The translations under genes and the position numbers were made by a program. The notes below the pieces were generated by a model. The model did no database searches. It was not told the DNA's origin and worked only from the letters and a program-made list of their open reading frames with translations. Below, in pieces: positions 1 to 36,077 of a stretch of DNA of 36,077 nt. This DNA comes from an uncultured Melioribacter sp. (GTDB taxonomy: Bacteria > Bacteroidota > Ignavibacteria > Ignavibacteriales > Melioribacteraceae). The stretch is from assembly GCA_964510325.1 (NCBI GenBank), contig CAZEBL010000001.1, positions 1-36,077 of the forward strand, in the 5' to 3' direction. Numbering within the stretch: position 1 is the first letter of the stretch; every line of letters begins with the position of its first letter.

Positions 1-2
1 CA

Positions 3-992
3 GAAGAAGCACATGAGATTTTTCCTGTAAAAAGTTTTAGAGCCGGTGATGAATATTATCTTTATGCAAAATGGGATTCAACAGAAACTGTTCACTATCT
101 GGTTTATGTCCGCAATCCAATTGAGTATGTTGTTTTTGATCTTCGAGATAGTGTAAAAGTTTATCATGGCAAAAAAGAAGTGACCATAAAAGAAAGAGTC
201 TTTTCAAGTAGCATAAAGAATTCTTTATGGCAAACTTTAGAATCGCAAAATGTGAATCCAGAAGTTGCAGTAAAATTATCAGAAATTTATGCATGGCAAA
301 TCGACTTTTTCCGAATTCAGGTGAATGATTCTTTGAAAGTTGTTTACGAAGAATTATTTGTTGGTGGAAAATCAACAGGAGTTGGGAAAATATTAACCGC
401 ATCATTCAGGCATCGGAACGAAGATTTTTTTGCTTTCAGATTCGAGAAGAATGATGAAGTGGGATATTATGATGAAAAAGGGAACAGCTTACGTAAAGCA
501 TTTCTTAAAGCCCCACTTAAATTCAGCAGAATATCATCACGCTTTTCATTAAAACGATTTCATCCTGTTCTTGGCAGATATAAAGCTCATCTGGGAACAG
601 ATTATGCTGCACCTACCGGAACGCCAATTATGACAGTTGGTGATGGTGTTGTAACTGAAGCAAGTTATACAAGCGGAAATGGCAATTATGTTAAGATTAG
701 ACATAATGCAACATACACAACGCAATATCTTCATATGTCGAAATTTGCAAAAGGGATCCGACCGGGTGTTGCTGTTAAGCAAGGTCAGGTGATTGGTTAT
801 GTAGGGAGTACCGGTTTAGCTACCGGCCCTCATGTTTGCTTTAGATTTTGGAAAAACGGTAAACAAGTCGATGCATTAAGAGAGAAGTTACCTACTTCAA
901 ATCCGGTAGCGAAAGAATACCGGAAAGATTTTGAGCTGGTTAGAGATTCCTTAATAACTAAACTTATCCAAGATCCTCATACAAGTAATTAA
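3..992 (+). CDS. M23 (LytM-type) peptidoglycan metalloendopeptidase, 5'-truncated by the window edge
   Basis: The frame is open from nt 3, with no stop before the GTG at 180 used by the ORF track, so the gene probably starts upstream of the window. M23 signatures are present: HLGTDYAAPTGTPI (HxxxD), GNYVKIRH and GYVGSTGLATGPHVCF. Confidence 0.8.
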   Translation, partial: EEAHEIFPVKSFRAGDEYYLYAKWDSTETVHYLVYVRNPIEYVVFDLRDSVKVYHGKKEVTIKERVFSSSIKNSLWQTLESQNVNPEVAVKLSEIYAWQIDFFRIQVNDSLKVVYEELFVGGKSTGVGKILTASFRHRNEDFFAFRFEKNDEVGYYDEKGNSLRKAFLKAPLKFSRISSRFSLKRFHPVLGRYKAHLGTDYAAPTGTPIMTVGDGVVTEASYTSGNGNYVKIRHNATYTTQYLHMSKFAKGIRPGVAVKQGQVIGYVGSTGLATGPHVCFRFWKNGKQVDALREKLPTSNPVAKEYRKDFELVRDSLITKLIQDPHTSN

Positions 993-1001
993 TTTTTGCT
1001 G

Positions 1002-4000
1002 CTATTCAAATGCTTTCTTAATAATTTCATCTTGAGATGCCTGGAATTTCTTAGAAGAACCACTTGCAGGACTCGGACTTTCCTGACGTCCAACGAACTC
1101 TAATTTCAATTTATCGGGAATTATTTTAATCAACCTTGGAAAAAGAAAATTCCACGCCCCCATGTTTTGCGGTTCTTCCTGGACCCACTTTACTGTTTTT
1201 GCATTTGGATATGTTTGTAATAATTTACTCATTAGTTCGGAATTAAATGGATAGTACTGTTCAATCCTAATTATTGCTTTATTATCAATTTTATTTATTA
1301 CTCTAAAGTTGTTCAGTTCATAATATATTTTCCCGCTTGTAAGGATCACATTTGTAACTTTAGATTTATCCATAGTAATATCATCAATAATTTCTTCAAA
1401 CTTTCCTTCAGTAAAATCATTTATAGGCGACCTTGCAGCGGGTAATCGTAATAAACTCTTAGGTGTTAACACAACAAGTGGTTTTTCATAAGCTCCGTTT
1501 ACTTCGGATAACTTTTTATGCATCTGTCTTCTGAGTAAATGAAAATACTGTGCAGGTGTAGTTGGGTTGCATACATACATATTATTTTCTGCACATAGTA
1601 TAAGAAATCTTTCTAACCGTGCACTACTATGTTCCGGACCCTGTCCCTCTTGTCCGTGAGGAAGTAACATTACAAGATTATTCGGTAGTTGCCATTTAGT
1701 GTAAGAGCTTACTATAAAATTATCTATGATAACCTGTGCACTATTAGCAAAATCGCCGAATTGTGCTTCCCAGATTACTAAAGCGAGCGGATCAGAAATG
1801 CTGTAACCGAATTCAAATCCCAATACTGCAGCTTCTGAAAGTAAGCTATCGAGCGCTTCAATTTTTGCCTGACCTTCTTCAATAAAATTATGAGGCAGAA
1901 CTTCTTCCTCGGTATTCATGTCTGTAAATATCAAATGCCTTTGACTGAATGTACCGCGAGCACTATCCTGACCGCTAAGTCTAACCGGGCGTTTTTCAAT
2001 TAAAAGAGTACCGAATGCAAGAGCTTCTGCAAAAGCCCAATCAATTTGTGTATTACCTGTTAATAATTCTTTTCGCTTGGCAATATGCTTACTTAGTTTA
2101 GGATTTAGTGAAAAACTATGAGGGAATTGAATAATCCCTTTTACAACTTTCTTAAGCTCATCAATAGATACTTTAGTTTCTGCTTTTCGATCGAAATTGT
2201 CATAATAATCTGTGGAATATGCCAAAGGTCTATCCGGTTTAAATTTTTCTGATTTCTTTTTAGTATCCTTAAGTGCTTTTTCAAGTAAATCGTATATATA
2301 ATTATCAAGAGAATCTATTTCAGCTTTATCCATAATCTTAGATTTAACAAGTCTCTCCTGGTAAATCTCTTTTACTGATGGATGCTCTTTGATTTTTTTG
2401 TACATAAGTGGTTGAGTATAAACCGGATCATCACCTTCGTTATGCCCATGCCTTCTATATCCAAATAGATCAATTACCACATCCTTGTTAAATTTTTGGC
2501 GGTATTCAAATGCAAGCTGTGTAACCCATAGTGATGCTTCGGGGTCATCACCATTAACATGAAAGATTGGCGACTGAACCATTTTAGCAACATCGGTTGC
2601 ATAAGGTGAGGAACGTGCATCTTCAGGTGGTGTTGTAAATCCAATCTGATTATTTACAATAATGTGAATCGTTCCACCGGTGCTATAACCTTTTAATTGT
2701 GATAGGTTAAGAGTTTCTGCAACAACACCCTGTCCAGCAAATGCAGCATCCCCGTGAATAAGAACAGGAACATATTGATTCTTCTCAGTGTCGTTATTTC
2801 TTGTTTGTTTTGCACGGATTATTCCTTCAACTACAGGATTAACCCACTCGAGATGGGAAGGATTAGAGGCAACAGAAACTTTAATTTCATTACCACTGAA
2901 GGTTTTGTAATTACCGCTTGCACCGAGATGATATTTAACATCACCCGTTCCTTGCGGGCTTTCGGGATCCATTTCATCTTCAAATTCAGAAAATATATTC
3001 GTATAACTTTTACCGATGATATTTGATAATACATTCAATCTGCCACGATGAGCCATTCCTAAAAACACTTCTTTAACATTCTGCTCGCTTGCTAAATTTA
3101 ATAAGTAGTCCAGCACAGGTATTAAAGTCTCTGAACCTTCAAGAGAAAAACGTTTATGACCAATAAATTTTGTATGAAGAAAATGTTCAAATGCTTCAGC
3201 TACAATCAGTTTTTGCATTATTCTTTTTTTGGTCTCATTACTATATCCCGGTTTATTTCTAATCGGTTCCATTCTTTGTTGAAGCCAGAGTTTTTCTTCG
3301 GGATTCTGTATGTGCATATACTCCACACCAATCTTTTCGCAATAAGTCTGATGAAGAACATCCAGAATCTGTCGTAAAGTACCTGTCTGCATTCCCTGTA
3401 AATTACCGGTGATGAAATGACGATCATAATCCCAGATTGTAAATCCATGGTTTGCAGGATCCAATTCCTGGTGAAATGATTTAGGTGGACTGAGAGGATT
3501 CAAATCTGCAATTAAATGCCCGCGTACTCTGAACATGTTGATAAGTAATACAATTCGTGCTTGCTTCTCAATCTCTTCAATGTTGTCGATTTTTGAAAAT
3601 CTTTTTGAAAGCGTATCGAGGTCCCATCCAACTGCTTTCTGCGGAATTTTTAGATCTTCAAATAATTTACTATAGAAATTATTTTCACCAAGTAAAAGGT
3701 TATCAATTGTTGCAAGAAATGCGCCCGATTCTGCACCTTGAATTATTCGGTGATCATAAGTACTGGTAATATTCATAACCTTACCGATACCAAGTGATGC
3801 TAATGCAGAAGGATGCATCGCTTTGAATTCCGCCGGGTAATCAATTGCACCAACTGCTATGATGCAACCTTGACCGGTCATTAATCTGGGTGTTGAAGAA
3901 ATTGTACCGATACCACCAGGATTAGTTAAAGTAATAGTGGAGTTTTGAAAATCTGCCGGTTCTAATCTACCACTCTTTGCTTTGTCGATTAATTCATCAT

Positions 4001-4649
4001 AGGCATAAAGGAACTGATCAAAGTCCATCGTCTCGGCTCGTTTAATATTAGGAACTATTAAGGAACGCGTTCCGTCTTTTCGTTCAATATCAACAGCAAT
4101 ACCAAGATTTATATATGGTTTCTTAATTAAACTAGATTTTCCTTTAACAACTCCGAAAGAATTATTCATATTAGGAAATTCTTTAAGAGCTTGAACAAGC
4201 GAGTATGCAATTAAATGTGTGAAAGAAATTTTTCTTCCACCAGTTCTCTTTAAGTGTTGATTGATAATAATTCTATTTTCTTCAAGAAGCTTTACGGAAA
4301 TTGTCCGCAATGATGTTGCAGTCGGTATTGTTAAACTACCGGTCATGTTCTCTATTATTTTTGCGCCAACGCCCACAATAGGGATAATCTCATCATCGGG
4401 GGATATATCAAACAAATCCGATACAACGGGAGAAGTGATTTCTTTTTTGGTTGAAGCGGATTTTTCCGGTTTAATATGGTTATCCGATTTATTGCTGCCG
4501 GTTAATTGGTCGAAATAATTTTTCCAGTAATCTGAAACTGAATTATGATCTTCCAGATATTTTTCGAGTAAGTCGGATACAAATCCAAAGTTATACCCGA
4601 AGTGGTTAAATAATTCTTTGTGATATTTAGTGATGTCCATATTTCTCAT
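1002..4649 (-). CDS. kgd: 2-oxoglutarate dehydrogenase E1 component fused to an N-terminal E2-like acyltransferase domain (Kgd/OdhA architecture), 1215 aa
   Basis: The length is about 280 aa longer than a classical SucA. Residues ~95-325 carry a 2-oxoacid dehydrogenase acyltransferase core (TLTNPGGIGT, STYDHRIIQGAESGAFL). The rest is a typical E1o: GMAHRGRLNVL, HGDAAFAGQGVV, GYRRHGHNEGDDP, LLPHGQEGQGPEHSS. No lipoyl domain is recognisable. Confidence 0.9.
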   Translation of the reverse strand: MRNMDITKYHKELFNHFGYNFGFVSDLLEKYLEDHNSVSDYWKNYFDQLTGSNKSDNHIKPEKSASTKKEITSPVVSDLFDISPDDEIIPIVGVGAKIIENMTGSLTIPTATSLRTISVKLLEENRIIINQHLKRTGGRKISFTHLIAYSLVQALKEFPNMNNSFGVVKGKSSLIKKPYINLGIAVDIERKDGTRSLIVPNIKRAETMDFDQFLYAYDELIDKAKSGRLEPADFQNSTITLTNPGGIGTISSTPRLMTGQGCIIAVGAIDYPAEFKAMHPSALASLGIGKVMNITSTYDHRIIQGAESGAFLATIDNLLLGENNFYSKLFEDLKIPQKAVGWDLDTLSKRFSKIDNIEEIEKQARIVLLINMFRVRGHLIADLNPLSPPKSFHQELDPANHGFTIWDYDRHFITGNLQGMQTGTLRQILDVLHQTYCEKIGVEYMHIQNPEEKLWLQQRMEPIRNKPGYSNETKKRIMQKLIVAEAFEHFLHTKFIGHKRFSLEGSETLIPVLDYLLNLASEQNVKEVFLGMAHRGRLNVLSNIIGKSYTNIFSEFEDEMDPESPQGTGDVKYHLGASGNYKTFSGNEIKVSVASNPSHLEWVNPVVEGIIRAKQTRNNDTEKNQYVPVLIHGDAAFAGQGVVAETLNLSQLKGYSTGGTIHIIVNNQIGFTTPPEDARSSPYATDVAKMVQSPIFHVNGDDPEASLWVTQLAFEYRQKFNKDVVIDLFGYRRHGHNEGDDPVYTQPLMYKKIKEHPSVKEIYQERLVKSKIMDKAEIDSLDNYIYDLLEKALKDTKKKSEKFKPDRPLAYSTDYYDNFDRKAETKVSIDELKKVVKGIIQFPHSFSLNPKLSKHIAKRKELLTGNTQIDWAFAEALAFGTLLIEKRPVRLSGQDSARGTFSQRHLIFTDMNTEEEVLPHNFIEEGQAKIEALDSLLSEAAVLGFEFGYSISDPLALVIWEAQFGDFANSAQVIIDNFIVSSYTKWQLPNNLVMLLPHGQEGQGPEHSSARLERFLILCAENNMYVCNPTTPAQYFHLLRRQMHKKLSEVNGAYEKPLVVLTPKSLLRLPAARSPINDFTEGKFEEIIDDITMDKSKVTNVILTSGKIYYELNNFRVINKIDNKAIIRIEQYYPFNSELMSKLLQTYPNAKTVKWVQEEPQNMGAWNFLFPRLIKIIPDKLKLEFVGRQESPSPASGSSKKFQASQDEIIKKAFE

Positions 4650-4839
4650 ATAATTTATTCTAAAGTAGTAACATAAAATCTGATTGAATCGTTCGATTTT
4701 AAATGGAAATTAATCGGTGTAAATAAATCGCGAAATATTTCTTAGTTAATTGGCGAACTTACATTACGGACTAAAAAATCTTGATATCAAACAAATAGTT
4801 TTATATGTTTGCAAAACTTAAAAATGGAGTAAAGAAAAA

Positions 4840-5007
4840 ATGAAAGCAGAGTGCCCGGTTTGTGGTGCTATGATTGATTTACCTGAAGGTACTGTTGTAG
4901 GAGAACTAATAGAGTGTCCCGATTGCGGAACAGAGTTAGAAGTTGAATCTCTTAATCCTCCTACAGTAAAAGAAGCTCCACAAGAAGAAGAAGACTGGGG
5001 TGAATAG
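4840..5007 (+). CDS. lysW: LysW amino-group carrier protein (alpha-aminoadipate/glutamate carrier), 55 aa; absent from the supplied ORF track
   Basis: My own translation is MKAECPVCGAMIDLPEGTVVGELIECPDCGTELEVESLNPPTVKEAPQEEEDWGE. It has two CxxC pairs (zinc ribbon) and an acidic tail ending EDWGE, the hallmark LysW C-terminus. A GGAG sits ~11 nt upstream of the ATG. The gene lies directly upstream of lysX/Y/Z/J homologues. Confidence 0.9.
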   Translation: MKAECPVCGAMIDLPEGTVVGELIECPDCGTELEVESLNPPTVKEAPQEEEDWGE

Positions 5008-6165
5008 TTGATCTGGGTTTTAGATTCAACATTAAGAGAAGGCGAACAAACCCCGGGAGTCTACTTCGATAAGCACATTAAACTTGCAATTGCATCTCTA
5101 CTGGATGAAATCGGTGTTAATATAATTGAAGCCGGTCATCCCATGGTTACCCCGGAAATCCATGCAGCAGTAAAATCAATCGCACAAAAAGGATTTAAAT
5201 CAATTGTTGGCGCTCATTCCCGGTCATTAAAGAATGATGTAGATCTCGCTTTAGAATGTGGTGTCGGTTTTATCGGAATATTCTATTGTGTCTCCGATGA
5301 AAGACTGGCTAATGTTTTCAAAAAGGATCTTGATGATGCAATAAAGCAGATTACCGATGTAATTAAATATGCAAAAAATATAAAACCCGATCTGTTAATT
5401 AGATATACACCTGAAGATACTGTCCGTTCACAATTCGAAAATGTTGTTAAAGCTGCCGCTGCTGCTGTTGAAGCCGGAGCTGATATTATTAGTGTAGCAG
5501 ATACTACCGGTTATATGGTTCCGGGAACCGACCGGAGTATGTATGATTATATTTCGAAACTTAAAGATGATTTGGCACAACGTAAGCTATTCCCTAAGAT
5601 CGCAGTTCACTGTCATAACGATAGAGGTTTTGCACTTGCAAATGCGCTTGATGCTTACCGTGCCGGTGTTGATATTATTGATGCCGCCGCATTAGGACTT
5701 GGTGAAAGAGCCGGAATAGTTGATCTTGCCCAATTATTAGTTACACTAACAGTTGATTATAATGAGAACCGATGGAACCTTAAAAAGATTACTGAGCTAT
5801 ATGATCTGGTAAGTAAACATTCGGGGATCCCGATACCGGCTAATTATCCAATAACAGGAAAAAATGCTTTTACACATTGTGCCGGCGTTCATACTCATGC
5901 TGCTTCAATTAATCCAATGCACTACGAAAGTCTGCATCCTGATATCTTAGGACGAGCAAGAAGTTTTGCACTCGATCATATGTCGGGAATTGCATCTCTT
6001 AGATATGCACTCAATTTAATTGATGAAAATAGTTTAGATGATGATCATCAACAATCTGTTCTTGCCGAAGTAAAAGCAGTTGGACAGCGGGGAAGAACTG
6101 TTGACCTTGAAGAATTGAAACATATCGTTGATGCTGTTAAGCACCACAAGACCTACGCTAAATAG
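5008..6165 (+). CDS. Homocitrate synthase-like (HMGL/DRE-TIM family, short form without the LeuA regulatory domain)
   Basis: The N-terminus reads LDSTLREGEQTPGV. Metal-site motifs of the IPMS/HCS family are present: HCHNDRGFALANAL and HCAGVHTH. The 385-aa length resembles Thermus/archaeal HCS. The TTG start abuts the lysW stop (TAG 5005-5007). Specificity (homocitrate versus citramalate/IPM) cannot be proven from sequence. Confidence 0.7.
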   Translation: MIWVLDSTLREGEQTPGVYFDKHIKLAIASLLDEIGVNIIEAGHPMVTPEIHAAVKSIAQKGFKSIVGAHSRSLKNDVDLALECGVGFIGIFYCVSDERLANVFKKDLDDAIKQITDVIKYAKNIKPDLLIRYTPEDTVRSQFENVVKAAAAAVEAGADIISVADTTGYMVPGTDRSMYDYISKLKDDLAQRKLFPKIAVHCHNDRGFALANALDAYRAGVDIIDAAALGLGERAGIVDLAQLLVTLTVDYNENRWNLKKITELYDLVSKHSGIPIPANYPITGKNAFTHCAGVHTHAASINPMHYESLHPDILGRARSFALDHMSGIASLRYALNLIDENSLDDDHQQSVLAEVKAVGQRGRTVDLEELKHIVDAVKHHKTYAK

Positions 6166-6199
6166 AATCTTTTTTAATAGAACCCCGGAGGATTTTTAA

Positions 6200-7045
6200 A
6201 TGAAAATAGGATTACTTCATTCATTGCTACGTAAAGATGAAAAATTTTTGATGGATGAATTTGCTAAAATCAAAGGTGTTGAACTCGTTCTTATCGATGA
6301 CCGTGAAATTACATTTAATTTAGGGAAGGATAAGTTTGATGTTGATGTGCTTGTTGAGAGATGTATAAATCACTCCCGCGCTTTGCACGGATTAAAACTT
6401 TTCGAAGCAGCCGGAGTAAGATGTGTTAACTCTTACAACGTTGCGACAATCTGCGGTGATAAACTCCTAACGTCAGTAGCCCTTGCGGAAAATAAAGTTC
6501 CTCAACCAGAAGTAAGAGTTGCATTTACAGAAGAATCGGCTCTTAAAGCAATTGAAGAGATGGGTTACCCGGTTGTTCTTAAACCGGCAGTTGGATCTTG
6601 GGGAAGACTTCTATCAAAAATTAACGACAAAGATGCAGCCGAAGCTATTCTTGAGCATAAAACGGTCCTTGGTTCATATCATCATTCCATTTTTTATATT
6701 CAGAAATATGTAGAGAAGAAAGGGAAGGATATCAGAAGTTTTGTTGTAGGTGATAAGTGTATTGCTGCTATTTATAGAACTTCTCCTCACTGGATTACAA
6801 ATACTGCACGCGGCGGTGTTGCTACTAACTGTCCTATAACAGAAGAGTTGAATGATATTTCCGTGCGTGCTGCTAAAGCTGTTGGTGGAGGAATAGTTGC
6901 TATAGATGTTTTTGAAACTGAGAAGGGATTAATGGTTAACGAAGTAAATTATACAATGGAGTATAAGAACAGTATTACTACAACCGGCGTAAATATTCCC
7001 CAGAAAATGGTTGAATATATATTGCAAGTGGCTGAAGGTAAGTAA
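6200..7045 (+). CDS. lysX: RimK-family ATP-grasp ligase, LysX/ArgX type (LysW--alpha-aminoadipate or --glutamate ligase)
   Basis: Long blocks look, from my memory, near-identical in pattern to Thermus LysX (not verifiable here): [72 protein letters not shown] lies upstream. Confidence 0.88.
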
Positions 7046-8091
7046 TGGAAAAAATAAAAGTATCAATTGTTGGCGGATCGGGGTATACAGGCGGGGAATT
7101 GCTTCGTTTGCTTCTTTTCCATCCTTATGTAGAAGTTGTTGAAGTTACTTCTGAAAGTTATACGGGAAAATTTGTTCATAAAATCCATCCTAACTTAAGA
7201 AAATCTACAACGCTAAAATTTATTTCTGCATCCGAGTTACAACCGTGTGATCTTCTCTTTTTATGTCTTCCTCATAATAGTTCGCAAAATCAAATTGATA
7301 GATTCAAAAATTTAGCTCCGAGGATTATAGATCTTAGTGCAGACTTCAGATTAAAAAGTGAATCGGAATATGAAAAATGGTATGGACATAAACATGCAAG
7401 ACCGGAATTGTTCAATGAATTTGTGTACGGGATTCCAGAACTGCACCGCGAAGAAATGAAAAATGCAAAATACATTTCAAGTGCAGGTTGTAATGCAACT
7501 GCAAGTATTCTTGGTCTCTATCCGCTCTTTAAAAATGATCTTGTTGAAGAAGATAGAACAGTAATAGAAGTAAAAGCTGGAAGCAGCGAAGGGGGCAATA
7601 AAGTTAATGAAGGTTCACATCATCCTGAGCGTGCCGGTGTAGTCAGATCTTACATGCCTACGCAGCATAGACACACTGTGGAAATATTACAGGAACTTTC
7701 ATTTGGTAAAAAAATAAATGTCCATTTTTCTGCTACTGCTATTGATATTGTCCGCGGTTTACTTGCAACATGCCATGTTTTCTTAAAGAAGGATCTTCAG
7801 GAAAAAGAGATCTGGAAAATTTATCGTGAAGCTTATGGTAATGAACCTTTTATTAGAATTGTAAAAGAAAGCGAAGGAATATACCGATTCCCGGAACCGA
7901 AATTATTAAGCGGTACAAATTATTGCGATATCGGTTTTAAGAAAGATGAATTTTCAAATCGGCTTGTTGTAATTAGTGCAATTGATAATTTAATGAAAGG
8001 TGCTGCTGGTCAGGCACTTCAGGCGTTTAATTTAATGTATGGATTTGATGAAAGAACCGGACTCGAATTCCCGGGATTACATCCAATTTAA
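7045..8091 (+). CDS. lysY: LysW-aminoadipyl/glutamyl-phosphate reductase (ArgC/LysY family)
   Basis: It has an N-terminal Rossmann motif (VSIVGGSGYTGGELLRLL), an active-site Cys context (SSAGCNATA) and a C-terminal DNLMKGAAGQALQ. The start overlaps the lysX stop (TAATG). Confidence 0.88.
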   Translation: MEKIKVSIVGGSGYTGGELLRLLLFHPYVEVVEVTSESYTGKFVHKIHPNLRKSTTLKFISASELQPCDLLFLCLPHNSSQNQIDRFKNLAPRIIDLSADFRLKSESEYEKWYGHKHARPELFNEFVYGIPELHREEMKNAKYISSAGCNATASILGLYPLFKNDLVEEDRTVIEVKAGSSEGGNKVNEGSHHPERAGVVRSYMPTQHRHTVEILQELSFGKKINVHFSATAIDIVRGLLATCHVFLKKDLQEKEIWKIYREAYGNEPFIRIVKESEGIYRFPEPKLLSGTNYCDIGFKKDEFSNRLVVISAIDNLMKGAAGQALQAFNLMYGFDERTGLEFPGLHPI

Positions 8092-8145
8092 TCCTTGCTA
8101 ATGATCTTATTCTTGATAATTGTCTAATAAGGAATATTGAATTAA

Positions 8146-8790
8146 ATGTGCCGACTACTATATGTTGACTCGAAAACCGAGTTTGATACTTCTGATTACT
8201 TAATTAGGTTTTCGGAGATTTCTAAAAATAGCCGTGAGTTTCAGGGACATGGATGGGGTTGCGCTTATTTCCAGAATGGTAAATGGAATTTTTATAAAAA
8301 TGTTAAACCTATCTGGGAAGACGACCTCTCCACATTCGGTAATTCAAAACGATTGATAGCACATGCCAGAAGTGCATTTAAGGATGAAGGAATTGTTGTT
8401 GAAAACAACATGCCTTTCTATGATGATAAATACATTTTTGTTTTTAATGGAGAACTGCGTGGTGTAAAAATTAAAGAAGAAGGAAGAATTGGTGCAGAAA
8501 AAATTTTTAATTATTTAAAAAGATTTGATGACCAAGGAATTGGTGAAGGGATTAAAAAGGGGACTGAAATAATTAAAAAAAGATCGGCTTATATAAGAGC
8601 AATGAATTTGATTATTGCAAATGATAAAGCAGCTTATATTTATTCTCACTTCAATGAAGATCCGGAATATTTTACAATGCATATCAAAAAATCGGATAAT
8701 GTATTTGTTGTCTGTTCCGATCCGTTCATTGGTGAACTTAATTGGAATCCAATTGAAAATAATTCGTTACTGGAGATTAAATGTATCTAA
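8146..8790 (+). CDS. Class-II glutamine amidotransferase-like Ntn (N-terminal Cys) amidohydrolase, YafJ/EgtC-like, stand-alone 214 aa
   Basis: It starts MCRLL, so Cys2 is the putative nucleophile after Met removal. Blocks follow the GATase class-II pattern: GHGWG, AHARSAF..VENNMPF, FNGEL. There is no fused synthase domain. The 3' end overlaps lysZ by 10 nt, so it is part of the operon. Confidence 0.65.
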   Translation: MCRLLYVDSKTEFDTSDYLIRFSEISKNSREFQGHGWGCAYFQNGKWNFYKNVKPIWEDDLSTFGNSKRLIAHARSAFKDEGIVVENNMPFYDDKYIFVFNGELRGVKIKEEGRIGAEKIFNYLKRFDDQGIGEGIKKGTEIIKKRSAYIRAMNLIIANDKAAYIYSHFNEDPEYFTMHIKKSDNVFVVCSDPFIGELNWNPIENNSLLEIKCI

Positions 8791-9572
8791 TTAAAATCGG
8801 CGGCGGTAAAGGAATTAATCTAAAAGGAGTAATTTCGGATCTTGCTACGTTGAATGAAAAAATAATTATTGTTCACGGTGCAAATGCCGCAAGAGATGAA
8901 TTAGCCAATAAAATTGGTTTTCATAAGAAAGTTGTAACTTCACTCTCAGGTTACGATTCGGTTCTTAGCGATGAAACTACTATTGATCTTATGATGATGA
9001 CGTATGCCGGATTAAAGAATAAACGTATTGTTGAACTCTGTCAACAGCACGGTATCAATGCAGTTGGTTTAACCGGACTCGATGGAAAAACTATTCAAGG
9101 AAAACGTAATAGTGGAATAAAGGTAAGAGAAGGGGGTAAAACACTTTTACTAAGAGACTTTTCCGGTAAACCGAAATCAATTAATAAAGATCTTCTTAAT
9201 CTGCTGCTCGATAACAGTTATACCCCTGTATTAAGTGTTCCGCTCATAGACGAAAATAATTTTGCAATTAATTCAGAAAATGACGACATACTTGCATTAC
9301 TTCAATCTGAATTTAAAGCAGACAAAGTAATTTCTCTTATAGAAGAACAAGGACTTCTATTGGATAAGAACGATCCTTCATCACTTGTTTCTAATCTATC
9401 GAAAGAAGAACTTGAAGCAATGGAACAGAAAGTTGATGGGAGAATGAAAAGAAAAATCCTTGCATTAAGAAAATTATTTGAATCGGGTGATACTACAGTA
9501 ATTTTAGGCGATGGTAGAACCGAACACCCGATTATTGATGCACTAAATGGAAAGGGGACCATAATAAAATGA
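8781..9572 (+). CDS. lysZ: LysW-aminoadipate/glutamate kinase (ArgB/LysZ amino-acid kinase family)
   Basis: The amino-acid kinase fold pattern is present: IKIGGGKG...IIIVHGANAARDE, GLTGLDG, INSENDDILA. The 263-aa size and operon position fit. Confidence 0.85.
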   Translation: MYLIKIGGGKGINLKGVISDLATLNEKIIIVHGANAARDELANKIGFHKKVVTSLSGYDSVLSDETTIDLMMMTYAGLKNKRIVELCQQHGINAVGLTGLDGKTIQGKRNSGIKVREGGKTLLLRDFSGKPKSINKDLLNLLLDNSYTPVLSVPLIDENNFAINSENDDILALLQSEFKADKVISLIEEQGLLLDKNDPSSLVSNLSKEELEAMEQKVDGRMKRKILALRKLFESGDTTVILGDGRTEHPIIDALNGKGTIIK

Positions 9573-10723
9573 AAGATTACAAATCATTAATTGAACAATA
9601 CGAAGTTGATGTTTACCCTCGACGTGATGTTGTACTTGTTAAAGGTAAAGATGCTCATGTGTGGGATGACAAAGGGAATGAATACATCGATATGGCTGCT
9701 GGAATTTCTGTTGCTAATATTGGCCATGCTAACAATTATGTAGTAGAAGCTATTTCCAGGCAATCTGAAACACTTATTACTTGTCCAAATACTTTTTATA
9801 ATGATGCAAAAGCAATCTTTTTAGAAAAGTTATTTAGTGTTGTTCCTAAGAATCTTACACGTGCATTTTTAACTAACAGCGGAACCGAAGCAATTGAAGC
9901 GGCAATAAAATTTGCACGCTTGAATACAAAGAAAACTAAAATTATTGCTGCAATGAAAGGTTTCCATGGAAGAACATACGGCGCATTAAGTGCAACTTAC
10001 AAGAAAGAATATCGTGATGGTTTTGAACCTCTTGTACCAGGATTCGATTTTGTTCCATATAATAATTTCGAAAAAATTGTTCAATTAGCAGATGATGATA
10101 CTGCTGCAATTATTCTTGAACCAATTCAAGGTGAAGGTGGAATTAATATTGGTCAAATTGAATTTTTTCAGAAAGTAAGGCAACTCTGTAATGAAAAAAA
10201 CATTCTTCTTATAATTGATGAAATTCAAACCGGTTTCTGCCGAACGGGCAAATTATTTGCAATTGAACATCTTGGTATTGAAGCTGATATGATTACGCTT
10301 GCTAAATCAATTGCTGGCGGTTTTCCGATGGGCGCACTTTTATGTTCCGATAAAATTACTGTCGAAAAAAGTAAGCACGGTTCCACATTTGGCGGTAATC
10401 CGTTGGCATGTGCCGCCGGAACTGCATCAATCGATTTTATGATTGAAACAAAATTATGGGAACAAGCTGAGGCAAAAGGTAAGTATTTCAAAGCTAAACT
10501 GGAAAACCTTTCACTTTCTAAAGTCCGCGAAATCAGAATAGTCGGATTAATGATTGGAATCGAATTAAAAGAAAAAGTTCAGCCGTATCTGGAAGAATTG
10601 TTGAAAAGAAAAATTGTTGTATTACCGGCTGGAACTACTGTACTTAGAATGCTTCCGCCTCTTGTAATAAGCTACGAGGACTTAGATAAAGTAGCAAAGG
10701 AATTAGAAGACCTATTAAAGTAA
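9569..10723 (+). CDS. lysJ: Class-III PLP aminotransferase (ArgD/LysJ type)
   Basis: Motifs: SGTEAIEAAIKFAR, GFHGRTYGALSAT, LIIDEIQTGFCRTGKLFA, TLAKSIAGGFP (PLP lysine context), STFGGNPLACAA. The start overlaps the lysZ stop (ATGA). Confidence 0.88.
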   Translation: MKDYKSLIEQYEVDVYPRRDVVLVKGKDAHVWDDKGNEYIDMAAGISVANIGHANNYVVEAISRQSETLITCPNTFYNDAKAIFLEKLFSVVPKNLTRAFLTNSGTEAIEAAIKFARLNTKKTKIIAAMKGFHGRTYGALSATYKKEYRDGFEPLVPGFDFVPYNNFEKIVQLADDDTAAIILEPIQGEGGINIGQIEFFQKVRQLCNEKNILLIIDEIQTGFCRTGKLFAIEHLGIEADMITLAKSIAGGFPMGALLCSDKITVEKSKHGSTFGGNPLACAAGTASIDFMIETKLWEQAEAKGKYFKAKLENLSLSKVREIRIVGLMIGIELKEKVQPYLEELLKRKIVVLPAGTTVLRMLPPLVISYEDLDKVAKELEDLLK

Positions 10724-10835
10724 TGTAAAATTAGGGCTAAATACTGCTAAATTAATTTCTTATTGCTAACAAGATTCTTTGACTTTATAACCCCTTTTGG
10801 ATTATTTTTCAATCCAAAATTATTCCGTTATTGAT

Positions 10836-11204
10836 ATGATTCTTAATTACATACCTATTTTTTTAGTCCTATTAGTTGCAGCTGTAATTGCCGGGGCTAT
10901 TGTATATTCTTCAAAGTTATTTGGTCCTTACAGACCTAATAAAATAAAGCAGCTTTCATATGAAAGCGGTAAAAATCCCGTTGGTACAACTCACGAGAGA
11001 ATTTCAATTAAATATTACCTGGTTGCAATGCTCTTTATCATTTTTGATATCGAAGTAATTTATGTTTACCCGTGGGCAGTGCAATTCAAATCCCTCTATG
11101 CCGAATTTGGAATTTTTGCATTTATGCCGATGTTTATATTTTTAGTTGTACTTGAACTTGGATTCCTATACATCTTCGCGAAAGGAGGGCTAAAATGGGA
11201 TTAG
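10836..11204 (+). CDS. nuoA: NADH-quinone oxidoreductase subunit A
   Basis: Three TM segments and the NuoA motifs YESGKNP and [15 protein letters not shown] chose the in-frame ATG at 10836 (122 aa, typical NuoA size) over the ORF-track TTG at 10797. The start is uncertain. Confidence 0.85.
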
Positions 11205-11713
11205 AAGCCAAATTACAACAGGATGGATTTGTAACCACCACAATAGATGCAATTATTGCATGGGCTCGTAAAAGTTCTGTATGGCCTATGCCGATGGGAA
11301 TTTCATGCTGTGCAATAGAAATGATTGCTGCTGCAGATCCTAAATACGATCTTGCTCGTTTCGGATCCGAAGTTATGCGTTTTACTCCGCGTCAGTGCGA
11401 TCTTATGATTGTTGCCGGAACAGTTACTTATAAAATGGCTCAGGTTGTTAGAAGAATTTACGACCAGATGCCTGAACCTAAATGGGTAATTGCTATGGGT
11501 GCATGTACATCCTCAGGCGGAATGTATCGTTCATATTCTGTTGTTCAAGGTATTGATCAATTTCTACCGGTTGACGTTTATACTGCCGGTTGTCCTCCAC
11601 GCCCGGAAAACTTGATTAATGCTGTAATGACAATTCAAAAGAAAATATCCAAAACCAGGGCAAGGGATTTTCAGGATCAACCAATGATTAATCCTGTTAC
11701 AACAAATAACTGA
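11195..11713 (+). CDS. nuoB: NADH-quinone oxidoreductase subunit B
   Basis: Motifs: [24 protein letters not shown] (N2 cluster ligands). Confidence 0.93.
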
Positions 11714-11714
11714 T

Positions 11715-12206
11715 ATGGAAATGAAAGAACTTATTGTAGAAAAATTAAAAAAGAATTTTGGTGAATTTATTCAGGAAATCTCTGATTTCAGAAACGATCT
11801 TTCAATTACCATTGCCAGCAGCAAAATAGTTGAAGTTGCAAAATTCTTAAAAGATGATTCCGAACTTGAATTTGTGATGTGCAAAGATGTTACCGCTATT
11901 GACTGGGCTACACGTAAAAACAGATTTACAGTTGTCTATCATATCTATTCATTTAAGAACAATTATTTTTTACGCTTAAAATCTAATATTGTTGAAAAGA
12001 CGCCGGCTATTGATTCTGTTACATCCATATGGCCAAGTGCTAACTGGTATGAAAGAGAAACATTCGATATGTATGGAATTATTTTTAACAATCATCCCGA
12101 TTTAAGAAGAATGTATATGCCGGAAGGATTTCAGTATCATGCATTAAGAAAAGAATTTCCGGTCTTAGGCATACCCGGATCATTACCATTACCCGAAAAA
12201 ATCTAA
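11715..12206 (+). CDS. nuoC: NADH-quinone oxidoreductase subunit C
   Basis: Motifs: NWYERETFDMYGIIFNNHPDLRR. It is a separate gene, not fused to nuoD. Confidence 0.9.
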   Translation: MEMKELIVEKLKKNFGEFIQEISDFRNDLSITIASSKIVEVAKFLKDDSELEFVMCKDVTAIDWATRKNRFTVVYHIYSFKNNYFLRLKSNIVEKTPAIDSVTSIWPSANWYERETFDMYGIIFNNHPDLRRMYMPEGFQYHALRKEFPVLGIPGSLPLPEKI

Positions 12207-12208
12207 TT

Positions 12209-13459
12209 ATGGAACAGAGATCAGCTATATATTCTGACGAAAAACTTCTCAAGAAACTTCTTGAAGATAAAGATATTACTATTGAAGATGCTCTTGAAAA
12301 TGAGATGGTTATTAACATGGGTCCTCAGCACCCGGCTACTCATGGAGTATTGAGATTAGTTCTAAGATTGGATGGAGAGACAGTTCTTTCTGCAGTTCCT
12401 GAACTCGGTTATCTTCATCGCGGTTATGAAAAGATGGCTGAGGATATGAGTTATATAGAGTTTATTCCACATACAGACCGTCTTGATTACACAGCTACAA
12501 TGTGTAATAACGTTGCCTATGTTCTTGCCGTTGAAAAGCTATTGGGCATTGAAGCTCCAAAGCGTGCTCAATATATCCGGATGATGATTGCAGAATTATC
12601 ACGTCTTGCTGCTCACATGGTTGCAATCGGTACTTATGCAATGGACGTTGGTGCAGTTACAATGGTAATGTGGACTTTCAGAGAACGTGAAAAGATTCAG
12701 GAAATATTCGACCGTCTTGCCGGTGCAAGATTTACAACAAGTTATACAAGAATTGGCGGTGTTGCTTCGGATGCAGATTCCGTAACACTTAAAATGGTTC
12801 GCGATTTTCTGGATCAGTTCCATAACGCACTGGATGAAATGGATAAACTTTTACTAGGTAATAAAATTTTTATTGATCGATTAGATGGTATTGGCGTTCT
12901 TTCTAAAGATGATGCAATTGCTCTTGGTGTAACCGGTCCTAATCTTAGAGCTTCTGGAGTTGCTTATGATGTAAGAAGAGCAAAACCGTACTTGTTCTAC
13001 AATGAAATGGATTTCAATATACCCACTTATACTAACGGGGATTGTTTAGCAAGATACTGGCTGCGAGGTGATGAGGTAAGAGAAAGTGTTAAAATCCTCT
13101 ACCAGATATTGGATAAAATGCCTCAAGGTGAAGTTTTAGCAAACGAACCGAAACACACGCTTGCTCATAAATCTGAGATATATACTAAGATGGAAGAACT
13201 GATTCACGATTTTATGATTATTAATTATGGGATCAATCCACCAGTTGGTGATGTGTTCTTCTCTGCTGAAAATCCGAAAGGGGAATTAGGATTTTATATT
13301 GTAAGTAACGGTTCAGGTCATCCCTGGAAAATGAAAATTAGATCACCTTCATTCTGTAATCTTCAAGCCATTGCTCAACTCTGTAAAGGAGCAATGATTT
13401 CTGATGTAATTGCAATAATAGGAAGTTTAGACCCTGTAATGGGAGAGGCAGATAAATAA
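12209..13459 (+). CDS. nuoD: NADH-quinone oxidoreductase subunit D
   Basis: Motifs: NMGPQHPATHGVLRL, GYLHRGYEK, RIRSPSF-like (KIRSPSFCNLQ). Confidence 0.93.
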   Translation: MEQRSAIYSDEKLLKKLLEDKDITIEDALENEMVINMGPQHPATHGVLRLVLRLDGETVLSAVPELGYLHRGYEKMAEDMSYIEFIPHTDRLDYTATMCNNVAYVLAVEKLLGIEAPKRAQYIRMMIAELSRLAAHMVAIGTYAMDVGAVTMVMWTFREREKIQEIFDRLAGARFTTSYTRIGGVASDADSVTLKMVRDFLDQFHNALDEMDKLLLGNKIFIDRLDGIGVLSKDDAIALGVTGPNLRASGVAYDVRRAKPYLFYNEMDFNIPTYTNGDCLARYWLRGDEVRESVKILYQILDKMPQGEVLANEPKHTLAHKSEIYTKMEELIHDFMIINYGINPPVGDVFFSAENPKGELGFYIVSNGSGHPWKMKIRSPSFCNLQAIAQLCKGAMISDVIAIIGSLDPVMGEADK

Positions 13460-13515
13460 TTTATAATCCCGATCTTGATCATAGTCTTGATCCTGATCTA
13501 AAATGAATATGAACT

Positions 13516-13989
13516 ATGTCATTTAAATTTACCGAAGAAAATTTAGCACGAATTGAGAAAGCCCGTAAGAAATATCCTACTGCATTAGCTGCTGTAATGG
13601 ATACAGTTTACATAGCTCAGGAACAGAATGGATATATAAGCACAGAGGTAATGGAAGAAATTGCTAATGTACTTGGAATAGATAAAGTAAATGTACTTAG
13701 TGTTGTAACATTCTATACAATGTATCATACCAAACCGATGGGTAAATATCATGTTCAGGTCTGCACTAATGTTTCATGTATGCTTCGGGGTTCTTATGAA
13801 ATTTGGGATAGAGTAAGAGAAAAATTAGGTATTGATAATATGCAGGTAAGCGCAGATGGTAAATTTTCTCTTGAAGAAGTTGAATGTATGGGTGCATGCG
13901 GATATGCTCCAATGATTGCAATAAATGAATATTACTATGAAAATCTAACAAAAGAAAAAGTTGAAGAAATTCTGGAATCCTTAAAATAA
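13516..13989 (+). CDS. nuoE: NADH-quinone oxidoreductase subunit E (2Fe-2S)
   Basis: Thioredoxin-like 2Fe-2S pattern: VCTNVSC ... ECMGACGYAPM. Confidence 0.9.
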   Translation: MSFKFTEENLARIEKARKKYPTALAAVMDTVYIAQEQNGYISTEVMEEIANVLGIDKVNVLSVVTFYTMYHTKPMGKYHVQVCTNVSCMLRGSYEIWDRVREKLGIDNMQVSADGKFSLEEVECMGACGYAPMIAINEYYYENLTKEKVEEILESLK

Positions 13990-15311
13990 TGGAAAGAATT
14001 GTTCTACCCGGAATACAAAATCTAAACGAAATAGAAGTATATCTATCCAACGGCGGATTTGAAGCTGCAAAAAAAGCATTCAGCCAAACTCCCGATGATA
14101 TTATTGATCAGGTTAAAAAATCTGGACTTAGAGGTAGAGGAGGAGCTGCATTTCTAACTGGATTGAAATGGAGCTTTATGCCTAAAACAACCAATCTACC
14201 CAAATACCTTTGTATCAATGGGGATGAAAGTGAACCGGGATCCTTTAAGGATAGACAGGTTTTTGAAGATAATCCTTTTCAGCTGATTGAAGGTGCTATA
14301 ATCACATGTTATGCAATTGACGCTAAGGTTGCGTATTTATATATACGTGGTGAATATCATAAGTGGATAAAGCTGATGCAGAAAGCCATAGATACATCGT
14401 ATGAGCGCGGATATCTTGGCGAAAAGATGAAATCTACGTTTGGAATTGACTTTAGTTGCGATTTATTTATTCATAAAGGTGCCGGTGCTTATATATGCGG
14501 GGAAGAATCTTCCCTTATGAATTCTATCGAAGGACATCGTGGTTATCCACGTGTTAAACCGCCTTTCCCGGCTCAAAAAGGTTTATGGGGATGCCCGACA
14601 ACAATTAACAACGTTGAAACAATAACAAATGTCCCTCCGATAATTTCCAAAGGATGGGAATGGTTCTGCAAAATCGGTGCACCAAAACATCCCGGCACAT
14701 TGTTATACGGAATAAGCGGACACGTTAATAAGCCGGGTGTCTATGAATATCCAACAGGTATGCTTTTAACAGAATTAATTTATGATGTAGCCGGCGGAGT
14801 TCCGGGAAATAAAAAAATAAAATGTGTTATACCGGGCGGTTCTTCTATGCCTCCATTAAGAGGTGATAAGTTGGAAGGCGTGCGAATGGATGCAGAGTCA
14901 TTAAAAGAAGCCGGATCCGCTGTTGGTACTGCCGGAATTATGGTTATGGATGAAGATACTAACTTATTAAAAGTGTTAATTCGTATTGCACATTTTTATC
15001 ATCACGAAAGCTGCGGTCAGTGTACACCATGCCGTGAGGGAACCGGATGGATGGAAAAAACGCTTCACAGAATTTTGGAAGGTCATGGCACATCAAAAGA
15101 TCTTGATCTGCTTATTAGTGTTGCAAACAATATAGAAGGAAACACAATCTGTGCATTAGGCGATGCTGCTGCCTGGCCAGTTAAATTTATGATTGAAAGA
15201 TTCAGAGATGAATTTGAAACCTATGTTAAGAAAGATGTTTCTATACCGGTCCCTAATAAAGTACACTCAATGAGGCAAACCGCCGTACCACTCGCAGATT
15301 TACATAAATAA
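13989..15311 (+). CDS. nuoF: NADH-quinone oxidoreductase subunit F (FMN/NADH-binding, 4Fe-4S)
   Basis: Motifs: GLRGRGGAAF, GAGAYICGEESSL, ESCGQCTPCREG. The start overlaps the nuoE stop (TAATG). Confidence 0.93.
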   Translation: MERIVLPGIQNLNEIEVYLSNGGFEAAKKAFSQTPDDIIDQVKKSGLRGRGGAAFLTGLKWSFMPKTTNLPKYLCINGDESEPGSFKDRQVFEDNPFQLIEGAIITCYAIDAKVAYLYIRGEYHKWIKLMQKAIDTSYERGYLGEKMKSTFGIDFSCDLFIHKGAGAYICGEESSLMNSIEGHRGYPRVKPPFPAQKGLWGCPTTINNVETITNVPPIISKGWEWFCKIGAPKHPGTLLYGISGHVNKPGVYEYPTGMLLTELIYDVAGGVPGNKKIKCVIPGGSSMPPLRGDKLEGVRMDAESLKEAGSAVGTAGIMVMDEDTNLLKVLIRIAHFYHHESCGQCTPCREGTGWMEKTLHRILEGHGTSKDLDLLISVANNIEGNTICALGDAAAWPVKFMIERFRDEFETYVKKDVSIPVPNKVHSMRQTAVPLADLHK

Positions 15312-15316
15312 TGTAT

Positions 15317-15350
15317 AAAAAAAAGCCCCTCTTAGGTGCTTCTAATTTTT
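15317..15350. terminator. Candidate bidirectional intrinsic terminator between convergent nuoF and the T9SS-cargo gene
   Basis: An A-run is followed by the hairpin AAGCcCCT-ctt-AGGtGCTT (15323-15341; 7 base pairs plus one internal mismatch) and then a T-rich tract (ctaattttta). Confidence 0.45.
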
Positions 15351-15369
15351 ATCTAGGAGTTCAATAATT

Positions 15370-17076
15370 CTATTTAAGAAGTACCATCTTATAAGATTTA
15401 ATAAAATTACCAGATTTTAATTGATAGAAATAAATACCACTACTTAAATATTTCCCGTTAAATTCAATTTCATAAGATCCCGGATTCATCTCCTCGTTAA
15501 GTAATTGATCTACTTCTTTTCCGGTTACATCGAATATTTTCAATTCAACATGACGTGGTTTATTATCCTTTGAAGATGGGATACCAAATTTAATTTTGGT
15601 AGTAGGATTAAAAGGATTAGGGTAATTTTGGCTAAATAAAAAATCATCCGGTATTATGAGTGGATTTTCGCTAACCGAAACTGGTCCGGCACCTGTTCTA
15701 AATTGGATTCTTTTACCGGGGAAATATAAAGCTCCGCTCTTCAACAAAGATCCGCTACTTCCTGATGTTGGAAATATTGCAGTTCTTGCATAATAATCAC
15801 TATTAGGAATAAGATTGGCACGAGGAGAATATGATACACTATAAACATCCATTGATTGAGAAACCGGGATTCCCTGATCCGGGCAAACCGACTCGATTGT
15901 AGGACCTACATAAACAGCCAGATTATAATGGTCCTCTCTTTTTTCTTTAATTGATTCTGTTTTTATAATTACATTCGTTGGAACATTTGTCTCCCCATCA
16001 TGCGGGGATAAGATATCTGGCGGATTTGGATACCATGTATTACCTGTAGTAAAAGTAGCTATATTGCTCATACTATAAGTATTTAAAAAGTGTTCAATTA
16101 CTCTCCAAAAATAATTTTTATTCTTTTCAAGGTAATTACTTGGTAAAGTCAATTCGGAAGTAATAGGTGGTAAGGATTGTGAAACAGGAACTCCGATGTT
16201 TGGAGTAACTGATTCGATAGTAGTTCCAACATATACGTCAATACTGGTTGTGTTAGTTGGATTACTCCAGTACAATATTACAGGATTTGTGGGTATATCT
16301 TTAGCATTATTTGCTGGTGTTAATAAAGTAGCTTTTTGATAATTAGTTTGCCCGGTTGTAAATGAATAATTGGAAGATCGGTTTGAGCCAACTGCGTTAG
16401 CATACTCTATTGCAACATAATAAGTTTGGTTAGCTTCAAGTGGCCAGGGATAAGTATAAGATTTTAATTCATTAATTGTTGATGTAACAGCAACCCCGGT
16501 TGTTGGAGAAATAGATTCTAGAGTTGGACCTAGATATACACTTGTTTGAGATATAACAGGCATTACACCGCTTGATGATTCTTGTTCAAATGTAATTAAT
16601 GGAGGTGGATTTGGAATAATACCTGATGCACCGTTTGCAGGTGATTTTACTATTGGTTTGTTAGGTTTTCCATAAGTGCTGAAATAATATTCAACCGAAT
16701 TATTGGATGTATTAATATCACTCTGAAAATCCAGATAGTAAATAATGTTGTAGATCTCAGAACCGGTCGAGATAAATTTGTTCGAAAATGTAATTTGTTT
16801 TCTTTCACCCTGACCAATTGCCGGACCATCAAGTGAACCAGAATAAATGATTTGTCCGGATTGGTTTTTTATAATGAATCCAAGATACCATGAATTGGCT
16901 GGTAAAGCTGGACCAACTGCATTATAAATTTCTACTGTTAAGGGTATTTGAACACCAACCGGGTATTTTGAATCTTTAGCAGGACTAACTCCCTTTGTTA
17001 CTTGTAAGTCGTTAGCAAGTAAAAAGATGGGGAAAGAGTAGAGTAACACAAATAAAAAAAGGTTGGATCTCTTCAT
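15370..17076 (-). CDS. Secreted multi-domain surface protein with a T9SS type-A C-terminal sorting domain
   Basis: It has an N-terminal signal peptide and a CARDB-like first domain. Three ~100-aa tandem beta-sandwich-like repeats follow, each containing VY(L/V)G(P/T)T(L/I)ES(I/V)xPxxG(V/I)(A/P)V(T/S) and ending F(T/R)TG. The C-terminus reads SQNYPNPFNPTTKIKF...IFDVTGKEV...SGIYFYQL, a classic Por/T9SS CTD (nt ~15373-15636). Confidence 0.85.
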   Translation of the reverse strand: MKRSNLFLFVLLYSFPIFLLANDLQVTKGVSPAKDSKYPVGVQIPLTVEIYNAVGPALPANSWYLGFIIKNQSGQIIYSGSLDGPAIGQGERKQITFSNKFISTGSEIYNIIYYLDFQSDINTSNNSVEYYFSTYGKPNKPIVKSPANGASGIIPNPPPLITFEQESSSGVMPVISQTSVYLGPTLESISPTTGVAVTSTINELKSYTYPWPLEANQTYYVAIEYANAVGSNRSSNYSFTTGQTNYQKATLLTPANNAKDIPTNPVILYWSNPTNTTSIDVYVGTTIESVTPNIGVPVSQSLPPITSELTLPSNYLEKNKNYFWRVIEHFLNTYSMSNIATFTTGNTWYPNPPDILSPHDGETNVPTNVIIKTESIKEKREDHYNLAVYVGPTIESVCPDQGIPVSQSMDVYSVSYSPRANLIPNSDYYARTAIFPTSGSSGSLLKSGALYFPGKRIQFRTGAGPVSVSENPLIIPDDFLFSQNYPNPFNPTTKIKFGIPSSKDNKPRHVELKIFDVTGKEVDQLLNEEMNPGSYEIEFNGKYLSSGIYFYQLKSGNFIKSYKMVLLK

Positions 17077-17230
17077 AACTGCGCCCTCACTTATAAAGAA
17101 GACTAAATTTCGAAGAAAGGTAATCTATTTATAAATAAATGATATTTACGAGGGTAAAATTCTATTGAAAACTAACATACTACTAAATTATTGTCAATAT
17201 TATTTTTACTTAATAGTGCTTAAAATCAAC

Positions 17231-19240
17231 TTAATATTTTGAAGAGATATACTTTATGCATTCAATTGCTCCTTTATGATTTGGATTTAATCTTAGACAT
17301 TCATAGAAATCTTTGCCAGCCAGTTCATACTTTTTAAGAGAAAGAAAACAATATCCACGGTTAAATAAAGGATCAGGATAATTTGGATCAATCTTAATTG
17401 CATCGGTCAAAAGCTCAATAGCTTCATTAAAATAATTTCGTTTCATCAAAACAGTTGCAAGATTATTTAGTGCTTTTGCATTCTGAGGTTCTATTTCAAG
17501 TGCTCTAATAAAATTCAAATGTGCATTTTGCATATCTCCCATTAAATAGTAAATATTTCCACGGTTATTGAAATAACGGGAATTGTATGGATTAATTTTG
17601 ATAGCTCTGTTTGAATAATAAAGTGAGGAGTCGAGCTGATTTGTAATTTGAAATGCAATTGATAAATTGTTGAGAGCATTATGGTAATCGGGTGATAATT
17701 TAATCGCTCGCTTATAATAAAATATTGCACTGTCAATAAATCCCATTCCTTGAAACGTGTATCCCTTGTTGTTCATATACATCGGATTTTTATAATTTAT
17801 TGTAATAGCTTTATCAAAGTCGACAAGAGATGTCTTAAACATATTGCGTTCCCGGAACACAATACCTCTGTGGTTATAAGCATCCGCATAATTCGAATCA
17901 AGCTCAATAGCTTTTGAAAACTGCGCTATTGCTTTATCATATTCCTTCTGTGAGTAATAATAAGTACCCAGATTATTGTGAGGAACTGGATTAAGGGGAG
18001 CTGCATCTATGTTTTGCTGCCAGAGTGTAACACCATCTTGCCAGTATCGGTTTTGATTGAATGTTAAGATTGAAAAAAGAATGACTACTAAACCAAGGCT
18101 ATACTGAATCAATTTCGGCTTTTCTTTAAAAAGAAGATATAAACCTGATGTTAAAGCAAGTCCGAATCCGATTACAACTGCATATAGCCGGTATTCATTG
18201 ATAACAAATTTGAGAGGGATAATGCTCGATTCAATTGCAAGAAGAATAAAAAACCAGAAAATAGAAAAGCTTAAATGAGGATATTTTTTTATAGAATATA
18301 TTCCACTTATCAACAGGATAATTAGTAAAACCAAGCTTAACAATACAGATAATTCAAAGAGAGAATTCGAAATGGGGAAGTAATAGAATAAATGATGATT
18401 ATAAGGAAGAAATAAGAGCCGTAAGTAGGTAACCAGAACTCTAAGTTCCGTTAAAAAATAATTATAGATAGGAGGTGCATCAACTTGAGTTGGAATTCCA
18501 TAAATGAAAATCATCCAGAATATTCCCGCAAAAACGATTGCAATGTAAAGGTAGATTATTCTGCTAACTTTATTACTTTCATTGCGTAGTAAAAGAAATT
18601 CAATAAGGATGATGGCTAAAGGTAAGGAATAGATAATTTCCTTACTGAATATTCCTAATATGAATGAAATTATTGATAGAAAGAAAAGTCCGATTTTACT
18701 TTTTTTGTTTGAAGGATGAATAAACCTTCCCTTCAAATAAAAGCAAAGCGAGAGAAGATAAAATAAGATAGCTAACGAGACCATCCTCTGGGTTATGTAG
18801 GTTACTGCCTGAACCTGAACGGGATGAACAGCAAAAATAAGAGATGTGAAAAGTGCAATAGTTTTTTGCTTATTTTTTAATGGGTTATGGAACATAACAG
18901 GTGATTGGAATAAGAGGTTTACAAACCAATAGACTAAAAATGTATTTATAAGATGAATTAAAAAGTTTGTAAGGTGATAATAAACTACATTATAGCCACC
19001 CATAAGAAAGTTAATTGTAAAAGTTAAATACGGTATTTGACGGTTATACAAGGGAAGGAGCCACCTCTCAATATCTAAAAATTTACCAATGTAACCGATA
19101 GAAGGATTGTTCAGAATTGTATGGTTATCATCCAGCTGAAATCCTGTTGTGAATGAATTGCTGTAAGCCAATACCAGAATTGCAGGAATTGCAATGAAAG
19201 GGAGAAATGATTTTATTTTTTCTTTTAACTCTCTTTTCAT
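17231..19240 (-). CDS. Polytopic membrane protein with a C-terminal TPR array; TMTC-like GT-C family glycosyltransferase candidate
   Basis: The N-terminal ~400 aa contain many TM helices. A first-loop acidic motif (FQLDDNHTILNNPSI) resembles the DD/DE motif of PMT/TMTC-type GT-C enzymes. The C-terminal ~250 aa contain multiple TPR repeats (e.g. AIAQFSKAIELDSNYADAYNHRG, AIKLSPDYHNALNNL). Confidence 0.55.
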   Translation of the reverse strand: MKRELKEKIKSFLPFIAIPAILVLAYSNSFTTGFQLDDNHTILNNPSIGYIGKFLDIERWLLPLYNRQIPYLTFTINFLMGGYNVVYYHLTNFLIHLINTFLVYWFVNLLFQSPVMFHNPLKNKQKTIALFTSLIFAVHPVQVQAVTYITQRMVSLAILFYLLSLCFYLKGRFIHPSNKKSKIGLFFLSIISFILGIFSKEIIYSLPLAIILIEFLLLRNESNKVSRIIYLYIAIVFAGIFWMIFIYGIPTQVDAPPIYNYFLTELRVLVTYLRLLFLPYNHHLFYYFPISNSLFELSVLLSLVLLIILLISGIYSIKKYPHLSFSIFWFFILLAIESSIIPLKFVINEYRLYAVVIGFGLALTSGLYLLFKEKPKLIQYSLGLVVILFSILTFNQNRYWQDGVTLWQQNIDAAPLNPVPHNNLGTYYYSQKEYDKAIAQFSKAIELDSNYADAYNHRGIVFRERNMFKTSLVDFDKAITINYKNPMYMNNKGYTFQGMGFIDSAIFYYKRAIKLSPDYHNALNNLSIAFQITNQLDSSLYYSNRAIKINPYNSRYFNNRGNIYYLMGDMQNAHLNFIRALEIEPQNAKALNNLATVLMKRNYFNEAIELLTDAIKIDPNYPDPLFNRGYCFLSLKKYELAGKDFYECLRLNPNHKGAIECIKYISSKY

Positions 19241-20148
19241 TTCAAATTTTCAGTAATTTTTTTACCGAATTTAAACTTTGAAATTACACCGGGATCGTAA
19301 AGTGAGAATAAAGATAGAGTAATGATGACAAGAATCATACCTTGGGCAGGGCTTAGATTATAAAAATAACCCGATACAAAGTGAGAACGCCAATGACCAA
19401 GCCATCCGGGAATTCTTTCTAAGTAGATCTTAAATTCTCCGTCGATAGTTGTTACAGCCTTTTCTACAGGGTATGGGGGAGTTTTTTCAATAATACCTAA
19501 GTAGAATAAGATAAATATTATAATCGCAGTTAATGAAGTTAACAAAAACCTTTTGGTAACCCAGAATTTTTTTTTATTATTATTCAAAGATTGTAATGGG
19601 TAAAATCCGTAGTATAAAAGTAGTCCGCCTACAGTCCCTAATGTGTTAATCAGAAAATCATTAAAGTCGAGATACTTATGACCCGGTGCAGTAATATAGA
19701 ATTGAAAGACTTCATCCAGAATTCCAATTAAAGTACCGGCGAATAATATTTTATGGTAGAGAAACTTCTTTCTGCCCGGATCAAAAGTCCAGCCGATTAA
19801 AAAGACCAGTCCGATGTACTGAATAAAATGGATATACTCAACCGTATGAAGGCTGAATACACGGTAAAAGTAGTAAACGAAAATCAGGTAGCAATACAAA
19901 AAGAGAAATGTATAAATTCGGTTTACACCTTTTCTTGCTCGATAATAAATATAAAGAGCGAGTATTAATATTATTACAATGCTAGCTTCAACAGAATAAT
20001 TTCTTGGTACAACATTTCCAGTAATCCATTTCATATTTCCAACAACAAGAGCCGTTACTTCAACGTGAAGAAAAAAGGAGAGGATAATATAAATGATGGT
20101 TAAAAATAAGAATAATGGTGTTATGAACTTATTTCTTGAACGAGCCAT
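19237..20148 (-). CDS. VanZ-like integral membrane protein (start uncertain)
   Basis: It has multiple TM helices and a VanZ-like block: LDEVFQFYITAPGHKYLDFNDFLINTLGTVGG. The ORF track extends it to 20331. That extension runs into an intergenic-type hairpin repeat (20269-20292) and is not membrane-like. The ATG at 20148 (MARSRNKFITPLFLFL...) is followed directly by the first TM helix. The stop overlaps the downstream gene's start (ATGA). Confidence 0.55.
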   Translation of the reverse strand: MARSRNKFITPLFLFLTIIYIILSFFLHVEVTALVVGNMKWITGNVVPRNYSVEASIVIILILALYIYYRARKGVNRIYTFLFLYCYLIFVYYFYRVFSLHTVEYIHFIQYIGLVFLIGWTFDPGRKKFLYHKILFAGTLIGILDEVFQFYITAPGHKYLDFNDFLINTLGTVGGLLLYYGFYPLQSLNNNKKKFWVTKRFLLTSLTAIIIFILFYLGIIEKTPPYPVEKAVTTIDGEFKIYLERIPGWLGHWRSHFVSGYFYNLSPAQGMILVIITLSLFSLYDPGVISKFKFGKKITENLK

Positions 20149-20268
20149 ACTTAAGTTCACTGCTCTTTTGGATTCTGACTTCAATTTAATAAAAGAAATT
20201 ATTAGTAGTAAGAAATATTTATAATGCGTCGGAACGTTGTGATAAGAGCCTGGAATGGCAAATGTAAT

Positions 20269-20452
20269 GTCATCCTGACGAAAGTCAGTATCTACATTGC
20301 ACAGGATTATTATTGGTGCAGATTCCGGCATTTAACGGAATGACAAAGAATCTGTCATTCTTAGGAGTCCCGATAGAATCGGGACGACGAAAAATCTATT
20401 TGAATAAAGTGAGATTGAGATTCTTTATCCCGCCTTGCGGGATTCAGAATGA
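20269..20452. repeat. Cluster of short hairpin-cored repeat units (REP/MITE-like), GTCATyC...stem-3 nt loop-stem...ATC type
   Basis: Unit 1 (20269-20292): GTCATCC-TGAC-gaa-GTCA-GTATC. Small palindrome (20337-20359): GAATGACA-aagaatc-TGTCATTC. Unit 3 (20353-20395): GTCATTCT..TCCCGAT-aga-ATCGGGA..GAAAAATC. Unit 4 (20416-20452), in inverted orientation, reads as reverse complement GTCATTCT..ATCCCGC-aag-GCGGGAT..AAGAATCTC. Confidence 0.7.
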
Positions 20453-20542
20453 CAGGGTGTAGATGGCGGCATGAGCTGGAATAATAATTCTCTTATCAAT
20501 TTTTAAGCAACTCGGTATTGGTTTCAGTAAAAGAGTTTAAAG

Positions 20543-20567
20543 TAAAAAAGGCTTCATTTAGAAGCCT
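20543..20567 (-). terminator. Rho-independent terminator immediately 3' of tRNA-Ser
   Basis: On the minus strand: AAGGCTTC-taaat-GAAGCCTT followed by a T-run (TTTTTT), starting right after the tRNA CCA end. Confidence 0.7.
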
Positions 20568-20659
20568 TTGGCGGAGAGAGAGAGATTCGAACTCTCGGTA
20601 GCAGTTTCCCACTACGACGGTTTAGCAAACCGTTGGTTTCAGCCACTCACCCACCTCTC
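20568..20659 (-). tRNA. tRNA-Ser (anticodon GCT), class II with long variable arm, CCA encoded
   Basis: The reverse complement folds by hand as follows. Acceptor: GGAGAGG/TCTCTCC. Anticodon arm: ACGGT-TTGCTAA-ACCGT (anticodon GCT). Long variable arm: CGTAGTGGGAAACTGCTAC. T-arm: GAGAG-TTCGAAT-CTCTC. Discriminator G plus CCA. Confidence 0.9.
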
Positions 20660-20708
20660 CGTGCGCTGAAATTCAAAATTTTGCAGCGCCAATATAATCA
20701 TAGCATAA

Positions 20709-22964
20709 TTAAAATAAAAATTTATAACTCAACTTAACATTTCTACCGGGCATAAGTGCAAAACTCTTAATAGTCGAAAGGTGATCTCTGTATTCTTGAT
20801 TGAATAGGTTCTCTGCCCTAAGATTTACAATGTGATAGCTCTTTCCACTTAAAATTTTAGTCCCTACATACAAATCAACAAGTCCATAACCTTTTGTGGG
20901 GTCCTCAAAAGGTGCAACATTATTCTGATCGGCTACTAACTTCCAATTTAATCCAAACCAGTAATTGTCATCAGCGTATCTTGGTTCAATCGAAAATCTG
21001 AATGGGGGAATTTGGGGAAGAGAAGTTGAATTTGAAATTTGATTTCCCTTTACATAATCCATAATTGCTGTAATTGATATTTGTCGTGTTATTTCGTACT
21101 GTGCTTTTAATTCGAACCCAAAAAGCTCTGCTTCTGATTGGCGATATCTATAAACTGGAACACCCTCTCCGAAATTATTAAACGGTGCACTGCTTTCAGG
21201 ATTGTAATATAGATCTGTTGGTGCTCTAAATATAAAGTCTTTCATCCTGTTATAATACCCGCTTAACTCAACAAGGTGATGATATTTTCTTAATCGGAAT
21301 CCGAAATCAAATCCGATATTTTTTTCGTTCACTAAATTTCTGTCCCCGATATCAAATGTTCCCGTTGCACCATGGATGGAATATGAGGATAATTCTTCAA
21401 TTGTTGGAGAACGAAATGCATTTGCGAAATTACTGAATAAAGAGATCTCATCAGTTAAATTGTATACTATTCCGAATGAAGCACTTAAAGAAGTATAATC
21501 CTTTTCTTCCGATGAAAATATTTCACCGGATAGTTCTGATTCAGGAATCTTAATCACATTTTTTTCAATCCTTGCACCGAATTGTAAATTAAATCTGCCA
21601 AGTTTATACTGCTCAACAAAGTAGCCGGCTATTCCGAAATAATCTGCATTAGGAGTAAATGCTTCTTCTCCCTGAATAGTATAATTCTGGGTAAGTAAAT
21701 AAATTCCGAAAACACCTTTAATATTTTCAAATAACGGTGAATGTGTAAATGATAAATCTGCAGAAAAAGTTTTGAGTCCGAACTCTGTTTCAATTTCTCC
21801 TGATTTTTTCAAAATCTCTTTATGATCATAATCCTGGTACCCGGTTTTCAAACTGAAAGAATTGATAAAAGAATTGATACGAGAACTTTCCACAAGGAAC
21901 CGGATTTCTTTTTTATTCATTTCAATATCAATAGGATCGGGAGATTCATAATTCTCTGGATTGAAAAACTCTTCTTCCGTTTTAATAGGGATACCATATT
22001 TTGTGTTGAATGAAGAATAGCTCAGTCCGCCAAGACCGAACGACGGGATAAATGAGAAACCAAACTGATAACCGGTAGAAAATTGATCAGAATTTTCAAC
22101 ATCGAAACCGTTTCCACCAATATAATTTGCAGTTTTCCTTCTAAAATAATTTGCATGGAAAGCGAAATCGTTGACACCGTAATGTAAATCACCGCTTCCG
22201 GAAAATTCTTTATTAAAGGTTGACATAGAGACATTTAAATCTCCATCGAGATGATCCGGGATGTAACGCGGTATTGCTTCTGTTATAATATTTATAACGC
22301 CGCCAAGAGCATTACTACCGTATAATAAACTTGCCGGTCCGCGCAAAACCTCCAAGCGTTCTGATGTTGAACCATCATTCGAAATTCCGTGATCGTCCGA
22401 TGTATTGGATAAATCCCCCATACGTAAACCGTTTTCAAGAATCAAAATACGGTTGTTGCTAAATCCTCTTATTACTGGTCGGGATGTGGCAATTCCGTTT
22501 GAACGGACAGAAATGCCGGGTTGATAATTTAGAGTATTAGAAATATTGGAGCTACTCCTAATTAGTAAATCCAGATTTGAAATTGATAAAGTACTTTGCG
22601 CAATATCTTTAGTATCCGTGCCGAAGGGATTTCCGGTTACAACAACATCATTTAGATTTACTGTGCCTTCTTCCAATTCAACCTTGATGTTATCATCACC
22701 GGGTAAAGTGATTTTCTTAACGATTGTCTTGTGACCTATGTAAGAGAACCTAATTGTGTAAGTACCATTTTTAATATTATTGAATTCGAATGTACCATCG
22801 AGTGATGATGCTGTTCCTATTTTTAATTCATCAATTAAAATGTTCACACCCAGAAGCGGAGTCCCATCTTTTTTATCCAGAACCTTGCCCGAAATTTTAT
22901 TCTGTGCACAAACTGATGTAGATAATATTAACGTGGTTAAAAAAATAAATCGATATAATTTCAT
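20709..22964 (-). CDS. TonB-dependent outer-membrane receptor with an N-terminal CarboxypepD_reg-like domain
   Basis: It has a signal peptide. The CarboxypepD_reg block is ISGKVLDKKDGTPLLGVNILI...DGTFEFNNIKNGTYTIRFSYIGHK. The plug block is RPVIRGFSNNRILILENGLRMGD...LEVLRGPASLLYGSNALGGVINIIT. A long beta-barrel region ends in a C-terminal aromatic residue (KLSYKFLF). Confidence 0.88.
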   Translation of the reverse strand: MKLYRFIFLTTLILSTSVCAQNKISGKVLDKKDGTPLLGVNILIDELKIGTASSLDGTFEFNNIKNGTYTIRFSYIGHKTIVKKITLPGDDNIKVELEEGTVNLNDVVVTGNPFGTDTKDIAQSTLSISNLDLLIRSSSNISNTLNYQPGISVRSNGIATSRPVIRGFSNNRILILENGLRMGDLSNTSDDHGISNDGSTSERLEVLRGPASLLYGSNALGGVINIITEAIPRYIPDHLDGDLNVSMSTFNKEFSGSGDLHYGVNDFAFHANYFRRKTANYIGGNGFDVENSDQFSTGYQFGFSFIPSFGLGGLSYSSFNTKYGIPIKTEEEFFNPENYESPDPIDIEMNKKEIRFLVESSRINSFINSFSLKTGYQDYDHKEILKKSGEIETEFGLKTFSADLSFTHSPLFENIKGVFGIYLLTQNYTIQGEEAFTPNADYFGIAGYFVEQYKLGRFNLQFGARIEKNVIKIPESELSGEIFSSEEKDYTSLSASFGIVYNLTDEISLFSNFANAFRSPTIEELSSYSIHGATGTFDIGDRNLVNEKNIGFDFGFRLRKYHHLVELSGYYNRMKDFIFRAPTDLYYNPESSAPFNNFGEGVPVYRYRQSEAELFGFELKAQYEITRQISITAIMDYVKGNQISNSTSLPQIPPFRFSIEPRYADDNYWFGLNWKLVADQNNVAPFEDPTKGYGLVDLYVGTKILSGKSYHIVNLRAENLFNQEYRDHLSTIKSFALMPGRNVKLSYKFLF

Positions 22965-23009
22965 AATTCTGTTTCCTCAAAATATTATTAATAGAAAAGA
23001 GTGAAAGAA

Positions 23010-23363
23010 TTATGCAAAAGGAGGACCTCGTAATCCGAATGATTTAATAAGAGAGTATTTATAATTATCAGTTAAGCTGAATTTTAAATCAATAGATGAG
23101 AAATCAAACCGTAATTGATCTGACTTTTCAGATAGTGGAGCAGAATTGTAATTACGTACGTAATCATTTATTCTGCAAATACCGGATTCATCTGCAAATG
23201 GATCCTGATGGTTTAGTTTATCATTATTATCAAAATAAATTTCGGTAAATAATTTAAGGTAATGCCATGTATGGTTATGAATTACAGGAGAAAAAATTAT
23301 AGTTACCTGAATAAAAATAGTAAGTAATGAGATTAATCTTATTTTCTTTCTAATCAGGTTCAT
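23010..23363 (-). CDS. Small N-terminally anchored/secreted hypothetical protein with a His cluster, co-directional with the TonB-dependent receptor
   Basis: 117 aa. The N-terminus (MNLIRKKIRLISLLTIFIQVTIIFSPVI) is hydrophobic and is followed directly by HNHTWH. The C-terminus reads LRGPPFA. There is a 45-nt gap to the receptor gene. No family assignment is possible by eye. Confidence 0.45.
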   Translation of the reverse strand: MNLIRKKIRLISLLTIFIQVTIIFSPVIHNHTWHYLKLFTEIYFDNNDKLNHQDPFADESGICRINDYVRNYNSAPLSEKSDQLRFDFSSIDLKFSLTDNYKYSLIKSFGLRGPPFA

Positions 23364-23481
23364 TGTGGCCAGTTTTATTACAATTAATTTTTATTGATTA
23401 TTGGTAATTCAAATTCTATTTTCCAACACAAATCTAAAGACAAATTATCTTACATAAAAGTTCAATAAAACGGAGCTTAGT

Positions 23482-25374
23482 ATGAAAGAAAATATATTAA
23501 ATGGGGAGGTTTATTATCCTTCTCAGGATGTAATAAATAATGCAAATATTAAAAACTGGGAAGAACTTGATAAAAAAGCTAAACAAGATTATCCCGCATT
23601 CTGGTCTTCAATAGCCGAGGAACTACAGTGGTTCAAAAAATGGGAAAAAGTAATTGATGACTCCCAAAAACCGTTTTATAAATGGTTTACAGGTGCTAAG
23701 ACTAATATAGTATATAACTGTCTGGACACACATGTAAAAACTTTCCGAAGAAATAAATTAGCGTTGATCTGGGAAGGCGAGAATGGTGAAAGTAAAACAT
23801 TTTCTTATTTCGCATTACACAGAGAAACGTGCAAGTTTGCTAACATATTAAAAAGTCTTGGTGTAAATCGCGGAGATAGAGTAACAATCTATATGGGAAG
23901 AACACCGGAAATAATTATGGCAATGCTTGCATGTGCACGGATTGGAGCAATTCATTCAGTCGTATATGGCGGATTTTCTGTTGAGTCTCTGGCAGAAAGA
24001 ATTGAAGACAGTAATTCTAAAGTATTAATTGTATCCGATGGTGCTTATCAGCGCGGGAAAGTAATCCCTTTAAAACAAATTGCAGACGAAGCTTTACAAA
24101 GATGCGGTACGGTTGAACATGTTCTTGTAGTTAAAAGAACAGGTCAACAGGTTAACATGGAACAGGGAAGAGATATGTGGCTTCATGAACTTATGAATCT
24201 TCCAATAGCAACAATGAACTGCGCTTTAGAAGTTATGGATGCTGAAGATCCTTTGTTTATACTATATACTTCGGGAACAACCGGAAAACCAAAAGCAATT
24301 CTCCATACACACGGCGGATATATGGTTGGAACCTACGCCTCACTTAAGTATGTATTCGATATACATGAAGAAGACCGTTACTGGTGTGCGGCAGATCCCG
24401 GATGGATTACAGGGCACAGTTACATTGTATATGGACCATTACTGAATGGCACTACTTCATTTTTATATGAAGGAGCCCCAAATTTCCCTTATCCCAACAG
24501 ATGGTGGTCAATGATAGAACGTTATGGAATTAATATTCTTTATACAGCACCAACGGCAATTAGAGGATTAATGCGTTTTGGTGAATCGTGGGTTAACCGG
24601 CACGATTTATCATCATTACGATTACTTGGTTCAGTTGGTGAACCGATTAATCCCGAAGCGTGGAAATGGTATTACCGTGTTGTAGGAAAAGAGAAATGCC
24701 CGATTATGGATACATGGTGGCAAACAGAAACAGGAATGTTTATGATTACCCCGATGCCTTGCGTTCCATTAAAACCTGGTTCCGGCACGCGTCCTTTCCC
24801 AGGAATTGAAATGGATATTTTTGATGAAGATGGTAAACCGGTTAAACCAAATGATGAAGGATTTTTAATAATTAAAACACCATGGCCAGCTATGATTCGC
24901 ACTGTTTATAATGACCCTGAAAGATATATTAATCAATATTGGAGCAAATACCCGGGTGTTTATTTAACAGGTGATAGTGCAAGAAAAGACGAAGATGGTT
25001 ATTTCTGGATAATCGGAAGAGTTGATGATGTAATAAAAGTATCTGGTTACCGTCTTGGAACAGCAGAAATTGAAAGTGCACTTGTAAGTCATCATACTGT
25101 AGCAGAAGCTGCTGCAATTGGAATTCCTCACGAAGTTAAAGGGAATGCTATTTATGCTTATGTTATACTTAAAAGCGGTATCGAAAAATCACAAAATCTA
25201 ATCGAAGAGTTAAGACAACATGTTAGTCACGAAGTTGGACCGATTGCAAAACCTGAGCATATCGAGATTGTTGATTCATTACCAAAAACACGAAGTGGTA
25301 AAATTATGAGAAGAGTTCTTAAAGCAAGAGCACTCGGTCAGGATCCCGGTAATATTTCAACGATGGAGGAATAA
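23482..25374 (+). CDS. acs: Acetyl-CoA synthetase (AMP-forming)
   Basis: Motifs: YTSGTTGKPKAILHTHGGY, WWQTETG, YLTGDSARKDEDGYFWIIGRVDDVIKVSGYRLGTAEIESAL, PKTRSGKIMRRVL. Confidence 0.93.
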   Translation: MKENILNGEVYYPSQDVINNANIKNWEELDKKAKQDYPAFWSSIAEELQWFKKWEKVIDDSQKPFYKWFTGAKTNIVYNCLDTHVKTFRRNKLALIWEGENGESKTFSYFALHRETCKFANILKSLGVNRGDRVTIYMGRTPEIIMAMLACARIGAIHSVVYGGFSVESLAERIEDSNSKVLIVSDGAYQRGKVIPLKQIADEALQRCGTVEHVLVVKRTGQQVNMEQGRDMWLHELMNLPIATMNCALEVMDAEDPLFILYTSGTTGKPKAILHTHGGYMVGTYASLKYVFDIHEEDRYWCAADPGWITGHSYIVYGPLLNGTTSFLYEGAPNFPYPNRWWSMIERYGINILYTAPTAIRGLMRFGESWVNRHDLSSLRLLGSVGEPINPEAWKWYYRVVGKEKCPIMDTWWQTETGMFMITPMPCVPLKPGSGTRPFPGIEMDIFDEDGKPVKPNDEGFLIIKTPWPAMIRTVYNDPERYINQYWSKYPGVYLTGDSARKDEDGYFWIIGRVDDVIKVSGYRLGTAEIESALVSHHTVAEAAAIGIPHEVKGNAIYAYVILKSGIEKSQNLIEELRQHVSHEVGPIAKPEHIEIVDSLPKTRSGKIMRRVLKARALGQDPGNISTMEE

Positions 25375-25459
25375 ACACTTTATTTTGGTGTGGAATTTCT
25401 GTTATAATAGTTTATTTTCTGAACTGTAAATATTTTCTTCTTGTTCGGGATACTTTTAA

Positions 25460-27694
25460 ATGTATTTTAAAATGCGGTTGTTTCTAATTCTTCTGCTCTT
25501 TATTGGTAACACAATTTCAAACGGACAGGAATTCGGTACATTACGGGGATTGGTTACAGATTCAACTACAAGTGAAGCACTGGCCTATGGAAATGTTTTT
25601 GTAAAAGAATTAAGAATTGGCGCATCAACCGACTCGCGTGGGTACTTTATAATTCCTTCCATTCCAGCCAATAAAAATTTTGTTCTAATTGTCTCGTATG
25701 TAGGGTATCGAACAAAAGAAATCCCAATCAGACTTAGCCCTAGTAAAGTAACCCAATACAATATCGAATTAGTTCCTACAAGTGTTCAACTACAAACAAT
25801 AGAAAAAATTGGAGAGAAAGTAATAGAGAAAAACGAAACGGATATAAGTCTGCAGAGATTAGTAGTTCGAGACCTTGAAGCATTGCCCAAGGGAGTAGAA
25901 ACAGATTTATTCCGTTCTCTTCAATATCTGCCGGGGGTTCAATCAACAGGTGATGTTTCCGCACATTTTTATGTGAGAGGCGGTGCAAGTAATCAGAATC
26001 TTGTTCTGGTTGATGGGATTACACTTTACAATCCGTTCCATGCTCTTGGTTTATTCAGTGTTGTTGATCCGGATATGATTAATAACGCAGAATTTTATAA
26101 AGGTGGTTTCTCTGCTGATCTGGGAGGAAGGTTATCATCAGTTCTGAATATTAATACGAAAGACGGAAATAAAAACAGATTGAGTGCGAAGGGAACATTA
26201 AGTTTTCTAACCGGTAAAGCGCTTGTAGAAGGTCCAATTCCAAATGGTTCTTTTATAATGACCGGAAGAAAAAGTTATTCTAATCAAATAATAAAAAAAT
26301 TTCTTAATGAGCAAAATACACCAATCGATTTTTATGATTTCTCTTTTAAGGCAAATTATTCCAATCCGAATTTTATTGAATGGGCGAAATTTTTAGTTAA
26401 TGGATTTTTTAGCGGCGATAATATTACAAATAAAGATCCACGTGTTGAAGATTTTAATTGGTCTAATAATCTTCTTGGATTCAAATGGTTCCAGGTTGGG
26501 GATAGCCCTCTCTTTTATGAATTAGGATTTTCATTCAGCAATTTTAATGGTGAGGTAATACCAAAATCGAGCAATGTAAGAAACCGAAATAATAAAGTTG
26601 AAGATCTCGGAGTTCAGATGGATTTTACTTATATGTTTGATAATCGGGATGAGATCGGTGTCGGATTTCATATAAAAGAATTAAGAACAGAACTATTTTT
26701 GGAAAATTCTCTTGGTTTACCGATTAACCTGGGCAAGTCCGGCACCAATATAACTTTCTATACTAAATACAAGTTCTTACAATGGGAACAATTAGGTATT
26801 GATGCTGGAATAAGGTATAATCTTTCCAACCTAAACAGAAATCCAAATGCATTTAATATGGAACCACGTTTAAATCTTACTTTCCGTATTAACTCAATTA
26901 TTTCAATAAAAGGGGCATGGGGAATTTATAAACAGGAACTGACAACAATTACAAACGAAAATGAAGTTATAAATATTTTTGAACCATGGTTAATTATTCC
27001 CGATTATCTTCTCCCTTCGAAATCAACTCATTACATCGGTGGAATTAAATTTGATTTTTCAGAAAACTTTGTAGTTGATCTTGAAACCTATTATAAGAAA
27101 ACAAATGATGTCCCTATAATAAACCAGGATAAAACATTTTCCAATCAACCGGATTTTGTTTCTACGAGTAATGAATCCTATGGGGCGGAATTTTTTTCCA
27201 GAATTTCTGTTGGTTCCTTCAGATTTACAACATCATATTCATTTGCTCATTCATACCGTGAATTAAATAACAAACGTTATTATCCTAAATACGATATAAG
27301 ACACAGTTTAAATCTTGTTCTTGAAATTGATTTTGGTAATGATTGGTCTTTTAATACTGCATGGATTTATAATTCAGGATTACCATTTACTCAGATAGTC
27401 GGTTATTACGATAAATATTACTTCGAAAACTTCTTAGGCAACTGGTATGAAAATGATTCGAGACGACCTTACTCAGTCCTCGGAGTTCAGAACCTTGGAA
27501 GACTGCCGCAATACCACCGGCTAGATTTTAATCTTACAAAAAAGCTTAATATAAACGATTACAACTTCACAGTAGATTTCAGCATAATAAATGTTTACAA
27601 CAGAAAAAATATTTTCTATTTCAAAAGAGACAGCGGGGAAAGGGTAAACATGCTGCCAATTTTACCAACATTGACAGTAAAATTTGAAATATGA
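25460..27694 (+). CDS. TonB-dependent receptor-like outer-membrane protein with an N-terminal CarboxypepD_reg-like domain
   Basis: It has a signal peptide. The CarboxypepD_reg block is LRGLVTDSTTSEALAYGNVFV...RGYFIIPSIPANKNFVLIVSYVGYR. A plug-like block follows: LFRSLQYLPGVQSTGDVSAHFYVRGGASNQNLVLVDGITLYNPFH. The remainder is a long beta-rich region. The start could be 25460 or the ATG at 25472. Confidence 0.8.
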   Translation: MYFKMRLFLILLLFIGNTISNGQEFGTLRGLVTDSTTSEALAYGNVFVKELRIGASTDSRGYFIIPSIPANKNFVLIVSYVGYRTKEIPIRLSPSKVTQYNIELVPTSVQLQTIEKIGEKVIEKNETDISLQRLVVRDLEALPKGVETDLFRSLQYLPGVQSTGDVSAHFYVRGGASNQNLVLVDGITLYNPFHALGLFSVVDPDMINNAEFYKGGFSADLGGRLSSVLNINTKDGNKNRLSAKGTLSFLTGKALVEGPIPNGSFIMTGRKSYSNQIIKKFLNEQNTPIDFYDFSFKANYSNPNFIEWAKFLVNGFFSGDNITNKDPRVEDFNWSNNLLGFKWFQVGDSPLFYELGFSFSNFNGEVIPKSSNVRNRNNKVEDLGVQMDFTYMFDNRDEIGVGFHIKELRTELFLENSLGLPINLGKSGTNITFYTKYKFLQWEQLGIDAGIRYNLSNLNRNPNAFNMEPRLNLTFRINSIISIKGAWGIYKQELTTITNENEVINIFEPWLIIPDYLLPSKSTHYIGGIKFDFSENFVVDLETYYKKTNDVPIINQDKTFSNQPDFVSTSNESYGAEFFSRISVGSFRFTTSYSFAHSYRELNNKRYYPKYDIRHSLNLVLEIDFGNDWSFNTAWIYNSGLPFTQIVGYYDKYYFENFLGNWYENDSRRPYSVLGVQNLGRLPQYHRLDFNLTKKLNINDYNFTVDFSIINVYNRKNIFYFKRDSGERVNMLPILPTLTVKFEI

Positions 27695-28659
27695 AAAAAA
27701 TTATAATTACCATATTTATTGTTTTTGCTATTTCCTGTTCGGAGAATTTCGACCCTTACGGAGAATTGAGCGACGGATATGTTTTGAATTGTATTATCAG
27801 GGGTGATACTACTTTTCAAACTGCAACGTTATCCAGAACTTATCTTGTTACGAATAATGATCCTTATTCGAGCACGATAGATCCGGCATTAAGAAATGCT
27901 GTGATTAGAATTTGGAACGGTGACTCGCTTGTTACTATGAAAGATACTGTAGTAACAAGACCATCAACATCTATTTACAAGTATCCTTACTATTTATATT
28001 ATACAAATAAATTTGTCCTTAACCCGGGTAAAGATCTTAAGATTGAGGCACGTCTTGAAAATGGACAAAAATTAAAATCGTCTACAACTCCACCACCTCC
28101 GGTTCAATTTTCTCAGATTGATAAAAATATTCCGTATAAGAATAATGAATCGATCTATTTTGCTTGGAATGCCGGATTGATAAATCAAACATATGTAACG
28201 CGTCTTTCAATCTATTATACAAAAAAAGTAAATGGTGTTGATAAATTTATGACCAAGGAAATTCCATTAAGGTATGAAAAATATGAAAATAACCTTGTGG
28301 CGATTTATCCTACCGTTACAAACAATAATTTCCTTTCAGTTGGAATGGATGCGGTAACGGAAACGATGAAATTAATTTCCGAGGGTGACACCGATAAAAG
28401 CAATTATACGATTATGGCTGCATATTTAGAAGTTATTGCGCTCGATAAAAATCTTAGTGCTTATTTTAATTCGACGGCAAGAAGTCTCGATAATTTTTCA
28501 GTTAAACTGGATGAAACAGATTTTACAAATATTGAGAATGGATTTGGTGTGTTCGGAATTTATCTGCGTAATACTTATCTGGTACCATTTACACCAAATT
28601 ATATTAGGTCGTTCGGTTATAAACCAGGGTTAGGTTTTGCCGACTATCCATTTGATTGA
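27691..28659 (+). CDS. DUF4249-like lipoprotein (usual partner of this TonB-dependent receptor class)
   Basis: Lipoprotein signal: MKKIIITIFIVFAISC (lipobox). The C-terminal NIENGFGVFGIY block is what I recall as characteristic of DUF4249. The start overlaps the receptor stop (ATGA). Confidence 0.6.
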   Translation: MKKIIITIFIVFAISCSENFDPYGELSDGYVLNCIIRGDTTFQTATLSRTYLVTNNDPYSSTIDPALRNAVIRIWNGDSLVTMKDTVVTRPSTSIYKYPYYLYYTNKFVLNPGKDLKIEARLENGQKLKSSTTPPPPVQFSQIDKNIPYKNNESIYFAWNAGLINQTYVTRLSIYYTKKVNGVDKFMTKEIPLRYEKYENNLVAIYPTVTNNNFLSVGMDAVTETMKLISEGDTDKSNYTIMAAYLEVIALDKNLSAYFNSTARSLDNFSVKLDETDFTNIENGFGVFGIYLRNTYLVPFTPNYIRSFGYKPGLGFADYPFD

Positions 28660-28668
28660 CAGGTAATA

Positions 28669-30132
28669 ATGATGATAAACAGATTACAAATATTACTTAT
28701 TGTGATTTCGATTTCAGTTTTAGTATCATGCGATAAGGAGGTTTATACAGGGGTTACTGAAATACCACCGATTGAATCGGAAAAACTTTTCATCTCCAGT
28801 AATCCACCGGGATTCAGGATATATGTTGATGATAAATATATGGGAGTTGTAACACCTGATACTATTAAATGGCTCAAGAGTGGAGCACACAAAATTACTC
28901 TTAAAAATGATCTCTATTTGCACGATACGATTTTTAATGTCAATCTTTCTGAAAAGGTATTAAACAAAGTTGATATAAATGTATTAACCAATCCGAACTT
29001 TTACGGAAAAATATATTGTATGTCCCTTCCATCCGGTGCTACAATTTTCTTAAATAATGTGAATACCGGATTTACAACATCCAAACAGATTAATGGTTTG
29101 ATTCCGGGTTATTATACTATAAAATTTAGAAAAAATTTGTGCAGAGATGATAGTGTAGAATTCTTAATTAAAGGTGGACAGTATCTGGAGATATACAGGC
29201 AATTAGAGGATACTACCAGAAGTGTGAATTACAGAACGACTAATTCTAATATTATATCAAATTCTTTAACAAAGATAATTCTAGACAAAAATAATCATAA
29301 ATGGATCGGTACATTCAACAGAGGTCTAATAAAATTCGATGGTAAAAACTTTACAATATACAATAATGGATTTTTAGGTGATGCACGAATTACCGACTTA
29401 TTAATTGATAGGAGAGATCGGCTCTGGATTGCGTATTCAACCGGACTTGTGTTATTAGACGGTAATAACTGGTTAACACTTACAAGTAATTTACCCTCCA
29501 ATGTAGTAAATTCTTTGGAACAGGATAATAATGGTAATATATGGATTGGTACATACAACGGACTGGTTAAGTATGACGGAATAAATTACCAGGTTTTCAA
29601 CAAATCAAATTCTCCTCTTACAGATAATAATATTCAAGCTCTTACTCTTTTGAAGAATGGAAGTATTGCAATTGGTACATCGAGAGGTGGAATTTTTATT
29701 AAAAATAATAATAACTGGATACATCATAATATTGCTGAGGATTTAGCAGAAGATAAAATTGCCAATAATGTGATCGATATTATTGAATACAATAATGTAT
29801 TGTGGGCATATATACTTGGTGATACTTTTGAAGGTACACGGAGTTCATATATAAAATTTGTTAACGGTGCGTGGGAAAAATATTCTCTTCCGTTACAATT
29901 TGCAGTTGAACCTGTTTCATTCTATATCGATTTATCAAATAACTTATGGATAGCCGGTAAGACCGGGTTGGTAAAATTAAATTCTGCCAATCAAGCTAAA
30001 TTATTTAACACACAGGATTATAGTTTTTATGGAAATTATCATTGCACATCTGTAGTAGTTGATAATTCCGGAGATGTTTACACAACCACTTTAAGCGGGG
30101 GACTGATAAAAATAAAGAAGGGTAATTATTAA
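28669..30132 (+). CDS. Lipoprotein with two PEGA-like domains followed by Reg_prop-type beta-propeller repeats
   Basis: Lipobox: VLVSC. PEGA-like segments: ISSNPPGFRIYVDDKYMGVVTPDTI..GAHKITL and SLPSGATIFLNNVNTGFTT...GYYTIKF. Repeated W(I/A)GT..GL.K(F/Y)DG motifs: KWIGTFNRGLIKFDGKNF, LWIAYSTGLVLLDGNNW, IWIGTYNGLVKYDGINY, LWIAGKTGLVKL. Confidence 0.6.
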   Translation: MMINRLQILLIVISISVLVSCDKEVYTGVTEIPPIESEKLFISSNPPGFRIYVDDKYMGVVTPDTIKWLKSGAHKITLKNDLYLHDTIFNVNLSEKVLNKVDINVLTNPNFYGKIYCMSLPSGATIFLNNVNTGFTTSKQINGLIPGYYTIKFRKNLCRDDSVEFLIKGGQYLEIYRQLEDTTRSVNYRTTNSNIISNSLTKIILDKNNHKWIGTFNRGLIKFDGKNFTIYNNGFLGDARITDLLIDRRDRLWIAYSTGLVLLDGNNWLTLTSNLPSNVVNSLEQDNNGNIWIGTYNGLVKYDGINYQVFNKSNSPLTDNNIQALTLLKNGSIAIGTSRGGIFIKNNNNWIHHNIAEDLAEDKIANNVIDIIEYNNVLWAYILGDTFEGTRSSYIKFVNGAWEKYSLPLQFAVEPVSFYIDLSNNLWIAGKTGLVKLNSANQAKLFNTQDYSFYGNYHCTSVVVDNSGDVYTTTLSGGLIKIKKGNY

Positions 30133-30218
30133 CATTTCTGCAATTAGCGCTACCAATAAACCTAAAAAAAAATCTAATTTTATAATTGCAATAATTTAGC
30201 AGATTATTTAAGTTAGGC

Positions 30219-30236
30219 ATACCAAACGGTCGGTAT
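30219..30236. promoter_or_regulatory. Candidate TetR operator: imperfect 18-bp palindrome abutting the tetR start codon
   Basis: In ATACCAAAC|GGTCGGTAT, 7 of 9 positions are self-complementary. It ends 1 nt before the ATG at 30237. Confidence 0.3.
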
Positions 30237-30839
30237 ATGAGCCAAACTAAAGAATTTATATTAAAAACTGCATTTAGTCTCTTTCTCCAAAAAAATTATA
30301 AAGCGGTTACACTAAAAGAAATTGTTGATAAAACCGGACTTTCTAAAGGAGCATTTTATCATTACTACACAAGTAAAGAAAAACTTTTTTTTGAAGTTGT
30401 TGACGCTTTCTTCTTTAATGCCATGCTTGTTGATTACAATCAGTTCAGAAAAACAAGTCTCAAAGATTTCTATATAGATTACGCAGACCACATACAAAAA
30501 AGTTTCAAGGAATTAAAAGAACATTTCGTAATCGGTAATCCTGAAGCGAATATTAATTTCATTCATATTCTTTTTGATGCTATTGATATTTTCCCCGGAT
30601 TCAGAGACAAACTATTAAAAGTAATGAATGATGAGCTTAATGAATGGACCAAGATGATAAGCATAGCAAGAAAAAACAACGAGTTTACTTCTCCAATGAC
30701 AGATGAGCAAATTGCAAGAATGTTTGTTTATTCAAACGACGGAATTAGTTTAAGACTTTTACTGGAAGGAAGATTAGAATCGATGCATTCAGAAATGATG
30801 ACTCTCTGGAATAATTTTTATGAGGAGATTAAGAATTAA
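30237..30839 (+). CDS. TetR/AcrR-family transcriptional regulator
   Basis: N-terminal HTH: AFSLFLQKNYKAVTLKEIVDKTGLSKGAFYHYYTSKEKLF. It is 200 aa and lies upstream of an efflux operon. Confidence 0.88.
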   Translation: MSQTKEFILKTAFSLFLQKNYKAVTLKEIVDKTGLSKGAFYHYYTSKEKLFFEVVDAFFFNAMLVDYNQFRKTSLKDFYIDYADHIQKSFKELKEHFVIGNPEANINFIHILFDAIDIFPGFRDKLLKVMNDELNEWTKMISIARKNNEFTSPMTDEQIARMFVYSNDGISLRLLLEGRLESMHSEMMTLWNNFYEEIKN

Positions 30840-30961
30840 GAATGATTTTTAATATTAAAAAATTGTTAATGTAGAAACTTTTAATAAGAGGGAAGCGTCT
30901 ATTGAAACGTATTTATAAAGAAATAATATATCAATTAGGAGCAATAGTAGAGGTATAAAAT

Positions 30962-32308
30962 ATGAATTATGGAAAATATCTTAAGGTAATTCCGGTCTGT
31001 GTTATTTTGTTATCGAATGTAATATGTGCCCAGAGTAATAAGAATATAATTTATTTATCATGGAAAAATGTTGTTGATATTTCATTGAAGGATAATCTAT
31101 CACTTCAGTCTAAAAGATTCGATTATGAACTTCAGGATCTGGAAACATGGAAATCTTTATCCTACTTTTTACCATCAATTAATTACCAGGGAATTGTCCA
31201 AAAAAATGTTGAGCTACCTGTATTTGTTTTTATGGGACAAAGATTTGTTGTAGGAACGCCATATAACTTCCAGCATTCACTCAGTTTAACTTTCCCAATT
31301 TTCACGGGTGGAAGCAGATGGTTCAATTACCAGATTCAGAAGAATATTAAAAAATCTTTAAGCGAAGAACTACTAGGTAAAGAAGAAGAAACAGTTCTTA
31401 ACGCTGTTCAATCATATTATGCTATAATACTTTCAAGTGAAATGACAAAGACTGCAGAAGAAGCAGTAAATGTTGCAAAGCAGAATCTTGAACAAGTGGA
31501 AAAATTTTATAAAGCGGGAACTGCAACCGAGCTCGATTTGCAGAGAGCAAAAGCACAATATTCTTCAACATTGCCAATGCTGGAATCGGCATATTCTAAT
31601 AGAAAGCTTGCTTCGCAAAGACTAAAGAGCTTACTTACTATTCCGCTTACCGATTCACTTGTAGTACTTGATGAACTTGATAAGGAGGATTTCCTTAAAG
31701 AATTTAACGGTTATTCACTCGAAAAATTAAAACAACTTTCGAAGGAAAACCGCAGTGATTTGAAAGCACTTAATCTACAACATGAAGCAGTTAAGGATGG
31801 AGAAAAAATTGCACTCGGTCAATTTACTCCTACAGTTGCAGTAGCAGCAAGCGTTGATCATGCGGCGCCGATGAATAGTTCTAAAGTAACATGGTCGGAT
31901 TACATTCGATCTAAATCGATAACGCTATCCATACAATGGCCGCTCTTTGAAGGTGGTAGACGTGTTCTCGATTATCAGATGGCTAAGATTAAAACTGATC
32001 AATTAGGATTAATGATTAAACAGCTCGAATATGGAGCCGACCTGGAAATTGAACAGAGTTACTATTCGTATAATGAAGCTTCGAAAAATTTACAAAGCTT
32101 GAAAGATGCACTAGACCAATTCAAGGAGAGTTTAAGAATATCTAACTTGCTTTATACACAGGGCATGAGCAATCAACTTGATGTACTCAATGCTCAATTA
32201 TTATACACGAAAAGTAAGACCGACTATTTGCAGGGTATTTACAATTATAATGTAAATCAACTCGCATTACTAAAATCGGTTGGATTATTAGATCAAATAT
32301 GGAAATAA
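30962..32308 (+). CDS. TolC-family outer-membrane efflux protein
   Basis: It has a signal peptide and two OEP repeats with coiled-coil heptads (e.g. AEEAVNVAKQNLEQVEKFYKAGTATELDLQRAKAQ and LRISNLLYTQGMSNQLDVLNAQ). It is 448 aa. Confidence 0.85.
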   Translation: MNYGKYLKVIPVCVILLSNVICAQSNKNIIYLSWKNVVDISLKDNLSLQSKRFDYELQDLETWKSLSYFLPSINYQGIVQKNVELPVFVFMGQRFVVGTPYNFQHSLSLTFPIFTGGSRWFNYQIQKNIKKSLSEELLGKEEETVLNAVQSYYAIILSSEMTKTAEEAVNVAKQNLEQVEKFYKAGTATELDLQRAKAQYSSTLPMLESAYSNRKLASQRLKSLLTIPLTDSLVVLDELDKEDFLKEFNGYSLEKLKQLSKENRSDLKALNLQHEAVKDGEKIALGQFTPTVAVAASVDHAAPMNSSKVTWSDYIRSKSITLSIQWPLFEGGRRVLDYQMAKIKTDQLGLMIKQLEYGADLEIEQSYYSYNEASKNLQSLKDALDQFKESLRISNLLYTQGMSNQLDVLNAQLLYTKSKTDYLQGIYNYNVNQLALLKSVGLLDQIWK

Positions 32309-32322
32309 TATCAGAGGCAAAA

Positions 32323-33429
32323 ATGAACAAAAGAATATTAGTTACAATTGTACTGGCGCTTATTTTTATGGTTGCATGTTCACAGAACGAAAGCGAGAAT
32401 TCGGAAAAAGCTGTACCTGTAAAAATTTATAAAGTGAAATCGGAATCAATTTCGCAATACATAAGAACTACCGGTATGGTAAAAGCAGAAGATGATGTAA
32501 TTCTCTTGAGTAAAATTCCGGAAAGGGTAGAAAAAATTTATGTAAGACCTGGTACGAATGTTAAAAAGGATCAAGTTCTTGCAGAGCAAAAAAATGATAT
32601 TTACAAACAGGGGATGGAAATTGCAAACTCGGCGTTAAGAACTGCAGAAGTTCATTTGAGAATGACCCTTCAGGATTTTGAAAGAATGAATAAGCTCTAT
32701 TCGGAAAAAGCGATAAGCCAGCAGCAGTTCGACCAGATAAAATCGGCAAAAGAAACTGCAGAACAGACATTCAATCAGGCAAAGTCAGCTTACGAGCAAG
32801 CAAAGGAGCAATACGATAACAGCTTTATTAAAGCGCCATTCGATGGTATAGTAGCCGCTGTATATGTAGAAGAAAATCAAACAATAAACATGGGGCAGCC
32901 GGTCTTTCAGATTTTATCTCCTTCAAAGATGAAATCAAAAGTTAATTTAACCGGAACAGATGTTCAGAATGTGAAAGTCGGCCAAAAAGTTTCTATCAAC
33001 TTTCCTACAATTACCGGCGAAACATTTAACGGCAGAGTTGAAAAAATAAATAGCTCTATTGATCAGCTCTCCAAATCCCTTGAAGTAGAAATTGTTCTAT
33101 TATCATCAGATAGCAGAATTAAATCGGGATTATTCGGTGAATTTCTAATTGAGACTAAAAAAGTAAACGAGTGTATTGTAGTACCAGAAAATGCACTTAT
33201 GCCACAGACTGAAATAAAGATTGATAAGGAAACCGGGTTGCAGAATATATTTAAGAAATTTTATCTCTTTGTTATTGAAAATGGTAAAGCAAAATTAAAA
33301 GAAGTTAAAACAGGTATTGCAAACAACGGTCAGATTGAAATTACATCGGGAATAAATCTGGGCGATTCAATTATTGTAGTTGGTCAGAATATTGTTAAGC
33401 AGGATCAAAAAGTAAATGTAATTGAATAA
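32323..33429 (+). CDS. RND efflux periplasmic adaptor (membrane-fusion protein), lipoprotein
   Basis: MNKRILVTIVLALIFMVAC (lipobox) after an AGAGG RBS. The ORF-track start at 32299 is an alternative. Other elements: a biotinyl-lipoyl-like beta-hairpin (GTNVKKDQVLAE), a coiled-coil hairpin, and IKAPFDGIVAAVYV. Confidence 0.85.
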   Translation: MNKRILVTIVLALIFMVACSQNESENSEKAVPVKIYKVKSESISQYIRTTGMVKAEDDVILLSKIPERVEKIYVRPGTNVKKDQVLAEQKNDIYKQGMEIANSALRTAEVHLRMTLQDFERMNKLYSEKAISQQQFDQIKSAKETAEQTFNQAKSAYEQAKEQYDNSFIKAPFDGIVAAVYVEENQTINMGQPVFQILSPSKMKSKVNLTGTDVQNVKVGQKVSINFPTITGETFNGRVEKINSSIDQLSKSLEVEIVLLSSDSRIKSGLFGEFLIETKKVNECIVVPENALMPQTEIKIDKETGLQNIFKKFYLFVIENGKAKLKEVKTGIANNGQIEITSGINLGDSIIVVGQNIVKQDQKVNVIE

Positions 33430-33443
33430 GGAAATTTCAGAAA

Positions 33444-36077
33444 ATGTTACTAACAAAATTTTCATTAAGACGACAGATAACACTCGTAATGATATACGGT
33501 GTGATAATCTTTTTCAGTTTTTTTTCGTTTTCACAATTAAAGATCGATTTCTTCCCGGATATTACATTCCCGTTTGCAGGTGTAATTACTTCATACTCCG
33601 GTGTTGGTTCTGAAGATATAGAAAATCTAATAACAAGACCGATTGAAGAAGCTGTATCATCGGTAAAGAATATTGAAAAAGTTACTTCACAATCATTCAA
33701 AGGTTCTTCAACAGTTTTCCTTGAATTCAAGTATGGAACAAACATGGATAAAGCGGAAAACGATATAAGGAAGAATCTGGATTACATAAAAGATTATTTA
33801 CCAAAAGATGCAACTAGACCGCTGGTATTTGTTTTCGATCCATCAATGATGCCAATTAGCTATTTAACAATCAGTTCTCCATATCTTGGTCCGGCGGAAT
33901 TGAGAAAGTTAGCAGAAGAAAAAATTGAACCTTTATTCGAAAGAGTTGATGGAGTTGCTTCTGTTCAAACAATGGGTGGTCAGCAGAGACAGATTAATGT
34001 TAATATTAATCCGGTTCTTCTTGCATCATACGACTTAACGCCGAACGATGTTTTACAATCAGTGCAGTTTGGAAGCGGATTACAACCGGCCGGAACAATT
34101 GAAACGATAAATAAAAATTATAGTCTTCGTGTTTTGAGTGAATACAGTTCACTCGATCAGATAAGAAATACAATCCTTACTTATAAAAATGGTATTCCGG
34201 TTTATGTTAAAGAAGTTGCAGAAGTAATTGATGGATTTAAGGAGAATGCCAACGAAGTGCGTGCTGATTACGGCGAAGGTATTATGATGATTATTATGAA
34301 ACAATCTGATGCTAATACCGTTCTTACTTCCAGAAAAGTTAAAGAAGCAATTCCTGATATTATGTCAAGACTTCCGCAAGGAACTAAACTAAGTGTAATG
34401 TGGGATCAATCGGATTTTATTCTTAAGTCTGTTAATAACCTCCGTAACACTGCATTGATTGCATTTGCTCTTGCATTTATTGTAATCTACTTCTTCTTAA
34501 GAAATTTCAGGGGAAGTTTGATTATGGGAATCTCTATTCCTGTTTCTGTAATAGCTACTTTTGCGGTAATGTATGCAGCTAACTTAACGTTGAATATTAT
34601 TTCAATGGCGGGACTTGCACTTGCAATTGGAATGCTTGTGGATAACTCAATTGTAGTTCTCGAAAATATCTACCGCCACCGCGAGATGGAAAAAAACCGC
34701 TTGGATGCAGCAGATCATGGAACTTCGGAAGTAGGACTGGCAATTACAGTTTCTACACTTACAACAATAAGCGTTTTTCTCCCAGTATTATTCGTTCCGA
34801 ATATTACAGGTCAATTGTTTAAGGATATGGTTTTAACAATTACTTTCAGTCTTCTTGTTTCATTAATTGTTGCAATAACACTCGTTCCGTTGATGTCCGC
34901 AAAAATTTTAAAAGTTGAAGAAGACAAAGGTGGAAATAAGCTTGCCCGATTCAAATTCAGAATTGGAGAATGGTTAAATAAAATGACCGATAAATATTCT
35001 CGGATCCTACACTGGTCAATCGATCATAAAAAAGTTGTATTGATAACCGTGTTTGTATTATTTGTATTATCGATTGGATTAGCAACAATGCTTGGTGGCG
35101 AGTTTCTACCAAAATCCGATCAGGGCTTAATAAATGTTTTGCTCGAATCGCCGTCCGGAACACCAATAGAACAAACAAGAATTTATGCCTATAAAATTGA
35201 AGACATTGTAAAGGAAGTGATAGATAAAGAAGATTTTGAATCGCTCTCAATTTTTTATGGTGAAAGGGAAGGTATAGGTGCCTTTGGAACATCCCCAAGT
35301 ACTTTAGAAATATTTGTTAAACTAACACCCAGAAATATAAGGAAGCATTCCCAGTTTGAATTATCGGATAGGTTGCGAGCTAAGTTTGATAAACTTCCCG
35401 GTGTTACTTATACATTTCAGGAAGGCGGAGCATTTACTACTGAGAAAGATATAGAAGTTAAAATAATCGGTTTTGATGTTGATGGTGCTAAAGCAATTGC
35501 AAAAGATTTGAAATCGAAAATGGAAAAAGTAAAAGGTCTTGTAGATATCTCGCTTAACACAAAAGAGACTACACCTGAACTTCAGGTTCATCTGAATAAA
35601 GATCTTCTTAATCATTATAATCTTTCTACTATGCAGGTTGCCGGAAATATCTCTACTGCAATTCAGGGACGGGTTGCCTCGCAATATAGAGAAAAGGGTG
35701 ACGAGTATGATATTTACGTCCGCTTTGCAAAAGATTTCCGTAATAAGAAAGAATCGCTTGAACAGATTGAATTAACATTACCGACCGGCGGAAGAGTTAA
35801 ACTGAAGGATCTTGCTGTTATTAGTGAAGAGCAATCGAGTCCAACAATATTCAGAGAAAACCAGAGCCGGTTTGTATCGGTTGGATGCGGACTTTCGGGA
35901 ATCGACTTATCGACAGCGGTAAAAGAAATTAAAAATATTATTTCGGATACTCCAATACCATCTGAATTTCAGGTAATAATAGGCGGTACTGCAGAAGATC
36001 AGCAGGAAGCATTTTTCTATCTTGCTCTCGCTTTCTTTGCAGCAATAATTCTTGTTTACATGATTATGGCATCGCAG
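33444..36077 (+). CDS. RND efflux transporter permease (AcrB/HAE1-type), 3'-truncated by the window edge; not in the ORF track
   Basis: My own translation from the ATG at 33444 begins MLLTKFSLRRQITLVMIYGVIIFFSFFSFSQLKIDFFPDITFPFAGVITSYSGVGSEDIENLITRPIEEAV.... The frame stays open to the last base (878 codons). TM-rich segments (e.g. GLALAIGMLVDNSIVVLENI) are typical of RND pumps. Confidence 0.9.
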   Translation, partial: MLLTKFSLRRQITLVMIYGVIIFFSFFSFSQLKIDFFPDITFPFAGVITSYSGVGSEDIENLITRPIEEAVSSVKNIEKVTSQSFKGSSTVFLEFKYGTNMDKAENDIRKNLDYIKDYLPKDATRPLVFVFDPSMMPISYLTISSPYLGPAELRKLAEEKIEPLFERVDGVASVQTMGGQQRQINVNINPVLLASYDLTPNDVLQSVQFGSGLQPAGTIETINKNYSLRVLSEYSSLDQIRNTILTYKNGIPVYVKEVAEVIDGFKENANEVRADYGEGIMMIIMKQSDANTVLTSRKVKEAIPDIMSRLPQGTKLSVMWDQSDFILKSVNNLRNTALIAFALAFIVIYFFLRNFRGSLIMGISIPVSVIATFAVMYAANLTLNIISMAGLALAIGMLVDNSIVVLENIYRHREMEKNRLDAADHGTSEVGLAITVSTLTTISVFLPVLFVPNITGQLFKDMVLTITFSLLVSLIVAITLVPLMSAKILKVEEDKGGNKLARFKFRIGEWLNKMTDKYSRILHWSIDHKKVVLITVFVLFVLSIGLATMLGGEFLPKSDQGLINVLLESPSGTPIEQTRIYAYKIEDIVKEVIDKEDFESLSIFYGEREGIGAFGTSPSTLEIFVKLTPRNIRKHSQFELSDRLRAKFDKLPGVTYTFQEGGAFTTEKDIEVKIIGFDVDGAKAIAKDLKSKMEKVKGLVDISLNTKETTPELQVHLNKDLLNHYNLSTMQVAGNISTAIQGRVASQYREKGDEYDIYVRFAKDFRNKKESLEQIELTLPTGGRVKLKDLAVISEEQSSPTIFRENQSRFVSVGCGLSGIDLSTAVKEIKNIISDTPIPSEFQVIIGGTAEDQQEAFFYLALAFFAAIILVYMIMASQ

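Follow-up and report, generated by a model that had tools for sequence, protein, structure and literature searches.

A LysW-carried lysine operon of a Melioribacter-like genome lacks lysK and encodes a Cys-Ntn hydrolase as its probable substitute

The stretch of DNA analyzed here (the window, 36,077 nt in length) belongs to a Melioribacter-like genome, the closest named records of which are Melioribacteraceae, in keeping with the FCB-like origin proposed in the initial annotation. An ORF check of the window confirmed the seven tightly packed genes described there, all on the plus strand:

4840..5007, + strand: lysW, a 55-aa amino-group carrier protein with a zinc ribbon, two CxxC motifs and an acidic tail ending EDWGE (TIGR01206, 73.3 bits over a cut-off of 53.2; PF21344 matched)
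5008..6165, + strand: putative homocitrate synthase (LysS/HCS) similar to that of Sulfolobus, 385 aa from a TTG start, with an LREGEQ motif and no regulatory domain
6200..7045, + strand: lysX, LysW:alpha-aminoadipate ligase, ATP-grasp (TIGR02144, 355.7 over 275.6)
7045..8091, + strand: lysY, LysW-gamma-aminoadipyl-phosphate reductase of the ArgC family (cut-off of the argC model TIGR01850 passed)
8146..8790, + strand: Ntn gene, a stand-alone Cys-Ntn hydrolase with the GATase_4 / EgtC fold (PF13230)
8781..9572, + strand: lysZ, [LysW]-aminoadipate kinase (NF010659, 244.7 over 223; argB model not passed)
9569..10723, + strand: lysJ, [LysW]-aminoadipate-semialdehyde aminotransferase (argD subfamily TIGR00707 passed)

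The spacings in gene order are 0, 34, −1, 54, −10 and −4 nt, and scans for promoters and terminators remained at chance level. For lysJ, the best E-value was obtained with the LysJ model NF042418, yet the score lay under the cut-off of that model.

The LysW-carried lysine route is known from Thermus and archaea. The signature F181-I191-T202-N257-S258 of the operon LysX is identical at five of five residues to the aminoadipate-type signature F182-I192-T203-N258-S259 of Thermus, the residues being compared using PMC12998189 and PMC10433800, and F-I-T-N-S was found in 86 of 87 Ntn-linked LysX proteins. Its last two residues are Asn-Ser, versus Gly-Phe in ArgX or Ala-Leu in haloarchaea; the signature is of the LysX type, not the ArgX type, and the ArgX-only grouping considered in the initial annotation was not observed. 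Arginine genes lie apart in an acetyl-cycle type operon, argC-J-B-R-G-H, on contig C6, in which argC, argJ, argB, argG and argH all exceed their cut-offs and argC is a separate gene, 36% identical to lysY. This operon contains no argD, and LysJ may also serve as ArgD. Such sharing, together with the <10% activity of Thermus LysX on glutamate and the promiscuity of LysZ/Y/J/K (PMC12998189), would fit a bifunctional or ornithine-directed operon like those of Thermococcus, Sulfolobus (ArgX) or haloarchaea, which is however very improbable given the Thermus-type LysX signature, the five arginine genes passing their cut-offs on C6 and the location of HCS inside the operon. The earlier suggestion that ornithine or arginine is made instead of, or in addition to, lysine is thus unlikely, because the genome has this separate arginine operon as well as homoaconitase- and HICDH-like genes on contig C105. 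The product of the operon is very probably lysine, not arginine.

The putative homocitrate synthase has 6KTQ HCS as its best PDB match (E 2.4e-69), and in the profile search it fell under the cut-off of TIGR02146 and of every curated HCS model. Its orthologues occur in exactly the 21 LysX-carrying genomes among 41 relatives. Identity as an isopropylmalate or citramalate synthase, raised in the initial annotation, was rejected: the leucine operons of relatives carry separate enzymes of ~530 aa that are 26-36% identical, and HCS stands apart from these synthases in the tree. As to whether diaminopimelate genes coexist with the operon, a question posed earlier, the genome inventory found no dapB, dapF or lysA, and dapB was found in 0 of 25 family genomes. 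lysA over the cut-off is absent from 16 of the 21 LysX genomes and present in all 20 LysX-negative relatives. A dapA-like gene on contig C102 was rejected as DapA, since it scored 193.6 bits, below the cut-off of 206.15, adjoins a proline dehydrogenase gene and has no accompanying dapB.

Neither an aconitase nor a beta-decarboxylating dehydrogenase gene was found inside the window, as had been noted before for the homoaconitase and homoisocitrate dehydrogenase (HICDH) steps. Both are encoded elsewhere in the genome, on contig C105:

C105:7087-9063: homoaconitase (TIGR00139, 886.6 over 529.9), fused fungal-type, not LysT/U
C105:3646-4842: HICDH-like dehydrogenase, with HICDH as best NCBIfam models, below the cut-off, and PDB matches that mix IDH and HICDH

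Separate enzymes, an aconitase of mitochondrial type and a monomeric IDH, cover the TCA cycle, and one query for a PrpD-like homocitrate dehydratase found none in the genome. The C105 pair also occurs in ~16 relatives without LysX or the operon-type HCS, and therefore its distribution gives no tie to the operon; as a module with a small HD-like protein, it is present in 36-37 of the 41 relatives, among them the ones that lack LysX or the operon-type HCS. This spread would be expected of a solely catabolic module (reverse aminoadipate), with the LysW operon obtaining homoisocitrate or alpha-aminoadipate (AAA) otherwise. Nevertheless, we consider this improbable, as the genome search turned up no homoaconitase-like and no beta-decarboxylating dehydrogenase gene besides those on C105, the operon HCS needs such downstream enzymes, and the reactions could be used in either direction.

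LysK, an M20 metallopeptidase, is the usual enzyme for cutting lysine off LysW. The initial annotation called the operon complete-looking, a description that fails on one point: the operon has no lysK, and none was detected elsewhere in the genome (90.6% complete). No TIGR01902 match over the cut-off was obtained in the operon, the genome, any of the 41 relatives or any of 50 other Ntn-carrying genomes, and the model passes in four control genomes. This absence and the Ntn gene as a likely substitute were both overlooked earlier, and they are the novel part of the present analysis. The genome does contain 14 M20-domain matches, of which the best candidate, on contig C239, was rejected as LysK: it scored 95 bits versus a cut-off of 163, shares 25% identity with Deinococcus LysK and adjoins a carbamoyltransferase-like gene. 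That a housekeeping M20 peptidase from elsewhere releases lysine, with the Ntn protein in an accessory role (proofreading mis-loaded LysW-Glu/Orn or deamidating Gln-ended LysW), would accord with these 14 matches, with the cross-reactivity of the related Thermus LysK and ArgE (PMC12998189), and with the need for a deamidase where carriers end in Gln. It appears unlikely, though, considering the low score and gene context of the C239 candidate, and considering that even at 1e-15 no TIGR01902 match exists in 10 of the 21 LysX relatives and 13 of the 50 other Ntn genomes. Moreover, LysW ends in Glu in most Ntn operons, and an accessory role would not predict the exclusion of LysK.

This exclusion was evident in gene distribution. 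Among the 41 relatives, Ntn and LysX occur in the same 21 genomes and in no others; Rosettibacter primus and Melioribacter sp. OK-6-Me are cultured carriers of the system. In 80 of 80 loci the Ntn gene adjoins lysY/lysZ and the retrieved DNA contains no M20 gene, and six of seven tested distant Ntn members also reside in LysW operons, the remaining one being at a contig edge. In several loci the Ntn gene lies 3′ of lysJ, the lysK slot of Deinococcus. One Woesearchaeota-labelled locus presents lysW, the same HCS, LysT/U-like, HICDH-like, lysX, lysY, Ntn, lysZ and lysJ genes in a single co-oriented run. In a metagenome sample collected by LysW tails, 18 loci (plus one weak) carried LysK only, 16 carried Ntn only and none carried both, so that Ntn is no rarity, being present in about half (16/34) of those loci in which a release gene could be seen. 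Two Binatia-phylum LysX genomes, of no stated completeness, showed neither LysK nor Ntn. On the LysX tree, a quick version in which some rows have long branches from trimming, LysK versus Ntn needs just two changes and a single origin is possible; therefore, the mutual exclusion counts as one to two independent events. A published link of LysW with an Ntn hydrolase or class II amidotransferase was not found, although subscription papers were mostly outside the search and its absence is unproven.

The AF2 model of the Ntn protein (pLDDT 95.9) has the EgtC structures 4zfl/4zfj/4zfk as the closest solved folds, with TM scores of 0.74-0.79. Against the EgtC model TIGR03442 the protein reached 47.6 bits, below the cut-off of 218.65, at ~17% identity, and the Ntn loci examined contain no ergothioneine genes, their context being LysW operons. 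Sequence alignment indicates that Cys2, Arg75 (equivalent to Arg73) and the Asn101-Gly102 oxyanion hole are kept, and that the Asp of GlmS (Asp123), PurF (Asp127) and YafJ aligns to Gly116 in 215 of 217 members, a match drawn from a low-identity sequence alignment, not from structural superposition. A Gly in place of the Asp that binds a free alpha-amino group suits, as far as the alignment tells, the peptide-linked terminal Glu of LysW. The class II GATase fold and annotation would also be consistent with a glutaminase subunit giving ammonia to a pathway step; but this is scarcely credible, because to our knowledge the LysW route uses amide nitrogen at no step, no synthase is fused to the protein or neighbours it at the Ntn loci examined, and Gly stands where Asp binds the free alpha-amino group of glutamine. 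We conclude that the Ntn protein is probably a non-orthologous replacement of LysK, that is, a putative LysW-gamma-lysine hydrolase.

A second activity was considered in view of the LysW C-terminus. Gln-ended LysW was found in 17 of 81 Ntn loci versus 0 of 20 LysK loci (Fisher p = 0.02, overstated since kin are not independent; p = 0.09 for the metagenome-only table), and it needs at least five changes on the LysX tree. The Ntn enzyme may thus be dual-purpose, replacing LysK for lysine release and deamidating the inactive Gln-ended LysW pro-carrier to its Glu form, a proposal to which we give even odds; in this dual-role reading, deamidation by Ntn would account for the repeated origin of Gln-ended LysW and for its being seen in Ntn operons only. 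In the operon genome LysW ends in Glu, and therefore the release role alone is needed there.

Taken as a whole, the observations are best explained, with a probability of roughly 78%, by L-lysine synthesis via a LysW-carried AAA route with Ntn as the release enzyme, which retains the lysine-via-alpha-aminoadipate part of the initial annotation and leaves its ornithine part unlikely. HCS would join 2-oxoglutarate and acetyl-CoA. From this product the two C105 enzymes, the homoaconitase of fused type and the HICDH-like dehydrogenase, would form 2-oxoadipate, with the TCA aconitase possibly taking on the first dehydration, and some aminotransferase would convert 2-oxoadipate to AAA. With the family identities established here and the chemistry taken from Thermus, LysX is predicted to couple AAA to the gamma-carboxyl of the C-terminal Glu of LysW, and LysZ, LysY and LysJ to yield LysW-gamma-lysine. 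After Met removal, the N-terminal Cys of Ntn would attack the gamma-glutamyl amide as in EgtC, and the cleavage would free lysine and restore LysW-Glu. If true, a second, mechanistically unrelated enzyme exists for the final step of carrier-protein lysine synthesis, and a pathway gap is closed in Melioribacteraceae, Calditrichota, KSB1, Binatia and further, mostly uncultured lineages, which annotation would otherwise label lysine auxotrophs or whose loci it would label "arginine".

Compared with lysS-T-U-W-X-Y-Z-J-K of Thermus/Deinococcus, the system shares the EDWGE-tailed LysW, the identical five-residue LysX signature, LysY, LysZ, LysJ, a probable HCS and a separate, acetyl-type arginine pathway, whereas a Cys-Ntn hydrolase stands in place of the M20 LysK, the homoaconitase is fused fungal-type (TIGR00139) on another contig instead of LysT/U in the operon, and HCS is nearer the Sulfolobus enzyme (6KTQ) than that of Thermus. 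In the related lineage of Caldithrix abyssi, the published gene list gives the same gene set, with lysWXZYJ and hcs at Cabys_3146-3153, lysK not listed and the remaining genes scattered, and mentions neither the Ntn gene nor a missing release step (PMC5317091). A LysW/HCS locus in an FCB relative was thus already published in 2017 and is a modest surprise; the Calditrichota loci we retrieved have the same gene order, Ntn gene included. Like class II glutamine amidotransferases of the GlmS/PurF kind, Ntn has the N-terminal Cys, Arg and Asn-Gly, and unlike them it has neither the alpha-amino-binding Asp (Gly116) nor a synthase partner. The reaction proposed for Ntn is that of LysK (M20; TIGR01902), whose slot after lysJ it occupies in some loci, but the fold is unrelated and a Cys nucleophile contrasts with the metal dependence of LysK. 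EgtC, the gamma-glutamyl-hercynylcysteine sulfoxide hydrolase, cleaves a gamma-glutamyl amide used as a temporary handle; Ntn resembles it (4zfj/4zfk/4zfl; TIGR03442) in its stand-alone Cys-Ntn fold and proposed gamma-glutamyl amide substrate, and differs in that this substrate would be protein-bound.

Among named records, those closest to this genome belong to Melioribacter and other members of the Melioribacteraceae. The window, contig C1 of an assembly of 3.07 Mb in 403 contigs (90.6% complete), carries a LysW operon of seven co-oriented genes separated by gaps of 0, 34, −1, 54, −10 and −4 nt. The features considered here are as follows.

1002-4649 (−), 2-oxoglutarate dehydrogenase E1-like protein, 1215 aa, divergent from lysW
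4840-10723 (+), seven-gene operon: lysW, homocitrate synthase (HCS)-like gene, lysX, lysY, Cys-Ntn hydrolase (Ntn) gene, lysZ, lysJ
10797-15311 (+), nuoA-F-like run, read by eye from translations
3646-9063 of contig C105 of the same assembly (L016), HICDH-like, CstA-like, HD-like and fused homoaconitase genes

Curated cut-offs were passed by LysW, LysX, LysY (argC model), LysZ and LysJ (argD subfamily), while the second gene encodes an HMGL-like synthase that, among solved structures, matches an HCS best (6KTQ, E 2.4e-69), and the fifth a stand-alone GATase_4 protein with the N-terminus Met-Cys-Arg. The gene-by-gene description in the initial annotation was correct, but the operon, there called complete-looking, falls short of textbook completeness because lysK, which encodes the M20 lysine-release enzyme, is absent. 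On the flanks, an N-terminal acyltransferase-like part seems, by eye, to be present in the E1-like protein, which would have the use of 2-oxoglutarate in common with HCS; the nuo-like run begins 73 nt past lysJ and ends after six genes, with the remaining complex I genes absent from the window.

The operon is a lysine pathway of the alpha-aminoadipate (AAA) type. Thermus LysX bears the five-residue signature F182, I192, T203, N258 and S259 (PMC12998189), of which positions 4-5 are Gly-Phe in Sulfolobus ArgX and Ala-Leu in haloarchaeal ArgX (PMC10433800). The window LysX has F181, I191, T202, N257 and S258, matching Thermus LysX rather than ArgX. An argC-argJ-argB-argR-argG-argH operon lies on contig C6 with all six genes over their cut-offs, and ornithine is therefore made by its own acetyl cycle. 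Accordingly, the lysine assignment first drawn from the HCS-like gene was supported, whereas the suggestion that the operon serves ornithine or arginine instead or as well is unlikely. Since argD is missing from the C6 operon and Thermus LysJ accepts acetylated substrates (PMC12998189), LysJ may, by analogy, be common to both routes.

Among the 41 relatives searched, the operon HCS is confined to exactly the 21 genomes with LysX. The leucine-operon synthases of relatives are distinct proteins of ~530 aa, and a branch with a support of 100 divides them from the operon HCS, so that a grouping with isopropylmalate synthases was not seen. The genome search gave no HMGL-like synthase besides the operon HCS. 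leuA, leuB and leuCD were likewise not found, through either leucine auxotrophy or an assembly gap; a leucine operon is present in several relatives. The homoaconitase and HICDH steps are absent from the window, as initially noted, but candidates exist on contig C105, namely a fused homoaconitase of 659 aa (TIGR00139, 886.6 against a cut-off of 529.9) and a dehydrogenase of 399 aa with HICDH as top models at a score under cut-off. These are the sole candidates found in the genome for the two steps, and the TCA cycle is covered by a monomeric IDH and a mitochondrial-type aconitase. The C105 hydratase, dehydrogenase and small HD-like protein are kept in 36-37 of the 41 relatives, across the order, including ~16 that have neither LysX nor the operon-type HCS; the set probably has an additional role, possibly a catabolic one. 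At a Woesearchaeota-labelled locus the same HCS adjoins LysT/U-like and HICDH-like genes inside a LysW run, a layout that lends independent support to the pathway logic. This contig (L092:2483-12539) holds an entire AAA operon, with proteins 55-75% identical to those of the window, through either gene transfer or mis-binning.

As for the DAP route, dapB, dapF and lysA were not found in the genome, and the single dapA-like gene is under cut-off and comes after a proline dehydrogenase gene. lysA exceeded its cut-off in 20/20 LysX-negative relatives versus 5/21 LysX-positive ones (G001, G004, G012, G015 and G016; 320-475 bits), where it occurs without dapB and perhaps serves scavenged DAP. MurE (contig C8, 25957-27195; L282) has the DAP-type SDNPR motif, yet none of 25 family genomes yielded dapB and the search of this genome gave no dapF. 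LysX occurred in 12 of 301 genomes of a phylum sample, 11 of them in the Melioribacter family; the LysW lysine route is therefore a trait of this family and not of FCB bacteria in general. The operon's occurrence in an FCB-like genome, singled out initially, holds as this family trait, but a lysWXZYJ+hcs locus had already been described for Caldithrix abyssi (PMC5317091).

The LysK model TIGR01902, which passed its cut-off in four control genomes, gave no match over cut-off in this genome, 40 relatives or 50 other Ntn-carrying genomes. With Deinococcus LysK as query, the sole match was an M20 gene of 25% identity that adjoins a carbamoyltransferase-like gene, and it was rejected as LysK. Ntn and LysX occur in the identical 21 of 41 genomes, and Ntn sits between lysY and lysZ in all 21 wherever the contig permits. 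Across the 80 best GTDB loci, which span Calditrichota, KSB1, Binatia, Deltaproteobacteria, Gammaproteobacteria and one Woesearchaeota-labelled record, lysY or lysZ adjoins Ntn in every case and no M20 gene was found. When metagenome contigs were sampled by a LysW-tail DNA pattern alone, and hence without selection on Ntn, the loci with a visible release gene had LysK only (18, plus one weak), Ntn only (16) or both (0). Seven more remote members of the family, which share 28-39% identity with the window's Ntn protein, lie in LysW operons in six cases, the seventh being at a contig edge, and several stand after lysJ, the lysK slot of Deinococcus. This evidence is limited by the LysX tree, which requires only two changes between LysK and Ntn and would allow a single origin.

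Several further loci were recorded. Two Binatia-phylum LysW operons (L141, G406:C346; L142, G417:C53), on short contigs of genomes of unknown completeness, have neither LysK nor Ntn found genome-wide. A metagenome locus (L218:3681-12093) holds two lysW/lysX sets, argG/argH, LysK and a carbamoyltransferase, and probably keeps arginine and lysine carriers separate. Two IMG/VR viral contigs (L147:2066, −; L150:1055, +) bear a LysW-like ORF with CxxC and an EEDWGE tail, with no lysX in the fetched DNA.

LysW ends in Gln in 17 of 81 Ntn loci versus 0 of 20 LysK loci, the latter a small sample. This state changes 13 times on the LysX tree, at least five changes being forced by well-supported branches, all inside Ntn lineages. 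A Gln-ended LysW would not be loaded by an ATP-grasp ligase before deamidation, so this distribution points to the gamma-amide of LysW as a probable target of the Ntn enzyme.

The Ntn family keeps the N-terminal Cys, the alpha-carboxylate-binding Arg (Arg75) and the Asn-Gly oxyanion hole when compared with GlmS, PurF and YafJ. In those enzymes the Asp of the T/S-D-S/T-E motif binds the free alpha-amino group of glutamine, whereas its position appears as Gly116 in 215/217 Ntn members in a low-identity sequence alignment rather than a structural superposition. This replacement argues against a glutaminase role, and Gly116 would suit a C-terminal Glu, with a free alpha-carboxylate and its alpha-nitrogen in a peptide bond. 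Judged from sequence and a predicted structure, the putative Cys-Ntn hydrolase likely performs carrier release in place of LysK, a function for which no such enzyme was found in the literature searched. The novelty lies in this likely release enzyme, the AAA lysine operon itself being of known type. The best structural match of its AlphaFold model (pLDDT 95.9) is EgtC (TM 0.74-0.79), an Ntn enzyme that cleaves a gamma-glutamyl amide; LysW-gamma-lysine is likewise a gamma-glutamyl amide.

What the first reader, a model, noticed from the sequence alone, without database searches (positions are those of the whole stretch)
8146..8790. Ntn (Cys2) amidohydrolase-like gene embedded in the LysW operon where LysK is missing: candidate new carrier-release enzyme
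Seen in sequence:
- A 214-aa stand-alone class-II GATase-like protein (MCRLL..., GHGWG, AHARSAF..NNMPF, FNGEL) sits between lysY and lysZ.
- It overlaps lysZ by 10 nt, so it is translationally embedded in the operon.
- The operon has lysW, lysX, lysY, lysZ and lysJ, but no M20-family deacylase (LysK/ArgE) anywhere in the window.

Established knowledge:
- The last LysW-pathway step hydrolyses an N-substituted gamma-glutamyl amide. This is the bond between the LysW C-terminal Glu gamma-carboxyl and the alpha-amino group of Lys or Orn.
- Class-II GATase domains hydrolyse the gamma-amide of Gln via an N-terminal Cys.
- The family member EgtC cleaves an N-substituted gamma-glutamyl amide.

Inference: this protein may be a non-orthologous replacement for LysK that releases the product from the carrier.

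Several canonical residues are substituted (NxHPF to NNMPF, HNG to FNG), consistent with a changed substrate.
Basis: partly seen in the sequence, partly recalled or inferred. Interest (0 to 1): 0.8.

Follow-up and report, generated by a model that had tools for sequence, protein, structure and literature searches.

The report
LysW carrier amidase replacing LysK
A small cysteine amidase gene is built into every copy of one widespread type of bacterial lysine-synthesis operon, in the slot where the usual metal-dependent release enzyme sits elsewhere, so it most likely frees lysine from its carrier protein by a different chemistry.

Summary
Window 8146-8790 (+) encodes a 214-aa stand-alone Ntn (Cys2) amidohydrolase with a class-II glutamine-amidotransferase fold. 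It lies between lysY and lysZ, overlaps lysZ by 10 nt, and no M20 deacylase is in the window.

- **Linkage.** All 155 of 167 related loci with readable flanks place the gene in a LysW operon. There are two layouts: lysY-Ntn-lysZ, and lysZ-lysJ-Ntn as the last gene.
- **Same slot as lysK.** That last position is where M20 lysK sits in Pyrococcus, Gemmatimonadota and Anaerolineales operons.
- **No LysK nearby.** None of 9,532 ORFs around the Ntn genes resembles LysK.
- **Altered active site.** Cys2, Arg75 and Asn101-Gly102 are kept. The Asp that binds the free alpha-amino group of glutamine is an invariant Gly, as expected for a peptide-linked glutamyl substrate.
- **Gln-ended carriers.** About 22% of LysW genes in these operons end in Gln instead of the essential Glu (0 of 115 in LysK lineages). 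Such carriers work only if an amidase acts on that residue.

Untested: absence of LysK elsewhere in these genomes, and the enzyme activity itself. I found no paper linking LysW to a glutamine amidotransferase, Ntn hydrolase or EgtC.

The parts
4840..5007 (+). lysW, the amino-group carrier protein. It has a zinc ribbon and the acidic tail ...EEEDWGE, ending in Glu in this window.
   Evidence: Pfam Zn_ribbon_LysW 64.7 bits. NCBIfam TIGR01206 lysW 73.3 bits, above the cutoff of 53.2.
5008..6165 (+). Homocitrate-synthase-like gene (HMGL-like plus HCS_D2 domains). It marks the operon as alpha-aminoadipate lysine synthesis.
   Evidence: Pfam HMGL-like 201 bits and HCS_D2 53 bits. The best NCBIfam match is homocitrate synthase TIGR02146 at 339 bits, below its equivalog cutoff of 413.55.
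6200..7045 (+). lysX, the ATP-grasp ligase that joins alpha-aminoadipate to the gamma-carboxyl of the LysW C-terminal Glu.
   Evidence: NCBIfam TIGR02144 LysX 355.7 bits, above the cutoff of 275.6.
7045..8091 (+). lysY, the reductase of LysW-aminoadipyl phosphate (ArgC family).
   Evidence: NCBIfam TIGR01850 argC 406 bits, above the cutoff of 233.6.
8146..8790 (+). The finding: a stand-alone Ntn (Cys2) amidohydrolase of the GATase_4/EgtC-like fold, proposed to be a LysW gamma-glutamyl amidase. Key residues are Cys2, Arg75, Asn101-Gly102, and Gly116 in place of the canonical Asp.
   Evidence: for family, fold and residues. for operon linkage.
8781..9572 (+). lysZ, the [LysW]-aminoadipate kinase. 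Its start overlaps the Ntn gene by 10 nt.
   Evidence: NCBIfam NF010659 244.7 bits, above the cutoff of 223. The same 10-nt overlap is seen in 39 of 78 type-1 loci.
9569..10723 (+). lysJ, the LysW-aminoadipate semialdehyde aminotransferase. It overlaps lysZ by 4 nt.
   Evidence: NCBIfam LysJ_Th_th 449.7 bits, below the equivalog cutoff of 700. The argD subfamily model scores 434 bits, above its cutoff of 410.

Best explanation
The gene encodes a stand-alone N-terminal-nucleophile cysteine amidohydrolase that is a fixed part of a LysW-dependent alpha-aminoadipate lysine operon. Proposed mechanism (inferred):
1. The initiator Met is removed.
2. The free Cys1 attacks the gamma-amide carbonyl of the C-terminal residue of LysW.
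3. Arg75 holds that residue's free alpha-carboxylate, and Asn101/Gly102 form the oxyanion hole.
4. Gly116, in place of the usual Asp, leaves room for the LysW peptide chain attached to the alpha-nitrogen.
5. Lysine leaves, a LysW-thioester intermediate forms, and water regenerates LysW-Glu.

The protein would thus do the job of the M20 metallohydrolase LysK by different chemistry. The same reaction on a LysW that is genetically Gln-terminated would release ammonia and unmask the carrier.

Shown here: family, fold, residue pattern, operon linkage, positional equivalence to lysK, and Gln-terminated carriers. Inferred: the substrate and the reaction.
For: 1. Ntn class-II fold and catalytic residues:
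 - GATase_4 26.4 bits.
 - AF2 model pLDDT 96.9.
 - Foldseek best match EgtC, TM-score 0.78, E 1e-12.
 - Among 59 sequences down to 27% identity, R75, N101, G113 and G116 are invariant and C2 and G102 are at least 90% conserved.
2. Operon linkage. Of 167 loci from GTDB genomes and metagenomes, 79 read lysY-Ntn-lysZ and 76 read lysZ-lysJ-Ntn. The other 12 contigs are too short to judge. None lies elsewhere.
3. Lysine-pathway context. Type-2 clusters also carry homocitrate synthase and both homoaconitase subunits, so the Ntn gene is the only unassigned gene in a lysine cluster.
4. Positional equivalence. In Pyrococcus furiosus, a Gemmatimonadota MAG and an Anaerolineales MAG, an M20 gene directly follows lysJ and there is no Ntn gene.
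5. No LysK-like or ArgE-like ORF among 9,532 ORFs of the Ntn loci. The controls were recovered at E <= 1e-140.
6. Active-site change. GlmS Asp123, YafJ GETDSEK and 3mdn GSTDSE all align to the invariant Gly116 in G-x-I-G-A-E-K. In class-II amidotransferases that Asp binds the free alpha-amino group of glutamine (established knowledge).
7. Gln-terminated carriers.
 - LysW ends in Gln in 20 of 91 distinct Ntn-type sequences, against 0 of 115 Thermus-like and Thermococcus-like LysW (Fisher p = 2e-8).
 - At least 15 independent E/Q switches map onto a LysY tree.
8. Literature. The Caldithrix abyssi genome paper lists a LysWXZYJ+Hcs locus and says the lysine pathway may involve non-orthologous displacement (PMC5317091).
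Against: - Absence of LysK or ArgE from the rest of these genomes was not tested, because the tools reach only 10 kb around a gene.
- M. roseus has a separate arg locus (MROS_0916-0919). It also has M20 proteins: MROS_0251, longer than 450 aa, and a PepD-like MROS_2228.
- In Thermus itself lysK is unlinked to the lys cluster (own knowledge), so an unlinked LysK is a realistic possibility.
- The Ntn product MROS_0163 was not listed in the M. roseus proteome tables although its neighbours were.
- The E/Q statistic has no phylogenetic correction, and the control set covers few lineages.
- The Gln-terminated carriers show that an amidase acts on LysW. They do not show that it releases lysine.
- No biochemical data exist.
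Confidence: 0.62

Rival explanations
1. Carrier activation or repair only. The enzyme deamidates LysW whose C-terminal residue is Gln. That Gln may be genetically encoded, or formed when ammonia attacks the LysX acyl-phosphate intermediate. Lysine release is done by an unlinked M20 LysK/ArgE.
For: Gln-terminated LysW genes occur only with the Ntn gene. The class-II fold is a glutaminase fold. M. roseus has a separate arg locus and M20 proteins.
Against: About 78% of Ntn-type operons encode Glu-terminated LysW yet keep the gene without exception. In type-2 operons the gene sits exactly where lysK sits in other lineages. No LysK-like gene lies near any of the 167 loci.
Confidence: 0.2
2. Editing hydrolase. 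The enzyme removes wrongly loaded amino acids, such as glutamate in LysW-gamma-Glu, so that the carrier is kept for lysine synthesis.
For: It has the same operon linkage and the same active-site logic as the main explanation. M. roseus has a separate arginine pathway, where mischarging with Glu would be wasteful.
Against: Accessory proofreading genes are rarely retained in every operon across several phyla and two gene orders. This reading leaves the release step without an enzyme in the cluster. L071 carries a second lysX paralogue together with the Ntn gene, which suggests loading of a second substrate is wanted there.
Confidence: 0.06
3. Small-molecule gamma-glutamyl amidase or free glutaminase. 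This would be an EgtC-like or YafJ-like enzyme unrelated to LysW, or one supplying ammonia or glutamate to the pathway.
For: Weak sequence similarity to EgtC. Public records annotate the family as class II glutamine amidotransferase.
Against: The Asp that binds the free alpha-amine of glutamine or gamma-glutamyl compounds is an invariant Gly. The EgtC model score is far below its cutoff, 47.6 against 218.65. No step of the pathway needs ammonia, because lysJ is present. No ergothioneine genes are nearby.
Confidence: 0.05

Closest known systems
EgtC (gamma-glutamyl-hercynylcysteine sulfoxide hydrolase; PDB 4ZFJ/4ZFK/4ZFL; NCBIfam TIGR03442)
   Same: Stand-alone protein of about 215-235 aa with an Ntn class-II fold and an N-terminal Met-Cys-Arg. 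It is the best structural match (TM-score 0.78) and the best PDB sequence match. It hydrolyses an N-substituted gamma-glutamyl amide rather than feeding a synthase domain (own knowledge; the PDB entry titles describe an Ntn hydrolase with its natural substrate).
   Different: Only 17% identity. The TIGR03442 score is 47.6 against a cutoff of 218.65. The genomic context is a lysine operon rather than egtABDE. The proposed substrate is a protein C-terminus whose alpha-nitrogen is in peptide linkage. EgtC's residue at the Gly116 position could not be read, because the alignments stop before it.
LysK, the [LysW]-lysine hydrolase (M20 metallopeptidase; PDB 5XOY)
   Same: The proposed reaction and pathway step are the same. 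The operon slot after lysJ is the same. The two genes were never seen together in the operons examined.
   Different: No homology: LysK is a zinc/cobalt-type M20 fold of about 330-370 aa, while this protein is a 214-aa cysteine Ntn fold. The chemistry would differ too, with a covalent thioester intermediate on the carrier instead of metal-activated water.
YafJ / PA1307 / SPO2029 stand-alone GATase_4 proteins (PDB 1TE5, 3MDN)
   Same: Same Pfam family. hhalign against E. coli YafJ gives probability 98.5% over 208 columns. They share the MC(R/E)L start, the DGWG motif, the Arg and the Asn-Gly.
   Different: These proteins keep the canonical Asp (GETDSEK, GSTDSE) where this family has an invariant Gly. 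They are not linked to LysW, and their function is unknown.
Glutaminase domains of GlmS, PurF and related class-II amidotransferases
   Same: Same fold and the same catalytic Cys1, Arg73, and Asn98-Gly99 equivalents.
   Different: This protein has no synthase domain. Asp123 is replaced by Gly116, HNG by FNG, and N-x-H-P by N-N-M-P.

Membership tests
Class-II (Ntn) glutamine amidotransferase superfamily / Pfam GATase_4 | Cys immediately after the initiator Met, acting as N-terminal nucleophile | tested here: met
   The protein starts MCR and no upstream start codon is possible. M1 and C2 are conserved in at least 90% of 59 sequences.
Class-II (Ntn) glutamine amidotransferase superfamily / Pfam GATase_4 | Profile match above the curated threshold | tested here: met
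   PF13230 scores 26.4 bits against a gathering score of 23, which is marginal, and covers residues 1-114 only. hhalign to YafJ gives 98.5% probability.
Class-II (Ntn) glutamine amidotransferase superfamily / Pfam GATase_4 | Four-layer alpha-beta-beta-alpha Ntn fold | tested here: met
   The AF2 model has pLDDT 96.9. Foldseek finds EgtC, PA1307, SPO2029, PurF and GlmS, all at probability 1.00.
Class-II (Ntn) glutamine amidotransferase superfamily / Pfam GATase_4 | Arg that binds the substrate alpha-carboxylate, and the Asn-Gly oxyanion hole | tested here: met
   R75 and N101 are invariant and G102 is at least 90% conserved. They align to GlmS R73 and N98-G99.
Class-II (Ntn) glutamine amidotransferase superfamily / Pfam GATase_4 | Asp that binds the free alpha-amino group of glutamine (GlmS D123) | tested here: not met
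   An invariant Gly116 aligns to GlmS D123, to the Asp of YafJ GETDSEK and to the Asp of 3mdn GSTDSE.
EgtC (TIGR03442) | Score above the equivalog cutoff, and ergothioneine gene context | tested here: not met
   The score is 47.6 bits against a cutoff of 218.65. The neighbours are lys genes in all evaluable loci.
LysK / [LysW]-lysine hydrolase (M20) | M20 metallopeptidase homology | tested here: not met
   Neither the LysK profile nor phmmer matches this ORF or any other ORF in the Ntn-bearing loci, window included. The fold is Ntn.
LysK / [LysW]-lysine hydrolase (M20) | Gene placed with lysZ-lysJ in LysW operons | tested here: met
   76 type-2 loci read lysZ-lysJ-Ntn. L173, L174 and L176 read lysZ-lysJ-M20.
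LysK / [LysW]-lysine hydrolase (M20) | Hydrolysis of LysW-gamma-Lys | not testable with these tools
   This needs an enzyme assay.
LysW (amino-group carrier protein) lysine pathway operon | LysW with zinc ribbon and EDWGE tail, together with lysX, lysZ, lysY and lysJ | tested here: met
   LysW, LysX, LysZ and LysY score above their NCBIfam cutoffs, and LysJ scores above the argD subfamily cutoff.

The most novel reading that the evidence does not exclude
A LysW-specific cysteine Ntn amidase defines a second, widespread version of the carrier-protein lysine pathway, found in Ignavibacteriota, Calditrichota, KSB1, Binatia and others. In it, one enzyme both releases lysine in every cycle and unmasks carriers that are genetically Gln-terminated ('pro-LysW'). 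A further possibility is that the thioester intermediate passes the carrier directly to a new alpha-aminoadipate molecule, a transamidation that would save ATP. I rate that extension as unlikely (about 5%) because lysX is always retained.
Probability: 0.5. Interest if true: 0.8.

Novelty: new variant of a known kind. Interest (0 to 1): 0.72.

Why it matters
It would fill a gap in lysine biosynthesis for hundreds of bacterial species in several phyla, where pathway annotation tools would otherwise call the route incomplete. It would be the first release enzyme for an amino-group carrier protein that is not an M20 metallohydrolase, and a clear case of in-place non-orthologous gene displacement. 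It would also give a first substrate to a branch of the poorly understood stand-alone GATase_4 proteins. The Gln-terminated LysW genes suggest a carrier made in a masked form, which has not been described for this pathway. All of this can be tested directly with purified proteins.

Tried and rejected
- **Genome scan with the full alignment.** A 15-sequence alignment worked.
- **E. coli ArgE as the only M20 probe.** It missed the Pyrococcus LysK. I replaced it with a profile of three operon-encoded LysK proteins plus ArgE.
- **Whole-genome check for LysK.** This is not possible with 10-kb flanks. The M. roseus proteome tables gave only partial information.
- **EgtC residue at position 116.** HMM alignments to EgtC stop before the motif, and the structure paper is not in the library.
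- **Promoter and terminator scan of the operon.** Uninformative: fewer sigma-70-like sites than in shuffled sequence.
- **Overall charge of the family.** Unremarkable, median pI 7.8.
- **Literature searches.** No paper holds LysW together with glutamine amidotransferase, or together with EgtC, and none holds 'amino group carrier protein' with 'Ntn hydrolase'. GapMind 2026 mentions LysW only for a LysZ enzyme and does not mention this family.
- **Rejected idea: an ammonia-supplying amidotransferase subunit.** There is no synthase partner, lysJ is present, and the glutamine alpha-amine site is lost.

Full report
**What is there.** The window carries a compact + strand operon:

| Gene | Coordinates |
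|---|---|
| lysW | 4840-5007 |
| homocitrate-synthase-like gene | 5008-6165 |
| lysX | 6200-7045 |
| lysY | 7045-8091 |
| the 214-aa ORF of the finding | 8146-8790 |
| lysZ | 8781-9572 |
| lysJ | 9569-10723 |

LysW, LysX, LysZ and LysY exceed their NCBIfam cutoffs, and LysJ exceeds the argD subfamily cutoff. The ORF starts ATG-TGC with no possible upstream start codon. It overlaps lysZ by 10 nt. No M20 deacylase is in the 36-kb window. The closest relatives come from Melioribacter and Ignavibacteriales MAGs, so the window is from an Ignavibacteriota genome.

**Family and fold.**
- Pfam GATase_4 is met marginally, at 26.4 bits against 23.
- The only NCBIfam hit is EgtC, far below its cutoff at 47.6 against 218.65.
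- By sequence, the best PDB match for the single protein is EgtC at E = 0.011. For the family profile it is 3mdn at 1e-9, then EgtC at 1e-6.
- An AlphaFold2 model built on 59 homologues has pLDDT 96.9 and pTM 0.92.
- Foldseek places it in the Ntn class-II fold. EgtC is best (TM-score 0.78, 17% identity), followed by PA1307, SPO2029, PurF and GlmS.
- The family is compact: 450 clusters at 50% identity with E <= 1e-3, and 217 with E <= 1e-10.

**Active site.** The alignment covers 59 members down to 27% identity. W57, R75, P90, N101, G113 and G116 are invariant. M1, C2, R3 and G102 are at least 90% conserved. Profile alignments place R75 on GlmS R73 and N101-G102 on GlmS N98-G99.

The invariant G116, in the motif G-x-I-G-A-E-K, falls on GlmS D123. 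It also falls on the Asp of YafJ GETDSEK and the Asp of 3mdn GSTDSE. From established knowledge of class-II amidotransferases, that Asp binds the free alpha-amino group of glutamine.

The family therefore keeps the nucleophile, the oxyanion hole and the alpha-carboxylate clamp, and has lost the alpha-amine clamp. That is the pattern expected for a glutamyl residue with a free alpha-carboxylate and an acylated alpha-nitrogen. The C-terminal Glu of LysW is such a residue. This step is inference.

**Genomic linkage.** The 80 best loci come from Ignavibacteriota, Calditrichota, KSB1, Binatia, Rhodothermaceae and MAGs labelled Delta- or Gammaproteobacteria. All read lysW-(HCS)-lysX-lysY-Ntn-lysZ-lysJ, with unrelated flanks outside Ignavibacteriota.

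A second subfamily is 30-38% identical and carries a DGDxQxDGWG insertion. I traced it in metagenome contigs. There the gene is always the last one: lysW-lysX-lysY-HCS-(hacA-hacB)-lysZ-lysJ-Ntn.

Counts over the 167 loci:
- 79 are type 1 and 76 are type 2.
- 12 contigs are too short to judge.
- None lies elsewhere.

In type 1 the Ntn/lysZ overlap is 10 nt in 39 of 78 loci, 4 nt in 15 and 1 nt in 10. Two different gene orders with an unbroken association across several phyla is strong evidence that the protein works in this pathway.

**Relation to LysK.** I looked up three LysW operons from other lineages:
- Pyrococcus furiosus: HCS-hacA-hacB-lysW-X-Y-Z-J-M20.
- A Gemmatimonadota MAG: lysW-X-X-Y-hisS-Z-J-M20.
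- An Anaerolineales MAG: lysW-X-Y-Z-J-M20.

In each, an M20 peptidase gene directly follows lysJ and no GATase gene is present. That is the same slot the Ntn gene holds in type-2 operons.

A profile built from these three LysK proteins plus E. coli ArgE recovered the controls at E <= 1e-140. It found nothing at E <= 0.1 among 9,532 ORFs of the Ntn-bearing loci. At operon level the two genes therefore replace each other. Each Ntn-type cluster encodes every LysW-dependent step except release, plus this one unassigned hydrolase.

**An unexpected second line of evidence.** In 99 Ntn-type operons the LysW tail is EEDWGE in 76 and EEDWGQ in 21, which is 20 of 91 distinct sequences. The Gln-ended carriers occur with both Ntn subfamilies and in several lineages. 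On a LysY neighbour-joining tree they need at least 15 independent E/Q changes.

None of 115 LysW sequences related to Thermus or Thermococcus LysW ends in Gln. Those are LysK lineages. The Fisher test gives p = 2e-8 without phylogenetic correction. All three LysW proteins in the PDB end in EDWGE.

LysX ligates the substrate to the gamma-carboxyl of that terminal Glu (established knowledge). A Gln-ended LysW is therefore inert unless its gamma-amide is hydrolysed, and that is the textbook reaction of this fold. Frequent, apparently neutral E/Q switching only where the Ntn gene is present indicates that the enzyme works on the gamma-amide of the LysW C-terminal residue. LysW-Gln is simply the smallest such amide, and LysW-gamma-Lys is the pathway's own.

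**What remains open.** I could not test whether a LysK or ArgE gene lies elsewhere in these genomes.
- M. roseus has a separate arginine locus. It also has at least two M20 proteins: MROS_0251, longer than 450 aa, and a PepD-like MROS_2228.
- In its proteome tables LysJ, LysZ, LysY, LysX and HCS were detected, but the Ntn product MROS_0163 was not listed.
- The main rival is therefore that the enzyme only activates or repairs the carrier while an unlinked M20 releases lysine.
- Against that rival, 78% of the operons encode Glu-ended LysW yet always keep the gene, and the gene sits in the lysK slot.
- The Caldithrix abyssi genome paper noted that its lysine pathway may involve non-orthologous displacement or be incomplete (PMC5317091).

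**Prior knowledge.** No paper in the library holds LysW together with glutamine amidotransferase, or together with EgtC. None holds 'amino group carrier protein' together with 'Ntn hydrolase'. GapMind 2026 does not mention the family. Public records name the protein only 'class II glutamine amidotransferase' or 'hypothetical protein'.

**Verdict.** It is still unproven. I rate it a new variant of a known pathway. It uses a known catalytic fold on a new kind of substrate, and it is of high interest to specialists in amino-acid biosynthesis and carrier-protein enzymology.

Noticed in passing
Related loci, e.g. L021 6477-6659, L149 2964-3137, L161 4179-4355, L074, L075 (the window's own lysW, 4840-5007, ends in Glu): About one fifth of the LysW genes in Ntn-type operons encode a C-terminal Gln (EEDWGQ) instead of the Glu that LysX needs. 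None of 115 LysW sequences from LysK lineages does. At least 15 independent E/Q switches are needed on a LysY tree.
   Followed up: yes
window 1002-4649 (-): A 1,215-aa 2-oxoglutarate dehydrogenase E1 gene that also carries a 2-oxoacid_dh (E2-type acyltransferase) domain. It lies divergently upstream of lysW. The domain annotation comes from the syntenic homologue in L001. 2-Oxoglutarate is also the substrate of homocitrate synthase.
   Followed up: partly
window 10797-15311 (+): A nuoA-nuoF-like complex I gene string follows lysJ directly. The same synteny is kept in most Ignavibacteriota loci (gene clusters c3, c1, c0, c2, c4, c6) but not in other phyla.
   Followed up: partly
L071 3299-4486: A second lysX paralogue lies between lysY and the Ntn gene. 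The LysK-type Gemmatimonadota operon L174 also has two lysX genes. This suggests some of these operons load two substrates (Lys and Arg/Orn), so the release enzyme would need to accept both.
   Followed up: no
L160 604-1269 and 3026-3691: Two Ntn-family paralogues lie on one short metagenome contig, one directly after lysJ and one 1.7 kb downstream.
   Followed up: no
L080 10001-12222; also L064 and L059: In a KSB1 MAG and two uncultured-bacterium contigs the unit Ntn-lysZ-lysJ stands without lysW-lysX-lysY upstream. The operon can split, but the Ntn gene stays with lysZ and lysJ.
   Followed up: no
L054 (JAPPOH010000014.1): The record is labelled 'Candidatus Woesearchaeota archaeon' but carries a typical bacterial type-1 operon 60% identical to the window protein. 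This is probably a binning or labelling error. Here extra genes, including one unassigned family (c32) also seen upstream of lysW in L005, lie between HCS and lysX.
   Followed up: no
Melioribacter roseus MROS_0161-0166 (supplement of PMC5492636): Proteomics detected LysJ, LysZ, LysY, LysX and HCS but did not list MROS_0163, the Ntn homologue by position. Two of the stored files are truncated, so this is weak evidence.
   Followed up: partly
window 15370-17076 (-): A 568-aa secreted repeat protein whose C-terminus resembles a type IX secretion sorting domain. I judged this from the sequence alone and ran no profile search. It fits an FCB-group (Ignavibacteriota) origin of the window.
   Followed up: no
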